Notes under the pieces: generated by a model
What the model was told of the DNA's origin: nothing
The model's input: only the letters and a program-made list of their open reading frames with translations
The model's database searches: none
DNA from: Dehalococcoidia bacterium
Lineage (GTDB): Bacteria; Chloroflexota; Dehalococcoidia; UBA2979
Reading direction: 5' to 3'
Length of the DNA stretch: 64,000 bases
Assembly: GCA_041690175.1 (NCBI GenBank)
Contig: JAWLHV010000005.1
Coordinates: 14,496 to 78,495, forward strand
Position numbers and translations under genes: made by a program
Shown: positions 1-64,000 of the stretch, piece after piece
Layout: each line of letters starts with the position of its first letter
Position numbering within the stretch: the first letter of the stretch is position 1

Positions 1-452
1 GCCAGGTCCGACCCGGAACCGGGCTCCGAGTAGCCCTGCGCCCACGCCACCTCGCCGGAGAGGATCTTGGAGAGGTGCTGCTCCTTCTGCTCGTCCGTGC
101 CGTGCACGATGAGCGTGGGGCCGATCATGGAGACGCCGGAGCCGCCCACGCCGGGCGCGCCGGACTGCGCCATCTCCATGTTGTAGATGAACTGCTCCGT
201 GGGGCTCAGGCCCGCTCCGCCGTACTCCTTGGGCCAGTGCGGCGCGATCCAGCCCTGCTTCGCCAGCGCGCCCGCCCAGTCGTTGGCGGCCTGGCGTGCC
301 TCCTGGTCCTCGCTCACGCGGTCGGCCTGCCAGCCGAACTCCGTGGCGAAGCCCTGCGAGTCGATCTGGTAGCGCTTCGGCAGGTTGTTCTGAATGAACT
401 GCCGCACTTCCTTGCGGAAGGCGGCCTGTTCCGGGTTGTCGTTCCAGTCCAT
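1..452 (-). CDS. acyl-CoA dehydrogenase family protein (N-terminal part; gene runs off the window start)
   Basis: Reverse-strand translation from the ATG at complement 450-452 reads MDWNDNPEQAAFRKEVRQFIQNNLP...GYSEPGSGSDLA, a typical ACAD N-terminal domain; GGAGG lies ~8 nt upstream; absent from the ORF track because it is truncated. Confidence 0.6.
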   Translation of the reverse strand, partial: MDWNDNPEQAAFRKEVRQFIQNNLPKRYQIDSQGFATEFGWQADRVSEDQEARQAANDWAGALAKQGWIAPHWPKEYGGAGLSPTEQFIYNMEMAQSGAPGVGGSGVSMIGPTLIVHGTDEQKEQHLSKILSGEVAWAQGYSEPGSGSDL

Positions 453-605
453 CGAGGCCTCCGTCGCACCCGGCGCCGAGCCCCCTCGGACGCTGCCGGT
501 TCACGCGATTTCGTAGCGGTCACGGACCAGCCTTCGCCGGCCGCACGCATGATAACGCGCGCCGTCGACCGGGTGATCGAGCGGCTGGTGAGGGTCGGGC
601 GTGGC

Positions 606-1856
606 CTACGGCCGTACCGGCACCCCGGGTGCCGGGAAGCGGCCGGTCAGTTCCAGCACCTGCTTGCGGACGGCCTCGTGCTCCGCGGCGTCGTCCACGC
701 GCTGCAGGACGCGGGTCATGAACTCGCCCACCTGGCGCATCTCCGCCTCGCCCATCCCTCGCGAGGTGAGAGCGGGCGTACCGAAGCGGATGCCGCCGCC
801 CACGCGCGGGCCGTGGGTGTCGAAGGGGATGGAGTTGAAGTTCACCACGATGCCAGCGGCCTCCAGCGCGTCCGCTGCCTGCACGCCGGTCAGCCCGATC
901 TTGGTGACGTCCATCAGCACCAGGTGGTTGTCCGTGCCGCCTGACACGAGCGTGAAGCCGGCGTCCAGCAGCGTCTGGGCCAGCACCTTGGCGTTGGCCA
1001 CCACCTGCTGGGCGTACTGGCGGAACTCGTCCGTGGCCGCTTCCTTCAGCATGACAGCCTTGCCGGCGATGACATGCATCAACGGGCCACCCTGCGTCCC
1101 GGGGAAGACGCCGGAGTCGATTTTCCGGCGCAGGGGGCGGTCGCACAGGATCATGCCGCCACGCGGACCCCGCAGCGTCTTGTGCGTGGAGGTGGTGATC
1201 ACCTGCGCGTGTCCGGCCGGCGAGGGGTGAGCGCCACCGGCGATGAGGCCCGCCAAGTGGGCCATGTCCGCCAGCAGGATCGCGTCCACTTCGTCCGCGA
1301 TCTCGCGGGCGCGCTTGAAGTCCCAGAGCCGCGGGTAGGCGGTCGCCCCGGTGACGATGACCTTCGGCCGGTGCTCCTTCGCCAGGCGGAGCATCTCGTC
1401 GTAGTCCACCTGTTGCGTCTCGCGGTCCACCAGGTAGGGGACGAAGTTGTACTGCTTGCCGCTGGCGTTCACCGGCGACCCATGCGTCAGGTGTCCGCCC
1501 GCGTCCAGTTGCAGGCCCATCACCGTGTCGCCGTAGTTCAGCAGCGCCAGGTACACGGCCATGTTGGCCTGGGCGCCGGAGTGCGGCTGGACGTTCGCGT
1601 GGTCCATGCCGAACAGCGCCTTGGCGCGGTCACGCGCCAGGTCCTCCACGCGGTCCACCTGCGCGTTGCCGTGGTAGTAGCGCGCGCCGGGGTAGCCCTC
1701 CGCGTACTTGTTGGTCAGGACGGAGCCCACCGCTTCGATGACCGCGGCGCTCGCATAGTTCTCGCTGGGGATCATCTCCAGCACCTCGTGCTGGCGGCGC
1801 TCCTCGAAGCGGATGATCTCTGCGACCTGAGGGTCTACGGATTCCAGGGCGCTCAT
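606..1856 (-). CDS. glyA: serine hydroxymethyltransferase
   Basis: ORF 606..1931 trimmed to the internal Met ([34 protein letters not shown]...); full-length SHMT motifs including [12 protein letters not shown]. Confidence 0.95.
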
Positions 1857-1944
1857 GGCATGCTCCCACCGGACTACTGGCGAAGGCCGATGGTATCGCC
1901 GCCGCCGGTTAGCCGCGTCCCGATCCATCATCGAGGAGCCACCG

Positions 1945-2322
1945 ATGCCCGCGAGGCGAGAGCACCCGGACGCCGCCTACGTCGCGGACCTGGTGGAGCG
2001 GTTTGGCGCGTTCGCGGACGTCGTGCCTCGACGGATGTTCGGCGGCTGGGGCCTGTTCGCGGACGGCGTCATGTTCGCGCTCGTGGACGACGGGCAGGTC
2101 TACCTGAAGACCGATGAGGCCAACCGCCCGGACTTCGAGGCGCTAGGCCTCCAGCCGTGGGTGTACGAGGCCGCCAGCAAGCGCGCGACGATGTCCTACT
2201 ACCCACCCCCGGACGAGGCGATGGACGACGCCGCAGAACTCCGGCCCTGGTTCGAGGGTGCCCGGGCGGCAGCGCTCCGCGCCGCGTCGGCGCGCCGGCC
2301 TCGGTCGCGGCGGAAGTCCTAG
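1945..2322 (+). CDS. TfoX/Sxy N-terminal-domain protein
   Basis: ORF 1855..2322 trimmed to MPARREHP, with GAGGAG upstream; the core [28 protein letters not shown] matches the TfoX N-domain family; divergent from glyA. Confidence 0.65.
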
Positions 2323-3515
2323 CCGCCCAGCAGCCCATCGTGCTCGTCCCAGGCCCACTGGTTGAGCAACTCCAGGCAGCCCCCCACCAGCGAGTGCCCG
2401 CCGAGGACCACCGGCACCGGTGACGCCACCGCCGCCGCGACGATCTCCCGCAGCCGCGGATCCTCGATCTCCTCCACGTGCCCCAGGTCCGCCGCGAACC
2501 GGTCCGCCCTCGACGGCTGGATGCCCAGGTGCACCAGCGCGGGACGGACATCGATGAACGCCGCGCGGCAGAGTTCCGGGAGCAGCACCGCGAACGCGCG
2601 CTCGGCTCCCGCCTCCGCGATCAGCGCCCCCAGCATCGAGCGCGCCGTGCCCGAGGCGTCCGTGCCGGCAGCCTGCATCCCGCGCTCCTCCGCCAGGAGT
2701 CGCACGCGGCAGGCCGCCTCGCTCTCCAGGTACTGCCACGTCCGCGACGAGACCCGCCCGGCGACCAGCACCTCCGACGTGCGCTCCACGAAGTGCCGCG
2801 CCGCCGCCCGCACGCGCTCCACGGCCGGGTCGCCGCTCACCAGCGGCGCCAGCACCTCGCGCAGTCGAGGGCCCGCGCGGCCCGAGAGGGCCAGCGCGAC
2901 GAGGTCGTTCGGCGTGTCGAGGTTGAACTGCGTCGCCAGCGTGCGCGGCAGTTCCAGCACCTCCACGCCGTGCTCGTCCCGCAGGCGGCGCGGCACGGCG
3001 TTGTCCTTCTCCGGCGCGGGGTCCAGCAACCCCAGCAGCGAGGCGGGCCGCAGCGCAAAGAGGTCCGCGGAGAAGCGGTTGTTCGTGACGCAGCGCGGGG
3101 CATCCGCCGCCAGGGGCGCAGTCAACTCCAGGTAGTCCTTCGCCGCGAGCAGCGCCCCGCTCCCCGCGCCGAGGTAGGCGAGCGCGTCGGTGCCCCGCGC
3201 GCGCACCAGCGCCAGCAGCGCGTCGCCGTAGTGGAAGGGCGCCTCCGCGCCATCCACCACCAGCTCCAGGCCGGCCGGACCCGCCGAGGCCAGGGGGCGG
3301 TCCGCCAGCAGCACCACCGCGTCGAACGCGCCCGATGCCAGCGCAACCTCGGCAGCGTCCAACGAGGCCGCCTCCAGCGCGCGGCGCATCAGCGCCTCGG
3401 ATGGGGCGCCGTCCATCCCGCCCAGCAGGATCGCGAGCGTGGGCCGCTGGCCGGTGGCGTGGCTGTCCAGGTTCGCCTCGATCTCTAAGGGCAGGCGGAG
3501 GAGGTGAGGCCGCAT
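2319..3515 (-). CDS. conserved hypothetical protein (~399 aa) of unknown function
   Basis: ORF 2319..3800 trimmed to MRPHLLRLPLEIEANLD; the upstream part of the ORF is Arg/Pro-rich junk from a TTG start; no family recognised; GGHSLVGG motif near the C-terminus. Confidence 0.45.
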   Translation of the reverse strand: MRPHLLRLPLEIEANLDSHATGQRPTLAILLGGMDGAPSEALMRRALEAASLDAAEVALASGAFDAVVLLADRPLASAGPAGLELVVDGAEAPFHYGDALLALVRARGTDALAYLGAGSGALLAAKDYLELTAPLAADAPRCVTNNRFSADLFALRPASLLGLLDPAPEKDNAVPRRLRDEHGVEVLELPRTLATQFNLDTPNDLVALALSGRAGPRLREVLAPLVSGDPAVERVRAAARHFVERTSEVLVAGRVSSRTWQYLESEAACRVRLLAEERGMQAAGTDASGTARSMLGALIAEAGAERAFAVLLPELCRAAFIDVRPALVHLGIQPSRADRFAADLGHVEEIEDPRLREIVAAAVASPVPVVLGGHSLVGGCLELLNQWAWDEHDGLLGG

Positions 3516-3579
3516 TGTAGGCAGGCATGCGCTGACGGATACGCTGGGAGTGGGGTCGGGCCGAACACAGGGAGGCACC

Positions 3580-3846
3580 ATGCCCCGCATCCGCTTTTCC
3601 CCTACCCGAGCCCGGGAGACGCCGGAGTCGATCCCACGGGATGCCGAGGACCGCGCACCCGTCCTGGAGCAGGACTCGCCGGACCGACCAGAGGCGCCGG
3701 GCGACCAGGGCCGCGTGCGTCGCTGGGGCCGGGCGGGCGGCGCCGCGCTCACGCTGGCAGCGGCAGGTGGCGCGCTCGCGTGGGGCCTCCGCCGCCGCAA
3801 CCGCGACGCCCGACCGACAGAGCAGAAGCCCGCCGGCGAGCGCTAG
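3580..3846 (+). CDS. small hypothetical protein with one predicted transmembrane segment
   Basis: MPRIRFSP... preceded by GGAGG; hydrophobic stretch AALTLAAAGGALAWGL; weak support. Confidence 0.3.
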   Translation: MPRIRFSPTRARETPESIPRDAEDRAPVLEQDSPDRPEAPGDQGRVRRWGRAGGAALTLAAAGGALAWGLRRRNRDARPTEQKPAGER

Positions 3847-4553
3847 TCCTCGCGCGCCACGGCCAGCGCGTACACCCGCTGCGCACCCGCCGCCTTCAAG
3901 GTGCGGGCGACCTCGTCCAGCGTGGAGCCGGTGGTCGTCACGTCGTCCACCACCAGCACTGACGCTGGCGGCACGCCTCGTACGGCGAAGGCATCCCGCA
4001 GGTTGCGGTGGCGCTGGGCCGCCGCGAGCCCCGCCTGCGGAGGCGTGGGCCGCATGCGACGCACTAGGCGTGGGCGCGTCTCCGCGCCGATGACGTCCGC
4101 CACGTGACCGGCCAGCAGCGCCGCCTGGTTGAACCCGCGCTTGCGCTCACGCGCGCCGGCCAGCGGGACGCCCACCACCGCCTCCACCCGCCACTCCGGC
4201 GGGAGCGCGGCGGCGGCGGCCTGCGCCAGTGGCTCCAGGTGCGCGGTGATGCCACGGAACTTCGCCTCCAGGATCGCCCGTCGCGCGTCGCCCTCGAAGC
4301 GGAAGGGCGTACGCAGGCCATCGAACGCCGGCGCATCGGCGCCACCCGTGGCGCAGCGCTCACACCAGGTGCCGGGCCCGGGCCGCCAGCACCGTGTGCA
4401 GCGCGGCCCCTCGGCCAGGGGGAGGCCCGCAACGCAGGTCGTGTGCAGGGACGCGCCGCTGCCGCCGCAGACAAGGCAGTGCTGGGGCAGGAGAAAGTCG
4501 ATACATTCCCGGAGGAATCGGCGCCCGATCCCGTCACGCACCTCGAACGCCAT
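3843..4553 (-). CDS. comF: ComF family protein (double zinc ribbon plus phosphoribosyltransferase domain)
   Basis: ORF 3843..5168 trimmed to MAFEVRDG; CLVCGG...CTRC...CERC zinc ribbons followed by the PRTase motif VLVVDDVTTTGSTL. Confidence 0.8.
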   Translation of the reverse strand: MAFEVRDGIGRRFLRECIDFLLPQHCLVCGGSGASLHTTCVAGLPLAEGPRCTRCWRPGPGTWCERCATGGADAPAFDGLRTPFRFEGDARRAILEAKFRGITAHLEPLAQAAAAALPPEWRVEAVVGVPLAGARERKRGFNQAALLAGHVADVIGAETRPRLVRRMRPTPPQAGLAAAQRHRNLRDAFAVRGVPPASVLVVDDVTTTGSTLDEVARTLKAAGAQRVYALAVARED

Positions 4554-4637
4554 GCCGTCCTCCACCCGCGAGGGCCGGCCCGGCGCATCCACGAGCGGCG
4601 GACGGCCGGCCCCGATCCTGGGAAGCATGCCACGCGC

Positions 4638-5945
4638 ATGGCCGGAGCAGCCGGTTCGCCCGTCACGCCCACCCCGCCCATGATGGCCCCGCCGCCATCG
4701 CGCTTCGGCACGGCCGGAGACGCGCTCCGCATCCCAGCCTTTCGCATCCTGGCGCTCACCCAACTGGTGGTGGGCCTGACCCAGCCGATCCTCTTCTTCA
4801 CGCAGGGCTGGTGGGTCAACCAGGCCTCCCCGGCGGGGCAGGAGGTGGTCTACCTCGGCCTGCTGGGTGCCAGCCGCGGGGTGATCTTCCTGCTCTACGT
4901 GATGGTGGGTGGCGCGGTGGCGGACCGCTTCCCGCGCCGGCGTGTGCTCCGCATCTCCGCCTCGTCCGCCGTCATCCTCATCCTCTGTATCGACGCGCTG
5001 CTGTGGGTACCTGCGATCCGGGGCGGGGAGGGATTCGCGCTCCCGCTCATGATCGCGCTGTTCGCAACCTTCGGGCTGATGGTGGCGCAGGACATGCCCA
5101 CCCGCACCTCCATGGTGCGCGAGGCGCTGCCTGACCAACTGGTGGGTGGGGGCATCGCGTTCTTTCAACTCGCCCTCTCGGGCGCGCTGATCTTCGCCGC
5201 GCCGTTCGCCGGCTGGTCCATGGAGCGATTCGGCATCCCGGCGACCTACATCTTCGGCGTGGGCGGCCCGGCCGGCGTCCTGCTGCTCTCGCTCCTGCTC
5301 CCGCGCGATGTCGGCGCCGCCGACCCCGAGGCCTCACGCGTCTCGATCCTTGCGAACGTGCGGGACGGCGTGCACGTCCTGCGCGACGAGCCGGTGGTGC
5401 GCTGGGTGGTGCTGCTGACGTGGATCTCCACGGCCTCCGCGCTCAGCGTGATGGGCGTGCTGGTCGCCGCGTGGGTGGACCGCGTGCTGGGCATGGATGC
5501 CGCCGGCTGGGGGCGCATGGCGATCTTCTGGGGCGTGGGCTCGCTGGTGGCCGCGATGTTCCTGACCGCCCGCATCCTCACCCGCCGCCGGGGGATGTTC
5601 TTCCTCGGCGCCTCGTTCATGCTCGGGGCGGCGGTGCTGGGGTTCAGCCTGAGCCGCTCACTCCCCTTCGTGTATCTCTTCAACGGCCTGGCCGGCACCG
5701 CGCTCATGGCGTTCAACATCGCCGGCCTGTCGATCGTGCAGGCCATCGTGCCCAACCGCTACATGGGACGCGTCACGGGGCTGCTGCTGCTCGGCAACGG
5801 GCTGATGCAGGTGCTGGCGCTCGGCGTGGGACTGATGGCCGGACTCGTCGGCCTGGAGTCGGTCTACGTGGCGGCGGGCTCGGTGATCCTGGGCGCCACG
5901 GTGCTGGTCGCGCTGACCCAGCGGCCCCTCCGCACGCTGGACTGA
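4638..5945 (+). CDS. MFS transporter
   Basis: C-terminal ~420 aa of ORF 4104..5945 form about 12 hydrophobic helices (FRILALTQLVVG..., VADRFPRRRVL motif); start chosen at the in-frame ATG 4638, with 4680 as an alternative. Confidence 0.75.
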   Translation: MAGAAGSPVTPTPPMMAPPPSRFGTAGDALRIPAFRILALTQLVVGLTQPILFFTQGWWVNQASPAGQEVVYLGLLGASRGVIFLLYVMVGGAVADRFPRRRVLRISASSAVILILCIDALLWVPAIRGGEGFALPLMIALFATFGLMVAQDMPTRTSMVREALPDQLVGGGIAFFQLALSGALIFAAPFAGWSMERFGIPATYIFGVGGPAGVLLLSLLLPRDVGAADPEASRVSILANVRDGVHVLRDEPVVRWVVLLTWISTASALSVMGVLVAAWVDRVLGMDAAGWGRMAIFWGVGSLVAAMFLTARILTRRRGMFFLGASFMLGAAVLGFSLSRSLPFVYLFNGLAGTALMAFNIAGLSIVQAIVPNRYMGRVTGLLLLGNGLMQVLALGVGLMAGLVGLESVYVAAGSVILGATVLVALTQRPLRTLD

Positions 5946-6028
5946 CGCCACGGCGCCCATCGGCGCCCGGGTTCGCCCGCCGCCCGGCCTATACTGGAGG
6001 TCGGGTGCCCCCGAGATCGGAGCAGCGC

Positions 6029-6760
6029 GTGCAGGTCATCGTCCGCCTCTTTGCCGGACTGCGCGAGGTCGCCGGAAGCGACCGGCTCGTCGAGGAGTTC
6101 GACGCGCCCTCCGTCTCCGTGGAGACGCTGCGCTCGCGCCTGGACGAGGCCCACCCGAAGTTGCGCCCCTACCTCAGTGGGGTCGCCATCGCCGTGAACG
6201 AGGAATACATCCTGGAGCCCGGCACAGCCCTGAACGACGGCGACACCGTGGCACTGATCCCGCCCATCGCCGGCGGCGCGGAAGCGCCGGCGGACGTGGC
6301 CCCCCTATTCCTGGTGACCTCGGAGGTCCTGGACCCGCGCCCGCTGCGGGACGCCGTGATGACGCGCGCCAGCGGCGCGTGCGTGCTCTTCGAGGGCGTC
6401 GTGCGCGACCACCACGAGGGCCGCGCCGTGGACCGCCTGGAGTACGAGGCCTACGAGGAGATGGCGCAGCGCCAGTTGCGCGCCGTGGCCGAGGAGGTCA
6501 TGGCGGACTTCGCCGCCCGCGAGGTCCACGCCATTGGCATCCACCACCGCGTGGGCGCCCTGGGCGTGGGGGAGACCTCGCTGCTGGTCGCGGTCTCCGC
6601 GGCCCACCGCCAAGACGCCTTCGAGGCGGCACTGCGCGCGGTGGACCGCGTCAAGGAGACCGTGCCGGTGTGGAAGAAGGAGTGGGGGCCGGACGGCTCC
6701 CACTGGCAGGAAGGCGTCCAGCCGCAGCCGGGACGCCAGGCCTCCAACCAGCCGGGGTAG
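6029..6760 (+). CDS. moaDE: MoaD-MoaE fusion protein (molybdopterin synthase sulfur-carrier and catalytic subunits)
   Basis: GTG start at 6029 with GGAG upstream; N-terminal region VQVIVRLFAGLREVAG...ALIPPIAGG is a MoaD fold ending in GG; C-terminal region LFLVTSEVLD...ETVPVWKKEW is MoaE. Confidence 0.8.
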   Translation: MQVIVRLFAGLREVAGSDRLVEEFDAPSVSVETLRSRLDEAHPKLRPYLSGVAIAVNEEYILEPGTALNDGDTVALIPPIAGGAEAPADVAPLFLVTSEVLDPRPLRDAVMTRASGACVLFEGVVRDHHEGRAVDRLEYEAYEEMAQRQLRAVAEEVMADFAAREVHAIGIHHRVGALGVGETSLLVAVSAAHRQDAFEAALRAVDRVKETVPVWKKEWGPDGSHWQEGVQPQPGRQASNQPG

Positions 6761-6768
6761 GCGCATCC

Positions 6769-7797
6769 ATGGTCACCGCGCAGCGCTACTGCCCGTCCTG
6801 CGGGTCAGCCCGCGTCTCCCCGCGCCTGCTCCACCATTGGCGCTGCGAGGCCTGCGGCGTGACGGACTGGAAGAACGCCCAGCCCGTGGCCGGGACCTTC
6901 ATGGTGCGCGACGGCCGCGTGCTGCTGGTGCGCCGCGCGCCGGACATGGAGTACGGGCCCGGCGGCTGGGTGTTCCCCGGCGGCTTCGTGGAGCAGGGCG
7001 AGACGCCGTGGCAGGGCGCCCTCCGCGAGACGTGGGAGGAGGCGTGCGTGCGCCCCACCCTGCTCCGGGCGCTGCCCCCGCGCACCGTGCTGGAACCCCA
7101 CAACATCGTGATGCCGTTCCTGGCGGAACTGCCGCCCGGGCAGGAGCCCGCCCCCGGCCCCGAGTGCGCCGAGGCGCGCTGGTTCGCGTTCGACGAGGTG
7201 CCCTGGGAGGAGATCCCGTTCTCCAGCACGGCCGAGGCGCTGCGCGGCATCATCCAGGGCGAGGCGGGCACGGACCTCTTCGCCCGCGTGACGGAGCCGG
7301 GGCGGCCGCCCACCGCGCTCCGCTTCTGCGCGCGCTGCGGTGCGGCGCTCGGGCCCCGGGCCGCCGATGGCGCGCTCCGCTGCGGTCAGTGCGGCGCCGC
7401 GCGCTGGACGAACCCGCGCCCGAGCGCGGGCTTCCTGGCCATCCGGGACCGCCGGGTGCTGCTCGGGCTGCGTCGTGCGGGACGCGACGGCGCTGGCCGC
7501 TGGGCGTTGCCCTCCGGCCACATGGAGCCGGGCGAGACGCCGGCGGACACCGCCGCGCGCGAACTGCTGGAGGAGGCGGGGGTGCGCGCCTCGGCAGAGC
7601 GGTTCGTGGGCCTCTTCGCCAGCGGCGAGCACTGGGAGGCGGTCTACACCGGTCCGGTGGTCGACGACGCCGGCCCGCCTTCCGGCGAGTTCGAGGCCGT
7701 CGAGTGGTTCACCGGCCCTCGCGCGGCGCTCCTGCCGACCCATCACGGCACGCCTCGGCTGATCGAGTGGGCACGAGGTCAGGGGCTACTGGACTGA
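6769..7797 (+). CDS. tandem NUDIX hydrolase (two zinc-ribbon plus NUDIX modules)
   Basis: MVTAQRYCPSCG...; two Nudix boxes (GGFVEQGETPWQGALRETWEEACV and SGHMEPGETPADTAARELLEEAGV), each preceded by CxxC...CxxC. Confidence 0.8.
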   Translation: MVTAQRYCPSCGSARVSPRLLHHWRCEACGVTDWKNAQPVAGTFMVRDGRVLLVRRAPDMEYGPGGWVFPGGFVEQGETPWQGALRETWEEACVRPTLLRALPPRTVLEPHNIVMPFLAELPPGQEPAPGPECAEARWFAFDEVPWEEIPFSSTAEALRGIIQGEAGTDLFARVTEPGRPPTALRFCARCGAALGPRAADGALRCGQCGAARWTNPRPSAGFLAIRDRRVLLGLRRAGRDGAGRWALPSGHMEPGETPADTAARELLEEAGVRASAERFVGLFASGEHWEAVYTGPVVDDAGPPSGEFEAVEWFTGPRAALLPTHHGTPRLIEWARGQGLLD

Positions 7798-8429
7798 GCC
7801 GTCTCGGACGCGTCCCCGTCGTCACCGGGGGACGTCTCCGGCTCCGGGATCCAGTGCCAGAAGCCGGCGACGAAGCCCCGCGGATCCACCTGGTACTTCT
7901 GGTGCGTGGTCGCCGGCGTCTCCCCGCGGCAGACCCACGAGTAGATCGTCTGGTGGCCGGTCAGCGACCCGGGCAGGGGCGTCCCGGGAAAGTGCTCATT
8001 GCAGAACTGCACCATCTCCGGCGTGGCGTTGCTTCGCAGGTCCGCCTTGCCGCAGGGGAGGTTGGGCCCGTAGGTGCAGGCGTACACGAAACCGTCCATG
8101 CACCGCCAGGAGAACTCCGGCGTCTCCTCTCGCACATCGGCGTCCTGGGGGATCCCGGTAAGGTCCGCGAGCACGAGGAAGACATCCGCTGGGTGGGGCT
8201 CGCCCGCGTAGGGGGCGCCCGGCTCGTCCGCGTTCACCACCTGGCCGCAGTACGAGAACGGGCTCTCGTAGTCCACGTTCGCACTGGTGGCTGGAGCGGC
8301 ATGGGGCGTCCGAGGCGTCACGAGCGGCGTACTGCCCGTCTCCGCGTCTGGCTGCCGTCCGCCCTCGCAGGCAGCGGCCAGGAGGCTGAGCAGGATGGCC
8401 AAGACAACAAGCCCGCGAGGAGCACGCAT
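7779..8429 (-). CDS. secreted lipoprotein, function unknown
   Basis: Signal peptide plus lipobox MRAPRGLVVLAILLSLLAAAC; Cys-rich mature part; its end converges on and overlaps the NUDIX gene end. Confidence 0.55.
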   Translation of the reverse strand: MRAPRGLVVLAILLSLLAAACEGGRQPDAETGSTPLVTPRTPHAAPATSANVDYESPFSYCGQVVNADEPGAPYAGEPHPADVFLVLADLTGIPQDADVREETPEFSWRCMDGFVYACTYGPNLPCGKADLRSNATPEMVQFCNEHFPGTPLPGSLTGHQTIYSWVCRGETPATTHQKYQVDPRGFVAGFWHWIPEPETSPGDDGDASETAQSSSP

Positions 8430-8604
8430 GCACGGTCCACTTCAGAGCCCGCATGCGGTGGGAGTCCTTCCACCGTATCCCGGCCCCCCGGTGCGATCCG
8501 TAGCGATTCCGTGATAACCCGGCTGCCCTGCATCCCCGAGCGCTCACGCACCACCCGAGGGCATCACCGAACCATCGAGGCTCGCGCTCCCACGCCAAGA
8601 TCGG

Positions 8605-9130
8605 GTGCCGGGCCATCTGGCCCCTCCCCCTCGCGGGGGAGGGCTGGCGTGGGGGCAGTCACCGAGGGCCCTCGGACCTCCGAGTTCACGACGAACGGCC
8701 GGGCGAGCGGGCTCAGCACGGTGCGCCCCCAGGCAGAAGGGAGCGGCGCCCAACAGGCGCCGGGACCGTCGAGCACGAGGGAGGACTCAGGATTCTTGCG
8801 GCCGGGGGTCTTGCGACCAACTCCCGCTCGCAGGCGGCGAAGCCCTACCGCCCTCGTGGGTGAGGATTGGGGAGGGGGCAATCATCGAGGGGCCTCGGAG
8901 CTTCGAGTTCACGACGAACCACCGGGGGAGCGGGCGCAGCACGCTGCGCCCCTACAAGAGAAGGGGTTACGGCGACCGACATGCGCCGGGACCGCCGAGT
9001 AGGACAGGGGACCAGGAATCCTGCAGCCGGAAGTCTTGCGACGAACTCCCGCTCGCAGGCGGCGAGGCCCTTAGCCCCCTCCCCCCTTTGAGGGGGAGGT
9101 TGGGGAGAGGGGTCTCCGCCTCTCCTGCCT
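8605..9130. repeat. two tandem diverged copies (~245 bp each, ~75-80% identical) of a GC-rich palindromic intergenic repeat element
   Basis: Unit 1 ~8633-8872 and unit 2 ~8877-9120 share blocks cctcggagcttcgagttcacgacgaac, gggcgcagcacgctgcgcccc and actcccgctcgcaggcggcga; terminal hairpins are gcccctccccctcgcgggggagggc (8607-8632) and ccccctcccccctttgagggggagg (~9076-9100). Confidence 0.8.
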
Positions 9131-9135
9131 CTGGG

Positions 9136-10497
9136 CTACGGCTTCAGCGTCCGGTAGTCCGGCGCCGTGATGTCGCGCAGCACCGACACGTCCTTGTCCG
9201 CCAGGCGAGAGGCGATGCGCGGCTCCAGATCGCCGATGCGCTTATTGGTGGTCACCACCGTGTGCGCGCCAGACAGGTGGCGGTGGTTCAGCAACTGGTA
9301 CAACTTCTCCTCCGCCCACGGACTGGACTTCTGCGCCCCCAGGTCGTCCAGCACCAGCACCGGCGCCTCGACCAGCGCCCGGAACAACTGGTCGTAACGC
9401 CTCGGCGCATCGGGGGCGTAGGCGGCGCGGAGTTCGTCCAGCAGGTCCGGGACGTTGGCGAAGGCCACGCGGTCGCCGGCGTCCAGGCGCTCGTTGGCGA
9501 TGGCCGCGGCCAGGTGCGTCTTGCCGCAGCCGTTGCCACCCATCAGCACCAGCCACCCCTGCGGTTCTCGCGCCCAGCGCAGCGCCTCGCGGTAGGCCGC
9601 CTCCAGGCTCTTGCGCGGCTCGCCCTTCAGGCCGATGCCGTCCGGGATGAAGTCCGCGAACGTGAACTGCGAGAGCCGCTCCCGCGTCATCGCGCCGATG
9701 TGGAGATAGCGAGGGGCCGCGTCACCGTGGGCGAGTTCCACCACCTGCGAGAGCGTGGGATCCGATAGACGGCTCCCCAGCCGCTCGTCGATCTCCGCGG
9801 GATTGCGGACCGCCGTGAAGACCGTGGGCAGCGCCGCGTTGAAGCGGTAGGACACCACCTGGAAGAACTTCTCCCGCGCCCACGCCGTCTCCGAGTAGGC
9901 GTCCAGGTCGTCCAGCACCAGCAGCGGCGCGGTGCGCACCTGCTCCAGCAGGGCGTCGTAGCCCACCTCCGCGTCCTCGTCGTAGCCGGAGCGGAGGTGG
10001 TCCAGGAAGTCCGCCACGGCCATGAACAGCGCGGGGCCGCCGCGGTCGATGACCTCGTTCGCGATCGCCGCCGCCACGTGCGTCTTGCCTGCACCGTGTG
10101 GCCCGGTGAGGACCAGCCAGCCCTCGGGATCGCGCGCGAAGCGCTCCGCGATCGCCACGGCCTCGGCGTACTGCCCCTGCAGCCTCGGGTCGTTCGTGCG
10201 GCCGCTGCGCACCAGCGTCGCGAACGTGAGCCGCTGCATCGGTCCCAGGCGTGAGTACCGCAGCAGACGGCCCCGGCGCTCCTCTGGCGGCTCGTAGCGC
10301 GCGCACTCGCAGGGCACCGGGTGGCCGAAGCGCGGGTCCTGCGGGTCGCCGGTGACGCGCACGAAGCGCGCCCCCTGGCACAGGGGGCAGAGGTCCTCGC
10401 GCTCCTCGCGCGTCTCGACCGGCCGCGCGTCAGTCGCGGCGGTAGAGGTGCGCGTAGGGGTCTGCGGATCGCCCAGGATGTCCCGTAGTTGTTTCAT
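9136..10497 (-). CDS. DnaC/DnaI-like helicase loader with N-terminal zinc-binding motif and two tandem AAA+ modules
   Basis: CPLCQG...PCEC, then Walker A GPHGAGKTHVAAAIANE ... LLVLDDLD, then a second GGNGCGKTHLAAAIANE ... VLVLDDLG; lies directly downstream of dnaB and the DnaD-like gene. Confidence 0.75.
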   Translation of the reverse strand: MKQLRDILGDPQTPTRTSTAATDARPVETREEREDLCPLCQGARFVRVTGDPQDPRFGHPVPCECARYEPPEERRGRLLRYSRLGPMQRLTFATLVRSGRTNDPRLQGQYAEAVAIAERFARDPEGWLVLTGPHGAGKTHVAAAIANEVIDRGGPALFMAVADFLDHLRSGYDEDAEVGYDALLEQVRTAPLLVLDDLDAYSETAWAREKFFQVVSYRFNAALPTVFTAVRNPAEIDERLGSRLSDPTLSQVVELAHGDAAPRYLHIGAMTRERLSQFTFADFIPDGIGLKGEPRKSLEAAYREALRWAREPQGWLVLMGGNGCGKTHLAAAIANERLDAGDRVAFANVPDLLDELRAAYAPDAPRRYDQLFRALVEAPVLVLDDLGAQKSSPWAEEKLYQLLNHRHLSGAHTVVTTNKRIGDLEPRIASRLADKDVSVLRDITAPDYRTLKP

Positions 10498-11110
10498 CGC
10501 CCCGTCCCTCTGCCTGCCAGCGGCGCAGAATCGCCTCCGCGTAGGACCACGACCGCTTGTTCTGTCGGGCGGCCTCGCGCAGCGCGTCCACGATCCACGC
10601 CCCCGGGTAGGCCTGCTCCGCCTCCGCCAGCGCCGCCCCCACCGAGGGCGAGAGCAGCCCGATCTCCTGCTCGTACACCGCGGACGGCGTCCCTGTCGCC
10701 GCCGCGGTCACGCGCGGTGCCGGACGCACGCCCGGGATCGCCTCGGCGCCGGAGGCCACGCGCTCCCGCAACCGCCGCCCGCCCTCGTTGTTCACGAAGA
10801 CCAGCGCGTCACCGTCCTCCAGCGGCAGCGTGAGCAGCACGCCTCGCGCCACCGCCGCCTCCACCGCCACGGCCGTTGCCTCCGCGGCGCGGTCGCCCAG
10901 CGCTCGCGCCAGCGGCGGCTCGCCGGCCAGCGCGCTCACCCGCAGCGCCGCCTGCCGTCCGGGCCGGCCGAGCGCGTACAGCGCGTACAGCGTCACCCGC
11001 AGTTCGTCGGCGTCCTCGATCGCGGGCAGCACCTCCGTGAAGAACTGCACCGGCACCGCCTGCGCGCGCTGCCCGGCGCGAAACCCCTCGAATGGCGTGG
11101 GGGCGGCCAT
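10430..11110 (-). CDS. DnaD-domain replication initiation protein
   Basis: C-terminal KRSWSYAEAILRRWQAEG matches the DnaD/DnaB(loader) C-terminal domain; 6-nt gap to the dnaB stop; overlaps the downstream loader start as currently called. Confidence 0.65.
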   Translation of the reverse strand: MAAPTPFEGFRAGQRAQAVPVQFFTEVLPAIEDADELRVTLYALYALGRPGRQAALRVSALAGEPPLARALGDRAAEATAVAVEAAVARGVLLTLPLEDGDALVFVNNEGGRRLRERVASGAEAIPGVRPAPRVTAAATGTPSAVYEQEIGLLSPSVGAALAEAEQAYPGAWIVDALREAARQNKRSWSYAEAILRRWQAEGRGDETTTGHPGRSADPYAHLYRRD

Positions 11111-11115
11111 GCGCG

Positions 11116-12558
11116 TCAGAACCCGTCCCGGGGCGGTTCCTGGCGCAGGAGCAGGTCCTGGAAGGAGGCCGTCTTGGCCACCCAGCGCACCGTGACGGCG
11201 CCGGTGGGGCCGTTGCGGTGCTTCGCCAGGATCAGTTGGGCCAGGCCCGAAGGGTGCGCCCCGCCCGGCTCGTCCGGGTGCTGGTCCTGCCAGTCGTGCG
11301 CCTGCGTGTAGACGTCCTCGCGGTAGATGAACATCACGATGTCCGCGTCCTGCTCGATGGAGCCGGACTCGCGGAGGTCAGAGAGCATGGGGATGTGCGG
11401 CTGGCGCGTTTCCACGGCACGTGACAACTGGGCGCCGGCCACCACCGGGACGTTCAGTTCGCGCGCCATCTCCTTTAGCGCCCGGGAGATCTGGCTGATC
11501 TCGTTGGTACGGGTGTCCGAACGGCCGGCGCCGTGGAGCAACTGCAGGTAGTCCACCACCACCAGGTCCAGGCCGTGGTCCGCCTGCAGCCGGCGGCACT
11601 TCGCGCGGATCTCCGGCACGGACAGCACCGCCGAGTCGTCGATGAAGATCGGGGCGCCGCCCAGCAGGCCGTGCGCGTTCATCACGCGCGCCTCCTCCGC
11701 CTCCGTGTGGCGGCCCAGGCGCAGGCGGGACATCTCCACGCCTGCCTCGGCGGAGAGCATGCGCATCGCCAGGCTCTCGCCGCCCATCTCCAGGGAGAAC
11801 AGCGCCACGGTGCCGTGCTGCCCAATGGCGCAGTTGCGCGCCAGGTTGAGCATGAGCGAGGTCTTCCCCATGCCGGTGCGCGCGGCCAAGATCACCAGGT
11901 CGCCGCGCTTGTAGCCGCCGGCCAGCAACTGGTCCAGATCCATGAACCCAGTGCGGATGGACTGCGCGAGTTCGCCGTCCTCTTCTTCCGCGGGCGCCTC
12001 CAGGAACTCGTCCAGCAGGTCGCGCAGGCGCTTGAAGTCGCCAGCCGCCTCCGCGGTGCGCAGGCCCAGCAGCAGGCCCTCCGCCTCCGAGAGCACGGCC
12101 TTCACGTCCGGGCCGCCCTCGTAGGCGATGGAGGCGATCTGGCCGGCGGCCTGGATCAGGCGGCGGTAGAGGGCGTCTCGCGCCACGATGCGCGCGTGCG
12201 CCTCCACGCCCACGGCCGTGAAGTACTTCCCGGCCACCTCCACCAGGTAGGTCTCGCCACCGGCGGGGTCCAGGCGGCCCAGGCGATCCAGTTCGTGCGC
12301 GACGGTGGGAATGGTGATGGACTCGCCGCGCTCTCCCACGGAGAGGCAGGCCTCGTAGATCCAGCCGTTCTGCTCACGGAAGAAGTCTTCCGGGCGGACG
12401 ATGGGCAGGACGCGGGCGTAGGAGTCGTCGTCCAGCAGCAGGGCGGCGATGACCGCTTCCTCCGCGGAGACATCATGCGGGGGCAGGCCGGTCTGCGGGC
12501 GAGGGCGCTGGTCACGGCCGGGCGCGCGGAAGGGTGCGGGACGACCCTCGAGCACCAC
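11116..12558 (-). CDS. dnaB: replicative DNA helicase DnaB
   Basis: AALLLDDDSY..., Walker A ARTGMGKTSL, and LSDLRESGSIEQDADIVMFIYRE; conserved position after rplI. Confidence 0.95.
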   Translation of the reverse strand: MVLEGRPAPFRAPGRDQRPRPQTGLPPHDVSAEEAVIAALLLDDDSYARVLPIVRPEDFFREQNGWIYEACLSVGERGESITIPTVAHELDRLGRLDPAGGETYLVEVAGKYFTAVGVEAHARIVARDALYRRLIQAAGQIASIAYEGGPDVKAVLSEAEGLLLGLRTAEAAGDFKRLRDLLDEFLEAPAEEEDGELAQSIRTGFMDLDQLLAGGYKRGDLVILAARTGMGKTSLMLNLARNCAIGQHGTVALFSLEMGGESLAMRMLSAEAGVEMSRLRLGRHTEAEEARVMNAHGLLGGAPIFIDDSAVLSVPEIRAKCRRLQADHGLDLVVVDYLQLLHGAGRSDTRTNEISQISRALKEMARELNVPVVAGAQLSRAVETRQPHIPMLSDLRESGSIEQDADIVMFIYREDVYTQAHDWQDQHPDEPGGAHPSGLAQLILAKHRNGPTGAVTVRWVAKTASFQDLLLRQEPPRDGF

Positions 12559-12638
12559 GGCAGCCCCTCGATCCCCACCGGCCTCGCCGGCGCCACCTCA
12601 GGGGGATGGGGGCTGCGAGCCGGAAAGAGAGAGGAGGG

Positions 12639-13259
12639 CTAAGCGCCCTCCTCGTTGTCCTCGTCTGAGCCCGGCTCCGACGCGCCATCGGCGTCGTCGG
12701 CTTCCGCGGTGGGTTCCGAAGAACCCGCCGCCTCTGCTCGTGGGGCCTCGACCACCTCTTCCTCCACGGGTGGATTCAGAAGCGCCTCCGCGGCCGCCTC
12801 CACGCCTTCCGGCGCGTCAACGTCCACGACCACCACCTGCACCTCGGCCGTCACGTTACGTGACAGTCGGATGCCGATGGGGAAGACCCCAACTCGGCGG
12901 ATCGCCTCGGGCAGCAGTATGCGACGACGGTCCAGGTCCTCGCCGAGAATCTCCCCAGCCTTCTCGGCGATGTCAGCATTTGTGACAGACCCGTACAGTC
13001 GTCCCTGCTCTCCGACGCGGGCCGTGATAACGATCGGGCGCTCGAGCTTGCCGACAAGCCCTTGTGCCTTCTCGTCCTCAGCCCGTTGTCGCTCCGCCTC
13101 GATCTCCCGCAGCCTTTCGGCACGGGCGAGGACTTGCGATGTTGCCGGCGCGGCCAGGCCGCGTGGCAACAGGTAATTCCGGGCGTAGCCTCGGGCGACG
13201 TCTTTGACCTCACCCATGGTGCCGGATCCCTCAACGGTCTCCAGGAACACGACCTTCAC
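12639..13259 (-). CDS. rplI: 50S ribosomal protein L9 with acidic C-terminal extension
   Basis: GTG start (VKVVFLETVEGSGTMGEVKDVARGYARNYLLPRGLA) in the frame of ORF 12639..14165; the rest of that long ORF upstream is non-coding. Confidence 0.85.
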   Translation of the reverse strand: MKVVFLETVEGSGTMGEVKDVARGYARNYLLPRGLAAPATSQVLARAERLREIEAERQRAEDEKAQGLVGKLERPIVITARVGEQGRLYGSVTNADIAEKAGEILGEDLDRRRILLPEAIRRVGVFPIGIRLSRNVTAEVQVVVVDVDAPEGVEAAAEALLNPPVEEEVVEAPRAEAAGSSEPTAEADDADGASEPGSDEDNEEGA

Positions 13260-13529
13260 GTCAGATGACCCTTCGGCGTGCCGGAGCCGGGACTGACGCC
13301 ATCTTGTGCTAAGACGGCGACGCCGGCCCGGGACTTGTCCAAACGAAAGTTCACGGTTGAGCCACAATCCGGACAACTTGTCCGCAGTGACGGCTCCAAC
13401 GCGTTGATGGGTGGACCAGGGAAGCCTGAGAAACACCCGCCGCGACGTAAGAGCGTACCCGTGCCCTTGTCGTAGGGACAACCACCGGGCCGTCGTCGCC
13501 ACCCCGCGCACGGCGATGACGACCGGAGG

Positions 13530-13558
13530 AATGTAGAACGCCCGTTCTTGTTTGTCAA
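13530..13558 (-). promoter_or_regulatory. sigma-70-type promoter for rplI-dnaB (TTGACA-17-TACATT)
   Basis: The reverse strand reads ttgacaaacaagaacgggcgttctacatt; a perfect -35 with a 17-nt spacer; ~270 nt upstream of the rplI start. Confidence 0.5.
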
Positions 13559-13607
13559 ACATGTGTTCTGTTACGCTTGCCCGCCCCGGATCCGAAGGGA
13601 GCCCTCC

Positions 13608-14090
13608 ATGCCACGACAGCCCCGGCTCGTCCCCACCCGCATCGAAGCCTCCTACGGCATCACCGGCGACGCGGAGGGCGCCTCCTGGGCGGCCACCGAG
13701 GAGAAACTCGCCGCTTCCCGCAACTACTGGGTCTCCACCACCCGTGCTGACGGCGCGCCCCACTCCAAGCCGGTCTGGGGGTTCTGGGCCGATGGCGCGC
13801 TGTGGTTCGGTTCCGGCGGCGTGGCCGGTCGCAACCTGGTGCGCGACCCCCGCGTCTCCGTGCACCTGGAGAGCGGGGACGACACCGTGATCCTGGAGGG
13901 CGAGGTGCAGGTCCGGAGCGTGCCGGAGGCGGTCCTCCACGCGTACGCGGAGAAGTACGCGATGAAGCCGGAGGACATCGGCGGGGAAGGCGCCAGCGAC
14001 GACTGGTTCTACCTGGCGCCGCGCAAGGCCCTCACCTGGCTGGAGGCCAACTACCCGAAGTCCGCGGCACGCTGGGACTTCGAGGACTAG
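13608..14090 (+). CDS. pyridoxamine 5'-phosphate oxidase-family FMN-binding protein
   Basis: MPRQPRLV... with GAAGGGAG RBS; motifs YWVSTTRADGAPHSKPVWGFWADGALWFGS are typical of the PNPOx-like split-barrel family. Confidence 0.6.
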   Translation: MPRQPRLVPTRIEASYGITGDAEGASWAATEEKLAASRNYWVSTTRADGAPHSKPVWGFWADGALWFGSGGVAGRNLVRDPRVSVHLESGDDTVILEGEVQVRSVPEAVLHAYAEKYAMKPEDIGGEGASDDWFYLAPRKALTWLEANYPKSAARWDFED

Positions 14091-14167
14091 CGCCAGCCCC
14101 CGGACTCTCGGCGCCTGCGTAGAATCGTCGCCCGGCCACCCCGGCCGGACGAGCGACGGAGGCACCC

Positions 14168-14785
14168 GTGTACGTCCCCGACCGCTACCGCGTGACCGAA
14201 CCGGAGGCCATCCGCACCTTCGTGCGTGACCACCCCTTCGCCACGCTGGTCACCACCACCCCGGACGGCCCACGCGCCTCCCACATCCCGCTACTCCTCC
14301 GCACCGAGGGCGACCGCGACGTGGCCGTGGGGCACGTCGCGAGGGCGAACCCGCAATGGCGCGACTTCGACGGCGAGCGCCCGGCGCTCGCGATCTTCGA
14401 CTGGGGCCCACACGCCTACGTGTCGCCGCGCTGGTACGGCGACGGTGACTACGTCCCCACGTGGAACTACGCCGCTGTGCAACTGCGCGGCGTCCCTGCC
14501 GTCATCGAGGACCACGAGGAGCACCTCGCGGCGCTGCGGGAACTGACGGAGCGCTTCGAGGAGCCGGGCGAATATTCCATGGACGACCTGCCGGAGGCCT
14601 ACCGCAACGCCATGGCCGGCGCCACGGTGGCCTTCCGGATGCCGGTCACGGGCATGGACGCCTCGTGCAAACTGAGCCAGAACCGCACCCCGGAGATCCG
14701 GGCGCGTGTCGCCGAGCACCTCGCCGCTTCGCCGGACTCGGCCGCACGCGAGATCGCGGCGCTGATGCGCCAGCGAGGAGACTGA
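14168..14785 (+). CDS. PaiB-like FMN-binding negative transcriptional regulator family protein
   Basis: GTG start; VPDRYRVTEPEAIRTFVRDHPFATLVTTT...HIPLLL matches the PaiB/YjgF-like N-terminus. Confidence 0.65.
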   Translation: MYVPDRYRVTEPEAIRTFVRDHPFATLVTTTPDGPRASHIPLLLRTEGDRDVAVGHVARANPQWRDFDGERPALAIFDWGPHAYVSPRWYGDGDYVPTWNYAAVQLRGVPAVIEDHEEHLAALRELTERFEEPGEYSMDDLPEAYRNAMAGATVAFRMPVTGMDASCKLSQNRTPEIRARVAEHLAASPDSAAREIAALMRQRGD

Positions 14786-14786
14786 C

Positions 14787-15215
14787 ATGCCGGTACCTCG
14801 ACGCCCCGCCAGCCGCGCGGCCACCGCTAGCCTCGCCACCATCCGCAAGCGCCGCGCGCGCGTGGAAAAGATCTGCGGAGCGTTCCCTGAGACCGAGGCG
14901 GCCAACCGCTACGACAACGAGCACCGCTCGCTGGAGGTGGCCGGCAAGCGCTTCGGCTACTTCCTGGTGGACCACTTCGGCGACGACGGCCGCAGCGGCC
15001 TGGCGCTGAAGGTGGCGCCCGGTGTGCAGGACATGCTGGTGGAGGAGGACCCGGACACCTTCTGGGTACCGGCCTTCGTCGGTCGTCACGGCTGGCTCGG
15101 CGTCCGCTTGGACCTGGAAGAGCCGGACTGGGAGCAGGTGGCCGAGTTCATCCGCGACGCCTGGATGCTCACGGCCCCGAAGAAGGTCCGGCAGGCGTTC
15201 GAGGCGGCGGGCTGA
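14787..15215 (+). CDS. MmcQ/YjbR family DNA-binding protein
   Basis: KICGAFPETEAANRYDNEHRSLEVAGKRFGYF... is typical of the MmcQ/YjbR family. Confidence 0.6.
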   Translation: MPVPRRPASRAATASLATIRKRRARVEKICGAFPETEAANRYDNEHRSLEVAGKRFGYFLVDHFGDDGRSGLALKVAPGVQDMLVEEDPDTFWVPAFVGRHGWLGVRLDLEEPDWEQVAEFIRDAWMLTAPKKVRQAFEAAG

Positions 15216-15219
15216 CGGC

Positions 15220-17430
15220 CTAGATCTTCGCCAGCACCCGGTCGAGGCCCTCGCCCCACTCGTGGGCCGCGGCCGCCAGCGCGACGTCCACCGGCCCCAC
15301 GCGCAGGCGATCGCCCCCCACCACGCCGAGGGCCACCGCGGGGATGTTGTGGCCCGCCGCGAACTCCAGCACCGCCTGCGGGTTGGCCGTGGCTACGAGG
15401 AACCGCGAGGGCTCCTCTCCGAAGAGCGTCGCGTCCAGCCGGGCGCCCGCGGCAGTGTCGGAGGCGTCGATGCCCTCGCCGGCGGCGATGCACATCTCCG
15501 CCAGCGCCACGGCGAGGCCGCCGTCCGCCAGGTCGTGCGCGGCCGTCAGCAGCGCGCGCTCGTGCAGGTCCAGCACCAGCCGCTGGACGCGCGACTCCAG
15601 GCCCAGGTCGATGCGGGGCATCCCCGCGATGCGCTCGCGGGTCAGCCACTGGTACTCGGAACCGGCCAGCGTGGCCGCCTCCTGCGCGACCTCCGCGCCC
15701 AGGAGGATCACCGTGTCGCCCGGTTCCGGGGCGATGGTCAGCGCCGTGCGAGCGTCCTCGATGAGCCCCACCACGCCGATGCTCGGCGTGGGCAGGATGG
15801 AGCCGGTGGGGGCCTCGTTGTAGAGCGAGGCGTTCCCGGAGATGACGGGCGCCTCCAGTACGCGGGCGGCTTCCGAGAGGCCGAGGATGGCCTCCTCCAG
15901 TTGCCAGGCGACGTCCGGCTTCTCCGGGTTGCCGAAGTTCAGGCAGTCCGTGAGTGCCGCCGGCTTCGCCCCGGTGGCCACCACGTTGCGGCACGCCTCG
16001 GCGACCGCCATGGCCGCGCCGGTGCGCGGGTCCAGCGCGAGCATGCGGCCGTTGCAGTCGGTGGCAGCCGCCACGCCCTTGGTGGAGTGCTTGATGCGGA
16101 TCACGGCGGCGTCCCCGCCGGGCCGCACCACGGTGTTGTTCTGCACCTGGTGGTCGTACTGGCGATAGATCCACCGCCGGCTGGAGATGTTCTCGGAGGC
16201 CAGCAGCCGCAGCAGCATCGAGGACGCCTCGGAAGGTTCGAGGTCCGGCTGCGCGGCCAGGTCCTCGGCCTGCAGCGCGTCCAGCGAGGACGGGCGCACG
16301 CCCTCCGGCGGGTACTGCGGCGGGTCCACCAGCACGCGCACGGGGATGCGCGCCACCACCTGGTCGCCGTCCCGAATCGTCGCCATCTGGTCGTCGGTCA
16401 CGGTGCCGATGACGTCCGCGCGGATCTCCCAGCGGCGGAAGTGCGCCAGCACCTCGTCCAGGTGCTCACGCTTCGGGATCACGAGCATCCGCTCCTGCGA
16501 CTCCGAGAGCATGACCTGGTACGGCGTCATGTGCTGCGCGCGGCGCGGCACCAGCGCCACGTCGATCTCGATGCCCGTGCCGGCGCGGTTCGCCGCCTCC
16601 ACCGCGGAGGAGGTGAGGCCGGCGGCGCCCAGGTCCTGCAGGCCTTCGATCCAGTCCTTGTGCTGCTCGGCCAGTTCGCAGCACGCCTCCATCAGCAACT
16701 TCTCCAGGAAGGGGTTGCCCACCTGCACCGCGGGCCGGTGCGCGTCCGAACCCTCGGAGAGTTCGACGGAGGCGAAGGTGGCGCCGTGGATGCCGTCCAC
16801 CCCGGTGTCCGCGCCCACTAGCACCAGCGGATTGCCCACGCCGGAGGCGCTGGCGGAGAGCAGGTGCTCGCGTCGCCCCACGCCCACGCACATCGCGTTC
16901 ACCAGCGGGTTGCCGGAGTAGGCCGGGTGCATCTGCACCTCGCCCCCCACGGTCGGCACGCCGATGCAGTTCCCGTACCCGCCGATGCCCGCCACCACCC
17001 CTCGGAAGAGGCGGCGGTTGCGCTGGTCCGAGAGCGGCCCGAAGCGCAGCGAGTCCAGCAGCGCCACCGGGCGCATGCCCATGGCGAAGATGTCGCGCAG
17101 GATGCCGCCCACGCCCGTGGCAGCGCCCTCGTAGGGTTCCAGGGCGCTGGGGTGGTTGTGGGACTCCATCTTGAAGACGGCCACCCAGCCGTCGCCCAGG
17201 TCAATGGCGCCGGCGTTCTCCTCGCCCGTCTTGGTCAGGACGTAATCGCCCGTGCTGGGGAAGTGCTTGAACAGCGGCTTGGAGTGCTTGTAGCCGCAGT
17301 GCTCGGACCACAGTGCGCCCACCATCCCCAGTTCCACCTCGGTCGGTTCGCGGTCGAGCATGTCGAGCAGACGCTCGTACTCGGACCGCGACATCGCGAC
17401 CTGCTGGAGGACGAGATCGTCGACGGGCAT
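15220..17430 (-). CDS. purL: phosphoribosylformylglycinamidine synthase subunit PurL
   Basis: 736 aa; EVELGMVGALWSEHCGYKHSK...; both AIRS-like repeats are present. Confidence 0.95.
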   Translation of the reverse strand: MPVDDLVLQQVAMSRSEYERLLDMLDREPTEVELGMVGALWSEHCGYKHSKPLFKHFPSTGDYVLTKTGEENAGAIDLGDGWVAVFKMESHNHPSALEPYEGAATGVGGILRDIFAMGMRPVALLDSLRFGPLSDQRNRRLFRGVVAGIGGYGNCIGVPTVGGEVQMHPAYSGNPLVNAMCVGVGRREHLLSASASGVGNPLVLVGADTGVDGIHGATFASVELSEGSDAHRPAVQVGNPFLEKLLMEACCELAEQHKDWIEGLQDLGAAGLTSSAVEAANRAGTGIEIDVALVPRRAQHMTPYQVMLSESQERMLVIPKREHLDEVLAHFRRWEIRADVIGTVTDDQMATIRDGDQVVARIPVRVLVDPPQYPPEGVRPSSLDALQAEDLAAQPDLEPSEASSMLLRLLASENISSRRWIYRQYDHQVQNNTVVRPGGDAAVIRIKHSTKGVAAATDCNGRMLALDPRTGAAMAVAEACRNVVATGAKPAALTDCLNFGNPEKPDVAWQLEEAILGLSEAARVLEAPVISGNASLYNEAPTGSILPTPSIGVVGLIEDARTALTIAPEPGDTVILLGAEVAQEAATLAGSEYQWLTRERIAGMPRIDLGLESRVQRLVLDLHERALLTAAHDLADGGLAVALAEMCIAAGEGIDASDTAAGARLDATLFGEEPSRFLVATANPQAVLEFAAGHNIPAVALGVVGGDRLRVGPVDVALAAAAHEWGEGLDRVLAKI

Positions 17431-17627
17431 GTGCTGTCCTCGATGCGCCGGGGGCGTTCAGGGGGAGAGCGTCGAGCGTACCAGCGGGGCGGGTGAGGGG
17501 GGAGGGTGGCTAGCAGCGGACGGCCGCCGGCTTCGCCTGCCAGGAGTTGCCCCGCGCCTTCCACGGCTTGCACAGCAGGCAGCCGCTCCTCGCAGCCTTC
17601 GGGCGACCGCGCTTGTGGTGCAGCGCC

Positions 17628-18326
17628 CTACACCTTCGCGCCGACAGCCTCGAGGACTGAGAGCCAGATGGCGTTCCCGTCCTCGTTGCCCAGCAGCGGC
17701 TCACAGGCGCGCTCCGGGTGCGGCATCATCCCCAGCACATTGCCACGCTCGTTGAGGATCCCCGCGATGTTGTTCATGGAGCCGTTGGGATTCGCGTCCG
17801 CCGTGACCGTGCCGTCCGCCTCCGCGTAGCGGAACGCGACGCGGTCCGTGTCGTCCAGCATGGCGATGGTGCTCTCGTCCGCGACGTAGCGGCCCTCGCC
17901 GTGCGAGACGGGCATCAGGTAGCCGCGCCCCACCTCGAGGTGGGCCGTGAACGGGGACGCCTGGCTCACGGGCACGAGGTACGCATCCTGGCAGCGGAAC
18001 TGCAGCGACTCGTTGCGCATCAGGACACCCGGCAGCAGCCCGGACTCGCAGAGGATCTGGAAGCCGTTGCAGATGCCGATGACCAGCCCGCCCGCTTCCG
18101 CGTGGCGCGCGACCGCCTCCATCACGGGGCTGAAGCGGGCGATGGCGCCGGTCCGCAGGTAGTCACCGTAGGAGAAGCCGCCCGGCAGCACGACCAGTTC
18201 GTCCCGGTCGAACGTCACCTCGTCCGTATGCCAGACCTTGCGCGCCTCGATGCCGCACTGGCCCAGGGCCCAGACGCAGTCGTTGTCGCTCCACGTCCCC
18301 GGGAACACGACCACCGTGGCGCGCAT
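17628..18326 (-). CDS. purQ: phosphoribosylformylglycinamidine synthase I (glutaminase) PurQ
   Basis: MRATVVVFPGTWSDNDC...GICNGFQIL...HGEGRY...MMPHPER; catalytic Cys-His-Glu triad. Confidence 0.95.
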   Translation of the reverse strand: MRATVVVFPGTWSDNDCVWALGQCGIEARKVWHTDEVTFDRDELVVLPGGFSYGDYLRTGAIARFSPVMEAVARHAEAGGLVIGICNGFQILCESGLLPGVLMRNESLQFRCQDAYLVPVSQASPFTAHLEVGRGYLMPVSHGEGRYVADESTIAMLDDTDRVAFRYAEADGTVTADANPNGSMNNIAGILNERGNVLGMMPHPERACEPLLGNEDGNAIWLSVLEAVGAKV

Positions 18327-18433
18327 GTGCTGGCTCCTGTGCTGATCGAGGGGGAGGTGCGTCCAGTATAGGAGCGCACGCGGGAAGGCTCGAACGGCCG
18401 GGGCACTGCGACGACTGCGACGACTGCGACGAC

Positions 18434-20704
18434 CTAGGAGTCGTCCTCCGATAGGACGGAGCCGTCCACGGAGTCCTCCGTGTGCTCGGGCAGCGCCGGC
18501 GTGGCGGTAGTGGTGATCTCTCGTCGGCGAGCGGGCTCCTCCACGGCTGGGGATCGGCCGCGGGCCTCCAGTTCCCGGCGCGTGGGCTGGGGGTACTCCA
18601 CGCGGGGGTGGTACACGGCGGAGAGCGCCTGCACGAACGAGTCCGACACCACCCGCAGGTCACGCAGGGAGATGTCGCATTCGTCGAACTGCCCCTCCTC
18701 GACGCGCTCCGCGATGATGCCCTCCACGATCGAGCGGATGCGCTCGGCCGTCCGGTCCGTGGCCGCGCGGACGGAGGCCTCGCAGGAGTCCGCCAGCATC
18801 ACGAGGGCAGTCTCCCGAGACTGGGGCTTCGGTCCGGCGTACTGGAAGAGCGTGGGGTCCACGTCTGGCTTCACCTTGGCGGCCTCGCGGTAGAAGTACG
18901 CCACCAGGCGGTTGCCGTGGTGCTGGGGGATGAAGGCGACCACGGCCTCCGGCAGGTTGTGCTTCCGGGCGAGGTCCACGCCCGCCGAGACGTGCCGCAT
19001 GATCACCCGCGAGGACTGCAACGGGTCCAGGTTGTCGTGCGGGTTGGGGCCGTCCCCGAAGTTCTCCACGAAGAACCCCGGCGAATGCAGCTTGCCGATG
19101 TCGTGGTAGTACGCCCCCACGCGCACGAGCAGCGAGTCCGCTCCGATGCGGTCCGCGGCGCGGTCCGCGAGGGACCCCACCAGCATCGAGTGCTGGAAGG
19201 TGCCGGGCGCCTCGTCCTGCAGGCGGCGCAGCAGCGGGTGGTTCAACTGCACCAGTTCCATCAGTTCCACGCGGGTGATGATCCCGAAGGGGCGGCTCAG
19301 CAGGATGAAGGCCCCCACGGCCAGGATCGCGGTCATCAGCCCGCCCACGGCCGAGGCGCCGGCGATCCAGGCGAACTGTGTGACCGCGCGCTCCGTGTCC
19401 AGCATCAGGACCATCACTGCCACCAGCGCGGAGGCGATGGCCGCGGCCAGGCCGGCGCCCAGGTAGCCCTGGAGCCGCTCCGCGCGCGCGGCGACGTACA
19501 GCCCGGCCAGCGAGGAGGCCACGGTGGCCAGCGTGAGTCGCAACGCGCCCAGTTCCGCACCGGGAGCGCCGCCGCCGGCCTGCGGCACGGCCACGGACAG
19601 GAACCCCACCACGCCCGCCATCACCACGGCCACGATCACGCCGGTGGAGACGTCCAGCAGGACCGCCGCCACCACCGCGCCCGCCGCCAATGGCAGGGCC
19701 AGTGCCAGGTAGAGACTGTCGGTGTCCGGCAGGACCAGCGGGTAGGCGAACTTCGCGACGGTCACGGGCACCAGCAGCGTCAGGCCGAACAGCACCAGGC
19801 GGCGGACGCCACGCAGCGCGCGCGGCTTCGCCACCCACAGGTGCGCGCCAAAGGCGGCGCCGCCCAGGATCGAGGCGATGGCCGCCGCCAGCACTGCGCT
19901 CAGCGTCACGGAGCCCGTGCGGATGTCCAGCATCGTGATCGCCTCGAAGGCCGCGTCGTCAATGGTGCCGCCGGCGGGGACGATCACCTGGCCCTCGCGG
20001 TAGGTCACCACTTGGGTGGGGACGCGGGCGCGGGCATCGCGGCGGAGCGCCTCGGTACGCTCATCGGAGACCGTGAGCGTGGGCACCACCAGCGGGTCCA
20101 GGACCTCCGTCAGCGCCAGTGTCTCGTCGCTGCTGAGCAGCGGTGACAGCGAGGCGGCAGCCTGGCTGCGCGCTTCCTCCACCTCGTCGGGGGCGATCGC
20201 CGTCCCCGCGAGCGTGCCGGAGAGCACTCGACGCGCCTCCGACTGCATGGTGGACCAGCGGACGTCGGAGACGCTGATGAGCGTGGCTGCGGACCGCTGC
20301 GAAAGGTCCGTCCCGGCGATCTGCTGAATGGCCGTCTCCCGGGCGGACGCGGACCGCGTCTGGTCACGACGCTGGAAGTCGATGGCGGCCAGCACCCGGT
20401 CCAGTTCCGCCAGTTGGCGGTTGCGGATCTCGTCGTCCAGGATCTCCACGTCCGGGACCGCCTCCGCGGCAGCGTCGCGCTGCCGCTCCGTCATCACATC
20501 CGACTCGTAGGTGATCTCGCGTGGCGCCGTGACCTCGCGGTCCACGGTGGCGCCCTCCTCCAGGCGCTGGCTGCCCGGGAACCAGGGGAAGAGGACGGCG
20601 AAGAGCGCCAGGGCCGTGACCGCGGCCAGCGCGAACGCAATGGAGCCGTTGGGCGCCTGCTGCGCAGCCGCTCGGATGGTGCTCTGCGTGGAGCGGGTGA
20701 CCAT
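18434..20704 (-). CDS. membrane 7TM-HD phosphohydrolase (PgpH/YqfF-like HD-superfamily hydrolase)
   Basis: Multiple transmembrane helices followed by an HD domain (GAYYHDIGK ... QHHG); same operon context as yqeY-rpsU. Confidence 0.85.
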   Translation of the reverse strand: MVTRSTQSTIRAAAQQAPNGSIAFALAAVTALALFAVLFPWFPGSQRLEEGATVDREVTAPREITYESDVMTERQRDAAAEAVPDVEILDDEIRNRQLAELDRVLAAIDFQRRDQTRSASARETAIQQIAGTDLSQRSAATLISVSDVRWSTMQSEARRVLSGTLAGTAIAPDEVEEARSQAAASLSPLLSSDETLALTEVLDPLVVPTLTVSDERTEALRRDARARVPTQVVTYREGQVIVPAGGTIDDAAFEAITMLDIRTGSVTLSAVLAAAIASILGGAAFGAHLWVAKPRALRGVRRLVLFGLTLLVPVTVAKFAYPLVLPDTDSLYLALALPLAAGAVVAAVLLDVSTGVIVAVVMAGVVGFLSVAVPQAGGGAPGAELGALRLTLATVASSLAGLYVAARAERLQGYLGAGLAAAIASALVAVMVLMLDTERAVTQFAWIAGASAVGGLMTAILAVGAFILLSRPFGIITRVELMELVQLNHPLLRRLQDEAPGTFQHSMLVGSLADRAADRIGADSLLVRVGAYYHDIGKLHSPGFFVENFGDGPNPHDNLDPLQSSRVIMRHVSAGVDLARKHNLPEAVVAFIPQHHGNRLVAYFYREAAKVKPDVDPTLFQYAGPKPQSRETALVMLADSCEASVRAATDRTAERIRSIVEGIIAERVEEGQFDECDISLRDLRVVSDSFVQALSAVYHPRVEYPQPTRRELEARGRSPAVEEPARRREITTTATPALPEHTEDSVDGSVLSEDDS

Positions 20705-20729
20705 GCCCGTAGGCGCCCCGCGAGGGGCG

Positions 20730-21179
20730 CTAGCCCCCGAGGATTTCTCGCGCGACCTGGTTCACGCGGCTACCGTCCGCGCGCCCAGCCACGCGCGCCA
20801 GGAGCGGCCGCATGACCTTCCCTACCTCGGACGGCCCGGACGCCCCCACCTCCGCAATGACTTCCCGGGCCAGGCTTCGCAACTCGTCGTCGGACATCTG
20901 CTGCGGCAGGAACTCCTCGATGACGACGAGTTCCACCTGTTCCTTGTCGGCAAGATCCTGGCGGCTTGCCTTCTCGTACTCGGTGATGGAGTCGCGGCGC
21001 TGCTTCGCTTCCTTCTGCAGGATGCGGGTCGCCTCGGCGTCGTCCAGGGCGTGGCCCAGTTCGATCTCGGCGTTCTTGAAGGCGGCAAGGAGAAGCCTGA
21101 GGGCGTCGCGGCGCTGCGTGTCGCCGGCCTTCCAGGCGGTCGTCATCTGCTCGCGGATGGTCTCCGGGATGGTCGCCAC
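20730..21179 (-). CDS. GatB/YqeY domain protein
   Basis: ORF 20730..21206 trimmed to GTG (VATIPETIREQMTTAWKAGD...) with AAGGAG 6 nt upstream; YqeY family. Confidence 0.8.
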   Translation of the reverse strand: MATIPETIREQMTTAWKAGDTQRRDALRLLLAAFKNAEIELGHALDDAEATRILQKEAKQRRDSITEYEKASRQDLADKEQVELVVIEEFLPQQMSDDELRSLAREVIAEVGASGPSEVGKVMRPLLARVAGRADGSRVNQVAREILGG

Positions 21180-21293
21180 GTCGGCTCCTTCGCCTCGTAC
21201 AGCCACGCGCTCACCCGCACGCTACCGCTACACGCTATCGAAGGAGCCCCTCCGGGAGCCGGTTGGGCCGGACCGTCGGGGCGGGGAGTCGCG

Positions 21294-21503
21294 CTAGACG
21301 CGCTCGCGGGTGCGGGCGCGGGCGATCGCCTTCCGCAACTTGCGGCGGCGGGCGGCTTCCTTCTTCTTGCGACGCTCGGAGGGCTTCTCGTAGAACTCGT
21401 GGCGGCGGGCGTCCGTCAGGATGCCATCGGCCTGCACACGCTTGTTGAAGCGCCGCAGCGCGGCCTCCAGGGACTCCGAGTCGCCAACGTAGATTTCAGT
21501 CAC
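21294..21503 (-). CDS. rpsU: 30S ribosomal protein S21
   Basis: [55 protein letters not shown]. Confidence 0.9.
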
Positions 21504-21754
21504 TCGTTACCACCCCCGCCGGTCGCGTCAGCCTCGCGCGCCGGGTCACACTGCCTGGGTTGCCCGCGGCGCCCGGACGGGCTGCCGCTCCGGCATCCGC
21601 GCTCCTGCCCGCACGAGTGCGGTCGCGAGCGCGCATCTGGAATCGTCACACGCGAGGCGGGCCCGGTCAATCGGCCAGGACCTCCGCTTGCCTTCCTGGG
21701 CCGTAGACGCAGCGGCGCGGCCTGAGCCGCGCCAACATGCGTTTCGGTCCCGGT

Positions 21755-21898
21755 CTAGTCGGCGGAGGGCAGCACCTTCGGCTGCAGTTCCTCCATGCCC
21801 CGCCCGTTGACGTTCAGGTTGCAGTCGCCCGGCTTGATGCAGAGCAACTCAACACCGGTCGTCTCGTCCTTGTAGCGCTTGCCAAGTGCAACGGCCAT
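21755..21898 (-). CDS. small protein (47 aa), degenerate paralogue of the adjacent zinc-ribbon protein
   Basis: MAVALGKRYKDETTGVELLCIKPGDCNLNVNGRG...; shares MxxxxGKRYK with its neighbour but lacks the first CxxC; GGGGA RBS; not in the ORF track. Confidence 0.35.
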   Translation of the reverse strand: MAVALGKRYKDETTGVELLCIKPGDCNLNVNGRGMEELQPKVLPSAD

Positions 21899-21913
21899 CT
21901 GAGATCCCCGTCC

Positions 21914-22033
21914 TTACAGCTGCTCGAGCGGCTGGTCGTCGCAGCGCAGTTCAGCGTCCTCGGCACCCTTGGTGACGATGAACTCCGAGCCGCACTTCGT
22001 GCACTTGTACCGCTTCCCGGTCACTGCTGGCAT
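21914..22033 (-). CDS. small zinc-ribbon protein (39 aa)
   Basis: MPAVTGKRYKCTKCGSEFIVTKGAEDAELRCDDQPLEQL; CxxC...C; GGAGG RBS; not in the ORF track. Confidence 0.45.
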   Translation of the reverse strand: MPAVTGKRYKCTKCGSEFIVTKGAEDAELRCDDQPLEQL

Positions 22034-22154
22034 CGATTCGATTCCCCTCCGTCGGCGGCCCAACGGCCCCGATCTCATGCTTCTTCGAGTGTACGAGGGC
22101 GTCCAACCACGTACGTGCGCCGCTGGCGGCCCGGCGCCCTACGGACGTTGAAGC

Positions 22155-23051
22155 CTAGGGCTCCACCGTCTTAAGGAACTCAACCATCGTGCTGATTTCC
22201 TCGTCGGACAGCTGGCTGCCCCACGGCGGCATCGCCGTACCGGGGCGGCCGTTCTTGATCGTGTCGAAGTAGAAGTCGTCGGGCTGCGTGAGCGCACTGG
22301 GCGTCAGCGGCAGGCCCAGCCCCGAGATGCCCTCGCGGTTCGCGCCGTGACACGTCGAGCAGGAGACCGAGAAGAACTCGCCCGGCTCCATGCCGCGCAC
22401 CAGGCCCTCCTGCGGCTCGCCCGGTTCGCCATCACCACCATCGCCACCCATGCCCTCGACGTGGGCGTACGGGTCGCGGGTCTTGATGTCCAGCGCGGAG
22501 GCGCCGTACTGACCACAGTTGCCGATGGTCAGCTGGAGGTCAGAGGCGTCCGTGAACACCACTTCGTCCGGGTTGGTGTTGGTCTCGATGTCGTGGGTGT
22601 GGCCGATCTCCTCGACCTTCTCCCACTCACCCATCGTGATCATGTCCACGATGTAGTTGATCTGGGTGTCAGACAGGGGGCCGCCGTAACGCTCCGACCA
22701 CACTGGCATGGCGCTGTTGGTGCGGCCGCAAGCGATGGTATTGAACAGGAAGTTCCGCACCGTGCGCACGTCGCCCTCGGGCGTCTCCGGGATGCCCTCG
22801 GGGTCGTTGGGGCCGAAGAGGCGGTAGGCCTCCAGGTTGAGCGCCGGGCCGACGCCACCCTCGCCCACCAGCCCGTGGCAGGTGCGGCAGTTGTTCACGA
22901 AGAGGTCCGCGCCGCGGTGCGCCAGCAGGTCGTCCTGGCCCTCGCCGGCGGAGGCCTGGCGGTTGGGCTCGTTGACGATGTAGACCCCAAAAGCGAGGAA
23001 CGCCAGGAACAGGAGTCCGATCATCACGTTGACCTGTTTGCTGGTGTTCAT
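22155..23051 (-). CDS. di-haem cytochrome c subunit of the cytochrome bc complex
   Basis: N-terminal transmembrane anchor; two CxxCH motifs (CRTCHG, CSTCHG). Confidence 0.85.
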   Translation of the reverse strand: MNTSKQVNVMIGLLFLAFLAFGVYIVNEPNRQASAGEGQDDLLAHRGADLFVNNCRTCHGLVGEGGVGPALNLEAYRLFGPNDPEGIPETPEGDVRTVRNFLFNTIACGRTNSAMPVWSERYGGPLSDTQINYIVDMITMGEWEKVEEIGHTHDIETNTNPDEVVFTDASDLQLTIGNCGQYGASALDIKTRDPYAHVEGMGGDGGDGEPGEPQEGLVRGMEPGEFFSVSCSTCHGANREGISGLGLPLTPSALTQPDDFYFDTIKNGRPGTAMPPWGSQLSDEEISTMVEFLKTVEP

Positions 23052-23117
23052 ACGTCCGTCACTCTCCGCGCCGCATAGCGGTGGGTTGGTTCAGAGGGCC
23101 ACCCGGCCCGGGCCGCG

Positions 23118-23765
23118 CTAGATCTGCACCGCCCGCGAGGGGTTGTCCGGGCCACCCGGGGTGATCTGCCCCGTCTGCACCGTGATGTTCCCCGAGGCGT
23201 CGATCTCGATTGCCATGGTGTCCATCGAACGAGGTGCCGGCCCGAAGACCCGGATACCGGACTTGGTGTACGTGGAGCCGTGGCAGGGGCAGCGGTACCA
23301 GCCGCCGGCGTCGCCCTCGTAGGAGAAGGTCGCGCGCCACGGCACGGTGCAGCCCAGGTGGGGGCACTTGCGCCACAGCGCCAGCAGCCCGTCCGCGCCG
23401 CCGGTGCCACCGGCGCGCGTCTCGCCCGGGTCGAGGTTCGCGATCCAGAACTGGCCCTCGGAGTTCGGGGTGGGCTGGCCGCCCTTGGGGTAGTCCGCCA
23501 CGTTGCCGGCGGGCACTGGCCCACCGAAGCCGCGCACGTTCCGTGGGTACAGGAAGTCCAGGAGCAGACCCACGCTGCCCAGCAGCGTCACGCCCAGGCC
23601 CGCCCAGAAGGAGGCCCGGATGAAGTTCCGGCGCGAGACATCCCGGTCCAGCGGCGTCACCAGCGTCGCGGGCACGGCGTCCGAGTCCGCCACCTGCGTC
23701 CGGCGCGACGCGAGCGCCGAGCGCCAGGCGTCGGTCTGGGACTGCTGCGTCTGTTCGTTCGCCAC
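23118..23765 (-). CDS. qcrA: Rieske [2Fe-2S] iron-sulfur subunit
   Basis: Tat-like N-terminus (RRNFIRA); Rieske boxes CPHLGC and CPCHGS. Confidence 0.9.
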   Translation of the reverse strand: MANEQTQQSQTDAWRSALASRRTQVADSDAVPATLVTPLDRDVSRRNFIRASFWAGLGVTLLGSVGLLLDFLYPRNVRGFGGPVPAGNVADYPKGGQPTPNSEGQFWIANLDPGETRAGGTGGADGLLALWRKCPHLGCTVPWRATFSYEGDAGGWYRCPCHGSTYTKSGIRVFGPAPRSMDTMAIEIDASGNITVQTGQITPGGPDNPSRAVQI

Positions 23766-23787
23766 GCTTGCCTCCGACTGGCCGCTA

Positions 23788-24702
23788 CTAGTGCCCGTAC
23801 TTGTCCGCGAAGATCGTGAACGGCTCCAGCACCAGGCCCTCGGCCCGGAAGAACGTGCCCACGATGGTCAGCGTGACGTACACGGCGATGAATCCGGAGA
23901 ACTGCATGATCATGTGGTCCCGCTTGGTCTTCGCCCAGCCCATCTTGTGGGCGACGAACGAGAGCAGCAGCGGCAGCCCGATCATCGTGTTCACGGGGAT
24001 GAACTGCTCCACCAGGAACGCCGGGATGTTCCAGTCCAGTTCCACCCGCGGGAAGCCCAGCAGGTCCGTGCGCAGCACGTCGCCCAGGGGGACGTGGAGC
24101 GTCCAGTCCGGCCAGTTGATCTCGTTCTGTAGACCTCTCAGGCCCCGCAGGAAGTTCAGTGGTTCAGGCCAACTGACAAACCCCGGAGCCTGTGGATCGG
24201 CGTTTAACTTACCGTTCGCGATCCACTCGTAGATCTGCACGTGCTTCGACTCGTCGTAGAAGATCAGCAGCAGCGTGCCGATGGAACCGACCGCCGACCC
24301 GATCCACAGGAGCGGCCATGCGTTGGGGGTGGCAAGCCACTCGCCCTGGCCCTCGTGGGAGTTGTCGAAGTAGGGGATGGCGCCCAGCGCGATCAGCGCC
24401 ACGGTGGGCACCACCACGCCGGCAAGCGCCGGGTGCATGTGCAGTAGCAGTTCCTGCAGGTTCAGGAAGTACCAGGGCGCCTTGGACGGGTTCGGCGTGA
24501 CCGCCGGGTTGGCCCGGTCCAGCAGGATGGAGTCCACCATCACGGCCAGCACCACGATGAGGATCGTGAAGAGCACGGCGGAGATGAACTCGATGAAGAC
24601 CAGGTCCGGCCAGACGAGCAGTTCTTCCTCGCGGGCGCGCCGCTGCCGCCCGCGGACGGCCGCGGAAGACGGTTGAGCCTGTGCCTGTGGCGTAGCAGCC
24701 AT
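23788..24702 (-). CDS. cytochrome bc complex subunit IV / cytochrome b C-terminal-half protein
   Basis: PWYFLNLQELL... PetD/QcrC-like polytopic membrane protein immediately after cytochrome b6. Confidence 0.85.
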   Translation of the reverse strand: MAATPQAQAQPSSAAVRGRQRRAREEELLVWPDLVFIEFISAVLFTILIVVLAVMVDSILLDRANPAVTPNPSKAPWYFLNLQELLLHMHPALAGVVVPTVALIALGAIPYFDNSHEGQGEWLATPNAWPLLWIGSAVGSIGTLLLIFYDESKHVQIYEWIANGKLNADPQAPGFVSWPEPLNFLRGLRGLQNEINWPDWTLHVPLGDVLRTDLLGFPRVELDWNIPAFLVEQFIPVNTMIGLPLLLSFVAHKMGWAKTKRDHMIMQFSGFIAVYVTLTIVGTFFRAEGLVLEPFTIFADKYGH

Positions 24703-24727
24703 GGTGACTCCCTTCCCTTCCTACGAC

Positions 24728-25483
24728 CTACAGCGGGCGCGCCAAGCCGCCGTCGCGGCGGATGCGCCAGAAGTGGACGGTCATGAACACCGCCGCCAGC
24801 AGCGGCAGGCCAATGACGTGCAGGGTGTAGAAGCGGGTCAGGGCAGCCTGGCCCACCTGGTAGCCACCCACCAGCACGAAGCGGTTGGGCTCACCCAGGA
24901 TGGGGGCGGAGCCCACCATGTTCGTGCCCACCGTGATGGCCCACAGGGCCAACTGGTCCCAGGGCAGCAGGTAGCCGGTGAAGGACAGCAGCAGCGTCAG
25001 CACCAGGAGCACCACGCCCACCACCCAGTTGAACTCCCGCGGCGGCTTGTACGCGCCGGTGTAGAACACCCGCATCATGTGCATCAGCACGGTCAAGACC
25101 ATGCCATGCGCCATCCAGCGGTGCATGTTTCGCATCAACTGGCCGAAGCGGACGTCTGTCTCCAGCGCCAGGATGTCCTCGTACGCCCGCTCCACGGAGG
25201 GGACGTAATAGAACATCAGCAGCACGCCGGTGATGGTCAGGCCCAGGAACAGGAAGAACGAGAGCCCGCCTAGGCAGAAGGTGTGGGTGATCTTGACGTG
25301 CGTGCGGTGGATGCGAGTGGGGTGCAGGTGCAGGAAGACGTTGGTGGCCACGGCCAGCATCTGGTTCCGAGGGGTGTTGGGGTACCCGGACCGGAAGATG
25401 GAGCGCCATACGCGGTTGGAGAAGACGGCGTCGTACAGACGATCGCCCATCGTCCGTCGTTGCGGTCGTTCCGTTGCGGCCAT
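24728..25483 (-). CDS. cytochrome b6-type cytochrome b (N-terminal four-helix haem-binding part)
   Basis: haem-ligand histidines in [12 protein letters not shown]... and [29 protein letters not shown]. Confidence 0.9.
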
Positions 25484-25578
25484 CCGCTGCTCCTGTCAGT
25501 CGTGCCTGGCGCCCGGCGCCCAGGCCCTGCTGTGCGTACCTATGCGGTGCGCCCCGAACGGGGCGTGACGGCGCTGGC

Positions 25579-25680
25579 CTAGGCTTCCCACCACTTGCCC
25601 AGGAGCACCATGGCCCCGAGCCCGACGATGAACGTGAGAAACACGGCGATGAGTTCGATGCCTTCGCCTTCGCCGAGCAT
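25579..25680 (-). CDS. small membrane protein (33 aa), possible accessory subunit of the bc complex
   Basis: MLGEGEGIELIAVFLTFIVGLGAMVLLGKWWEA with GGAGG RBS; first gene of the bc operon; not in the ORF track. Confidence 0.4.
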   Translation of the reverse strand: MLGEGEGIELIAVFLTFIVGLGAMVLLGKWWEA

Positions 25681-25861
25681 GGCATTCCTCCACAGCACCG
25701 CGCGGCCCGGACAGCCGCACGCAATCCCCGCAGGTCACACTGCGGGGCCGCCGCGAATGTAGCGACGGCCCGTATCTACGGTCAACGCGTGTGACGCGTA
25801 TCACGAATGAGTGGACGCCAGATTGGGGACCATCGGGCCCGCCGGCTCCGGGCTAGGCGGC

Positions 25862-26650
25862 CTACCGCCGCCCTGCCACGCGAGGGATACCGCCCCGCTT
25901 CAGGCGCCAGATGCCCTGGATGTCCTCCCGAGCGGTCTTGATGATGCGCACCCGCGTGTCCGGGTCCTCGTCCCAGTGCACCGGCACCTCGCGCATGCGG
26001 TAGCCGTTGGCCTGTGCCACCCAGAGCAGTTCGGAGTCCCAGAACCACTGCGTGTCCTGCACCAGCGGCACCAGTGCGCGCGCGGCTTCCTGGGAGATCG
26101 CCTTGAAGCCGCACTGCGCGTCAGACACCTTCAGGCCCGCCAGCCGCAGCAGGAAGACGTACCCCCGCGAGGTGATCTCGCGCTTCAGGGATCGGCTGGT
26201 CTGGGAGCGCTTGTCCAGCCGCGTCCCGTATGCGACGTCCACGTCACCGCGCGCGATCGGGTCCACCAACTCCGGAATGTGCTTCAGGTCCGTGGAGAGG
26301 TCCACGTCCATGTACGCCATCACGTCCGCGTCCGAGGTCAGCCACGCCGTCCGCAGGGCGATCCCGCGGCCCTTCACGGGCACCTTCAGCGCCGCAACCC
26401 GTCCCGGGAACTCCTGCTCCAGCGCCCGGGCTACCTCCAGCGTGCGGTCCGTGGAGGCGTTGTCCGCCACCACCACCCGCCACTGGTGCTCCGGGTGCGA
26501 GTCGCACCACGCCAGCACCCTGCGGACGCTGGCGTCCAGCACGTGCTCCTCGTTGTAACAGGGGATCACCAGGTCAACGGTTGCCACGGGCGGCCTTCCA
26601 GCGCACCCCGGCACGCGGGCGTGCACGGGCGCTCCAACGGCGCGGTTCAC
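25862..26650 (-). CDS. family 2 glycosyltransferase (polyprenyl-phosphate sugar transferase-like)
   Basis: VDLVIPCYNEE...VADNASTD...DVD DxD-type motifs. Confidence 0.8.
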   Translation of the reverse strand: MNRAVGAPVHARVPGCAGRPPVATVDLVIPCYNEEHVLDASVRRVLAWCDSHPEHQWRVVVADNASTDRTLEVARALEQEFPGRVAALKVPVKGRGIALRTAWLTSDADVMAYMDVDLSTDLKHIPELVDPIARGDVDVAYGTRLDKRSQTSRSLKREITSRGYVFLLRLAGLKVSDAQCGFKAISQEAARALVPLVQDTQWFWDSELLWVAQANGYRMREVPVHWDEDPDTRVRIIKTAREDIQGIWRLKRGGIPRVAGRR

Positions 26651-26759
26651 GCCGGCGTTCAGCGCCTACAGGGTAGCGACCACGCTCCGCGGGGGCGTCA
26701 GGAGAACGTTCGAGGTGACCCGCGTCCAGTGGCAGAAGCCGAACGCCGTCGGTCAGGTG

Positions 26760-28361
26760 CTAGTGCCGGAAGTGGCGCACGCCGGTCACCACCAGCGCCA
26801 CGCCCAGGCGGTCTGCCGCCTCCACGGAGTCCTCGTCACGGATGGAGCCGCCGGTGTGCGCCACCACCGTGCAGCCGGCGGAGGCGGCGACCTCCACCGT
26901 GTCCGGGAACGGCAGGAAGGCGTCCGTGGCGCAGACCGCGCCCTGCGCGCGCGCGCCGGCCTGCTCCTTGCACAGCCGGGCCGAGCCCACGCGGTTCGGC
27001 TGGCCGGCGCCCATGCCGATGAGCACGCCGTCCTTCACGAAGACCACGCCGTTGGACTTCACGTGCTTGCAGACCGTCCACGCGATCTCCAGGTCCGCGA
27101 CCTCCGTCTCCGAGGGCTGTCGCTTGCCGGCCACCTGGAAGTCCTCGCGCGTGACCTCGCGCACGTCGGCGTCCTGCACCAGCACGCCGCCGCGCACCGC
27201 CCGGAACTCCTGGCGTACCCGCCGCGGCTCGCCCAGGGGCGCGCTCAGGATGCGCAGGTCCTTGGACTTCTTCCGCAGGTGCTCCAGCGCGTCCGGCTCA
27301 TACCCCGGGGCGATCACGATGTCGTAGCGCATGCGCGTCTCGCCGTCCGTGGGCGAGCGCACCTCCCGCAGGGCGGTGGCGAACTCCATGTCCACCACGC
27401 GGTTCACGGCCACGATGCCGCCATATGCGGAGACGAAGTCGCCCTCGCCCAGCGCGCGCTCGTAGAGCGAGGTCATCGAGGCGTCCCCACCGGCCGGCAC
27501 GGTCGCGAAGCAGGCGGGGTTCGTGTGCTTGATGATCGCGATCGCCGGCGTGGTGAAGTCCGCCACCACGTTGAAGGCGGCGTCCGCGTCCAGGATGTTC
27601 ACGTAGGACATCGCCAGGCCGTGGTGCTGCTCGTACGCGCCGATGCCCTCCACCGGCGTGCGCACGGAGTCGAAGGAATAGAACGCTCCCCGCTGGTGGG
27701 GGTTCTCGCCGTATCGCAACACCTCGCGGCGCGTCCCGCCGAAGGTGACCTGCGCCGGGAACGGCTCGTCCTCCTCGCGCAGGTACTCAGCGATCGCGGT
27801 GTCGTAGTGGGCGACGTACTGGAACGCCTTGGCCGCCAGCCGGCGCTTGAGGGCGGCGTCCACCGCGGAGGGGTCGCCGCCGGCGCCGCGCAGGGCCTCC
27901 AGCACGGGCGCGTAGTCCGCGCGGTCCACCAGCGGGATCACCCACTGGTGGTTCTTCGCCGCGGCCCGGATCATCGCCGGCCCACCGATGTCGATCTGCT
28001 CCACCGCCTCCTCGAGGGTGGGCGCACCGCCCTCGGAGCGGGTGACGGTGTCGATGAACGGGTAGAGGTTGGCCGCCAGCAGGTCGATGCGGGCGATGCC
28101 GTGCTCCGCGACCTCCGCCTCGTCCTGACCGTGGCCGCGGCGGTAGAGGATGCCGCCGTGGATCACCGGGTGCAGCGTGCGGACGCGGCCGCCGAGCATC
28201 TCCGGGCTGCCCGTGAGGTCAGCCACCTGGTCCACCTCGATGCCGGCCTCGCGCAGCCCCTTCACGGTGCCGCTCGTGCCCGCGAGGTCCCAGCCCAGGT
28301 CTTTCAGGCCGCGCGCGAAGTCCACGAACTCCGGCGTGAAGCCCACCAGCAGCGCCCTCAT
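26760..28361 (-). CDS. purH: bifunctional AICAR transformylase / IMP cyclohydrolase
   Basis: MRALLVGFTPEFVDFARGL...MLGGRVRTLHPVIHGGIL. Confidence 0.95.
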   Translation of the reverse strand: MRALLVGFTPEFVDFARGLKDLGWDLAGTSGTVKGLREAGIEVDQVADLTGSPEMLGGRVRTLHPVIHGGILYRRGHGQDEAEVAEHGIARIDLLAANLYPFIDTVTRSEGGAPTLEEAVEQIDIGGPAMIRAAAKNHQWVIPLVDRADYAPVLEALRGAGGDPSAVDAALKRRLAAKAFQYVAHYDTAIAEYLREEDEPFPAQVTFGGTRREVLRYGENPHQRGAFYSFDSVRTPVEGIGAYEQHHGLAMSYVNILDADAAFNVVADFTTPAIAIIKHTNPACFATVPAGGDASMTSLYERALGEGDFVSAYGGIVAVNRVVDMEFATALREVRSPTDGETRMRYDIVIAPGYEPDALEHLRKKSKDLRILSAPLGEPRRVRQEFRAVRGGVLVQDADVREVTREDFQVAGKRQPSETEVADLEIAWTVCKHVKSNGVVFVKDGVLIGMGAGQPNRVGSARLCKEQAGARAQGAVCATDAFLPFPDTVEVAASAGCTVVAHTGGSIRDEDSVEAADRLGVALVVTGVRHFRH

Positions 28362-28364
28362 GTC

Positions 28365-29456
28365 TCAGCCCTTCGTCTCGTCCGTCGCGGTCGGGATCCC
28401 GCGCACCGCCGGACCGCCCTCGCGCGCCACCACCTCGCCGATGCGCCACGGGGCGGTCGAGGCACGGAGCGCCTCCAGCGCGGCGTCCGCGTCCCCCGGC
28501 GCCACGGCCAGGATCATGCCGACGCCCATGTTGAACGCTCGATACATCTCGGCTGGTGCAACGCCGCCCTCGCGCTGGATGAGCGCGAACAGCGGCGGGG
28601 TCTCCCAGGACGACGCATCGAGGTCCGCCGCCACGCCTTCCCGCAGGATGCGCGGCAGGTTGCCGGGGATGCCGCCGCCGGTGATGTGCGCCGCGCCCTT
28701 CAGGTACGGCACCACGCCTCGCAGCGCGGCCGTGTAGGAGGGGTGCGGCGCAGTCAGCGCCTCGCCCAGCGAGGGGCCGCCCAGTTCCTCGTACCGCTGG
28801 TCCAGGATCGCGCGCTCGCGGTCCTCGCCCAGCCCCTTGCCCAGACCCCAGGCCTCGCGTGCCAGCGAGTAGCCGTTGGTCATCAAGCCGTTGGAGGGCA
28901 CGCCGATGAGCACGTCCCCCGGGGCGATCGCGGCGCCGTCGATCACGCTGTCGCGCTCCACCACTCCCACCACGAACCCGGCCAGGTCGAAGTCACCGGG
29001 GCGGTAGATGTCCGGCATGTCCGCGGTCTCACCGCCCAGGAGCGCGATGCCGTTCTCCCGGCAGGCCTCCGCGATGCCCTCCACCAGTTCCAGCCGCTGC
29101 TCGTGCGGCAGGCCGTTGGTGGCGATGTAGTCCAGGAAGAACAGGGGCGTGGCCCCGGTGGTGATCAGGTCGTTCACGTTGTTGTTCACGATGTCGTGGC
29201 CTGCCAGGCGGATGGTGCCCTGCACGGCGTGCAGCATCACCTTGGTCCCCACCCCGTCCGTGGATGCCACCAGCACCGGGTCACGGTGGGCGCCGCCCAG
29301 CGCGAACAGCCCGGCGAAGGCGCCCGGCACGTCGATGACCTGTGGGCCGTGGGTGCTGCGGGCAATGGGGCCAAAGCGCTTCGCCGTGGCCTCGCGCGCG
29401 TCCAGGTCCACGCCGGCGCCGGCGTAGGTAAGCGGGGGGCGGGCGGGATCGGTCAT
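28365..29456 (-). CDS. purM: phosphoribosylformylglycinamidine cyclo-ligase
   Basis: LTYAGAGVDLDAREA...STDGVGTKV. Confidence 0.95.
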   Translation of the reverse strand: MTDPARPPLTYAGAGVDLDAREATAKRFGPIARSTHGPQVIDVPGAFAGLFALGGAHRDPVLVASTDGVGTKVMLHAVQGTIRLAGHDIVNNNVNDLITTGATPLFFLDYIATNGLPHEQRLELVEGIAEACRENGIALLGGETADMPDIYRPGDFDLAGFVVGVVERDSVIDGAAIAPGDVLIGVPSNGLMTNGYSLAREAWGLGKGLGEDRERAILDQRYEELGGPSLGEALTAPHPSYTAALRGVVPYLKGAAHITGGGIPGNLPRILREGVAADLDASSWETPPLFALIQREGGVAPAEMYRAFNMGVGMILAVAPGDADAALEALRASTAPWRIGEVVAREGGPAVRGIPTATDETKG

Positions 29457-29532
29457 CGCTCGGCTCGCAGTGGGGGAGGAATGGAGGCTAGCGCCTCGCG
29501 GGCCTGAATTCGAACGGGAAGGGACGTGGGGA

Positions 29533-31080
29533 CTAGCGGACGGTCAGGGGGAGCGTGGCGGGCGCGGGCGGGGCCATGGGGATCTCATGGTCGGGCTGCT
29601 CATGGCCCTCCAGCGCGAACTTGTCGAACTGTAGGGGCACGTCGCTCGGGTACTCGCCAGAGAAGCAGGCGGTGCAGTGCTGCCCCTCGCCCAGGTTGGT
29701 GGCCCACACGGTGCCCTCCAGCGAGAGGTAGCCCAGGGAGTCCGCGCCCACGTGCTCGCGGATCTCCTCCACGCTCATGTTGGCGGCGATCAACTCGCCC
29801 CTGGTGGCCATGTCCACGCCGTAGAAGCAGGGGTGCGTGATGGGCGGCGCGGTGATGCGCAGGTGGACCTCGCTCGCGCCGGCGTCCCGGATCATCTTCA
29901 CCACGCGCGGGGTGGTGGTACCGCGGACGATCGAGTCGTCCACGACGATCACGCGCTTGCCCTCCAGCACCTCCCGCAGCGGGTTGAACTTCAACTGCAC
30001 GCCGCGGTCACGCAGGCGCTGGTCCGGCTGGATGAACGTCCTGCCCACGTAGCGGTTCTTGACCAGGCCCTCGGCGTACTGGATGCCGGCCGCCTGCGCG
30101 TAGCCAATGGCCGCCGCCGTGGCCGAGTCCGGCACGCCGATCACCAGGTCTGCCTCCACCGGGTGCTCTTCGGCCAGGCGCGCGCCCATCCGCGTGCGGA
30201 CGGGATGCAGCAGTTCACCCGACAGCCGGGAGTCCGGACGGGCGAAGTAGATGAACTCGAAGAGGCAGAGCGACTGGCGCGCTCGGCCGGACATGTCCGC
30301 CATCTCCAGCGGCTCGCCCACCGGGAAGGAGGAGGCCAGCCCCTCGCCGTCCGCGCGGACCACCTCGCCGGGACGGACGTCGCGGATGTAGGTCGCACCC
30401 AGGTGGTCCAGGGCGCAGGTCTCGGAGGCGAAGACGTAGCCGTGGCCGTTCAACTTGCCGATGACCAGCGGACGGATGCCCAGCGGGTCACGCACGGCGT
30501 AGACCGCGTCCTCCGTGAGGATCGTCAGCGAGTACGCGCCGTTGGCGCGGCGCATGACCTGCGCGAAACGCTCGTCCCACGTGCCGCCGTCGCCGTCCAC
30601 CAGCATCCGGCCCAGCACCTCGGTGTCGCTGGAGGTCTCGAAGTGGACGCCGCGCGAAGCGAGGTCCGCGCGCATGCCGTCGGCGTTGATGACGTTGCCG
30701 TTGTGGGCAATGGCCAGTTCGCCGTGGAGGCCCTTCATGCGGAAGGGCTGCGCGTTCCCGGCGACGCTGGATCCGGTGGTGGAGTAGCGGGTGTGGCCGA
30801 TGGCGGCGTGCCCGGGCAGCGTCTCCAGCGCCTCCTCCGTGAAGACCTGGGCCACTAGGCCCATGTCCGTGTAGAGGTGCAGGCGCCGGCCGTCCGTGCT
30901 GGCGATGCCGGCGGACTCTTGCCCGCGGTGCTGGAGTGCATGAAGGCCGAAGAATGTGAGCCGAGCCACGTCTTCGCCGGGAGCGAAGACTCCGAAGATG
31001 CCGCACTTCTCGTTGAGAGCGTCGTGCAAGGCGGTGGAGCCCCATCCCTCGGCTGGGCCGCTAGATACCAAGTGTAGCAC
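29533..31080 (-). CDS. purF: amidophosphoribosyltransferase
   Basis: propeptide then CGIFGVF...; PRTase motif VIVVDDSIVRGTT; [4Fe-4S] cysteines. Confidence 0.95.
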   Translation of the reverse strand: MLHLVSSGPAEGWGSTALHDALNEKCGIFGVFAPGEDVARLTFFGLHALQHRGQESAGIASTDGRRLHLYTDMGLVAQVFTEEALETLPGHAAIGHTRYSTTGSSVAGNAQPFRMKGLHGELAIAHNGNVINADGMRADLASRGVHFETSSDTEVLGRMLVDGDGGTWDERFAQVMRRANGAYSLTILTEDAVYAVRDPLGIRPLVIGKLNGHGYVFASETCALDHLGATYIRDVRPGEVVRADGEGLASSFPVGEPLEMADMSGRARQSLCLFEFIYFARPDSRLSGELLHPVRTRMGARLAEEHPVEADLVIGVPDSATAAAIGYAQAAGIQYAEGLVKNRYVGRTFIQPDQRLRDRGVQLKFNPLREVLEGKRVIVVDDSIVRGTTTPRVVKMIRDAGASEVHLRITAPPITHPCFYGVDMATRGELIAANMSVEEIREHVGADSLGYLSLEGTVWATNLGEGQHCTACFSGEYPSDVPLQFDKFALEGHEQPDHEIPMAPPAPATLPLTVR

Positions 31081-31115
31081 GCACTATCCGGGCACCCGCG
31101 AGCATCGAGATTTCG

Positions 31116-31511
31116 CTACAGACGCCCATGTTCCACCTTGGTGCAGCGGTCCATGACCACTTCCAGGCCGGCCTCCCGGGCGCGCTCCGCGGCCTCCTCG
31201 TTCACGATGCCGATCTGCATCCAGACGGCCTTCGCCCCCGCCGCGATCGCGTCCTCCACCACCGGCGGGACGAACTCCGGCCGCCGGAAGATGTCCACGA
31301 TGTCCACCGGCTCGGGGAGCGACTGCACGGACGGGTGGATGATCTGCCCCAGCATCTCCTGGCCCACCTCCGTGGGGTTCACCAGGTAGACCGTGAAGCC
31401 GCGATCGATGAGGTAGCGGGCGATGTCGTTCGCGGGGCGGTCGCGCTGCGTGGTCACGCCCACCACCGCGATGGTCTTCGCGTCCCGCATCAGTTCAGCC
31501 GCGCGGTCCAT
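31116..31511 (-). CDS. CoA-binding domain protein (YccU/YneT family)
   Basis: ORF trimmed to MDRAAELMRDAKTIAVVGVTTQRDRPANDIARYLIDRGFTVYLVNP. Confidence 0.7.
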   Translation of the reverse strand: MDRAAELMRDAKTIAVVGVTTQRDRPANDIARYLIDRGFTVYLVNPTEVGQEMLGQIIHPSVQSLPEPVDIVDIFRRPEFVPPVVEDAIAAGAKAVWMQIGIVNEEAAERAREAGLEVVMDRCTKVEHGRL

Positions 31512-32217
31512 GTCCGACTCCGTCGTCCGCTGGCGGGCTGCCACCGTCCACCTCGCCCATGATCTCATCATCGGCGTCCGAAGAGTCTTGGTAATCCTCC
31601 AGCGCCCACTCCGGAATCTCACCCAGGTTTGCGGGCGTGCCGCTCATCTCACCCAGCGCCCGCGCCAGGTCGTTCGCCCGCTCCAGCGCTTCGTCCGCCA
31701 GTGGGCGGGCCGTGGTGATGCTGGCGATCTCTAGGACGCGGCCGTTGTCCTTCACCAGCCGCACCTCCCAGCGCACCACGTCCTGCAGGTCGCCTGACCC
31801 CAGTTCGTCGTCGAAGTCGCTGCCCACCTCGATGCGGGCGATGCGGGGGAAGGGGACGAGTTCGCGGGTGCCGAGGCCCAGGCCGAGGAACCCCTGCTGC
31901 CACCGGCAGGTGCCCTTCTTGCGCTCCATCAGGAACGCACTGCCCAGGACGTTGTAGACCAGGCCCAGGATCGCGGTGGGGCCCGCAAGGATGATGAAGA
32001 GCAGCAGCACCATCAGCAGCCACAGCGGCAGCGCGTTGATCCAGCGGGCAATCACCACCGCCGCCAGCACCGTGAGCAGCGCCTGGATCGCCGGTCCCCA
32101 GAGGCTCCCGCGCGAGGGCTTGATGACGATCGAGTCCGGCTTGATGACGGCGTAGGCTCGCGAGAGCGCGATGCGCCCCGGCTCCACCGCTCCACTCGCC
32201 CCCGCCGCTTCGCTCAC
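31495..32217 (-). CDS. hypothetical membrane protein with acidic C-terminus
   Basis: two strong transmembrane helices (LLTVLAAVVIARWINALPLWLLMVLLLFIILAGPTAILGLVYNVLG); acidic tail. Confidence 0.45.
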   Translation of the reverse strand: MSEAAGASGAVEPGRIALSRAYAVIKPDSIVIKPSRGSLWGPAIQALLTVLAAVVIARWINALPLWLLMVLLLFIILAGPTAILGLVYNVLGSAFLMERKKGTCRWQQGFLGLGLGTRELVPFPRIARIEVGSDFDDELGSGDLQDVVRWEVRLVKDNGRVLEIASITTARPLADEALERANDLARALGEMSGTPANLGEIPEWALEDYQDSSDADDEIMGEVDGGSPPADDGVGHGPRG

Positions 32218-32296
32218 ACGCCGAGTCTAGGGTGCGCGCCCCGTAGCCGCGCACCCGGAATTGCCGCTGTCCGAGCGCTCCGCCTACGATGAGCCC

Positions 32297-32515
32297 ATGC
32301 AACGAGACCTGATGGACATCCTCGCCTGCCCGCTCTGCAAGCAGGAACTGCGCCTGGACGCCACGCGCGAAGAGGCGGGCGAGGTCATTGAGGGCACTCT
32401 CACCTGCACCGCCTGCGGTGAGGTCTACCCGATCAGCGAGGGCATCCCCAACCTGCTCCCGCCGGACCTCCGCCGCGAGATGGAGTCCGCCCAGGCCGGC
32501 CCCACCGGCCACTAG
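32297..32515 (+). CDS. Trm112 family protein
   Basis: MQRDLMDILACPLCKQELRLDATREE...LTCTACGEVYPISEGIPNLLP. Confidence 0.7.
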   Translation: MQRDLMDILACPLCKQELRLDATREEAGEVIEGTLTCTACGEVYPISEGIPNLLPPDLRREMESAQAGPTGH

Positions 32516-32557
32516 CACCCGGGCCGGCACACCGACGGCCACAGGCGGAGGCGCACG

Positions 32558-32836
32558 ATGACCAGCACACCACCCGGGCTGAGCCCCATGGCCATGACCA
32601 CGGAACGCTCTCGGCGCATGGGCCAGGCGCTCATGGCGCTGGCCGGCCTGCAGTTCCTCTTCTTCTTGGCCGGCGCCGTCCGGCGTTCCTACCTGGTACT
32701 CGCGATCCCGATCGGCATCGCGGTGGGAGTAGCCTCCGGCGTGATGTTCTGGGTGGGCTACACCATGGCCACCAAGGACTGGGACGACCCCGCGGACTGG
32801 CCGCCTGCGGAGGACGAGGCGTCCTCCGAGGCGTAG
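32558..32836 (+). CDS. small hypothetical membrane protein
   Basis: two predicted transmembrane helices; acidic C-terminus; weak. Confidence 0.35.
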   Translation: MTSTPPGLSPMAMTTERSRRMGQALMALAGLQFLFFLAGAVRRSYLVLAIPIGIAVGVASGVMFWVGYTMATKDWDDPADWPPAEDEASSEA

Positions 32837-32844
32837 CCCCCTGC

Positions 32845-33177
32845 TCAGACGCCCGGCGGCAGATACTCCAGCATCAGCGTGGTCATCGGCTCGCCCTCCG
32901 TCCAGAGACGGTGGGGCACTCCGGCCGGCCACACGATGCGCTGACCGGCCTCCAGCGGGTACGCCTCGCCAGCGACGGAGACAAAGCCGCGGCCTTCGAG
33001 GCAGGCCACGTCGATGTCCCACTCCGCCGCATGCTCGTCGATGGTTGCGTCCGCCGCGAAGCGGAGTTGGGCCAGGAGGACCTCCGGCTCGTGCTGGATG
33101 ACGCGCACCTCCACGCCGCGGCATCCCGGGCGAGGCACGGGCGTCCATTCGGGGCGAGCAAACGGCTCTGGCTTCAT
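32845..33177 (-). CDS. cupin domain protein
   Basis: small beta-barrel-type sequence with conserved His and Glu; generic cupin call. Confidence 0.5.
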   Translation of the reverse strand: MKPEPFARPEWTPVPRPGCRGVEVRVIQHEPEVLLAQLRFAADATIDEHAAEWDIDVACLEGRGFVSVAGEAYPLEAGQRIVWPAGVPHRLWTEGEPMTTLMLEYLPPGV

Positions 33178-33178
33178 C

Positions 33179-33715
33179 TCACGCTCCCTCTGCCCACTCC
33201 GGGCCCGCCACCCGTCGCATCGCCCGACGCTCCGCCACCGGCCGCAGGTCCCGCAGTGACGGGATGAGCAGCCCCGCCACCGGATGGCGCACCTCGGCGG
33301 CGATCTCCGCCAGCGGCACCAAGACGAACGCCCGTTGCGTCAGCAGCGCGTGCGGCACCGTCAGGTCCGCCTCGTCCACGCGCTCGCCCTCGATGAGCGC
33401 GATGTCCACGTCCAGCGGGCGCGCCGTCCATCGAGGCGCCTTGAAGTTGCGCCCGGCCTCGGCCTCCAGTTGCTTGGCAAGGGCGAGCAACTCACGCGGC
33501 GCGAGGTCGCTGGGCCCGCCGACGGCGGCGTTCAGGAACGGCGGCTGAACAGTCACCCCCCAGGGCGGCGTCTCGTACAGCGAGGAGACCGCGTCGACGG
33601 CCACGCCGGCCTCGCGCAGCCCTCGGACGGCGGCGCGCAAATGCGATTCCCGGTCGCCGAGGTTGGAGCCCAGCGCGAGGTAGACACGGCGGGCGTACCG
33701 GCGCGGCGCGCTCAC
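33179..33715 (-). CDS. folK: 2-amino-4-hydroxy-6-hydroxymethyldihydropteridine pyrophosphokinase
   Basis: VYLALGSNLGDRESHL...ETPPWG...LDVDI. Confidence 0.9.
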   Translation of the reverse strand: MSAPRRYARRVYLALGSNLGDRESHLRAAVRGLREAGVAVDAVSSLYETPPWGVTVQPPFLNAAVGGPSDLAPRELLALAKQLEAEAGRNFKAPRWTARPLDVDIALIEGERVDEADLTVPHALLTQRAFVLVPLAEIAAEVRHPVAGLLIPSLRDLRPVAERRAMRRVAGPEWAEGA

Positions 33716-33731
33716 CGGGCCGCGCCCGGCG

Positions 33732-34586
33732 TCACGGGACGGCGTTCCGCACGATGGCGTCCGTCACCCGCGCGACCTGCGCCATCTCCTCCACGTCATG
33801 CACGCGCACGATGTCCGCGCCGCGCTCTATGGCAATCGCGATGGTCGCGGCCGTGCCGTAGGTGCGCTCCTGCGCCGGCCGGTCGATGACGTAGCCGATG
33901 GACGACTTCCGAGACGTCCCCACCAGCAGCGGCCGCCCCAGCCCCTTGAGTTCGTCCAGCCGCCGCAGCATCTCAAAGTCCCGCACGGGCCCCCAGCCGA
34001 AGCCGTACCCGGGGTCCACGATCACCTGGGACTCGGGCAGGCCCGCCGCGACAGCGGCCGCGATCCCCGCGTCCAGCCCGGCGCGGATGTCGCCAATCAC
34101 GTCGCCACCGAAGGTGCGCCCGCGCTGGTTGTGCATCACCACCACCGGCACGCCCGCCTCCGCGACCACCCGCGCCATGGCGGGATCGCCTCGAAGCCCC
34201 GTGACGTCGTTCACGGCGTCCGCGCCATACTCCAGCGCGCGGCGGGCGACCTCTGCCTTCGACGTGTCCACGGAGATCGGCACGCTCACGGCGCGGCGGA
34301 CGGCGCCCAGCACCAGGTGCAGGCGCTTCCACTCGTCCTCCGCGTCCACGGGGGCGAACTCCGGCCGAGTGGACTCGGCGCCCACGTCCAGCAAGTGCGC
34401 GCCCGCGGCCACCATCGCCTCCGCCTGTCGGGCTGCCTCGGCCGGGTCGGGGACACCGTCTCCGGAGAAGGAGTCCGCAGAGGCGTTGATGATCCCCATG
34501 ACGTGGGTCTGACGCCCCCATTCGAAAACCTGACCGCCGATGGTGATCGGAGGCGGGACGGGCCAGTCGCGCGGCGGCGTCATCAC
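33732..34586 (-). CDS. folP: dihydropteroate synthase
   Basis: GIINASADSFSGDG...DVGAESTRP...VSVDT...DPGYGFG. Confidence 0.9.
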   Translation of the reverse strand: MMTPPRDWPVPPPITIGGQVFEWGRQTHVMGIINASADSFSGDGVPDPAEAARQAEAMVAAGAHLLDVGAESTRPEFAPVDAEDEWKRLHLVLGAVRRAVSVPISVDTSKAEVARRALEYGADAVNDVTGLRGDPAMARVVAEAGVPVVVMHNQRGRTFGGDVIGDIRAGLDAGIAAAVAAGLPESQVIVDPGYGFGWGPVRDFEMLRRLDELKGLGRPLLVGTSRKSSIGYVIDRPAQERTYGTAATIAIAIERGADIVRVHDVEEMAQVARVTDAIVRNAVP

Positions 34587-35014
34587 ACGACCTCGATGGG
34601 TTCTTCCGTGATGTCGCCGCCGCGGGTGATCAGGTAGGCACGTACGTCCGGCTCTTCATGCTCCAGCGAGACCAGGATGTAGTAGGTGCCGGGGAACATC
34701 GGTTCCTGGTCCATCTCTCCGGGCGGGAAGAACGCCATGCGCACGTCCGTGCGCGAGGGATACGCCCTCGAGGCGACATGCGAGTGGTAGATGGCGAACA
34801 GCGAGTCCCCACCGTCCTCGCGAGCGCGCTCCAGCCGCATCATCTGCAGCGGGTCCATCTCGTAGCGGTAGGGGCTGGCGGCGGCGTTCTTGACGCGATG
34901 CACCTCCACGGGCACGCCGTCCCGCCCGTGCACCATGCCGCACGCCTCGTTCGGCAGGTCCTCGCGCGCGTGCGCAACCATCTCGTCGACGACCGCCCGT
35001 GGGATCCGTGGCAT
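34583..35014 (-). CDS. mec: JAMM/MPN+ metalloprotease (Mec+-like)
   Basis: JAMM motif EACG...YHSHVASRAYPSRTD; 143 aa; its stop overlaps the folP start by 4 nt. Confidence 0.85.
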   Translation of the reverse strand: MPRIPRAVVDEMVAHAREDLPNEACGMVHGRDGVPVEVHRVKNAAASPYRYEMDPLQMMRLERAREDGGDSLFAIYHSHVASRAYPSRTDVRMAFFPPGEMDQEPMFPGTYYILVSLEHEEPDVRAYLITRGGDITEEPIEVV

Positions 35015-35076
35015 CTACCGCTCGTTTCTGCCTTCTGTCCCTCATCCAGATGGCGGAGGGCCGTTCTGCCTTCAGT

Positions 35077-35100
35077 CCCCTCCCCCTTTATGGGGGAGGG
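35077..35100. repeat. GC-rich palindromic hairpin (cccctcccc-loop-ggggagggg), downstream flank of the DUF559 gene
   Basis: cccctccccctttatgggggaggg; same motif family as 8607-8632, ~9076-9100 and 35471-35493. Confidence 0.75.
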
Positions 35101-35454
35101 CTAGGGAGGGGGTTCCGAGGTCAGTGCGTGCCAGACAGCCTGTTCCACCGATTCCAGGGCAGTGAGCACCTCTCGATTGCTGAAACGCAACACCCGCAGC
35201 CCCCGGCTCCTCATCCATGAGTCGCGCGCGTCATCGTAACTTCGCTGCTCGGCATGGTGGTTGCCATCCACCTCGATAACCAGTTGCCGCTCGATGCAGG
35301 TGAAGTCCGCGAAGTACGGGCCGAGAGGCTGCTGCCGGCGGAACTTGACCCTGCGAACCGGCGGCGGCGGAGCACCTGCCACAAGCGTCGTTCCGCCTCG
35401 GTGGGACTGCTGCGAAGGGATCGCGCACGTTCTCGACGATGGCGTCCCATGCAT
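35101..35454 (-). CDS. DUF559 endonuclease-domain protein (Vsr-like fold)
   Basis: VRRVKFRRQQPLGPYFADFTCIERQLVIEVDGNHH...LRFSNREV; ORF 35101..35517 trimmed to exclude the hairpin-derived N-terminus (SPFMGEGRGGG). Confidence 0.7.
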   Translation of the reverse strand: MHGTPSSRTCAIPSQQSHRGGTTLVAGAPPPPVRRVKFRRQQPLGPYFADFTCIERQLVIEVDGNHHAEQRSYDDARDSWMRSRGLRVLRFSNREVLTALESVEQAVWHALTSEPPP

Positions 35455-35470
35455 CGTCCCCCCACCCCGG

Positions 35471-35493
35471 CCCTCCCCCATGAAGGGGGAGGG
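35471..35493. repeat. GC-rich palindromic hairpin, upstream flank of the DUF559 gene
   Basis: ccctcccccatgaagggggaggg. Confidence 0.75.
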
Positions 35494-35507
35494 TGCCGGA
35501 AGCAGCG

Positions 35508-35909
35508 CTACGTCCATGCCTCCGGCTCGCCGTCATCGATGCAGGCGCCGACCGCCATCTTCATCTGCAGGAAGTTCACGCTGCCCGGCTGCGGGAGCAG
35601 GTGGGCGATCCAGTGGTCGCGCTCCTCCTCCGGCAGCCGGTCCAGCAGATCACCCAGCGTCGCGTGGAGGACGGCCGCGCCTGCTTCCCCCTCGGCCGCG
35701 GGCGCGATGCCCACGTCCACGGACCAGCGATTGGGGACGTTCACGCGGCCCACCGTGCGCGTCCGGACCAACTGAGCCCCGGGCATCGAGCGATACCGGT
35801 CCAGCACCGCCGAGTCGAAGCGCAGGTGCAGGCGGCGGCCGTCGCCGGATGCCAGCACCCGGCGCAGGAGCGCCTGCTCCAACGAGGCCGCGTCCCTTGA
35901 GGCTGCCAT
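35508..35909 (-). CDS. hypothetical protein
   Basis: 133-aa ORF with plausible codon usage between the rhodanese and DUF559 genes; no recognisable family. Confidence 0.35.
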   Translation of the reverse strand: MAASRDAASLEQALLRRVLASGDGRRLHLRFDSAVLDRYRSMPGAQLVRTRTVGRVNVPNRWSVDVGIAPAAEGEAGAAVLHATLGDLLDRLPEEERDHWIAHLLPQPGSVNFLQMKMAVGACIDDGEPEAWT

Positions 35910-35934
35910 GCCGCCCTCGATCCCGAGCCCGCCG

Positions 35935-36756
35935 CTACTTCTCGATCGGCACGCCCACCATGGAGCCGTACTCGGTCCATGAGCCGTCGTAGTTCTTCAC
36001 GTTGGGGTAGCCCAGAATGTGCTTCAGCACGAACCACGTGTGGCTGGAGCGCTCGCCGATGCGGCAGTAGGCGATGGTGTCTCCACCGGACTGCACGCCC
36101 GCGCCCTCGTACAGCGCCTTCAGTTCGTCAGGCGACTTGAAGGTGCCGTCCTCGTTCACTGCGCGTGCCCACGGGATGTTGCGTGCGCCGGGGATGTGCC
36201 CCCCGCGCTGCGCGGTCTCGCTCATGCCGGGAGGGGCAATGACCTCGCCGGTGAACTCCGCGGGGCTGCGCACGTCCACCAGGTTGATGCCGGAGCCCAG
36301 GGCCGCCAGCACGTCGTCCCGGCGGGCGCGGAGGCTCATGTCCGGCTCCTTCGCCTGGTAGGAGGCGGGCTGGATCTCCGGGTCCGCGGTAGTGCTGGGG
36401 CGGTTGTCCGCCAGCCACTTCACGCGGCCGCCGTCCATGAGCGAGACGTTCTGGTGGCCGTACAACTCCATGAGCCACAGCGCGTAGGCGGCGAACCAGT
36501 TGTTGTTGTCGCCGTAGAGCACCACGTGCGTGTCCGGGGTGATCCCAGAACGCTCCATGAGCGCCTCGAAGTCCTGCTTGGACAGGATGTCGCGGGTGGT
36601 CGCGTCCTGGAGTTGCGTGGTCCAGTTCCAGCCCACCGCGCCATCGATGTGGCCCTCGCGGTAGGCCTCGGTGTCTACGTCCACCTCGACCAGGCGGATG
36701 TTGGGGTCGTCCTTGTGCTCCTGCACCCAGTCGCAGGTCACGAGTCGCTCGGCCAT
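35935..36756 (-). CDS. sseA: thiosulfate / 3-mercaptopyruvate sulfurtransferase (tandem rhodanese)
   Basis: ORF trimmed to MAERLVTCDWV with GGAGG RBS; active-site loop CRIGERSS; two rhodanese domains. Confidence 0.85.
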   Translation of the reverse strand: MAERLVTCDWVQEHKDDPNIRLVEVDVDTEAYREGHIDGAVGWNWTTQLQDATTRDILSKQDFEALMERSGITPDTHVVLYGDNNNWFAAYALWLMELYGHQNVSLMDGGRVKWLADNRPSTTADPEIQPASYQAKEPDMSLRARRDDVLAALGSGINLVDVRSPAEFTGEVIAPPGMSETAQRGGHIPGARNIPWARAVNEDGTFKSPDELKALYEGAGVQSGGDTIAYCRIGERSSHTWFVLKHILGYPNVKNYDGSWTEYGSMVGVPIEK

Positions 36757-36860
36757 GTCAGTCCTCCGTGCTTGTCCGTCCATCGATGCGCGTGCCGCCC
36801 CCTGCGGAGGCGGTGTGTCTGCCCCTCGGTGCGGCGGTCAGCGCCCTCACGCGCGCGGCG

Positions 36861-37796
36861 CTACCACCACAACTTCTCCGCGACCGCCTCGCGGATGTCC
36901 TCGTACTCCTGGCTCCACAGGCCCGTGGACAGGTACTTCCAGCCGCCGTCCGCCAGCAGGCAGACGATCTTGCCGGACTCCATCCGTTCCGCCGTCCGCT
37001 GCGCGGTGCGCACCACGGACCCCGCGGAGATGCCCGCGAAGACGCCGGTCTTCTGCGTGAGTTCCTTGGTCAGGGCGAACGACGTGGCGGAGTCCACCAC
37101 GATGCGGCCGTCCAGGACCTGGTCGTCGAAGACCGGCGGGATGTAGCCGTCCTCCAGGGCGCGCAGGCCCTGCACCAGGTCGCCGGGGTGCGGCGCCGCG
37201 GCCACCACGCGTATGGCCGGGTTGTGCTCCTTCAGCCGCCGGCCGGTGCCGGTCAGCGTCCCACCGGTGCCCAGGCCCGCCACGAAGACGTCCAGGTCCG
37301 GCAAGTCCGCAATGATCTCCGGCGCGGTGGTCTCGTAGTGGGCGCGGGGGTTCATCTCGTTCTCGTACTGGAACAGCATCACCCACTTCGGGTTCTGATC
37401 CCGGATCTCCGTGGCCCGCCGCACGGCGCCGTTGGAGCCCAGGTCGCCCGGCGAGAAGATGATCTCCGCCCCGTACGCGCGCAGCAGGCCGGTGCGCTCC
37501 TCCGAGACCGCGTCCGGCATGACGATCTTCACACGGTACCCGCGCAGGCTGCCGATCATCGCCAGGGCGATGCCCGTGTTGCCGCTGCTGGGCTCCAGGA
37601 TGGTGTCGCCCGGCTTCAGCAGGCCAGTACGCTCCGCTTCCTGCACCATGAACCACGCGATCCGGTCCTTCACGGAGCCGGTGGGATTCTGGCCCTCCAA
37701 CTTCGCCCAGATCTCCACGCGCGGGTTCGGGGACATCGCGGAGATGTCCACCAGCGGCGTGTTGCCGATGAGGTCCAGCAGGCTCTTCACCTTCAC
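36861..37796 (-). CDS. cysM: cysteine synthase, CysM-like (PLP-dependent, predicted to use a CysO thiocarboxylate)
   Basis: LIGNTPLV...NPTGSVKDR...SSGNTGIALA; lies immediately downstream of a CysO-like gene. Confidence 0.85.
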   Translation of the reverse strand: MKVKSLLDLIGNTPLVDISAMSPNPRVEIWAKLEGQNPTGSVKDRIAWFMVQEAERTGLLKPGDTILEPSSGNTGIALAMIGSLRGYRVKIVMPDAVSEERTGLLRAYGAEIIFSPGDLGSNGAVRRATEIRDQNPKWVMLFQYENEMNPRAHYETTAPEIIADLPDLDVFVAGLGTGGTLTGTGRRLKEHNPAIRVVAAAPHPGDLVQGLRALEDGYIPPVFDDQVLDGRIVVDSATSFALTKELTQKTGVFAGISAGSVVRTAQRTAERMESGKIVCLLADGGWKYLSTGLWSQEYEDIREAVAEKLWW

Positions 37797-37819
37797 CGGA
37801 GCGCTCCGATCTCCCGCTG

Positions 37820-38098
37820 CTACAGCCCGCCGGCCAGCGCCGGCAGGAAGGAGACGGTGTCGCCGTCCTTCAGGGCCGTGTCCTTGCCCCCCAGGTACCG
37901 CACGTCCTCGTCGTTCAGGTAGATGTTCACGAAGCGACGGAGGTCGCCGTTCTCGTCCACCACGCGCGAGGCGAACCCCGGGTAGTTGTCCTCGATGCGG
38001 TCGATCAACTCGCCGACGGTGGAGCCGTCAGCCGTGAACTCACGCTGCCCGTTCACGACCTGCTGGATCACAGAGGTCACGTGTACGGTCACGGCCAT
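37820..38098 (-). CDS. cysO: CysO/ThiS/MoaD-like sulfur carrier protein (copy 1)
   Basis: 92 aa; beta-grasp signature RRFVNIYLNDEDVRYLGGKDTALKDGDTVSFLPALAGG followed by a single extra Leu before the stop. Confidence 0.8.
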   Translation of the reverse strand: MAVTVHVTSVIQQVVNGQREFTADGSTVGELIDRIEDNYPGFASRVVDENGDLRRFVNIYLNDEDVRYLGGKDTALKDGDTVSFLPALAGGL

Positions 38099-38198
38099 GC
38101 GTCCGTCCTTCCCTCGCGTGGGGCGGCCTCGCCTGCCCCCGCCTCTCGATGGTCCCCGGCCGCCCCGCGTCGGCGAGGCGGTCCGAGGCAGCCGCCAC

Positions 38199-39053
38199 CT
38201 ACGCGGTGGCGGCCGGCATCTCCAGCGGCGGCGAGCCGCAGAAGGCGTCGTAGTCGATCAGTTCGGTCACCGTCGGGTTGTCACCGCAGAGCGGGCAGGA
38301 CGGGTCGCGCCGCAACTTCATGGTGCGGAACTCCATGGTCAGCGCGTCCACCAGCAGCAGGCGGTTCACCAGCGGGTTACCGATGTCCAGGATCTGCTTG
38401 AAGACCTCGGTGGCCTGGATGGAGCCCACGATGCCCGTGATCGCGCCCAGCACGCCGGCCTCCGCGCAGGAGGGCACCAGTCCCGGGGGCGGGGGGTCCG
38501 GGTAGAGGCAGCGGTAGCAGCCGCTGCCCGGCTTGTAGACCGTGGCCTGCCCGTCGAAGAGCAGGATCGCGCCGTCCACCAGCGTCTTCCCGGCCAGGTA
38601 GCAGGCGTCGTTCACCAGGTAGCGGGTGGCGAAGTTGTCCGCCCCGTTCACCACGATGTCGTAGTCCCCGATGATCTCCATCGCGTTGTCGCTGGTGATC
38701 GGCGTGTGGTGCTTCACCACCTGCACGTGCGGGTTGTAGGCGTTGAGTTTCTCCTCAGCGGAGACGATCTTCGGCTTGCCCACGTCCGCCGTCTGGTGCA
38801 GCACCTGCCGCTGCAGGTTGGAGAGGTCCACCACGTCGAACTCGACGAGGCCGATCTTCCCCACGCCGGCCAGCGCCAGGTAGAGCGCCACCGGCCCGCC
38901 GAGGCCGCCCGCACCGATCACCAGCACCTTAGCGTTGCGCAGTTTGCGCTGACCCTGCGGGCCCACCTGCGGCATGATGATGTGCCGCGAGTAGCGCATC
39001 ACCTCGTCCGGCGTGAGCGCCTCGGAACGTGGTGTCGTGGCTGCATCAGACAT
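38199..39053 (-). CDS. moeB: MoeB/ThiF-family E1-like adenylyltransferase (MoeZ-like, no rhodanese domain)
   Basis: ORF trimmed to MSDAATTP; YSRHI...VLVIGAGGLGGPVALYLALAGVG; zinc ligands CYRC and CPLC. Confidence 0.9.
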   Translation of the reverse strand: MSDAATTPRSEALTPDEVMRYSRHIIMPQVGPQGQRKLRNAKVLVIGAGGLGGPVALYLALAGVGKIGLVEFDVVDLSNLQRQVLHQTADVGKPKIVSAEEKLNAYNPHVQVVKHHTPITSDNAMEIIGDYDIVVNGADNFATRYLVNDACYLAGKTLVDGAILLFDGQATVYKPGSGCYRCLYPDPPPPGLVPSCAEAGVLGAITGIVGSIQATEVFKQILDIGNPLVNRLLLVDALTMEFRTMKLRRDPSCPLCGDNPTVTELIDYDAFCGSPPLEMPAATA

Positions 39054-39339
39054 CGGATTCCCCCGATCCACCCGCCAGCGCGGGGATGACGGCAACCTGG
39101 TCGCCGTCCGAAACCTTGGTGTCGATCCCATCGAGATCATGGATCTCGGTGTTGTTCAGGTAGACGTTGATGTGCGTGGGGACGCGGTGGTCGGCGTCGT
39201 AGACCAGGTTCGCGAACCCGGGAAAGACCCGCTCCACGGCGTCCAGCACCTCCCCCACCGTATCGCCCTCCACCGTGACGTTCTCGCGGTTCGCCGTGAT
39301 CCGCCGGAACGGGGAGGGGATGTACACGCTGACCGGCAT
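39046..39339 (-). CDS. cysO: CysO/ThiS/MoaD-like sulfur carrier protein (copy 2) with C-terminal extension beyond GG
   Basis: MPVSVYIPSP...GFANLVYDADHRVPTHINVYLNNTEI...DGDQVAVIPALAGG-SGESDV; aligns along its whole length with copy 1. Confidence 0.8.
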   Translation of the reverse strand: MPVSVYIPSPFRRITANRENVTVEGDTVGEVLDAVERVFPGFANLVYDADHRVPTHINVYLNNTEIHDLDGIDTKVSDGDQVAVIPALAGGSGESDV

Positions 39340-39402
39340 GCCGATCCTGATCACTGTGCCCGCGGGCCCGCCGGGGAGCCGCGAGGCGTCCGTGTTGACT
39401 GC

Positions 39403-40344
39403 CTACATCGATACCGTCAGGTAGCGCTCACCGGTGTCGCAGAGCATCGTGACTACCCGCTTGCCGGGGCCCAGTGCCCGCGCCACCTTGAGCGCAGCCC
39501 AGACATTGGCGCCGGAGGAGATGCCGACCAGCAGCCCCTCCTCCCGCGTCAGCCGCTTCGTCATCTCCAGCGCGTCCTCGTCCCGGACGCCGATGATCTC
39601 GTCATAGACCTCGCGGTTCAGGACGGTCGGCACGAAGGACGCGCCGATTCCCTGGATGCCGTGGATGCCCGCGCGCCCGCCCTGCAGCACCGGCGCCCGC
39701 GAAGGCTCCACCGCCACGATGCGCGCGTCCACGCCCTCTGCCCGCAGCACCTCGCCCACGCCGGTCACCGTGCCGCCCGTGCCCACGCCGGCGACAAAGG
39801 CGTCCAGCGCGCCGCCGGTGGCGGCCAGGATCTCGCGTGCGGTCGTGGCGCGGTGGGCCTCCGGGTTGGCCGGGTTCTCGAACTGGCCCAGCATCACGTA
39901 GCCGTGCTTCTCCACCAGTTCCTGGGCGGCGTGCACCGCGCCCGTCATGCCCTCGATGGCCGGGGTCAGCACCAACTGCGCGCCGAAGCGCTCCAGCAGG
40001 CGGCGGCGCTCCACGCTCATGTCCTCCGGCATGGTCAGCACCAGCCGGTAGCCCTTGGTGGCGCAGACCATGGCCAGGCCAATGCCGGTGTTGCCGGACG
40101 TGGGCTCCACCAGCGTGTCGCCCGCCTTCAGGGTGCCGGCCGCCTCCGCCTGCTCCACCATGGAGCGGGCGATGCGGTCCTTCACGGAGCCGCCAGGATT
40201 GAAGACCTCGAACTTGCCCAGGACCTCCGCGCAGCGATCGTCGACCACGCGGTTCAGCCGCACGAGCGGCGTGTTGCCAATGAGGTCCAACACGGAAGCC
40301 GCAATGGCGGGCTGGCGCGTCGTCGACTGGTCCGGGGCAACCAC
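39403..40344 (-). CDS. cysM: cysteine synthase (CysK/CysM family), second copy
   Basis: GTG start with AGGAG 6 nt upstream (VVAPDQ...SVLDLIGNTPLV...GGSVKDR...TSGNTGIGLA). Confidence 0.85.
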   Translation of the reverse strand: MVAPDQSTTRQPAIAASVLDLIGNTPLVRLNRVVDDRCAEVLGKFEVFNPGGSVKDRIARSMVEQAEAAGTLKAGDTLVEPTSGNTGIGLAMVCATKGYRLVLTMPEDMSVERRRLLERFGAQLVLTPAIEGMTGAVHAAQELVEKHGYVMLGQFENPANPEAHRATTAREILAATGGALDAFVAGVGTGGTVTGVGEVLRAEGVDARIVAVEPSRAPVLQGGRAGIHGIQGIGASFVPTVLNREVYDEIIGVRDEDALEMTKRLTREEGLLVGISSGANVWAALKVARALGPGKRVVTMLCDTGERYLTVSM

Positions 40345-40376
40345 GATGGCTCCTGTGTCCGCGAGACTCGAGTCCG

Positions 40377-40817
40377 CTAGATGCTGTAGTTGATCACGGC
40401 CTGCTGCTCGTGTTCCCGCTCGTGTTCCACGAGCTGGGCAACCGAGACGGCGGCCAGCGTCTTGCGCATGTTGTCGTAGATCTCCTGCCAGACCCACTCC
40501 TGGCCGCAGATCGCCTCCTGGCCCGGGACGGTGTTGTCCAGGCAGGCGAGCGGGGCCAGCGAGCCCTCCAGCGCCTCCAGCACGTGCAGCAGGCAGATCT
40601 CCTCCGCCGGCTTCGCCAGCAGGTGCCCGCCGCCCGGACCGCGCACGCTCCGCACGAAGCCCGCGCGACGCAGTTGCGCCAGCAGGTGGTCCAGGTAGGA
40701 CTCCGGGATCTGCCGGCGACGCGCGATCTCCGCCCGCTGCACGGGGCCGGAGCCCTCGTGCTTCGCGAGGTCGATCATGGCGCGGACGCCGTAGTCACCC
40801 TTGGTGCTCAGGAGCAT
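40377..40817 (-). CDS. Rrf2 family transcriptional regulator (CymR/IscR-like)
   Basis: ORF trimmed to MLLSTKGDYGVRAMIDLA...; wHTH; first gene of the cysteine cluster. Confidence 0.85.
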   Translation of the reverse strand: MLLSTKGDYGVRAMIDLAKHEGSGPVQRAEIARRRQIPESYLDHLLAQLRRAGFVRSVRGPGGGHLLAKPAEEICLLHVLEALEGSLAPLACLDNTVPGQEAICGQEWVWQEIYDNMRKTLAAVSVAQLVEHEREHEQQAVINYSI

Positions 40818-40965
40818 GATGCGAGCCGGATACCCCCGCCGGAGGCACCGCTGGCGGGCTTCCGACAATTCACGACTAAATCAGTCGACATTGTACCAGA
40901 TACCTCCCCTCCGTATAGTTCGCGCCTCACCAGCCCAGCACCGCCTGCCCCCAGGAGTACCGCCC

Positions 40966-41460
40966 ATGCCGCCCGCCGACCCGCCCGTCCACGAGCGCGA
41001 CGTCTTTGCCACGCGCCTGCGCGCCGTCTTCGAGCGGCTGGCGGAGAACGTGGAGGCCATCCCCACCGCCGAGTTGGACACGAGGGTCCTGGCGGACGGG
41101 AACACCCCGGCAGTGCTGGTGGCGCATGTGCTGGGCTCCGCCCGCGCGTCCGTCCTGGGCATCGGCTGCGGCATCGAGGTCGAGCGGAACCGCGCAGACG
41201 AGTTCGCGGCAGAGGGCGGCACGCCGGCAGGCCTGGGGGCGGCACTGCGGGCGTTCCTGCAGGAGGCGGAACGCGCGCTGGCCGGCACGCCGGACGGCTA
41301 CCTGGACCAGGTGGTGACGCCGCCGCAGGCCTGGCTCGGACTGGTCCCGCAGCAACCGATGGCTCGCCGCGCGGCGATCCTCTCCTCCATCGCCCACGCC
41401 TCGGAGCACCTGGGCGAGTTGATGTTCATCAAGGACACCCTGGCGGCGCGTGACCGATAG
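40966..41460 (+). CDS. DinB-family (DinB_2 / mycothiol maleylpyruvate isomerase N-terminal-like) protein
   Basis: MPPADPPVHERDVFATRLRAVFERLAENVEAIP...; AGGAG RBS; conserved His in HASEHLGEL. Confidence 0.6.
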   Translation: MPPADPPVHERDVFATRLRAVFERLAENVEAIPTAELDTRVLADGNTPAVLVAHVLGSARASVLGIGCGIEVERNRADEFAAEGGTPAGLGAALRAFLQEAERALAGTPDGYLDQVVTPPQAWLGLVPQQPMARRAAILSSIAHASEHLGELMFIKDTLAARDR

Positions 41461-41514
41461 GCCGGTGCACCGGGTCGGTTGACGGACCCGCTCGCTCTCT
41501 ATAACCTCTCGGTT

Positions 41515-41892
41515 ATGGAACAAGCCGCCGCCGTGCACGGACCGGAACCGCTGGACGCGGTCTTCGCCGCGCTGGCGGATCCCACGCGGCGGGCGATCCT
41601 CGCGCGGCTCGCGCAGGGCGAGGCGTCGGTGGCCGAACTCGGCGAACCTTTCGAGATGAGCCAGCCTGCGATCTCCAAGCACCTGAAGGTACTGGAGCGG
41701 GCAGGGCTGATCTCGCGCCACCGCGACCGCCAGCGCCGTCCCTGCCGCCTGGAGGCCCAGCCCATGGCGGACGCCACCGCCTGGCTGGAGCGCTACCGCC
41801 AGCACTGGGAAGGCCAGTTCCAGCAACTCGATGCCCTTCTCGTGGAGATGAAGGGGCTCGCAGAGATGAAGTCGGGCACGGCCCGCCCGTAG
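41515..41892 (+). CDS. ArsR/SmtB family transcriptional regulator
   Basis: ALADPTRRAILARLAQGEASVAELGEPFEMSQPAISKHLKVLERAGLI. Confidence 0.8.
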   Translation: MEQAAAVHGPEPLDAVFAALADPTRRAILARLAQGEASVAELGEPFEMSQPAISKHLKVLERAGLISRHRDRQRRPCRLEAQPMADATAWLERYRQHWEGQFQQLDALLVEMKGLAEMKSGTARP

Positions 41893-41924
41893 CCCACTAC
41901 GAACCGGTACGAAGGAGTCTCCCC

Positions 41925-42410
41925 ATGCCCGCAGCCACCGAGGTCGTCGCGCAGGGCGACCGCGCCATCCGCGTCACACGCGACTTCGATGCCCCCGTCG
42001 CCCTGGTCTGGGACGCGTTCACCAGGCCGGAGTTGCTCCAGCGCTGGATGGGCGTCTTCGGCGACTGGGAGTGGGAGTCCTGCGAGAGCGACCTCCGCGA
42101 GGGCGGCTCGTGGCGCTACGCCTGGAAGCAGCGGGAGGGCACGGGCCGCCTCGTGCTGGCGGGCACCTACCGCGAGGTGGTGCGCCACCAGCGCATCGTG
42201 ATGACGCAGCGCTACGAGATGGAGGGCCTCCCGGATTTCGGGGAGATGCTGGTCACCACCACCTTTACCGAGTCGGACGGCCGCACCCTCCTGGACGAGG
42301 TGGTGGAGTACCAGACCGCCGAGGCCCGTGACATGGACCTCCAGAACATGCCGCAGGGCCTGGAGCCGGGCTTCGCCATGCTGGACGGCGTGCTGGCGTC
42401 GTTGCGCTGA
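41925..42410 (+). CDS. SRPBCC / AHSA1-like (activator of Hsp90 ATPase homologue) domain protein
   Basis: IRVTRDFDAPVALVWDAFTRPELLQRWMG...; a typical partner of ArsR regulators. Confidence 0.7.
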   Translation: MPAATEVVAQGDRAIRVTRDFDAPVALVWDAFTRPELLQRWMGVFGDWEWESCESDLREGGSWRYAWKQREGTGRLVLAGTYREVVRHQRIVMTQRYEMEGLPDFGEMLVTTTFTESDGRTLLDEVVEYQTAEARDMDLQNMPQGLEPGFAMLDGVLASLR

Positions 42411-42419
42411 TCGAGGGGT

Positions 42420-42640
42420 GCTCCCTCCGGCCCCCTCCCAGTGGGGTGCGGGAAGTCCCCTCGAGGTTCACCCGCAGCATCGAAGAGGGCGCAGCACGCT
42501 GCGCCCCTACGACGGACAGCCGGTCTGGCCACACCTCGAAGGGCGCCGGCCACCTCCGGCCCCCCTCTCCTTCCCACAGAGGGAAGGAGAGGGTTGGGAG
42601 GGGGGTCTCCGCCTCTGCCCGCTCGGCCTAGCCCGGGAGT
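42420..42640. repeat. partial copy of the GC-rich palindromic repeat element
   Basis: shares gggcgcagcacgctgcgcccctacgacgg and cccctctccttcccacagagggaaggagagggttgggaggggggtctccgcctc with 8605-9130 and 57960-58080. Confidence 0.75.
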
Positions 42641-42641
42641 C

Positions 42642-42920
42642 CTACGCGCCGCCCGCCACGGCCGGAACAATGGAGACCTCGTCGCCATCCTTCAGACCCG
42701 TGGTCAGGCCCTGCAGGAAGCGGACGTCCTCGCCGTTCACGTAGATGTTCACGAAGCGGCGGATCTCCCCGCCCTCGTCCAGCAGGCGCTCGCGCATGCC
42801 GGGGAACTGGCCCTCCAGCGTCGCCACCACGGACTGCAGGTCGCCGGGCTCCGTGTTCACGGTGTCCTGGTTCTGCGTCAGGTTGCGCAGGGGGGTGGGG
42901 ATCTTCACCTTCACGGCCAT
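42642..42920 (-). CDS. ThiS/MoaD/CysO-like sulfur carrier protein (copy 3; GG followed by a single Ala)
   Basis: ORF 42642..43127 trimmed to MAVKVKIPTPLRNL...RRFVNIYVNGEDVRFLQGLTTGLKDGDEVSIVPAVAGGA; last gene of the riboswitch-controlled operon. Confidence 0.75.
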   Translation of the reverse strand: MAVKVKIPTPLRNLTQNQDTVNTEPGDLQSVVATLEGQFPGMRERLLDEGGEIRRFVNIYVNGEDVRFLQGLTTGLKDGDEVSIVPAVAGGA

Positions 42921-43009
42921 CGTTCGGACTCCTCGTCCCGGTCGGTCCCGGGTCAGTGTTGTGTTGTGCTCGTTCTTCGATTCGGCCCGCGGTTCGGTCT
43001 GGGGGCTCG

Positions 43010-43252
43010 CTAACCCTCGACGACGTCGCCCAGGGTGGCCTCGTCCACGCGGACGCCCTTGCTGCGCACCCAGTCCAGGGCGCGGCCCACCTCGTCGTCG
43101 TCGCCTTCCAGGCCCAGGACCACCCACCCCACCTTGGCGTCCACGTCCGCCATGCGGATGTTGGTGATCACCCGGAACTCCTGCCCCAACTGGTAGATCA
43201 GCGGTTCCTTGATGAGTTCCGGGCTGAAGGTCAGTCGCACGTGCTTTTCCAT
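43010..43252 (-). CDS. NIL-domain protein (80 aa)
   Basis: EPLIYQLGQEFRVITNIRMADVD...GWVVLGLEGDDDEVGRALDWVRSKGVRVD resembles the MetN C-terminal NIL domain; lies between the ThrC-like and ThiS-like genes. Confidence 0.65.
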   Translation of the reverse strand: MEKHVRLTFSPELIKEPLIYQLGQEFRVITNIRMADVDAKVGWVVLGLEGDDDEVGRALDWVRSKGVRVDEATLGDVVEG

Positions 43253-43264
43253 GGTGAGGGCCTC

Positions 43265-44518
43265 CTAGGCCGTGACCGGCTCGCCGGAGCGCGCGCGCCG
43301 CGCTTCCACGAAGGACTCTACCGTTGGCTGGACGTGCAGGGGCGCCTCCACCTCGTCCATCACCGCCTCGATGGTCTTCAGGCCGCCGCCGGAGATGATC
43401 GCCACCGTCTCCTCGTCCCGGGGGATGAAGCCGGACTGCACCATCTTCCGCAGACAGGCGATGGTCACGCCGCCCGCAGTCTCCGCGAAGACGCCCTCCG
43501 TCTCCGCCAGCAACTTGATGCCCTCCACCACCTCGGCGTCGGTCACCATCTCCGCGCCGCCGCCGGTCTCCTGCATCTGCTTCAGCGCGTAGTAGCCGTC
43601 CGCCGGATTGCCGATGGCCAGCGACTTCGCGATGGTGTTCGGCTTCTGCGGGACAAAGTTCAGCGTGTCGTTCGCGTAGGCCGTGGCAATGGGCGAGCAG
43701 CCCTCCGCCTGGGCGCCGGACATACGCGTCTTCGGCTCATCGATGAGCCCCACCTTGTGGAACTCCTGCAGGCCCTTCCAGATCTTCGTGTACATGGAGC
43801 CGGACGCCATGGGCGCCACGATGTGCTGCGGCGCGCGCCAGCCCAGTTGCTCCGCGATCTCATAGCCCAGCGTGCGCGAGCCCTCCGCGTAGAAGGGACG
43901 CACGTTGATGTTCACGAAGGCCCAGTTGAACTGCATGGACAGTTCCGTGCACAGGCGGTTCACGTCGTCATAGGAGCCGCGCACGGTGACCAGCGTGGGG
44001 TCATAGATGGCGGAGCCCACCACCTTGCCCTTCTCCAGGTCGTCCGGGATGAAGACCAGGCACTCCATGCCCGCGCCGGCGGCGTGCGCCGCCACGGAGT
44101 TGGCCAGGTTGCCCGTGGACGCGCAGGCGATGGCGTCGAAGCCGAACTCCCTGGCCTTGGCGATCGCCACGGAGACCACGCGGTCCTTGAAGGACCAGGT
44201 GGGGTTCACGGTGTCGTTCTTGATCCAGAGCGTGTCCAAGCCAATGGCCTTCGCCAGGCGGTCGGCGCGGATCAGCGGCGTGTAGCCGTCGCCCAGGTCC
44301 ACCTTGTAGGCGGGGTCGCAGGGCAGCAGGTTGGCGTAGCGCCAGAGCGTGGTGGGGCCGGCGGCAATGGTGTCGCGCGTGGTGGCCTCGCGGATCGCGT
44401 CATAGTCGTACGCGACCTCCAGCGGGCCGAAGCAGAACTCGCACGAGAAGATCGGCGCAATCTCGTACTCGCGGCTGCACTCGCGACACTTCAGAGCGCG
44501 ATGGAACGATGCGGACAT
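43265..44518 (-). CDS. threonine synthase-like PLP enzyme with N-terminal zinc ribbon (predicted homocysteine synthase, MetM-like)
   Basis: LKCRECSREYEIAPIFSCEFCFGPLE then the PLP fold (SFKDR...) over 417 aa; AGGAAGG RBS; preceded by a SAM-I riboswitch. Confidence 0.85.
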   Translation of the reverse strand: MSASFHRALKCRECSREYEIAPIFSCEFCFGPLEVAYDYDAIREATTRDTIAAGPTTLWRYANLLPCDPAYKVDLGDGYTPLIRADRLAKAIGLDTLWIKNDTVNPTWSFKDRVVSVAIAKAREFGFDAIACASTGNLANSVAAHAAGAGMECLVFIPDDLEKGKVVGSAIYDPTLVTVRGSYDDVNRLCTELSMQFNWAFVNINVRPFYAEGSRTLGYEIAEQLGWRAPQHIVAPMASGSMYTKIWKGLQEFHKVGLIDEPKTRMSGAQAEGCSPIATAYANDTLNFVPQKPNTIAKSLAIGNPADGYYALKQMQETGGGAEMVTDAEVVEGIKLLAETEGVFAETAGGVTIACLRKMVQSGFIPRDEETVAIISGGGLKTIEAVMDEVEAPLHVQPTVESFVEARRARSGEPVTA

Positions 44519-44750
44519 ACGGAGGACCTTCCTCGATGGGTTGACCGACGGAGCCAGCGCTCCGGCTGTGTCGTGGATGAGGTGGGTGCGGGAGGCCCGG
44601 TCTGCGCGCCGCGGTCTCGTGGAGGGCGGACGCGCGCCGGGCTAGCGCATCGACATGCGCGACATGCGCACGAGCATCTCACCCACGAGGAGGGTGAAGG
44701 GACGATGCGAGCCGGATGAGGAGTCGGACGAGATCATCGTGTAGCGCCTT

Positions 44751-44880
44751 CCGTTCATCTTCCCCGGCGCCCGTCCGTGTATGGCGCTCGGGCCGGAATT
44801 AGCACCGTGTCCGCCCAGGCATAGGCGACCGGTTGCCGCGGCTTCACAGGGCCGGAACCCTCCACCGCTCTGGATGAACC
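44751..44880 (-). promoter_or_regulatory. SAM-I (S-box) riboswitch aptamer
   Basis: Minus-strand transcript GGUUCAUCCAGAGCGGUGGAGGGUUCCGGCCCUGUGAAGCCGCGGCAACC...GGUGCUAAUUCCGGCCC...GGGGAAGAUGAACGG matches the S-box consensus block by block (P1 GUUCAUC/GAUGAAC, AGAGnGGUGGAGGGA, GGCCC, GAAgCC, GGCAACC, GUGCyAAUUCC). Confidence 0.85.
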
Positions 44881-44977
44881 GCCGGAGCCCCGTCGAAGGG
44901 CCAGCCCGGCAAGTCACTGACAAGGCTAGGAATCGCGCGCTTCTTCTGTCAATCCGCGCGTGTCCGAGGGGAGCCCG

Positions 44978-45301
44978 CTACCCCTCGCCGGTGGCGGTGC
45001 GGCGGGCGGCGGCGATGCGGGCGTGGTTCACGGCCGTGCGTACGGCCTCCAGGTCCACCTGCCCGCCGCTGCTCACCACCTGGCCGTCCACCTCCACCAC
45101 CGGGATCTCCAGCAGGAAGCGGCGCTCCAGGCCCTCGTCGCCCTCGATGTCCCGAGGGGCCAGGTGGAAGGGGATGGTGCGCTGGAGCGAGAGCAGCAGG
45201 GCGCGGGCCACCTCGCAGAGGTGGCAGTCACGGCGGGTGTAGAGCACCACGCTGGGGGCCTCGCCGGGGACGCGCGGCACGCCGCGCAGGTTGGCCGTCA
45301 T
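44978..45301 (-). CDS. glutaredoxin-like protein (DUF836 / glutaredoxin 2 family)
   Basis: ORF trimmed to MTANLRGVP...VVLYTRRDCHLCEVARALL...IPVVEVDG; 4-nt overlap with the lgt stop. Confidence 0.7.
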   Translation of the reverse strand: MTANLRGVPRVPGEAPSVVLYTRRDCHLCEVARALLLSLQRTIPFHLAPRDIEGDEGLERRFLLEIPVVEVDGQVVSSGGQVDLEAVRTAVNHARIAAARRTATGEG

Positions 45302-46179
45302 CCGGACTGGCGCACCGGCACGCGACCGGCGGGCGGCGGCGGGGCAACGGGCTCCTCGTCCTCCGGGCCGTTGCGCCAGATCAGGTAGACCACCGGCAGC
45401 GCCAGCAGGATCACCACCACGGACACCAACTGCGGGACGGTGGCGAACGGCAGGAACGTCTCCGCGGAGTCCTGCCGCAGCATGGAGACGAAGTAGCGCA
45501 TCACCGCATACGACACGAGGTAGACGAAGAACGTGGCCCCCGGATAGCGCCCGAGCGGGCTGCGCCACAGCACGTAGAACAGCACGCCGAGGATCGCGAA
45601 GTCGCCCAGCATCTCGTAGGTGGTGGCGGGATGATGCGCCCCCACGGCAATGGAGTGACGGAATGCCGGCGACTCCGGGTGCGTGTAGATCACGCCCCAC
45701 GGCAGGTCCGTGGCCTTCGCCAGGTGCTCGCCGTTGATGAGGTCGCCGATGCGGCCGATGCCCATGCCCGTGATCAGGCCGAAGGACGCGGCGTCCAGCC
45801 CCCGCCACACCGGCCAGCCACGCCACAGCGCGAACGCCAGCGGCCCGGCGACACCGCCGAGGACGGCGCCCCAGATGGAGATGCCGCCCTCCGTGAGCGC
45901 GATGATCTCCGCCAGGTTGCTGCCGTAGTACTCCCAGTGTTCCGCCACGAAGAGCAGGCGCGCGCCGATGATGCCGCTGGGCACGCCGATCAGCGCCAGC
46001 GTGTAGGCGTCGTCCACGTCGTAGTTCACCTTGCCGGCGATCCACAACGAGAGGCGCACGCCAGCCAGGATGCCAATCGCGGTGAACAACCCGTGCCAGG
46101 TGAGCAGGAACCCACCGATCTCGGTGATGTTTGGGCTCCACGGGATCTCGATCGCCAGGGTCATACCGGCCAGTGCCAC
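45298..46179 (-). CDS. lgt: prolipoprotein diacylglyceryl transferase
   Basis: polytopic membrane protein with the Lgt signature GGISIWGAVLGG...GRIGDLINGEH. Confidence 0.9.
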   Translation of the reverse strand: MALAGMTLAIEIPWSPNITEIGGFLLTWHGLFTAIGILAGVRLSLWIAGKVNYDVDDAYTLALIGVPSGIIGARLLFVAEHWEYYGSNLAEIIALTEGGISIWGAVLGGVAGPLAFALWRGWPVWRGLDAASFGLITGMGIGRIGDLINGEHLAKATDLPWGVIYTHPESPAFRHSIAVGAHHPATTYEMLGDFAILGVLFYVLWRSPLGRYPGATFFVYLVSYAVMRYFVSMLRQDSAETFLPFATVPQLVSVVVILLALPVVYLIWRNGPEDEEPVAPPPPAGRVPVRQSG

Positions 46180-46259
46180 GGACGCCTCCCCGCCAAAGGT
46201 GGTGCACTTCCACGATACCCCGGCGCCTGCTCTGACGGGCGGCTGCGCGGCGCGCGGGC

Positions 46260-47075
46260 CTATGCGGGCTGCATCAGCCGCTGGTACACGGCGCGCACGT
46301 CCTCCGGTGCCAGGTCCTGCCCCAGGAAACCCTCGCCTACGCGCACCTCCCAGTGGAGGTGCAACTGCGTGCCGGGCGCGGTCACGGACTCCGGGGTGCC
46401 GGACTCGCCGACGCTGCCCAGGCGCTGCCCCGCCTCCACCCGGGAACCCTCGCCCAGGTCAGGCTCAACGCGGTGGAGGTGGCAGTAACGGGTGACCACG
46501 CCGTTGCCGTGGTCCACCCAGACCTGGCGGCCTCGGTAGGTGTCCAGCGTCTCAGGGTCGCTGAAGCCCTGCTCCTCCGTCTTCACCTCCAGCGTGCGCG
46601 CCTGGTCCAGGGTCAGGTCCACGTAGTGGTGGTCCGCCCGCACCACCACCCCGGCGTAGGACGCCACCACCGGCGTCCCACGCTCGATGAGGATGCAGGA
46701 GTCGCCCCAGTAGAAGTCCAGGCCCTCGTGCACGCCGCTGCGGTACTCGCGAGGGGCATTGGGCATGAGGTTGTCGTTCGCGGGGAAGCAGGCGCCCTCC
46801 AGCGGCATCACGAAGCCGTGGAGGTCGTCCGGGTCCAGGTCGGACGGCGGCGAGGTGGGGACGAACGGGATCGCCGCCGGCCCGGCGGTGGTGGCCACCA
46901 CTCGAGGTGTCCCGGTGGGGGCGGGCGTGCCGCCGTCCACGGTCACGCGTACCGGCGGGTCCTGCGACCCCAGGCACGCCGCGCCGAGGGCGGCGACCGG
47001 CGCGGACCCGAGGAGCGCCAGGAAGCGCCGGCGGCCGGGCCGCTGGAGTGCTGAGCGTGAAGTAACTGGCCGCAA
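46260..47075 (-). CDS. M23 family metallopeptidase (secreted; Tat-type signal)
   Basis: RRRFLALLGSAPVAALGA signal; HEGLDF...DHGNG...HLH LytM-type motifs. Confidence 0.8.
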   Translation of the reverse strand: MRPVTSRSALQRPGRRRFLALLGSAPVAALGAACLGSQDPPVRVTVDGGTPAPTGTPRVVATTAGPAAIPFVPTSPPSDLDPDDLHGFVMPLEGACFPANDNLMPNAPREYRSGVHEGLDFYWGDSCILIERGTPVVASYAGVVVRADHHYVDLTLDQARTLEVKTEEQGFSDPETLDTYRGRQVWVDHGNGVVTRYCHLHRVEPDLGEGSRVEAGQRLGSVGESGTPESVTAPGTQLHLHWEVRVGEGFLGQDLAPEDVRAVYQRLMQPA

Positions 47076-47128
47076 CGTGGGACCTCGCCCTGCCCCACCC
47101 CCGCGCGTCGAGGATACCCGTGGCCCCG

Positions 47129-47908
47129 TCAGCGGGCGACGCCCGCCGCGGCGGAGCCGCGGCCGTTCGGCCGTCCCTTGCGACGGGCCACGTCGCGGGC
47201 GGCGCGGTGAGCGCGCTCGGCCAGCTCGTCCACGGGCGCGAGTGGCGCCTCGATGCCGGCGTGCCGGCAGGCGGCGGCCAGCAGGTGCTGGAGCAGCCGG
47301 GGGTTCTTCGGCAGGACGGAGCCGTGGAGGTAGGTACCGACTGCCTCCCGGTAGACCGCGCCCTCCGTGCCGTCCGCGCCGTTGTTGCCGAAGCCGTGCC
47401 GCACGTGGGCGAAGGGTGCGGCATCCGGGCCCAGGTACGTCCGCCCGCCGTGGTTCTCGAAACCCACCACGTCGCCGACGCCCGGCAGCGTGGAGGCGGC
47501 CAGTACATCACCGATGCATCGAGCCTGACCGGGACCGGGGGCCACCGTGGTGACGTCGAAGACCGCCGCGCCGGGAAGGGTCTGCCCGCTGGTGTCGCGG
47601 TACCAGCGGCCGAACAACTGGAAGCCCCCGCACACCGCGAGCATCGGGACACCCTCGTCCGCCCACGCGCGCAGGCGCGGCCCGTGCGCGGCGAGTTCGT
47701 CCGCGATGCGCCGCTGCTCCCGGTCCTGCCCGCCGCCGATGAGCACCAGGTCCGCCGCCGGCGGCAGCCGGTCGCCCAGCGAGACCGGCCATGGGGCCAC
47801 CTCCAGCCCGCGGGCGGCGGCGCCGTACTGCACGGCCAGCAGGTTGCCCCGGTCGGCGTAGACGTTCATGACGTCGTCGTAGAGGGACACCACCCGGATC
47901 GCGCTCAC
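47129..47908 (-). CDS. gatD: lipid II isoglutaminyl synthase glutaminase subunit GatD (CobB/CobQ-like GATase)
   Basis: GTG start overlapping the murT stop (VSAIRVVSLYDDVMNVYADRGN...); catalytic Cys in LAVCGGFQLFG; HGS; the rest of ORF 47129..48313 is a shadow of murT. Confidence 0.8.
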   Translation of the reverse strand: MSAIRVVSLYDDVMNVYADRGNLLAVQYGAAARGLEVAPWPVSLGDRLPPAADLVLIGGGQDREQRRIADELAAHGPRLRAWADEGVPMLAVCGGFQLFGRWYRDTSGQTLPGAAVFDVTTVAPGPGQARCIGDVLAASTLPGVGDVVGFENHGGRTYLGPDAAPFAHVRHGFGNNGADGTEGAVYREAVGTYLHGSVLPKNPRLLQHLLAAACRHAGIEAPLAPVDELAERAHRAARDVARRKGRPNGRGSAAAGVAR

Positions 47909-49326
47909 GAGGCAGCCTCCCAGTACGCGCCCACGCCGGCCCGCCGCGCCACCAGGTCGCGCACCTCCAGCATCGCCGTGTACGTCGCCACGATGTCCAG
48001 CGTGCCACCCGCTGCCGTCCGCGCCAGCGCGGCATCGAGGGCTGCCTCGACGGCGGGGTGCACCTCGTCCGCGGCGCGCCGGGCGATCACGAAGCGCAGC
48101 GCCAGGTCGTCCGCGCGGTCGCCGCTGCACACCAGGCTGGCGACCCGCCCCGCCAGGCGCTCCAGATCGGCGTCGTAGATCCAGGAGACGTCCTGCCCGT
48201 CCTGGATGCCGTCGTTCAGCAGGGCGAGCAGCGAGAGGTCGCGCCCGCCCTCCGCTGAGGAGAGCAGCGCCCGCACGATCTCGTTCAGGCCGGCGGGGTT
48301 CTTCGCCAGCCACACGCGCACGTCCCGCCCGTCCACCGTGAAGCGCTCCTGCCGCCCGAATGCCGGCCCGGCCTTCTGCACCGCGCGCACCGCCGCCTCC
48401 GCCGGCACGTCCAGGGCAACCGCCGTTGCGATCGCGGCCAGGGCGTTGGTCACGGAGTAGAGCCCAGCCGTAGGCACCCGCAGGGCGGACGTGGTTGCGG
48501 CGGCGCCGTTCGAGGTGATCCGCACGTCCACGTCGCTGCCGTCCGCGTCCAGCCGAACGCGCGCTGCGGAGACGTCAGGCGCCCGCCGCTCACGTCCGCA
48601 GCCCGGGCAAAGCCAGTGGCCCACGTGTCCCATGAACACTCGGTCGTGGGCGAAGCGCGACCCACAGATGCAGAACCGCGCGTCGGAGGCATGCTCCTCC
48701 GCCGCCAGTGCGACGCGCGGATCGTCGATCCCGAACGTCACCACGCGCCCGCGCGCGCCCTCGGCCAGCAGTGCCACCGAGGGGTCGTCCGCGTTCAGCA
48801 CCAGCGTGGGGGCCCAGTCCGCGGCCGCGATCATCTGCGCCCAGCCCTCGGCGACGGAGTCGATCTCCCCGTAGCGGTCCAGTTGGTCACGAAAGAGGTT
48901 GAGGAACACCGCCACGCGCGGTCGAAGGCGAGGGAACAGCGGCGGCAGCGCGGCCTCGTCCACCTCGAACAGCCCGAGGCGGCCCGCGCCCGACCCGGCA
49001 CTGCCGTCGCGCCCGGCGGCATCGACGTAGGCAGTCACCAGGCCCCGCTCCAGGTTCGAGCCAGAGCGGTTGGTCAGCGGCTCCATGCCCGCCTCGCGTG
49101 CCACTGCCGCGACCAGGTGCGTGGTGGTGGTCTTGCCGTTGGTGCCCGTGACGGTCACGGCGCCGTGCTCAGGCAGCCGCCCCAGCGCCTCCACCAGGTC
49201 CCGCGCCAGCACCCCGGCCACCAGCCCCGGCAGCGCCGTCCCGCCCCCACGCCGGAGGCGTCGCGTGGCCTCCCCGGCCACCCGACCGGCAATCAGCGCA
49301 ACACGACGTTGGACGGAGGTGGACAC
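47905..49326 (-). CDS. murT: Mur ligase-family lipid II isoglutaminyl synthase MurT
   Basis: GTG start; VTVTGTNGKTTTTHLVAAV; DUF1727 C-terminal region; Cys-rich insert CICGSRF...CPGCGRE. Confidence 0.85.
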   Translation of the reverse strand: MSTSVQRRVALIAGRVAGEATRRLRRGGGTALPGLVAGVLARDLVEALGRLPEHGAVTVTGTNGKTTTTHLVAAVAREAGMEPLTNRSGSNLERGLVTAYVDAAGRDGSAGSGAGRLGLFEVDEAALPPLFPRLRPRVAVFLNLFRDQLDRYGEIDSVAEGWAQMIAAADWAPTLVLNADDPSVALLAEGARGRVVTFGIDDPRVALAAEEHASDARFCICGSRFAHDRVFMGHVGHWLCPGCGRERRAPDVSAARVRLDADGSDVDVRITSNGAAATTSALRVPTAGLYSVTNALAAIATAVALDVPAEAAVRAVQKAGPAFGRQERFTVDGRDVRVWLAKNPAGLNEIVRALLSSAEGGRDLSLLALLNDGIQDGQDVSWIYDADLERLAGRVASLVCSGDRADDLALRFVIARRAADEVHPAVEAALDAALARTAAGGTLDIVATYTAMLEVRDLVARRAGVGAYWEAAS

Positions 49327-49479
49327 CCCTCGATTGTCGCACCTGGCGACGGGACGGGGCGGACGGGCGACTCGCGCGCGTCCTCGACCCTCGAGCGGCG
49401 AGCCGGGGGGATGGGCGTCCTCGATGGGCGTGCCGCCCTCGGGACTCCGGGGGCTGCGCCGCACGAGCGGCGTGCCGCG

Positions 49480-50550
49480 CTACCTCCCGGCGCGCTCCCA
49501 GAGCGTGTGGCCGTCCGCCAGCACCGAGCGTGCGCGGCCAGCGTCCTCCAGGTAGCGGAGGTGCGCCAGCGTCTCGCCCAGGGCGGAACGCTTCATGAAG
49601 ATGTTGAAGTCGTCGAACGGGCCGGTGTTCCACTTCACGCGCTGGGAGATGTCCCGGGCGGAGGCGGGCGCATCGCCAATGGCGTCCCGCACCTCCTCCA
49701 GGCGCTCGTCGTGGTGGTGGAGCAGGATCTCGCAGCGGCCGCGCAGGTCCGCGATCGTGAACTCGTGGGCCGGCAGCGCGCACGCCACGTCGAAGGCAGC
49801 CACCTTCTTCAGGCTCTCGCGGAAGTCAGACAGCGGCGACGAGCCCTCCTGATCCGCGTGCATGGAGACGTTGGGGCTGATGTAGGGCAGCACGTGGTCG
49901 CCGGTGAACATCAAGCGGTGGTTGGTCTCGTACATGCACATGTGGCCAGGGGTGTGACCGGGCGTCCAGACCGCCTGCAGCCGCCAGCCATCGAACTCCA
50001 CCACGTCACCGTCCTGGAGCGTCACGTCAGGCTTCACGAGCGAGAACGGAGGCCGGCCCCCGCCACCGCCACCAGCCGGTCGCTGCTCGGCCGCAGGCGG
50101 TGTCTCGCCCGGCTTCACGGCGGGCGAGTTCGGGGCCAGCGCGCCGGCTGCGTTGGCCGCGTCCACCTCTCCCTGCGGGAGGCCGTGGCGCACCATCCAC
50201 TCATTGGACAGGCGGGTCCAGGCGTCGTTGTCCAGCCAGCGGTCCCGGAGCCACTGCGCCTCGCGCTCGAGCATGATCACCTGCGCGCCGGGCGACTGCT
50301 CCTTCACCCATCCCGCCATGCCGATGTGGTCAGGGTGCGCGTGGGAGATGAACAGGCGGCGGATGTCCTTCGGCTCGTAGCCCAGGCCCGCCAACTCGCT
50401 GGTCATCGCCTCGATGGCCGGAGGCGTGCCGAAGCCGGCGTCGAACAGGTTGACCCCGTCCGAGCCGCGCAGGGCGTACGGCATCACATACGGCAGTGCC
50501 GGCCCCATCATCGGGGTCTTCAACTGGAACAGTCCGGGCACGATCTCCAT
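49480..50550 (-). CDS. MBL-fold metallo-hydrolase
   Basis: ORF trimmed to MEIVPGLFQL; HxHxDH motif (ISHAHPDHIGM); downstream His and Asp ligands. Confidence 0.75.
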   Translation of the reverse strand: MEIVPGLFQLKTPMMGPALPYVMPYALRGSDGVNLFDAGFGTPPAIEAMTSELAGLGYEPKDIRRLFISHAHPDHIGMAGWVKEQSPGAQVIMLEREAQWLRDRWLDNDAWTRLSNEWMVRHGLPQGEVDAANAAGALAPNSPAVKPGETPPAAEQRPAGGGGGGRPPFSLVKPDVTLQDGDVVEFDGWRLQAVWTPGHTPGHMCMYETNHRLMFTGDHVLPYISPNVSMHADQEGSSPLSDFRESLKKVAAFDVACALPAHEFTIADLRGRCEILLHHHDERLEEVRDAIGDAPASARDISQRVKWNTGPFDDFNIFMKRSALGETLAHLRYLEDAGRARSVLADGHTLWERAGR

Positions 50551-50817
50551 GGGGGTCCTCTCTGCTTCGGGGCGCGCCGCGGCAATGCTGGGGCGGCGAG
50601 ATGCTCCCGGTACAGGTACTGCGCCCGCCCTGGCGAGGCTCGCGTGGTCGGCGAGCGCTCGAGGTCCCACGGGGGCGCTCAGGCGGCGGGAGCATAGCAG
50701 ACGGCCGGGTTCTGGCCCCGGCGCCCTGTCCCTCGACTGGGGTGGGGCTACGTCCCGCGGGCACGAAAACGGACGCCCCTGCGGGCGCCCGTCGTCACGT
50801 CTGTCGCAGGGTAGGCG

Positions 50818-51033
50818 TCAGGCCTTGGTTGAAGGCTCGTCGCTGTTCGCCGCCGTCGTCGTGGTGGTCTGATCCTTCTTGTCGTCGTCGCCGTCGCCAC
50901 GCGCTTCCGTGCGGAACTCGCGGATACCGCGGCCCAGGGCGCCACCCAGGCCCGCCACGCGAGATGCCCCGAAGAGCAGCGCGAGGATGACCAGGATGAT
51001 CAGCAGTTCCTGCCAGCCCAGGCTTCCGATCAT
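50818..51033 (-). CDS. tatA: twin-arginine translocase subunit TatA
   Basis: ORF trimmed to MIGSLGWQELLIILVILALLFGASRVAGLGGALGRGIREFR. Confidence 0.85.
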   Translation of the reverse strand: MIGSLGWQELLIILVILALLFGASRVAGLGGALGRGIREFRTEARGDGDDDKKDQTTTTTAANSDEPSTKA

Positions 51034-51198
51034 GGGATACCCCTTCCGGTTCGCCCCACCTCGGGGCGACCGCGTGGCCGATCGTAGCACCGCGCGGGGT
51101 GCTGGTCGCGTGCGGCCGTGAGATTCGCGCGCCCGCTCGTGGCGCCATAGACGGTACGTGCGCGTGCGCGGCGCGGATGGCCCGTGCGGAGGGCGCCC

Positions 51199-51531
51199 CT
51201 ACGTGGCGGGCGAGACTTGCTCCGTAATGCGCTCCACGAAGACGTGCATCACGCCCCCACAGATCTTGTCTTCGCCCTCCACGGGTTCGGTCAGGTCCAC
51301 CACGACCGTGCGCGGCGCTCCGTCGCGCATGGTCTCCATGGCCTCCTGCCACACCTCGGCCTCGCCGCAGCCGCCGCCGATGGTGCCGGAGAACGTCCCG
51401 TCCGGGCGCAGCAGCATGGCCGCACCCGCCTTGCGAGGGGTGGAGCCGCGCGTGGAGGCAACGGTGGCAAGCACGCGCGGCTCGCCCCGCTCCAGGGCCT
51501 CTCGAATCTCGCGGTAGACGTCCAGGGACAT
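51199..51531 (-). CDS. XdhC/CoxI-family protein, N-terminal domain only
   Basis: ORF trimmed to MSLDVYREIREALERGEPRVLATVASTRGSTPRKAGAAMLL...; lacks the Rossmann-like C-terminal domain. Confidence 0.55.
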   Translation of the reverse strand: MSLDVYREIREALERGEPRVLATVASTRGSTPRKAGAAMLLRPDGTFSGTIGGGCGEAEVWQEAMETMRDGAPRTVVVDLTEPVEGEDKICGGVMHVFVERITEQVSPAT

Positions 51532-51667
51532 GGGATCCGCCTCTCGCGACTCATGATAGCCGAGCGGGAATTTGTTGCGTGGCGGGAATCCGTGGCGGGA
51601 TGGCCTGCGTACCGTGTGCAGAACGCACCAATGCTGACCCGGGATCGGCCCGCAACGCCACCCGAAA

Positions 51668-51704
51668 CACAGCAGAAAAAGCACGAGGGCCGATTGCTCG
51701 GCCC
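51668..51704 (-). terminator. intrinsic terminator downstream of the full-length xdhC-like gene
   Basis: reverse strand gggccgagcaatcggccc (7-bp GC stem) followed by tcgtgctttttctgctgtgtttc. Confidence 0.5.
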
Positions 51705-51937
51705 CCGTGCCCCAGAGGGAACTTGGCTGCGGTCTGCCCCGATGACTCCTCGAACCCCGGTAGAATCGAGGAGTTATTGCGGCGCGTGCCGCTGCCAGCG
51801 CGAGCATAGCACAGCCGTTTTCCCCTCCGGAGAGCGGCTGTCGCGTTTTCTGACCCCGTAATCCGGCCTCGCGCGGCGACTTCGGTAGATTCCGGCCCCG
51901 GGCGGCACGACCTCAACGATCTCGCCTGGGCGCACCG

Positions 51938-52792
51938 TCAGCCCTCGGTGGCCGCTGCACCTCGGAGCACCTCGCGCATGCGCGTGCCGGTACCGCCACG
52001 GCGCACCAGGATCGCCTCCGCCACGATGGAGACGGCAATCTCCTCCGGGGTCTCCGCGCCGATGTCCAGGCCGATGGGGGTGGACACCGCCCCCAGCGCG
52101 TCTGCCGGGACGCCCTCCTCCGCCATGTGCCGCAGCACCGTGGCGGTCCGACGACGGCTGCCGATCATGCCCACGTACGCCGCGCCGCGCGCCACGGAGT
52201 GCCGCAGCGCCTCCTCGTCCTGGCGGTGGCCTCGGGAGACCAGCACCACGTAGGTGTTCGCGTCCAGCGCGAGGCCGTCCAGCGCGTCCCCCGCGTCGGC
52301 GACGATCACCTGGTCCGCCATGGGGAAGCGCTCGGGGGTGGCGAACTCCTCCCGGTCGTCGATCACCGTCACCGAGAACCCCGTGTGCTCCGCGACCGTG
52401 GCCAGAGCGAGGCCCACGTGCCCCGCGCCCACGATCACCATGCGCGCGGGCGCCTCGAACAACTGCACCATCACCTCTGCAGCGCCGTCCCCGGCCTGGG
52501 AGCGCCGATCAGAGACGCCGCCGGCGCCCGCGTAGAGCGTCTGCATCATGAGGCGGGGGACGGTGGCGAACATCTCCGCGGCGGCGCGCACCACGGCTCC
52601 GTCCGCCGCGGCGTCTCCCAGGGAGCCGTGGTGGCTGCCGTCGCGGTGCACCAGCACCTTTGCGCCCACCTCCAGCCGAGGCGGCTCGCCGGCTGAGACG
52701 GCGGTCGCCACCGCGACCGGCTCGTCACCGCCCAGGGCGCCCTCGATGGCCTGCACAATGCGCGCGCGGAGTGCTGGGTCCATGGCTGTCAT
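51938..52792 (-). CDS. XdhC family molybdoenzyme maturation factor (both domains)
   Basis: XdhC_CoxI N-domain plus Rossmann-like domain (MVIVGAGHVGLALA...). Confidence 0.8.
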   Translation of the reverse strand: MTAMDPALRARIVQAIEGALGGDEPVAVATAVSAGEPPRLEVGAKVLVHRDGSHHGSLGDAAADGAVVRAAAEMFATVPRLMMQTLYAGAGGVSDRRSQAGDGAAEVMVQLFEAPARMVIVGAGHVGLALATVAEHTGFSVTVIDDREEFATPERFPMADQVIVADAGDALDGLALDANTYVVLVSRGHRQDEEALRHSVARGAAYVGMIGSRRRTATVLRHMAEEGVPADALGAVSTPIGLDIGAETPEEIAVSIVAEAILVRRGGTGTRMREVLRGAAATEG

Positions 52793-52874
52793 CCCCGCCG
52801 TTCGTCTTGCCGCGCCAGATCATACGGTCGGGGCGGTCGGACGTGCCGGCTGGGATCGCAGGACGGTGGCTCGG

Positions 52875-53969
52875 TCAGACGTTGAAGAGGATGTTCAGGA
52901 CGTCGCCATCCTGCACCACGTACGTCTTGCCCTCGGTCCGGAGTTTGCCGGCCTTCTTCAGGTCCGCCATGGAGCCCTTCGCGGCGGCCATGTCCTGCCA
53001 GGACGTGACCTCCGCGCGGATGAAGCCGCGCTCCAGGTCGCTGTGGATCTTCCCGGCGGCCTCCGGCGCCGTGGCGCCCTTCGCAACCGTCCAGGCCCGC
53101 ACCTCGTCCTCGCCGGCGGTGAGGAAAGAGTGCACGCCCAGCAACTCGTACGCGGCGACGATCGCGCGGTCGCGCGGGGAGTCCGCGCTCAGCCCCAGGT
53201 CCGCGCGGAAGGACTCCGCGTCCGCGGGCTCCATCTGCGCCAGTTCGGCTTCAATCTTGGCGCACATCGCCGCCACCGCCACGCCCGTCGCGCCGTAACG
53301 CTCCCGGAACTCCTGCTCAATGGTCGCGGCGTCGCCCACGGCGTCCTCGCCGATGTTGACCACCAGCAGCACCGGCAACTTGGTGATGAACTGGTACGCG
53401 CGCAGTTCCTTGTCTTCGGACTCCGTCAGCACCATGGATCGCAGGCCCTGCCCGGACTCCAGGTGCGCCTGCACGCGGCCGAGCAGGTCACGGTGCGCCT
53501 CCATCGCGGAGCGCTCGCTGGCCTTCATCGAGCGCATCTCCGAGTCGATCCGGGTCAGGCGGCGCTCGATCAGCCCCAGGTCCACGAATGTCAGTTCCAG
53601 GTCCAGCGCCTCGATGTCGCGGTGCGGGTCAACGGAACTGTCGGGGTGGGGGACGGAGTCGTCCTGGAAGTGGCGGACCACGTGGACCAGCGCGTCCATG
53701 CGCGCCAGGTCAGCGAGAAACTGCCGCCCGGGCCCGTCCGCGCCGAACTCGCCAATGGGATAGTCCACCCAGCGGATCTCGGCGTAGGTGACCTTCTTGG
53801 GCTGGAAGGTCTCCGCCAGCGCGTCCACGCGCTCGTCCGGCACCTTCACCACGCCCACGTTGGGCTCGCTCCCGGAGGAGTACGCGCCCACCTGCGCCGT
53901 ACCGCGCGTGACCGCGTTGAAGAGCGACGTCTTGCCGCTCCGAGCCTTGCCGATGATTCCGAGTTCCAT
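52875..53969 (-). CDS. ychF: redox-regulated ATPase YchF
   Basis: MELGIIGKARSGKTSLFNAVT...; C-terminal TGS domain. Confidence 0.95.
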   Translation of the reverse strand: MELGIIGKARSGKTSLFNAVTRGTAQVGAYSSGSEPNVGVVKVPDERVDALAETFQPKKVTYAEIRWVDYPIGEFGADGPGRQFLADLARMDALVHVVRHFQDDSVPHPDSSVDPHRDIEALDLELTFVDLGLIERRLTRIDSEMRSMKASERSAMEAHRDLLGRVQAHLESGQGLRSMVLTESEDKELRAYQFITKLPVLLVVNIGEDAVGDAATIEQEFRERYGATGVAVAAMCAKIEAELAQMEPADAESFRADLGLSADSPRDRAIVAAYELLGVHSFLTAGEDEVRAWTVAKGATAPEAAGKIHSDLERGFIRAEVTSWQDMAAAKGSMADLKKAGKLRTEGKTYVVQDGDVLNILFNV

Positions 53970-54027
53970 GGCCGTTCAGTCTGTGGCCGCCCCTGCCGAG
54001 CGGCAACTGACCACACGCCCTAGCGGA

Positions 54028-54330
54028 TCAGCCGCGGCGGCCGGACTCGCGCTCTTCCTCGTCCTCGCGGGCCCAGCGCTCCAGGCGCGCGCGGCGCTTG
54101 GCCTCCCGGCGCTCCTCCTGCCCCTCCCGCCAGCCGAGGTAGACGTACGCGCCGATGCCCACCGCCAGGGCGACGCCAACGGCCAGCCACTCGTTGGTCG
54201 GGCGCAGGAGGTACCAGCCGAAGATCGCGAACACGAACGACCACAGCGAGCGGTTGCGTTGCTTCCTGCGCGCGTCCTGCGCCGCCTGCTGCTCGGGCGT
54301 GAGCGCGGGCTTCTTGCGGCGCTTAGGCAT
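54028..54330 (-). CDS. small hypothetical membrane protein
   Basis: Lys/Arg-rich N-terminus; one or two transmembrane helices; charged coiled tail. Confidence 0.4.
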   Translation of the reverse strand: MPKRRKKPALTPEQQAAQDARRKQRNRSLWSFVFAIFGWYLLRPTNEWLAVGVALAVGIGAYVYLGWREGQEERREAKRRARLERWAREDEEERESGRRG

Positions 54331-55165
54331 CGCGGTGGCCCTCGCGCCCCCGCAAGGCGGTCCCGTTGTGGACGGACGGACTCGCCTGGCCCCGGCCGAA
54401 GTCGCACCGACGCAGGAGCGGGCACTCCGCGCACCTCGGGCGTGACTTCAGGCACACCTGCTGCCCGTGGCGGACCAGCAGCGCGTGCCACTCGTTCAGC
54501 ATCGTCACGTCCGGGCCGATGCGACCCAACAGGAACGAGCGGTAGACGTCGTACTTGCGCGGCCCCGGAGGACAGCCGAGGCGCTCGAAGATCCGGTAGG
54601 CGTAGGCGTCCACCACGAACGTGGGCTTCCGCGCGGCGTACAGCGTCATGGCGTCCGCGGTCTCCGGGCCGATGCCCCAGATCTCCAGCAATCGCGCGCG
54701 TACCTCGTCCGGTTCGCCCTCCAGCAGCGCGTCCACGGAGCCGCCGCCGTCCATCACCACGGCCTCACAGAAAGACTGCACCTTGCGCGCCTTTACGTTG
54801 AAGTGGCCGGAGGGGCGCACCAGGTTCGCCAGCACGTCGTGCGGCAGGTCCAGCAGCGCCTCTGGCGCCAGCACGCCCGCCGCGCGCAGGTTGGCAAGCG
54901 CAGCGGCGGCGCCCTTCCAGGAGGTGTTCTGCGTGAGGATCGCGCCCAGGCAGATCTCGAAGCGCTCCGTCTCGGGATCCGCCGTGGCGGTGGGCCACCA
55001 CTGCTGGTGGCCGTACGTGCCCAGCAGCGCCCGATAGATCGCGTCCAGCGTGCGGCGGGAGGGAGGGCGGCGCGCCGGCCTTTCGAGGCGGCCCGAGGTC
55101 GCCTGGTCCTCCAGTCCGGTGCGCCCGGCCTGGAGCCGCCCACCCCGGGAGCGCTGCAGGTTCAT
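54323..55165 (-). CDS. endonuclease III-like HhH-GPD DNA glycosylase with [4Fe-4S] cysteine cluster
   Basis: ORF trimmed to MNLQRSRG; HhH motif LLEIWGIGPETADAMTLYA; CLKSRPRCAECPLLRRC. Confidence 0.8.
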   Translation of the reverse strand: MNLQRSRGGRLQAGRTGLEDQATSGRLERPARRPPSRRTLDAIYRALLGTYGHQQWWPTATADPETERFEICLGAILTQNTSWKGAAAALANLRAAGVLAPEALLDLPHDVLANLVRPSGHFNVKARKVQSFCEAVVMDGGGSVDALLEGEPDEVRARLLEIWGIGPETADAMTLYAARKPTFVVDAYAYRIFERLGCPPGPRKYDVYRSFLLGRIGPDVTMLNEWHALLVRHGQQVCLKSRPRCAECPLLRRCDFGRGQASPSVHNGTALRGREGHRDA

Positions 55166-55599
55166 CCCCCGGCCCACTTCGGGATCTTCGCCTTCGCCAC
55201 GGCGTCGTAGTAGGGGATGTACGGCTTCACGTCGATCACGGGCGTGCCGTCCACGAGGTCCAGCCCGCGCACCGCGATCGAGTCGCCCTCCACGCGGCGC
55301 ACCTCGCACACGGTGACACTCACGGGGTTCGGGCGTGCGCCCCGCAGCGCCAGCGCGCCCTGCAGCGGCAGCCGCTCGTCGCCAGAGGGGTACGCGGTGC
55401 GGCGGGCGAGGTACTCCGTGGGGTACCAGTCCAGCCATCCGATGACCATGACGTGCGTGTAGTCCTCCAGGCCTCGCAGCGCTTCCCCCAGCCCGGGATC
55501 GAGGTCGATTCGCGACTCCACCCGGCTCCAGTCCGCCCGGCTCACGTCGTGCTCGCCGTTGCGGACGGTGCCAATGGGGCGAAGCGTAATCTCGACCAT
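55162..55599 (-). CDS. trmO: tRNA (adenine37-N6)-methyltransferase TrmO/TsaA family
   Basis: MVEITLRPIGTVRN...PNPVSVT...GTPVIDVKPYIPY; ATGA overlap with the downstream glycosylase gene. Confidence 0.75.
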   Translation of the reverse strand: MVEITLRPIGTVRNGEHDVSRADWSRVESRIDLDPGLGEALRGLEDYTHVMVIGWLDWYPTEYLARRTAYPSGDERLPLQGALALRGARPNPVSVTVCEVRRVEGDSIAVRGLDLVDGTPVIDVKPYIPYYDAVAKAKIPKWAGG

Positions 55600-55613
55600 G
55601 GGCGGCATTGTAG

Positions 55614-57920
<2,307 letters not shown>

Positions 57921-57959
57921 CCCTCCCAGCGCGCGAGGGCGCCCCGTGATGCCGGCAGC

Positions 57960-58080
57960 AGATCACCGTCTGCCCATTCCTCCCTCAGGTGGGAGGCACC
58001 AACCCCTTCTGACCCCCTCCTCCTTCCCACAGAGGGAAGGAGAGGGCGGGGGAGGGGGGTCTCCGCGCTCCGCCCACCTC
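57960..58080. repeat. partial copy of the GC-rich palindromic repeat element
   Basis: ccttcccacagagggaaggagagggcgggggaggggggtctccgc is shared with 42550-42620 and ~9080-9130. Confidence 0.75.
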
Positions 58081-58091
58081 GAGGCCACCCG

Positions 58092-58589
58092 ATGACCGAC
58101 GCCCAACCCTGGTCCGAGCGCTTCTTCGTCGAGTTCTCCCCCGAACTCGATCCCCCCAGCCCCGTCCAGTTCACGGACGACCCGGTGATCGTCCTGTTCT
58201 TCATCTCCTGGGCGTACAGCGCGGAAATGGGCGGCACCCACGAACTCGCGCAGGCGGCCAGCCACCTCCGCCGCCAGCTCAAGGTCGACCTCAAGCCCGT
58301 CTACAGGTACGCGGACCGCAACATCGACACGCCCCAGGACCGCATGGAACTGGAGCGCTCATGGCAGCCCGCGGCGGACCTCGCCAGGTGCGCCAGCGAG
58401 GTGGCAGCCCACTGGGAGCGCCCGGACGCCACGCTGACCTCCCTGATCCGCGGCTACGAGCACCTGGCCCCGCGCCTGCGCGAACTCGCCTCCATGTGCG
58501 AGTGGGCCGTCCAGCAGCACGGCGCCGAAGCGAAGGTCCGGATGTCCTTCGACCTGGAGAACACCGAGCAGCGCGCTCCTCGGCCGTAA
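58092..58589 (+). CDS. hypothetical protein
   Basis: 165-aa ORF immediately after the repeat element; no recognisable family. Confidence 0.4.
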   Translation: MTDAQPWSERFFVEFSPELDPPSPVQFTDDPVIVLFFISWAYSAEMGGTHELAQAASHLRRQLKVDLKPVYRYADRNIDTPQDRMELERSWQPAADLARCASEVAAHWERPDATLTSLIRGYEHLAPRLRELASMCEWAVQQHGAEAKVRMSFDLENTEQRAPRP

Positions 58590-58604
58590 CCGAGGAGCGC
58601 TGAC

Positions 58605-59804
58605 TCAACCCTCCAGGGCGAACTCGACCTCGTCACCCGCGCCCTCCGACACGGAGTCGAGGGTGCCCTCGCAGCCGTACCACATCACCGCGACCTCGCC
58701 AGCCTCGGTGACGTGGACTCGCACGGCCTCCGGGTACGCATCCGGCGAGGTGAACTCGTACACCGCCCACCACTCGCCGTTGCGGTAAATGGGCGAGCTC
58801 GACTCGGCCGCGGGAGCCTCGTAGACCGCGTGCAGCACGGGCGCCATGCCCAGGAACGACTGCAGCGCGATACCCGGGTTGCGGGCGTAGGAGCCCTCGC
58901 AGTAGGCGCTGGGGAAGACCTGCACCGGCGTGCCTTCCGTCTCGCCCTTGGCGGTGTCGCACTCGATGCCGCCCGGGCCCTCCATCTGCGTCACGCAGGG
59001 GACGGCCGGCGTCTGCTGCATCGCACGCGAGGCGCCCTCGTACAGCGCGCCGAAGTCGTAGGTGGCCACTTGCTCCAGGAAGGCGTCCAGCGGGTCCCGG
59101 CCGGTCATGGGCACCTCCGGCGTGCGAGCCACCGCGTCCTCCCACGGCCCGGCCACCACCGAGAACGCGTCGCCGGTGCGGGGGTCCTGGTGGAACGCGA
59201 ACTCATCCGAGCAGCCCAGCGTCATCGAGGTAATGCGCCCGTCGGTCACGTTCAGACGGAAGCCGCGCTGCATGTTGTCCGCGTGGAAGACCAGGAACGT
59301 GTCCGTCTCCGGCGCGTCCTCGAAGATCGTCCAGCCGTCCGGCGCCTGCAGCGCCGCGTAGAGGCCCTGCGCCTGGTGGACGGCGCGACCAAGGAGCCAG
59401 CCGGGCGAGCGCGACCACTCCCCCTCGCAGGAGGTCAGCGGGAAGACGGTGCTCTGGTCGCCCTCGGCCTGGTGTGGCTCGCACTTCGGCGGCCCACCGA
59501 TGCCCTGGGCGTGAGTGCAGCCGACGGTCTGCATCTCCATCAGCCCCACCAGCGTGCCCACGTCCCGGTCCGCCACTGCATGGACGATCGCGTCCAGGGC
59601 GGGATCACCGGTGCGGCGGTCATCGCCGGACGGTGCGGTCGCGGTGGCGGTACCGGTGGGCGCCGGGGTGAGCGTGACGGTGGCGGTCGGCACGATCGGC
59701 TCGGTGGCCGTCGGGCCCGGCGTCCGGTCATCCGAGTCTGTGCATGCAGCCAGCACGATCGCGGCGGCAAGGAAGAGGGCAGGTGCGACGGTTCGCAAAC
59801 GCAT
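58605..59804 (-). CDS. lipoprotein with two internally repeated domains, function unknown
   Basis: ORF trimmed to MRLRTVAPALFLAAAIVLAAC (lipobox) with AGGAG RBS; two copies of a ~150-aa module, each with a GGPPKCE / GPGGIECD motif. Confidence 0.6.
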   Translation of the reverse strand: MRLRTVAPALFLAAAIVLAACTDSDDRTPGPTATEPIVPTATVTLTPAPTGTATATAPSGDDRRTGDPALDAIVHAVADRDVGTLVGLMEMQTVGCTHAQGIGGPPKCEPHQAEGDQSTVFPLTSCEGEWSRSPGWLLGRAVHQAQGLYAALQAPDGWTIFEDAPETDTFLVFHADNMQRGFRLNVTDGRITSMTLGCSDEFAFHQDPRTGDAFSVVAGPWEDAVARTPEVPMTGRDPLDAFLEQVATYDFGALYEGASRAMQQTPAVPCVTQMEGPGGIECDTAKGETEGTPVQVFPSAYCEGSYARNPGIALQSFLGMAPVLHAVYEAPAAESSSPIYRNGEWWAVYEFTSPDAYPEAVRVHVTEAGEVAVMWYGCEGTLDSVSEGAGDEVEFALEG

Positions 59805-59887
59805 GAGGCACTCCTGTTTGCCCCGGGGCGCTCCCCGGGGTGGTGTCCTCAGAACGCCTGCCGTGCCCCGTTGGTTCCCGGCGCCGT

Positions 59888-60595
59888 TCAGGCGGGCTCG
59901 AACGGCCCGGCGATCAACTCCAGGTCCTGCTCGTCGAACTGGACCAGGTCCTCCACGGTGGCCTGGCAGCCCTCCCAGTAGGCGACGATCCAGCCGTTGG
60001 CATCCACGTGCAGCCGCGCGCCCGCATCGCCGTCCACGTATTCGCGGTGGAAGACCAGGAACCACTCGGACTGGGGCCATTCTGCTGTCTCGAAGCCGGC
60101 CTCGGTCGCGGCATAGAGCCCGCGGGACTCGCGGATCAGGCGACTCCAGAGCCCCTCCGGGTCGTCCGTCCAGCCGCCCTCGCAGCCCACTACCGGGAAG
60201 ACGTCGTACGGCGTGCTCTGCTCGTCGCCCTCGTCGCACTTCGGCGGCCCGCCGGCTCCCTGCTCCGTGGTGCAGGGCACGGACTGGACCAGCGTCCGCT
60301 CCATCAGGGCGGCGACATCACCCTCCTCCACGGCGACCACGATCTCGTCCAGTTCGTCCACGCCGGTGCGGCCGTCCTCCGCCACGGCGGTGCCGGTGCC
60401 CTGGGCGGTGGGGCTCGGTGACGTGGTCACCGCGGGCGTACCGTCCGCCGGCTCCTCGGTCGGCGTGGCGGTAGCGCCCGGGACCTCGGGGTCTTCAGGC
60501 GTGTCCTCGTCGTCCGCACACGCGGCGCCGAGGGCGATCAGGGAGAGCGCTAGCGCGGCGAGTAAAAGTGCGCGCAGCGAGACGGTTCTGTGCAC
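59888..60595 (-). CDS. lipoprotein, single-module paralogue of the 58605..59804 gene
   Basis: GTG start; lipobox LIALGAAC; shares GGPPKCDEGDEQST...GCEGGWT...FLVFHREY with its neighbour. Confidence 0.6.
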   Translation of the reverse strand: MHRTVSLRALLLAALALSLIALGAACADDEDTPEDPEVPGATATPTEEPADGTPAVTTSPSPTAQGTGTAVAEDGRTGVDELDEIVVAVEEGDVAALMERTLVQSVPCTTEQGAGGPPKCDEGDEQSTPYDVFPVVGCEGGWTDDPEGLWSRLIRESRGLYAATEAGFETAEWPQSEWFLVFHREYVDGDAGARLHVDANGWIVAYWEGCQATVEDLVQFDEQDLELIAGPFEPA

Positions 60596-60780
60596 CGGGG
60601 AGCCACCTCAGTCTCGACCCCTGCCCCTCACGGTACCGAAACGTACTCCGTTTCACGTGGAACACTGGTTACGAGGCCCGCGCGCGCAGTGCCCGCCGCA
60701 TTGCACTCGCGATGCTGCAAGGAGTCGCGCCCCGCGCCCATCACACCGGCGCATTGAGCGAGGTGGGGCCCGGTGCGACC

Positions 60781-61518
60781 ATGCCGGACGTGACCACTTC
60801 CAGCCCGAGCGGCCCGCTGAGCACCCAGGCCCGCCGAGCCCTCGAGTACGAGCGCTGGCTGGAGGGCCGGTCGCTCTCCGCGGCGGCCTTCCGCTGGATG
60901 ATGGGCGGCGGCCAGTGGCTGGTGAACGCGCCGCTCTACCGCCTGCCCACGAACCTGAAGCTGGACGCCTCCACGCGCCTGCTGGACCTGGGGTGTGGGC
61001 GCGGCGCGATCCTGCGCAACCTGGACGACCAACTGCAGTGCGAGCAGCCGCCCGTGGGCCTCGATATCTCGCGCGCGATGCTCCGGCAAGCCCGTCGCGA
61101 CGAGGACAACCCGCGGCGGGGCGCCGGCCTGGTGCAGGGTTCCGCCACCGCCCTGCCGTTCCGGGACGGCGCGTTCAACCTGGTGCTCTGCGGCCACCTG
61201 GTGAAGCACCTGGACGACATCGACGTGCTGGGCCTCTTCGCGGAGATACACCGAGTGCTGGAGCCGGGCGGCCTGGCGCTGATCTGGGAGTTCGCCCCCA
61301 CGGGCAATCCACGGCTGGACGCCTGGAACGCGCGCGTGGTCTCCACCGGCGTGAAGCGACCGCGCCTGCGAGGCGAGCGCAGCCTGAAGCGCCTGGCCAC
61401 GGACGCCGGCTTCCAGTTCGTGCGCGAGGCGGACCTGCGGCCGTTCGTCCTGCCGCCCATCCCGCGCTCCTCGATCCTGGTGGGCCGCCCTCCGGAGGGC
61501 GCGCACTCGCCCCCCTAG
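60781..61518 (+). CDS. class I SAM-dependent methyltransferase
   Basis: LLDLGCGRGAIL motif I ... VLCGHL...; start at 60781, with 60712 as an alternative. Confidence 0.7.
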   Translation: MPDVTTSSPSGPLSTQARRALEYERWLEGRSLSAAAFRWMMGGGQWLVNAPLYRLPTNLKLDASTRLLDLGCGRGAILRNLDDQLQCEQPPVGLDISRAMLRQARRDEDNPRRGAGLVQGSATALPFRDGAFNLVLCGHLVKHLDDIDVLGLFAEIHRVLEPGGLALIWEFAPTGNPRLDAWNARVVSTGVKRPRLRGERSLKRLATDAGFQFVREADLRPFVLPPIPRSSILVGRPPEGAHSPP

Positions 61519-61537
61519 CCACGCCAGCCGCTGCCGG

Positions 61538-63435
<1,898 letters not shown>

Positions 63436-63439
63436 TCAG

Positions 63440-63760
63440 GACTCCTGTGGATGGGGATGGCTCAGTCCACAGCGGACCGTCCGGTGCCTATGGGATCAGA
63501 TAGTCGTCATCGTAGTGGTGTGGATCGTGTTCACGCCTCCCGGTGCTTCGCGCCGTTGCTGGCGATACGACCATTCCAGGGCTGGGACAGGCCGCGTTGC
63601 TTCGTTCACGCCTGGGTGACTTACCCACGGTGAGTCTGTGGAGAGCCGGCGAGACAGGTCATTGCAACTCGACAGAAATCGAAAGAGTCGACACATGTCC
63701 ACCGCACAGCCGCCACTTGTCCACAGTGGAGGCCACAGATCGGCGCATCCGATTGCGCAA
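63440..63760. other. candidate oriC: cluster of DnaA-box-like 9-mers plus an AT-richer segment, immediately downstream of dnaA
   Basis: ctGTGGATgg (63446-54), agTCCACAg (63464-72), gTGTGGATcg (63518-27), tcTGTGGAga (63635-44), TTGTCCACAgtgg (63718-30), gGCCACAGAtcgg (63731-43); relatively AT-rich 63661-63700 (cattgcaactcgacagaaatcgaaagagtcgacacatg). Confidence 0.45.
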
Positions 63761-63837
63761 TTGTTCGGATCGCAACCAGCAGGCGTGAGACCTGAAAATG
63801 GGGACAAGTGCCGGGGGCCGAGAGTAGCGAGGCGACC

Positions 63838-64000
63838 TCAGGCGATGCGGCGCGACTGTTCGATCATCTCGCGCAGGCTGGCAATGTCGCGGCGCGTCTC
63901 CGGATCCACGGCCAGCGACTTCTCCATCTTGCGCCAGCCGTGATGGACGGTGGAGTGGTCGCGACCACCCAGGGCGTGGCCGATCTCCACCAGTGACCGG
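63838..64000 (-). CDS. dnaA: chromosomal replication initiator DnaA (C-terminal domain IV only; gene continues beyond the window end)
   Basis: reverse-strand translation reads ...VEIGHALGGRDHSTVHHGWRKMEKSLAVDPETRRDIASLREMIEQSRRIA*; DnaA signature GGRDH(S/T)TV. Confidence 0.85.
   Translation of the reverse strand, partial: RSLVEIGHALGGRDHSTVHHGWRKMEKSLAVDPETRRDIASLREMIEQSRRIA

What the first reader, a model, noticed from the sequence alone, without database searches (positions are those of the whole stretch)
37820..39339. All three ThiS/CysO-like carriers carry residues after the Gly-Gly (L; SGESDV; A), implying obligatory JAMM processing
CysO-1 ends ...ALAGG-L, CysO-2 ends ...ALAGG-SGESDV and the operon-3 carrier (42642-42920) ends ...AVAGG-A. 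Adenylation and thiocarboxylation need a free GG C-terminus. The Mec+-like JAMM protease at 34583-35014 is therefore predicted to mature all three, on the QbsD/QbsE or CysO/Mec+ precedent. A 6-residue tail such as SGESDV is unusual for a bacterial carrier.
Basis: partly seen in the sequence, partly recalled or inferred. Interest (0 to 1): 0.55.

Follow-up and report, generated by a model that had tools for sequence, protein, structure and literature searches.

The report
Sulfur carriers made with removable caps
Three small sulfur-carrier proteins in this Chloroflexota gene cluster are encoded with extra residues after the Gly-Gly end they need for activity, a known arrangement in which a neighbouring JAMM peptidase is expected to trim them; the longest tail looks like the leftover of a linker that, in most relatives, fuses this carrier to its activating enzyme.

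Summary
All three ThiS/MoaD-fold carriers carry residues after Gly-Gly: C1 37820-38098 GG-L, C2 39046-39339 GG-SGESDV, C3 42642-42920 GG-A. A fourth carrier in the window, a MoaD-MoaE fusion at 6029-6760, is blocked too.

The caps are a stable property of the lineage. Among related protein clusters, 85% of C1, 75% of C3 and 79 of 80 scored C2 relatives have residues after GG, with no sequence conservation past GG.

The window holds one JAMM (34583-35014, intact E..HSHx7SxxD motif). It sits in the same conserved gene order in 64 of 68 testable Dehalococcoidia/Chloroflexota loci. JAMM maturation is therefore a sound inference, though not shown. It is also an already known mechanism (QbsE/QbsD, CxnE/CxnF, MetO/Mec, MoaD-MoaE/JAMM).

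The claim that a 6-residue tail is unusual is not supported. In 50 of 80 orthologous loci C2 is fused in frame to the downstream E1. In the other 30 it is split, with the stop and start codons overlapping or only a few bases apart. In the window the SGESDV codons hold the E1 ribosome-binding site and ATG (an 8-nt ATGTCTGA overlap).

Also seen: a SAM riboswitch upstream of the C3 operon, which marks it as a MetM/MetO-type homocysteine route.

Verdict: an ordinary, well-precedented system with a neat fusion/fission detail.

The parts
37820..38098 (-). Carrier C1 (CysO-like, 92 aa), ..ALAGG-L. GG codons are 37826-37831, the cap codon CTG is 37823-37825, and the stop is 37820-37822. It lies 23 nt upstream of the CysM-like gene.
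   Evidence: ORF and DNA. Pfam ThiS matches residues 18-91, E=3.7e-16. Orthologue tail lengths (120 clusters): 0 in 18, 1 in 72, 2 in 18, 3 or more in 12.
39046..39339 (-). Carrier C2 (97 aa), ..ALAGG-SGESDV. GG codons are 39067-39072, tail codons 39049-39066, stop 39046-39048. The tail codons contain GGGGGA (39059-39064), a Shine-Dalgarno-like site, and the ATG (39051-39053) of the E1 gene.
   Evidence: Pfam ThiS matches residues 6-91. Conservation collapses straight after the invariant I85 P86 A87 A89 G90 G91. AF2 gives pLDDT below 50 for residues 90-97. Only 1 of the 80 related protein clusters with a recognisable GG motif ends at GG. At the genome level C2 is fused to E1 in 50 of 80 loci and split in 30.
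38199..39053 (-). E1-like adenylyltransferase (ThiF/MoeB family, 284 aa, no rhodanese domain). Start MSDAATT.., overlapping the C2 stop by 8 nt (ATGTCTGA). It is the only E1 in the window.
   Evidence: Pfam ThiF E=1.2e-81; NCBIfam MoeB/MoeZ/UbaA models match, all below the equivalog cut-offs. Start and uniqueness. In L001 and L002 a stop 4 codons upstream in the E1 frame leaves only this ATG.
42642..42920 (-). Carrier C3 (MetO-like, 92 aa), ..AVAGG-A. GG codons are 42648-42653, the cap codon GCG is 42645-42647, and the stop is 42642-42644.
   Evidence: Pfam ThiS matches residues 5-91, E=6.8e-17. Orthologue tail lengths (120 clusters): 0 in 30, 1 in 78 (A 45, C 12, I 7, M 6), 2 in 11.
34583..35014 (-). 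JAMM/MPN+ metallopeptidase (143 aa) with predicted catalytic residues E23, H77, H79, S87, D90. It is the only JAMM in the window and the candidate enzyme that cuts after GG.
   Evidence: Pfam Prok-JAB E=1.6e-21. PDB relatives are 2KKS and PfJAMM1 5LD9/5LDA. There is a single HxHx7SxxD match and a single significant tblastn hit in the window. It is syntenic in 64 of 68 loci.
36861..37796 (-). CysM-like PLP enzyme (311 aa) directly downstream of C1.
   Evidence: Pfam PALP. NCBIfam cysKM scores 343.7 bits against a cut-off of 344.15. The C1-CysM pair is conserved in every locus that extends far enough to contain it.
39403..40380 (-). CysK-type cysteine synthase directly upstream of C2. An Rrf2 regulator lies at 40377-40820.
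   Evidence: NCBIfam cysK equivalog scores 436.8 bits against a cut-off of 350.95. Rrf2 Pfam match. The order Rrf2-CysK-C2-E1 is conserved.
35935..36783 (-). Tandem-rhodanese sulfurtransferase, a likely persulfide donor for the rhodanese-less E1.
   Evidence: Pfam Rhodanese, two domains. It is present between CysM and JAMM in most loci.
43010..44518 (-). Threonine-synthase homologue with an N-terminal zinc ribbon (43265-44518), plus a NIL-domain protein (43010-43252), both upstream of C3. This is a MetM-like homocysteine synthase context.
   Evidence: The order ThrC-like, NIL, C3 is conserved.
44752..44880 (-). SAM riboswitch (RF00162) in the leader of the ThrC-like/NIL/C3 operon.
   Evidence: Rfam gives 70.4 bits against a gathering score of 44.4, E=2e-14.
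6029..6760 (+). MoaD-MoaE fusion (243 aa, GTG start). GG is at 6272-6277, followed by the linker AEAPADV.. and MoaE. This is a fourth carrier whose GG is not terminal.
   Evidence: tblastn with C1-C3, ORF, Pfam ThiS residues 5-83 plus MoaE residues 96-210, DNA.

Best explanation
The window carries a sulfur-carrier supercluster that is conserved in Dehalococcoidia/Chloroflexota. It has three parts. The first is a SAM-riboswitch-controlled operon of ThrC-like (MetM-type) enzyme, NIL protein and carrier C3. The second is Rrf2, CysK, carrier C2 and E1. The third is carrier C1, CysM, rhodanese, an unknown ORF and JAMM.

Every ThiS/MoaD-fold carrier is translated as a precursor whose Gly-Gly is followed by other residues. 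The single JAMM metallopeptidase is proposed to hydrolyse whatever is attached to the GG carboxylate. The single E1, with the rhodanese protein, would then adenylate and thiocarboxylate the freed GG. The PLP enzymes would use the thiocarboxylates to make cysteine and homocysteine.

The one-residue caps on C1 and C3 resemble the carrier-amino-acid adduct that such a JAMM must hydrolyse at every catalytic cycle. They therefore cost nothing and appear to drift freely.

The SGESDV tail of C2 has a more specific origin. It is the first part of the flexible linker that, in most relatives, joins C2 in frame to the E1. In the window's lineage the fusion has been split by a frame change. The tail codons now carry the E1 Shine-Dalgarno-like sequence and ATG, and the genes overlap by 8 nt, which fits translational coupling.

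Shown here: sequence, conservation, synteny, and the fusion/fission pattern. Inferred: cleavage by this JAMM, thiocarboxylation, and which PLP enzyme uses which carrier.
For: 1. Caps are real and lie outside the fold.
2. GG and the preceding IPA(L/M)A are invariant, and nothing after GG is conserved. The first residue after GG in C2 is A in 52 and S in 19 of 80 loci. This matches the known cut site of MoaX (GG|S, PMC4326299). CxnE (GG-SEAARAEESR) and the window's own MoaD-MoaE (GG|A) also have a small residue there.
3. Caps are the majority state, with variable residues, in 120 C1, 120 C3 and 81 C2 protein clusters.
4. The gene order ThrC-like, NIL, C3 ... Rrf2, CysK, C2, E1, C1, CysM, rhodanese, unknown ORF, JAMM, FolP is kept across 80 species-level loci. 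JAMM is present in 64 of 68 loci with enough flank.
5. The window has only one JAMM and one E1, and the JAMM motif is intact.
6. C2 is fused in frame to E1 in 50 of 80 loci, with 11-33 residues from GG to RYSRH. It is split in 30, in frames +1 or +2 or by an in-frame stop. Most splits have stop/start overlaps such as ATGA, ATGnnTGA or GTGA, and some have a short gap such as TAGCGATG.
7. The window shares its first 8 nt after GG (TCGGGGGA) with the fused relative L017.
8. A neighbour-joining tree of the E1 core with Fitch parsimony puts 'fused' at the root, needs at least 5 changes of state, and places the window in a split clade.
9. Published precedents for JAMM removal of residues or domains after GG:
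- QbsE-CF/QbsD and CxnE/CxnF (PMC5925218).
- MetO matured by Mec in Streptomyces (Hasebe et al. 2024, as cited in bioRxiv 10.1101/2024.10.14.618325).
- MoaD-MoaE cut by DRJAMM (PMC8832034).
- A SAMP1-MoaE linear fusion cut precisely after GG by HvJAMM1 (PMC4443979).
10. A SAM riboswitch upstream of the C3 operon supports a methionine-pathway role.
Against: - No biochemical evidence exists for this organism. Cleavage, the enzyme responsible and the thiocarboxylates are all inferred.
- The JAMM is separated from C1/CysM by three genes in the window, including an inserted DUF559 ORF.
- The JAMM scores far below the NCBIfam desampylase cut-off (67 against 130 bits), and orthology to Mec+ was not tested.
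- Four loci with at least 5 kb downstream of C2 lack a JAMM nearby: L067, L070, L071, L078. It may be elsewhere in those genomes.
- 15-25% of C1 and C3 relatives end exactly at GG, so the caps are dispensable rather than functional.
- For Ubl-ThiF fusions that co-occur with a solo ThiS, Iyer et al. 2006 argued that the fused domain has a different role from the free carrier. The same logic could apply to C2, which always has the solo C1 next to it.
- The tree that polarises fusion to fission is a midpoint-rooted NJ tree of 61 loci, which is only a rough guide.
Confidence: 0.65

Rival explanations
1. C2 is not a turnover sulfur carrier. It is an accessory ubiquitin-like module of the E1, a permanent N-terminal domain in fused genomes and a tightly co-translated subunit in split ones. 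It is never cut, so its tail is irrelevant and retained. Only C1 and C3 are true carriers.
For: C2 is fused to E1 in 50 of 80 loci and always co-occurs with the solo carrier C1 immediately downstream. Iyer et al. 2006 drew this conclusion for Ubl-ThiF fusions that co-occur with a solo ThiS. C2 has its own strongly conserved N-terminal motif (YIPSPFRR) that C1 and C3 lack.
Against: The A-G-G end is invariant in all 80 loci, fused or split, and conservation stops exactly there. Linker length ranges from 11 to 33 residues and split tails from 2 to 30, with tandem duplications of IPALAGG tolerated; this looks unconstrained. C2 scores above the cut-off of the NCBIfam SAMP1 carrier model (63.3 against 60 bits). 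It sits next to a cysteine synthase just as C1 does.
Confidence: 0.2
2. The caps are selected pro-peptides. They keep the carriers inert, with no adenylation and no stray conjugation, until the JAMM is active. JAMM processing would then be a regulatory licensing step rather than a neutral by-product.
For: Capped states predominate: 85% of C1, 75% of C3 and about 99% of C2 relatives. All four carriers in this window are capped. HvJAMM1 with SAMP1-MoaE is described as a reversible regulatory system (PMC4443979).
Against: Cap residues and lengths change even between the closest relatives. C1 shows L, I, AA, V and DR; C3 shows A, SR, AR and C. 15-25% of relatives have no cap. In the fused-C2 genomes C1 ends at GG in 26 of 48 loci and C3 in 26 of 35, and the JAMM is still kept. 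This pattern fits drift better than selection.
Confidence: 0.1
3. The caps are removed by another peptidase, for example a carboxypeptidase for the single residues. The JAMM serves only to hydrolyse carrier-Cys or carrier-Hcy adducts, or protein conjugates in a SAMP/TtuB-like modification system.
For: Single C-terminal residues are easy targets for general carboxypeptidases. C2 and C3 pass the NCBIfam SAMP1 cut-off, and the best E1 and JAMM matches include the archaeal UbaA and desampylase models.
Against: A carboxypeptidase would have no reason to stop at GG. It also cannot explain the in-frame C2-E1 and MoaD-MoaE fusions, which need an endopeptidase that cuts after GG; that activity has been shown for JAMMs. 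The UbaA and desampylase models are far below their cut-offs (331 against 450 bits; 67 against 130 bits).
Confidence: 0.08
4. The extra residues are artefacts: sequencing or assembly errors at the stop codons, or a frameshift error that splits a real C2-E1 fusion.
For: The window comes from a metagenome-assembled genome. A single 1-nt indel in the tail would fuse C2 to E1.
Against: Independent assemblies L001 and L002 have the same split with the identical ATGTCTGA overlap. Protein clusters P0001-P0003, from other sources, carry tails of the same length ending in V. Split loci mostly use canonical overlapping stop/start signals preceded by purine-rich sequence. C1 and C3 caps recur in hundreds of clusters.
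Confidence: 0.02

Closest known systems
QbsE/QbsD (thioquinolobactin, Pseudomonas fluorescens) and CxnE/CxnF (chuangxinmycin, Actinoplanes)
   Same: A ThiS/MoaD-type carrier is encoded with residues after GG: CF in QbsE, and the decapeptide SEAARAEESR in CxnE. A JAMM protease in the same cluster is proposed or shown to expose GG before adenylation by a ThiF/MoeZ-type E1 (PMC5925218).
   Different: Those are secondary-metabolite clusters with one carrier each. Here the context is primary cysteine, homocysteine and molybdopterin synthesis, with four capped carriers, one JAMM and one rhodanese-less E1.
CysO-CysM-Mec+ cysteine pathway of Mycobacterium tuberculosis (with MoeZR)
   Same: A carrier lies next to a CysM-type PLP enzyme, with a JAMM in the cluster and an E1 for thiocarboxylation. 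The JAMM hydrolyses an amino acid from the carrier's GG carboxylate (background knowledge; operon type 4c/4d of Iyer et al. 2006, PMC1779556; MoeZR in PMC3227635).
   Different: M. tuberculosis CysO ends at a free GG (own knowledge, not checked here). The E1 there (MoeZR) carries a rhodanese domain, while here rhodanese is a separate gene. The gene order differs. Orthology of this JAMM to Mec+ was not tested.
MetM/MetO/Mec/MoeZ thiocarboxylate route to homocysteine (Streptomyces; Hasebe et al. 2024), and HcyS-Ala/HcyD of Wolinella succinogenes
   Same: A threonine-synthase homologue is paired with a sulfur carrier that must be matured by a Mec-type JAMM (bioRxiv 10.1101/2024.10.14.618325). HcyS is encoded with a single Ala after GG that HcyD removes (own knowledge: Krishnamoorthy and Begley 2011, not in the searched library). 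C3 likewise ends GG-A and sits behind a ThrC-like gene under a SAM riboswitch.
   Different: A NIL-domain protein lies between the ThrC-like gene and C3. The JAMM and E1 are about 4-8 kb away and shared with the cysteine modules. The substrate (O-phosphohomoserine) was not tested.
Ubl-MoaE fusions cut by JAMM (M. tuberculosis MoaX; D. radiodurans MoaD-MoaE/DRJAMM; the engineered SAMP1-MoaE/HvJAMM1 fusion)
   Same: A GG carrier is linked by a peptide bond to its partner enzyme. It is inactive until cut exactly after GG, and a JAMM does the cutting (PMC4326299, PMC8832034, PMC4443979). The window has such a MoaD-MoaE fusion.
   Different: In the C2 family the fused partner is the E1 itself rather than the sulfur-accepting enzyme.
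ThiS-ThiF (Ubl-E1) fusions noted by Iyer, Burroughs and Aravind 2006
   Same: A ubiquitin-like domain sits at the N-terminus of a ThiF-type adenylating domain and co-occurs with a solo carrier gene. One case (Pelobacter) lies next to cysteine synthase and O-acetylhomoserine sulfhydrylase (PMC1779556).
   Different: Those fusions were reported in delta/epsilon-proteobacteria and Firmicutes thiamine operons, and the domain was called 'distinct from ThiS'. Here the domain is a CysO/SAMP1-like carrier with an invariant GG, found in Chloroflexota cysteine clusters with a JAMM. The window itself has the split form.

Membership tests
ThiS/MoaD sulfur-carrier family (PF02597) | Beta-grasp domain matching the ThiS/MoaD profile | tested here: met
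   C1, C2 and C3 score 59.9, 47.4 and 62.2 bits against a cut-off of 22.5. The AF2 model of C2 is a beta-grasp fold with pTM 0.70.
ThiS/MoaD sulfur-carrier family (PF02597) | Gly-Gly at the C-terminal end of the domain | tested here: met
   GG is at residues 90-91 in all three and invariant in orthologues. It is followed by 1, 6 and 1 extra residues, so it is not the encoded C-terminus.
ThiS/MoaD sulfur-carrier family (PF02597) | C-terminal thiocarboxylate formed by a cognate E1 | not testable with these tools
   A ThiF-family E1 is adjacent. The chemistry was not tested.
JAMM-matured capped carriers (QbsE/QbsD, CxnE/CxnF, HcyS/HcyD, MetO/Mec) | Residues encoded after GG | tested here: met
JAMM-matured capped carriers (QbsE/QbsD, CxnE/CxnF, HcyS/HcyD, MetO/Mec) | JAMM/MPN+ gene with an intact E..H(S/T)Hx7SxxD motif in the same conserved cluster | tested here: met
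   Predicted residues E23, H77, H79, S87, D90. Synteny in 64 of 68 loci.
JAMM-matured capped carriers (QbsE/QbsD, CxnE/CxnF, HcyS/HcyD, MetO/Mec) | Cleavage precisely after GG by that JAMM | not testable with these tools
   Needs enzyme assays or mass spectrometry.
CysO-CysM-Mec+ pathway (M. tuberculosis type) | Carrier gene adjacent to a CysM-type PLP enzyme | tested here: inconclusive
   C1 is 23 nt upstream of a PALP enzyme. Its best NCBIfam model is cysKM at 343.7 bits, against a cut-off of 344.15; the cysM equivalog scores 289.6 against 394.2. O-phosphoserine specificity is unknown.
CysO-CysM-Mec+ pathway (M. tuberculosis type) | E1 with a C-terminal rhodanese domain (MoeZ/MoeZR) | tested here: not met
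   The E1 is 284 aa with the ThiF domain only; the MoeZ model matches positions 12-276 of 392. A separate tandem-rhodanese gene lies at 35935-36783.
CysO-CysM-Mec+ pathway (M. tuberculosis type) | JAMM orthologous to Mec+ (Rv1334) | not tested
   No reference sequence or curated model for Mec+ was available in the tools. The evidence is family-level only: Prok-JAB, with PDB relatives 2KKS and PfJAMM1.
MetM/MetO thiocarboxylate-dependent homocysteine synthesis | Threonine-synthase homologue encoded with a sulfur carrier | tested here: met
   ThrC-like gene at 43265-44518, NIL at 43010-43252, C3 at 42642-42920. The order is conserved in related loci.
MetM/MetO thiocarboxylate-dependent homocysteine synthesis | Regulation consistent with methionine synthesis | tested here: met
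   SAM riboswitch RF00162 at 44752-44880 (-), 70.4 bits, upstream of the ThrC-like gene.
MetM/MetO thiocarboxylate-dependent homocysteine synthesis | Conversion of O-phosphohomoserine plus carrier thiocarboxylate to homocysteine | not testable with these tools
   Biochemical assay required.
Ubl-E1 fusion proteins | Carrier domain and ThiF domain in one reading frame | tested here: not met
   In the window they are separate ORFs in different frames with an 8-nt overlap. In 50 of 80 orthologous loci they are one ORF.
Archaeal-type SAMP/UbaA/desampylase protein-conjugation system | Curated equivalog scores for the carrier, E1 and JAMM | tested here: not met
   SAMP1 model: C2 63.3 and C3 62.7 are at or above the cut-off of 60, but C1 is 59.0. 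UbaA scores 331 against 450. Desampylase scores 67.4 against 130.

The most novel reading that the evidence does not exclude
The C2-E1 pair could be a bacterial 'pro-ubiquitin-like' polyprotein system. The carrier would normally be made fused to its own activating enzyme and would have to be released by the cluster's JAMM before either part can work. That would be a prokaryotic counterpart of ubiquitin-fusion precursors processed by deubiquitinases. Chloroflexota would then offer a natural series of fused, split-overlapping and GG-motif-duplicated forms. The window's SGESDV tail would be a snapshot of gene fission in such a system.
Probability: 0.25. Interest if true: 0.55.

Novelty: new member of a known kind. 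Interest (0 to 1): 0.35.

Why it matters
If the inference holds, this lineage makes cysteine, homocysteine and molybdopterin through four carriers that all depend on one JAMM peptidase. That peptidase would then be a single point of control or vulnerability for sulfur assimilation in an abundant, largely uncultured group.

There is also a practical point for annotation. Carriers of this family should not be expected to end at GG. 'Threonine synthase' next to such a carrier and behind a SAM riboswitch is probably a homocysteine synthase. Carrier-E1 fusions and their split forms should be recognised as one gene family.

The fused, split and duplicated series gives a ready-made substrate panel for defining what a prokaryotic JAMM recognises. 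None of this changes the known mechanism.

Tried and rejected
1. **Sequencing or assembly error at the stops.** Rejected. The same caps and the identical ATGTCTGA overlap occur in independent assemblies.

2. **Programmed ribosomal frameshift making a C2-E1 fusion in the window.** Considered because of the G-run and the SD-like sequence before the stop. On inspecting the sequence I judged it unlikely. I saw no canonical slippery heptamer and no re-pairing of the GUC codon in the +1 frame. An SD plus ATG explains the arrangement more simply. This was reasoning from the sequence, not a dedicated test.

3. **A second JAMM or second E1 in the window.** None found by motif scan or tblastn.

4. **Overlap with downstream genes as the cause of the C1 and C3 caps.** Rejected. 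C1 is 23 nt from CysM, and C3 is followed by a REP-like hairpin rather than a gene.

5. **The look-up of encoding contigs for the exact C1 protein.** Nothing on record. The source was identified only as a 256-kb NCBI contig of a Dehalococcoidia-like MAG.

6. **Consensus promoter and terminator scan of 33000-45500.** Nothing found. This is uninformative in a 70% GC Chloroflexota genome.

7. **Orthology of the JAMM to Mec+ or HcyD.** Could not be tested, because no reference sequences or curated models were available.

8. **Structure prediction of a full fused C2-E1.** Not possible, because only window sequences or homologous-protein hits may be submitted, and the fused hits from that search were truncated.

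9. **My first E1 coordinates (38199-39056) began one codon too early.** Corrected to 39053. The Pfam and NCBIfam results are unaffected.


Full report
**1. What is in the sequence**

On the minus strand the region reads, 5' to 3':
- SAM riboswitch (44752-44880)
- Threonine-synthase homologue with an N-terminal zinc ribbon (43265-44518)
- NIL-domain protein (43010-43252)
- Carrier C3 (42642-42920)
- Unrelated genes, mostly on the other strand
- Rrf2 regulator (40377-40820)
- CysK-type cysteine synthase (39403-40380)
- Carrier C2 (39046-39339)
- ThiF/MoeB-type E1 (38199-39053)
- Carrier C1 (37820-38098)
- CysM-like enzyme (36861-37796)
- Tandem rhodanese (35935-36783)
- Unknown 133-aa ORF (35508-35909)
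- DUF559 ORF (35101-35517)
- JAMM (34583-35014)
- FolP and FolK

The Pfam ThiS profile ends at the second Gly in each. An AlphaFold2 model of C2 has a confident beta-grasp core, with residues 90-97 below pLDDT 50.

**2. Is it more than chance or error?**

I searched each carrier against 5.8 billion proteins.
- For C1 (best 120 clusters), 18 end at GG, 72 have one extra residue (A, L, I, N, Q, V, C and others), 18 have two and 12 have more.
- For C3 (best 120), 30 end at GG, 78 have one extra residue (A 45, C 12, I 7, M 6) and 11 have two.
- For C2 (81 clusters), only one ends at GG. The rest carry 1 to about 30 residues, or continue into a ThiF domain.

In an alignment of 32 C2 orthologues the residues I85, P86, A87, A89, G90 and G91 are invariant. 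No column after GG is conserved.

The closest independent assemblies (L001 and L002, 93% identical) have GG-SGGSNV with the same stop/start overlap as the window. The stop codons are therefore real. The caps are a lineage-wide state under no sequence constraint.

**3. A fourth capped carrier**

tblastn with the three carriers found a fourth at about 6035-6277 on the plus strand. It is a MoaD-MoaE fusion at 6029-6760. Pfam places ThiS at residues 5-83 and MoaE at 96-210, with ..IAGG followed by AEAPADV...

Such fusions are inactive until cut after GG. This has been shown for M. tuberculosis MoaX (PMC4326299), D. radiodurans MoaD-MoaE with DRJAMM (PMC8832034) and SAMP1-MoaE with HvJAMM1 (PMC4443979). 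The last paper also lists Chloroflexi among the phyla with Ubl-MoaE fusions.

**4. The peptidase and the E1**

The window has one JAMM. It gives a single match to HxHx7SxxD and a single significant tblastn hit. Its predicted catalytic residues are E23, H77, H79, S87 and D90. It matches Prok-JAB. Its PDB relatives are 2KKS and the SAMP-cleaving PfJAMM1.

The window has one E1. It lacks the rhodanese domain of MoeZ-type enzymes, and a separate tandem-rhodanese gene is present.

**5. Related loci**

A scan of one genome per species (GTDB) with the C2 alignment returned 80 loci, all from Dehalococcoidia/Chloroflexota MAGs.

The gene order ThrC-like, NIL, C3 ... Rrf2, CysK, C2, E1, C1, CysM, rhodanese, unknown ORF, JAMM, FolP is kept almost everywhere. 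JAMM is found in 64 of the 68 loci that extend at least 5 kb beyond C2. The JAMM is thus a stable member of this supercluster, not a chance neighbour.

**6. What the SGESDV tail is**

In 50 of the 80 loci C2 has no stop codon. It runs in frame into the E1 through a low-complexity linker, with 11-33 residues from GG to the conserved RYSRH and a median of 20.

In the other 30 loci the two genes are split, in the +1 or +2 frame or by an in-frame stop. Tails are 2-30 residues with a median of 5.5. In most split loci the C2 stop overlaps the E1 start as ATGA, ATGnnTGA or GTGA. Some have a short gap instead (TAGCGATG), and the in-frame-stop loci have longer gaps.

In the window the tail codons TCG GGG GAA TCC GAT GTC contain GGGGGA, a Shine-Dalgarno-like site. 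After a 5-nt spacer comes the E1 ATG, and the overlap is ATGTCTGA.

The first 8 nt after GG are shared with the fused relative L017, whose linker is AGG-SGDTVAEEQ...

A neighbour-joining tree of the E1 core (61 loci) with Fitch parsimony puts 'fused' at the midpoint root. It needs at least five changes of state and places the window in a clade of split forms. This is a rough tree, so the polarity is tentative.

Several loci carry tandem duplications of the IPALAGG unit (L009, L013, L026). This again shows that the sequence after the first GG is free to vary.

The tail is therefore best read as a remnant of the carrier-E1 linker that now serves as the E1 initiation region. It is not a special pro-peptide.

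**7. Is a six-residue tail unusual?**

No. Beyond the data above, an exhaustive HMMER search of 1.84 billion cluster representatives with C2 gave the following among the best 150:
- 25 ending at GG
- 24 with 1-2 extra residues
- 35 with 3-15 extra residues
- At least 19 fused to an E1
- Others fused to NIL domains, to further Ubl domains or to a PLP enzyme

Published examples include QbsE (GG-CF) and CxnE (GG-SEAARAEESR), both in PMC5925218.

**8. Mechanism**

What is shown here is sequence, conservation, synteny and the fusion/fission pattern. The rest is inferred, as follows.
- Each carrier is made as a precursor.
- The JAMM hydrolyses the bond after GG.
- The E1 adenylates the free GG carboxylate.
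- The rhodanese protein supplies persulfide sulfur to make the thiocarboxylate.
- CysM or CysK and the ThrC-like enzyme use the thiocarboxylates.

In CysO/CysM-type chemistry the product first stays attached to the carrier as an amide, and the JAMM releases it. This comes from background knowledge of the M. tuberculosis and Wolinella pathways. A genome-encoded single residue after GG is the same kind of substrate. This would explain why one-residue caps drift freely and why genomes whose C1 and C3 end at GG still keep the JAMM.

The first residue after GG in C2 is A or S in 71 of 80 loci. That matches the MoaX cut site (GG|S) and the window's own MoaD-MoaE junction (GG|A).

**9. Operon 3**

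A SAM riboswitch (RF00162, 70.4 bits) lies directly upstream of the ThrC-like gene.

A thiocarboxylate route from O-phosphohomoserine to homocysteine has been described in Streptomyces. It uses MetM (a threonine-synthase homologue), MetO (carrier), Mec (needed to mature MetO) and MoeZ (Hasebe et al. 2024, as summarised in bioRxiv 10.1101/2024.10.14.618325).

Together these make C3 a MetO-like carrier. Its GG-A end is a direct parallel of a known case.

**10. Rivals**

The main rival concerns C2 only. Because C2 is so often fused to the E1 and always has the solo C1 next to it, it might be an uncut accessory domain. Iyer et al. 2006 argued this for ThiS-ThiF fusions.

Against this stand the invariant AGG, the collapse of conservation immediately after it, the very variable linker, and C2's position next to a cysteine synthase.

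Other rivals are weaker:
- Caps as selected regulatory pro-peptides.
- Trimming by another peptidase, with the JAMM acting only on adducts or conjugates.

Sequencing error is essentially excluded.

**11. Comparison and novelty**

The system works like the known JAMM-matured carriers and JAMM-cleaved Ubl fusions. It also matches the operon type 'ThiS/MoaD + E1 + JAB + cysteine synthase' that was catalogued in 2006, including for Chloroflexus.

It differs from the M. tuberculosis CysO system in four ways:
- The E1 has no rhodanese domain.
- There are three carriers plus a MoaD-MoaE fusion.
- The carriers are capped.
- The C2-E1 pair exists in fused and split forms.

I found no paper in the held library that describes the Chloroflexota CysO-like carrier-E1 fusions. 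Ubl-E1 fusions as an architecture are, however, known.

I rate the finding a new member of a known kind with modest interest.

Noticed in passing
window 44752-44880 (-): A SAM riboswitch (RF00162, 70.4 bits, E=2e-14) lies directly upstream of the gene annotated by models as threonine synthase (43265-44518). This implies that the ThrC-like/NIL/C3 operon is methionine/SAM-regulated, i.e. a MetM/MetO-type homocysteine synthase rather than a true ThrC.
   Followed up: partly
window 6029-6760 (+): A MoaD-MoaE fusion protein (ThiS residues 5-83, MoaE residues 96-210) has an internal GG at 6272-6277 followed by an AEAPADV linker. It is a fourth carrier that needs cutting after GG.
   Followed up: partly
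window 35066-35112 and 35459-35505, flanking ORF 35101-35517 (-): A DUF559 (Vsr-like endonuclease) ORF is bracketed by 47-nt GC-rich inverted repeats that are 81% complementary. Only 1 of the 80 related loci (L003) has a DUF559 hit at this position. It looks like a small insertion between the unknown ORF and the JAMM.
   Followed up: partly
window 35508-35909 (-): A 133-aa ORF has no significant Pfam match (only a weak DUF3022 hit). It is conserved between the rhodanese and JAMM genes in most related loci. Its function is unknown, and it may belong to the carrier system.
   Followed up: no
window 42542-42605 and 57995-58058; also 8628-9071 and 42484-42510: There are REP-like GC-rich palindromic elements (..CCTCTCCTTCCCACAGAGGGAAGGAGAGG..). 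One sits immediately 3' of C3 and a second copy lies 15 kb away. Separately, an intergenic tandem duplication of about 223 nt spans 8628-9071, and a fragment of it recurs at 42484-42510.
   Followed up: no
L046 C1 orthologue; proteins P0189, P0191, P0193, P0194, P0196: Some C1 orthologues carry a Pro/Arg/Ala-rich extension of about 55-63 aa after GG that ends in a conserved ..DCGC. This is a much larger and partly conserved appendage of unknown role.
   Followed up: no
L009, L013, L026 (C2); L011 (C1); P0026, P0032, P0043, P0049, P0052: There are tandem duplications of the C-terminal unit, for example ..IPALAGG-SG-IPALAGG-SGA, with up to three repeats plus a degenerate fourth GG unit in L013. 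These give two to four candidate GG cut sites.
   Followed up: partly
representative proteins P0366, P0372, P0450; P0352, P0359, P0367; P0348: Among distant relatives of C2 there are carrier-NIL fusions, tandem double Ubl proteins and a carrier fused to a cysteine-synthase-like N-terminus. This suggests that fusion of this carrier to its pathway partners is common.
   Followed up: no
related loci L039-L060 compared with L001-L030: Genomes with a fused C2-E1 mostly have C1 and C3 ending exactly at GG (26 of 48 and 26 of 35). Genomes with a split C2/E1 almost always have capped C1 and C3 (28 of 28 and 24 of 27). The correlation may be purely phylogenetic.
   Followed up: partly

Follow-up and report, generated by a model that had tools for sequence, protein, structure and literature searches.

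Does a threonine synthase-like gene that lies behind a SAM riboswitch make threonine, or homocysteine for methionine, and how is it controlled? The question is raised by a locus in the 64-kb stretch of Chloroflexota DNA that was analysed here (the window), the minus strand of which carries, in order, a SAM-I aptamer, a short uORF, a hairpin, metM, a NIL-domain gene and metO. Our reading, to which we give a probability of about 0.7, is that the locus is a metM-NIL-metO operon that makes homocysteine from O-phosphohomoserine, with leader controls in series and a NIL protein that is probably a methionine-binding regulator.

Streptomyces albulus is reported to convert O-phosphohomoserine to homocysteine with the ThrC homolog MetM and the thiocarboxylate of MetO, together with Mec and MoeZ (Hasebe et al. 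2024, Appl Environ Microbiol 90:e01247-24). The locus is a Chloroflexota version of this known pathway with two additional parts: a NIL protein and a Met-rich uORF. An earlier note on this DNA had regarded the gene combination as undescribed. A ThrC-like and a ThiS-like gene under a SAM riboswitch are already known as MetM/MetO, whereas the NIL partner does appear to be undescribed, no account of one having been found in the literature searched.

The operon, its enzyme and its probable product

Pfam and NCBIfam profile matches bear out the coordinates and domains of the three minus-strand ORFs that the earlier note had described as ThrC-like, NIL and ThiS-like (Table 1). The hairpin past metO has no U-run, and the next gene beyond it is convergent. 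The E1, rhodanese and JAMM protease that the same note had placed in the window were likewise recovered, all within 8 kb of the operon, so that genes for a cognate E1, a sulfur donor and a JAMM peptidase are available to the carrier. The ThiF-type E1, rhodanese and Prok-JAB genes are syntenic in relatives, and a JAB gene is also found with metM-metO-NIL operons in Nitrospirota and in loci with a ThiS::NIL fusion. Adjacency and recurring gene strings show that the small ORFs are kept beside ThrC-like genes in relatives; because the same string recurs in many of them, the arrangement is not due to chance. The window also encodes a CysO-like carrier, CysM, CysK and an Rrf2 regulator.

Table 1 Features of the locus and of associated genes (all on the minus strand)
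Feature	Position	Evidence and remarks
Candidate sigma-70-type promoter	44923-44952 (-)	TTGACA 44952-44947, 18-nt spacer, TAGCCT 44928-44923; putative, from sequence reading
SAM-I (S-box) riboswitch aptamer	44752-44880 (-)	RF00162, 70.4 bits (gathering score 44.4), E 2e-14, model 1-108, full length
uORF Shine-Dalgarno GGAAGG	44747-44752 (-)	9 nt before uORF AUG; abuts P1 3' strand
Met-codon-rich leader uORF, 31 codons	44642-44737 (-)	MISSDSSSGSHRPFTLLVGEMLVRMSRMSMR; stop TAG 44644-44642
GC-rich hairpin, candidate attenuator	44596-44641 (-)	starts at first nucleotide past uORF stop; -27.6 kcal/mol
C-rich, G-poor spacer, possible Rho loading site	44545-44595 (-)	sequence reading; putative function
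metM Shine-Dalgarno GAGGAAGG	44527-44534 (-)	8 nt before ATG; sequence reading
metM-like gene, 417 aa, candidate O-phosphohomoserine-dependent homocysteine synthase	43265-44518 (-)	Pfam and NCBIfam matches; clade
Free-standing NIL-domain protein, 80 aa, candidate methionine-binding partner	43010-43252 (-)	PF09383, 57 bits (cut-off 24)
metO-like sulfur carrier, 92 aa, ThiS/MoaD fold, GG-Ala end	42642-42920 (-)	PF02597 ThiS, 62 bits; NF041918 SAMP1, 63 bits; MoaD_arch match
13-bp hairpin past metO, probable operon end	42563-42593 (-)	sequence and fold
ThiF-type E1 (adenylyltransferase), candidate activator of MetO and CysO	38199-39053 (-)	PF00899, 273 bits
Two-domain rhodanese, candidate sulfur donor to E1-carrier adenylate	35935-36783 (-)	PF00581, 113 bits
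Prok-JAB (JAMM, Mec-like) peptidase, candidate MetO GG-Ala trimmer and carrier-adduct releaser	34583-35014 (-)	PF14464, 77 bits

The 417-aa enzyme matches PALP (231 bits) and TIGR00260 thrC (277 bits, above the TIGR00260 cut-off), as a fold-type II PLP protein of the threonine synthase family would, and its relatives are publicly annotated as threonine synthase. It might be taken on these grounds for an ordinary threonine synthase with unrelated small neighbours; MetM and ThrC also share a substrate, and a cyanobacterial homolog is reported to have acted in vitro as both a threonine synthase and a threonine deaminase. This is nevertheless very improbable. With PRK08197, the best full-length model of ThrC, the enzyme scores 297, short of the cut-off of 303, and GapMind records that MetM is often misannotated as ThrC. 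Eighty genome loci form a single Zn-ribbon clade, the N-terminal CxxC...CxxC four-cysteine ribbon being invariant in relatives, and this clade stands on a long branch apart from the ThrC paralogs that coexist with it in loci L077 and L079. In 69 of the 80 loci a ThiS gene is adjacent to metM or comes after it (in the window the carrier lies two genes downstream of metM), and a SAM-I riboswitch precedes metM in 15 by regex; Rfam was applied to 13 of these and placed every one above the gathering score, L062 and L086 being regex assignments. The clade includes SAM-I-linked actinomycete homologs; the Nonomuraea homolog, which has SAM-I, MetM and ThiS, is 50.7% identical to the window enzyme. Its tentative placement as MetM is through this homolog and the ThrC paralogs, S. 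albulus MetM entering by its description.

There is also very little chance that the enzyme and carrier make some other sulfur compound, such as cysteate, a precursor of coenzyme M, or a thio-cofactor or thio-natural product. Some ThrC homologs have become cysteate synthases, carriers of the ThiS type take part in numerous pathways, and a CysO-CysM pair is present in the same window; cysteate synthase models, however, give the enzyme 63 bits against a cut-off of 325. SAM-I riboswitches govern methionine and SAM genes, the Met-codon leader peptide described below points to methionine, and the nearest characterised system makes homocysteine. The clade, the adjacent ThiS gene, the recurrent SAM-I and the co-located E1 and JAB genes together support the proposal, made in the earlier note, of a SAM-repressed, thiocarboxylate-dependent, ThrC-like homocysteine synthase, as far as gene content and sequence can indicate it.

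The 92-aa carrier ends AVAGG-A. Its GG is invariant in the alignment, and most relatives terminate exactly there. By homology to S. albulus MetM/MetO, the JAB peptidase would remove the terminal Ala of MetO, exposing Gly-Gly; the ThiF-type E1 would then adenylate the carrier and the rhodanese would give the sulfur for the MetO thiocarboxylate. MetM would finally exchange the phosphate of O-phosphohomoserine for this sulfur, yielding homocysteine.

The leader of the operon

An S-box aptamer had been claimed from the sequence, and covariance model RF00162 recovers it as the sole match at the Rfam gathering threshold in the entire 64-kb window. Orthologous aptamers, checked with Rfam, lie upstream of metM in 16 relatives; in the 80-locus set, SAM-I stands ahead of metM in 8 of 9 Actinomycetota and 7 of 23 Chloroflexota. 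The expression platform varies. In Actinomycetota the metM start codon is within 7 nt of the aptamer, which acts straight on it, and lower-GC relatives have a classic terminator. The window leader contains no intrinsic terminator, and no anti-SD that would occlude the uORF Shine-Dalgarno was identified in it. Upstream of the aptamer, a TTGACA...CTAGCCT pair is found at equal distance in many relatives. A consensus promoter scanner did not detect this candidate promoter (44923-44952), because its -10 hexamer matches at 3 of 6 positions.

The 233 nt between the end of the aptamer and the metM ATG hold a conserved Met-rich uORF followed by a hairpin, both of which the earlier note overlooked. The uORF of the window ends M-x-M-R-UAG, and the corresponding terminal motif, AUG-NNN-AUG-C(G/U/C)C-UAG-CCC, was found in 31 distinct leaders, its two Met codons being invariant; in the window it is unique (0.03 expected). 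GGAAGG is conserved before the uORF in relatives with a spacer of 5-11 nt, and of the 25 leaders that have an SD-linked AUG, 24 have it in the same frame as the terminal motif, even though the uORFs range from 11 to 40 codons. Nearly all ATG triplets in the leaders (59/60) are in this frame. Internal Met accounts for 12.4% of uORF residues versus 2.0% in window proteins, a six-fold excess concentrated C-terminally. The leaders therefore show what is expected of a leader peptide: a translatable, SD-led ORF whose frame is conserved across indels and whose Met codons are clustered at the 3' end.

The 71 nt surrounding the hairpin fold with a z of -3.6, and all 28 distinct leaders have a corresponding hairpin whose pairing starts at the first base past the stop, with very different interiors. 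A classical trp-type attenuator was rejected, because the hairpin has no U-run, either in the window or in 44% GC relatives, and a search for an alternative antiterminator pairing found none. Lacking a U-run, the hairpin probably needs Rho, or is a weak terminator; pyrimidine-rich tails follow it in relatives, 44% GC genomes included.

By their sequence, the uORF and hairpin together resemble a leader-peptide attenuator that would respond to methionine and that lies in series with the riboswitch, and the leader may act like an attenuator through direct ribosome occlusion, Rho or both. SAM on the aptamer would close P1, which abuts the uORF Shine-Dalgarno, and would lower uORF translation. While a ribosome was translating the uORF, or was stalled at its Met codons for want of Met-tRNA, it would cover the 5' arm and prevent the hairpin; on an empty leader the hairpin would form, and metM expression would be aborted or blocked. 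No methionine-codon attenuator was found described in the literature searched, and the M-x-M-R-UAG uORF would, if this is true, be the first methionine-codon leader-peptide attenuator.

The uORF might instead be translated without sensing methionine, relaying the decision of the riboswitch to the hairpin or Rho, with AUG-NNN-AUG-CGC-UAG-CCC serving as an RNA-level signal (part of a hairpin, a stop-codon context or a protein site). Such a relay would be a simple evolutionary step, since the actinomycetotal aptamer controls the metM start codon directly. An RNA-level role is possible because C(G/U/C)C-UAG-CCC is conserved at the nucleotide level, CGC-UAG-CCC even at 44% GC, and UAG is the stop in 30 of the 31 leaders; in the window, moreover, CGCAUG...AUGCGC makes a 6-bp hairpin. 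Most leaders lack this palindrome, however, and the codon between the two terminal AUGs is free to vary at each of its three positions. Met codons are enriched upstream of the terminal motif too, in a frame shared by almost every leader ATG, and lineages in which the aptamer has been lost or was never present (L004-6, L123, L127, L128 and L133) still carry the uORF-hairpin module. We consider the relay unlikely and prefer the methionine attenuator.

The NIL protein

The 80-aa NIL protein contains no cysteine. Among its 904 homologs, the best 120 are 80-82 aa long and 68-95% identical, and its TLGDVVEG tail is invariant in a 12-sequence alignment (A2). An AF2 model (pLDDT 86) was matched by Foldseek to the C2 domain of MetN, the ATPase of a methionine importer (TM 0.81, rmsd 1.3 Å), in structures 3TUZ (SeMet-soaked) and 3TUI. 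N31-I32 of the NIL protein aligns with MetN N295-I296, and we take N295 of E. coli MetN to be the ligand-side residue of the Asn-Ile motif. T-N-I-R is the best-conserved NIL segment across all three NIL clades, N31 being replaced by S or D in some.

The NIL gene lies beside metM in 23 of the 80 loci, in two gene orders and at least three phyla (Chloroflexota, Nitrospirota and Methylomirabilota), and is absent from the cyanobacterial and Actinomycetota metM loci of that set. The domain also occurs fused to the carrier. ThiS::NIL fusions form at least 120 protein clusters from Desulfobacterota-type loci, have about 6 residues between an invariant GG and NIL, and lie in Rrf2-MetM-ThiS::NIL-rhodanese-ThiF-JAB operons. 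Judged by these neighbourhoods, the NIL gene is an accessory part of the metM/metO locus. It is dispensable for catalysis in general, because it is missing from characterised actinomycete-type and cyanobacterial operons.

Given that the protein lacks cysteine and that its model resembles the C2 domain with which MetN binds methionine, it is most likely a methionine-sensing or methionine-binding regulatory partner of the carrier-enzyme pair. It would feed back at the level of the enzyme, at the branch point where threonine synthase also draws on O-phosphohomoserine. In the ThiS::NIL fusions, such sensing would, if true, render the JAB-dependent exposure of Gly-Gly methionine-dependent.

A structural adaptor or pro-domain is somewhat unlikely by comparison, and is not mutually exclusive with methionine sensing. 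It would dock MetO on MetM or the E1, or cap Gly-Gly until JAB cleavage, so that maturation of the carrier was timed or stoichiometric. The short GG-to-NIL distance in the fusions, the JAB genes within the same operons and the constant company of both MetM and MetO are consistent with this, and the high identity among the best 120 of the 904 homologs, together with the conserved tail, suggests several protein contact surfaces. Yet NIL domains have documented roles in methionine binding and in allosteric control only (MetN C2 and L-aspartate semialdehyde sulfurtransferase, L-ASST), the ligand-side N-I motif is the part best conserved across the three clades, and Streptomyces operons work without NIL.

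If both additions sense methionine, three sensors would be stacked at the O-phosphohomoserine-to-homocysteine step in this Chloroflexota clade: the SAM riboswitch, a Met-codon attenuator able to work alone where the aptamer is missing, and a methionine-binding NIL protein gating the carrier. We offer this full arrangement tentatively, at rather less than even odds.

Comparison with known systems

The closest counterpart is MetM/MetO of S. albulus, in which a SAM riboswitch also lies upstream of metM (Hasebe et al. 2024). As that system is described, both loci have a ThrC-type PLP enzyme gene followed by a ThiS/MoaD carrier gene behind the riboswitch, both require a JAMM peptidase and an E1 in trans, and both enzymes carry the annotation 'threonine synthase'. 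Unlike the S. albulus locus so described, the present one has a NIL gene between metM and metO, an aptamer that does not abut metM but is separated from it by the uORF and hairpin, and an E1 without a fused rhodanese domain, the rhodanese being a separate gene; it also belongs to another phylum, Chloroflexota.

L-ASST of methanogens and Desulfovibrio, which comprises MA1821 (DUF39) and the NIL-ferredoxin MA1822, is likewise a homocysteine-forming system with a NIL domain, described there as methionine-binding and activity-regulating. Its catalytic protein is unrelated: MA1821, which the earlier note mistook for a ThrC-like enzyme, belongs to DUF39/COG1900, MA1822 being the NIL-ferredoxin subunit, and the substrates are aspartate semialdehyde and sulfide. 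NIL is fused there to a 4Fe-4S ferredoxin, unlike the free-standing, cysteine-free protein found here. With MetN C2 the present protein shares its fold and the Asn-Ile of the NIL motif; in MetN, in contrast, the domain is the C-terminal one of an ABC ATPase and mediates trans-inhibition of transport, whereas here it is independent (80 aa) or a C-terminal fusion to the carrier.

Mycobacterium tuberculosis makes cysteine from O-phosphoserine with CysO, the CysM-fold enzyme CysM, Mec+ and MoeZ. The carrier logic is the same, and the window has a paralogous CysO-CysM pair with E1, rhodanese and JAB genes a few kb away; product and substrate differ. A protein-thiocarboxylate methionine pathway was reportedly found in Wolinella succinogenes (HcyS/HcyD/HcyF/MetY) by Krishnamoorthy and Begley in 2011. 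It is said to resemble the present one in its ThiS-like carrier, in the Ala after Gly-Gly that is cut by a JAMM peptidase, and in the thiocarboxylate as sulfur donor for homocysteine; it is said to differ in lacking a NIL protein and in its substrate, because its enzyme is a MetY-type O-acetylhomoserine sulfhydrylase and not a ThrC homolog.

For the leader, the comparison is with Salmonella mgtA, where a Mg2+ riboswitch is combined with the Pro-codon leader mgtL, and with mycobacterial cys operons, where Cys-codon leader peptides lie upstream, no U-rich terminator is evident and Rho has been proposed. In all of them a short, SD-led uORF has regulatory codons for a pathway amino acid clustered towards its 3' end, and RNA structure comes after it. 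The present leader differs from these in its Met codons, in a hairpin that starts from the first base past the stop, and in its position in series with a SAM-I riboswitch.

The operon and the enzyme–carrier pair

When the whole 64 kb was scanned against Rfam at gathering thresholds, a single match was obtained, to the SAM-I family RF00162, upstream of the three genes before which an aptamer had been placed in the earlier note. The reading frames described there as ThrC-like, NIL-domain and ThiS-like matched PALP and TIGR00260, PF09383 and PF02597, respectively. GC3-based gene calling and Pfam searches also recovered the E1, rhodanese and JAMM protease genes reported nearby; genes for CysK and an Rrf2 regulator are likewise present. 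The product of the metM-like gene carries a CxxC-11-CxxC motif near its N-terminus. Given the strong hairpin 3′ of the metO-like gene and the convergent orientation of the next gene, the predicted operon is one of three genes. The same genome holds further terminator-like hairpins that lack a U-tract.

Features of the window, and of relatives' loci (L-numbers) where stated
Feature	Position	Strand	Evidence or remark
Prok-JAB	34583-35014		gene calling and Pfam
Rhodanese, two domains	35935-36783		gene calling and Pfam
CysM	36861-37796
CysO-like carrier	37820-38098		C-terminus GG-L
ThiF E1	38199-39053	-	gene calling and Pfam
Third ThiS-like gene	39046-39354	-	C-terminus GG-SGESDV
Hairpin after metO	42563-42593	-	perfect 13 bp, CCCUCUCCUUCCC / GGGAAGGAGAGGG; 50 nt past metO stop; no U-run
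metO-like gene, 92 aa	42642-42920	-	PF02597 ThiS 62 bits, NF041918 SAMP1 63 bits; C-terminus AVAGG-A
NIL gene, 80 aa	43010-43252	-	PF09383 NIL, 57 bits
metM-like gene, 417 aa	43265-44518	-	PALP 231 bits, TIGR00260 thrC 277 bits
Hairpin after uORF stop	44641-44596	-	-27.6 kcal/mol
Upstream reading frame (uORF)	AUG 44737 to UAG 44644-44642	-	encodes MISSDSSSGSHRPFTLLVGEMLVRMSRMSMR
uORF Shine-Dalgarno, GGAAGG	44752-44747	-	flush with P1; 9 nt, then AUG
uORF-hairpin leader	44596-44752	-	also upstream of metM in L001, L004-7, L091-L138
SAM-I aptamer, RF00162	44752-44880	-	70.4 bits against gathering score 44.4; full-length model
Likely promoter, TTGACA-18 nt-TAGCCT	44923-44952	-	same aptamer distance in many relatives
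ThiS::NIL fusions in relatives	L042:6273-6797; L088:7001-7540; L089:7001-7516; L090:6125-6640

Close relatives keep whole the gene string LGT, Glrx-like, metM, NIL, metO, Rrf2, CysK, ThiS::ThiF, ThiS, CysM, rhodanese and JAB. In the window, metO is separated from the Rrf2-cysK block by three inserted plus-strand genes (40801-42410: DinB/mycothiol-transferase-like, ArsR-type HTH and AHSA1/SRPBCC); in relatives L001-L006 this block is contiguous. The TGA of the third ThiS-like gene overlaps the start of the E1 gene (ATGtcTGA), and the two form a single ThiS::ThiF fusion of 378-393 aa in relatives L001 (9525-10706) and L004 (8251-9387).

Relatives of the enzyme were sought with HMMER among 1.84 billion representatives, and the four cysteines were invariant in all of the diverse full-length relatives retrieved. 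A scan of one genome per species with their alignment yielded 80 loci, which belong to Chloroflexota, Cyanobacteria, Actinomycetota, Nitrospirota, Aquificota, Desulfobacterota, Methylomirabilota and Planctomycetota. All ORFs of these loci were profiled with NIL and ThiS HMMs and with the other proteins of the window. In 69 of the 80 loci the gene directly 3′ of the enzyme gene encodes ThiS. The zinc-ribbon enzymes form one clade in a neighbour-joining tree, with the window enzyme nested among its Chloroflexota members and a long branch leading to ordinary ThrC paralogs at two loci. These paralogs (L077:1959-3101 and L079:2150-3280; canonical ThrC-like, ~200 bits to the window enzyme) lie a few kb from a metM-metO operon, so both enzymes coexist in one genome. 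The SAM-I core motif was found upstream of metM in 8/9 Actinomycetota and 7/23 Chloroflexota loci; all 13 motif-positive loci run through Rfam exceeded the gathering score, and none of 13 motif-negative loci gave a riboswitch of any class. In the actinomycete Nonomuraea gerenzanensis, SAM-I occurs together with a ThiS protein ending in GG and a homolog that shares 50.7% identity with the window enzyme; NIL is absent from this locus.

On the basis of ThiS adjacency, clade membership, SAM-I and the Nonomuraea locus, the window genes were filed as metM-like and metO-like, encoding a candidate homocysteine route (probability roughly 0.8). Points on MetM/MetO from Hasebe et al. (2024) were taken from secondary citations. 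As summarised in the GapMind preprint (2026), in Streptomyces albulus Mec matures the MetO thiocarboxylate and MoeZ charges it, and MetM, a threonine synthase homolog often misannotated as such, converts O-phosphohomoserine to homocysteine. PMC12172450 describes a SAM riboswitch upstream of S. albulus metM, and cyanobacterial metM homologs with an adjoining metO-like gene.

The window MetO ends in GG-Ala; most relatives stop at GG. Of the ThiS-like carrier ORFs scored across all fetched loci, 104 have GG as their very last residues, while a minority run on for another 1-7. In Wolinella, HcyD removes the alanine from HcyS-Ala, and by analogy the JAB peptidase would remove the terminal alanine of MetO. 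One ThiF E1, which has no rhodanese domain, together with the separate rhodanese probably serves both MetO and CysO.

The ten longest of the long enzyme representatives were scanned with Pfam for a fused NIL or ThiS domain, which none of them had; six of these contained PadR and two LeuA_dimer, and P0308 and P0383 had N-terminal extensions with no Pfam match. The eight with added domains (P0306, P0339, P0350, P0355, P0356 and P0370, ~490 aa; P0322 and P0327, ~615 aa) are distant ThrC-family proteins of 34-39% identity, bearing a C-terminal PadR-type winged helix or LeuA allosteric/dimerisation domain. Such additions are other routes to a regulatory module on a ThrC-family enzyme.

A methionine-rich reading frame and hairpin in the leader

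In its -10 element the likely promoter agrees with the consensus only at the T, the A and the last T, and a small hairpin lies between the promoter and P1. From the end of the aptamer to the metM ATG is 233 nt. A consensus scan of 42400-45300 detected no intrinsic terminator, either after the aptamer or after the uORF, and folding of the whole leader by minimum free energy was uninformative (z -0.9). Three leader architectures were seen among relatives. In Actinomycetota no more than 7 nt separate the aptamer from the start codon, an arrangement that points to direct control of translation; in lower-GC Chloroflexota the aptamer is followed at once by a classic hairpin and U-run; and the window's clade has a long spacer.

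Within this spacer lies a short ORF. After a metagenome scan had added 80 further, closer loci, the sequence AUG-NNN-AUG-C(G/U/C)C-UAG-CCC was found to be common to 31 distinct long leaders, so that the peptide ends M-x-M-R/L/P, and the stop codon was UAG in 30 of them. This terminal motif occurs once in the window, where 0.03 would be expected; 35/170 loci have a single copy of it, located upstream of metM. A stable hairpin stands directly 3′ of the uORF stop in 28/28 leaders (mean -24 kcal/mol), its first base always being the first base past the stop. Its foot is conserved (CCCG...CGGG) and its interiors are very different, including a change from G-C to A-U at the fifth pair. A pyrimidine-rich, G-poor tract follows; no U-run was found after the hairpin, low-GC relatives included. 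In the close relative L098 (2690-2820, and downstream to 3000) the hairpin holds an insertion of ~90 nt composed of short tandem repeats (CCUCGAAGCC-like, and GGCGGCAGGAGGC twice), and the spacer before metM contains repeated CAGACCCGGU units; the leader measures 516 nt against the typical ~250-310 nt.

CGC-UAG-CCC is conserved as a nucleotide sequence, and the cause could be a signal in the RNA or a particular context for termination. The frame itself is kept among the leaders: in 24 of the 25 leaders with a recognisable pair, the Shine-Dalgarno-linked AUG and the terminal motif share one frame, while uORF length takes at least ten distinct values, from 11 to 40 codons, and 59 of 60 ATG triplets between aptamer and motif fall in the uORF frame (binomial p 3e-27, relatedness ignored). 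Methionine makes up 12.4% of internal residues in 28 distinct uORF peptides versus 2.0% in the window proteins. From these patterns the uORF is quite probably translated and regulatory; that it senses methionine is favoured by a narrower margin of belief. An AUG within the 3′ strand of P1 was considered as the start and set aside in favour of the Shine-Dalgarno-linked AUG, being out of frame in several leaders (a 'DERKA' reading).

The uORF-hairpin module also occurs without an aptamer recognised by Rfam, in L004-6, L123 and the marine loci L127, L128 and L133 (44-46% GC), and by its distribution is thus an autonomous element, more than a part of the riboswitch platform. At L004 (3827-4449), L005 and L006, the metM leader keeps uORF and hairpin, lacks SAM-I and is immediately preceded by a HicA/HicB toxin-antitoxin pair; insertion of this pair may have removed the aptamer.

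In the proposed model, the position of the ribosome would control the hairpin. When Met-tRNA is scarce, a ribosome held on the last uORF codons would cover the 5′ arm; on an empty leader the hairpin would fold and metM would be off. SAM would act upstream, limiting access to the uORF Shine-Dalgarno beside P1. Two candidate anti-Shine-Dalgarno sequences were considered and rejected. Pairing of the metM Shine-Dalgarno with the uORF was scored by RNAduplex, with shuffled uORFs for comparison, and the mean z over 28 leaders was ~0; a CCUUC in the 5′ flank of the aptamer belongs in relatives to a small UUCG-type hairpin, and its pairing is not conserved. Neither a conserved anti-Shine-Dalgarno nor an alternative antiterminator was found in the leader.

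The NIL partner

NIL adjoins metM in 23 of the 80 loci. The order is metM-NIL-metO in 14 Chloroflexota loci (adjacent metO missing in two) and metM-metO-NIL in seven Nitrospirota loci and one of Methylomirabilota; NIL is adjacent in 0/35 Cyanobacteria and 0/9 Actinomycetota. When mapped on the MetM tree, the loci with NIL make up the Chloroflexota and Nitrospirota-type clades, apart from a few apparent losses. The last case, in a Desulfobacterota (Syntrophaceae) MAG at L042, is fused to the carrier: ThiS ending ...AIAGG, six residues, then NIL. This ORF is no assembly artefact, since PF02597 and PF09383 occur together in at least 120 protein clusters, of 171-179 aa. The internal GG is invariant in an alignment of 20 fusions, NIL beginning ~6 residues later, and the operon setting is Rrf2-MetM-ThiS::NIL-rhodanese-ThiF-JAB-PALP. 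Two gene orders and a recurrent fusion are strong evidence, from gene context, that NIL works together with the carrier/enzyme pair.

Homologs of the window protein numbered 904, the best 120 of which are 80-82 aa and 68-95% identical. The C-terminal TLGDVVEG is invariant in an alignment of 12 homologs. A role as a second carrier through the terminal glycine was rejected: the Nitrospirota and fusion clades end ...VVE or ...IIE without it, and cysteine is lacking as well. As the window protein has no cysteine, the labels 'FeS-binding protein' (NCBI) and 'sulfurtransferase ferredoxin' on homologs are unfounded.

The AF2 model of NIL (pLDDT 86) superposes on the C2 domain of MetN, the methionine importer, including the selenomethionine-soaked structure (TM 0.81, rmsd 1.3 A). 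The Asn-Ile of the NIL motif aligns to MetN N295-I296, and the segment that contains it is the best conserved in each of the three NIL clades. The preferred, though tentative, reading is a methionine-binding regulatory partner, a possible methionine sensor, although an adaptor or pro-domain is a serious rival. The ThiS::NIL architecture implies, by analogy with ubiquitin precursors, proteolytic release, and before the E1 can act the carrier GG of the fusion has to be set free, presumably by the JAB peptidase. A regulatory NIL would be physiologically sensible since MetM and threonine synthase compete for O-phosphohomoserine; plants have a comparable competition at this branch point.

Comparison with known systems

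MetM/MetO was described only in 2024, and almost everywhere the genes are annotated as threonine synthase and a molybdopterin-type or ubiquitin-like small protein. The window locus and 160-odd relatives indicate that the candidate route is widespread, with members in Chloroflexota, Nitrospirota, Cyanobacteria, Actinomycetota and others; this matters when auxotrophies are predicted for uncultured bacteria. Regulation of this system would be changed by the NIL partner and the Met-codon uORF.

Among amino acids, Trp, His, Leu, Ile/Val, Thr, Phe and Cys have known attenuators; we know of none for Met, a gap noted long since, which the uORF would fill if it senses Met-tRNA. Leader peptides of high-GC bacteria serve Trp, Leu, Ile/Val and Cys, some Cys-codon leaders being terminator-less, with Rho proposed. 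No methionine leader peptide was found in the literature searched, where a Met-codon uORF attenuator in series with SAM-I appears undescribed. If true, the leader would be a clean natural case of riboswitch and leader peptide in series, with SAM and methionine signals separated.

A literature search for the NIL domain together with a sulfur carrier, MoaD or ThiS returned nothing relevant; the NIL partner and the ThiS::NIL family appear undescribed there, and offer a concrete, testable handle on free-standing NIL function. The methanogen pair had been cited in the earlier note with MA1821 as ThrC-like, which is incorrect: MA1821 belongs to DUF39, and its NIL-ferredoxin partner is MA1822 (PMC5764234). 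The comparison suggests that methionine-responsive NIL modules were recruited independently to the importer, to L-aspartate semialdehyde sulfurtransferase (MA1821/MA1822) and to MetM/MetO. Riboswitch, MetM and MetO form a core that S. albulus had already shown and that is common to the window locus, which is a new member from another phylum, Chloroflexota.
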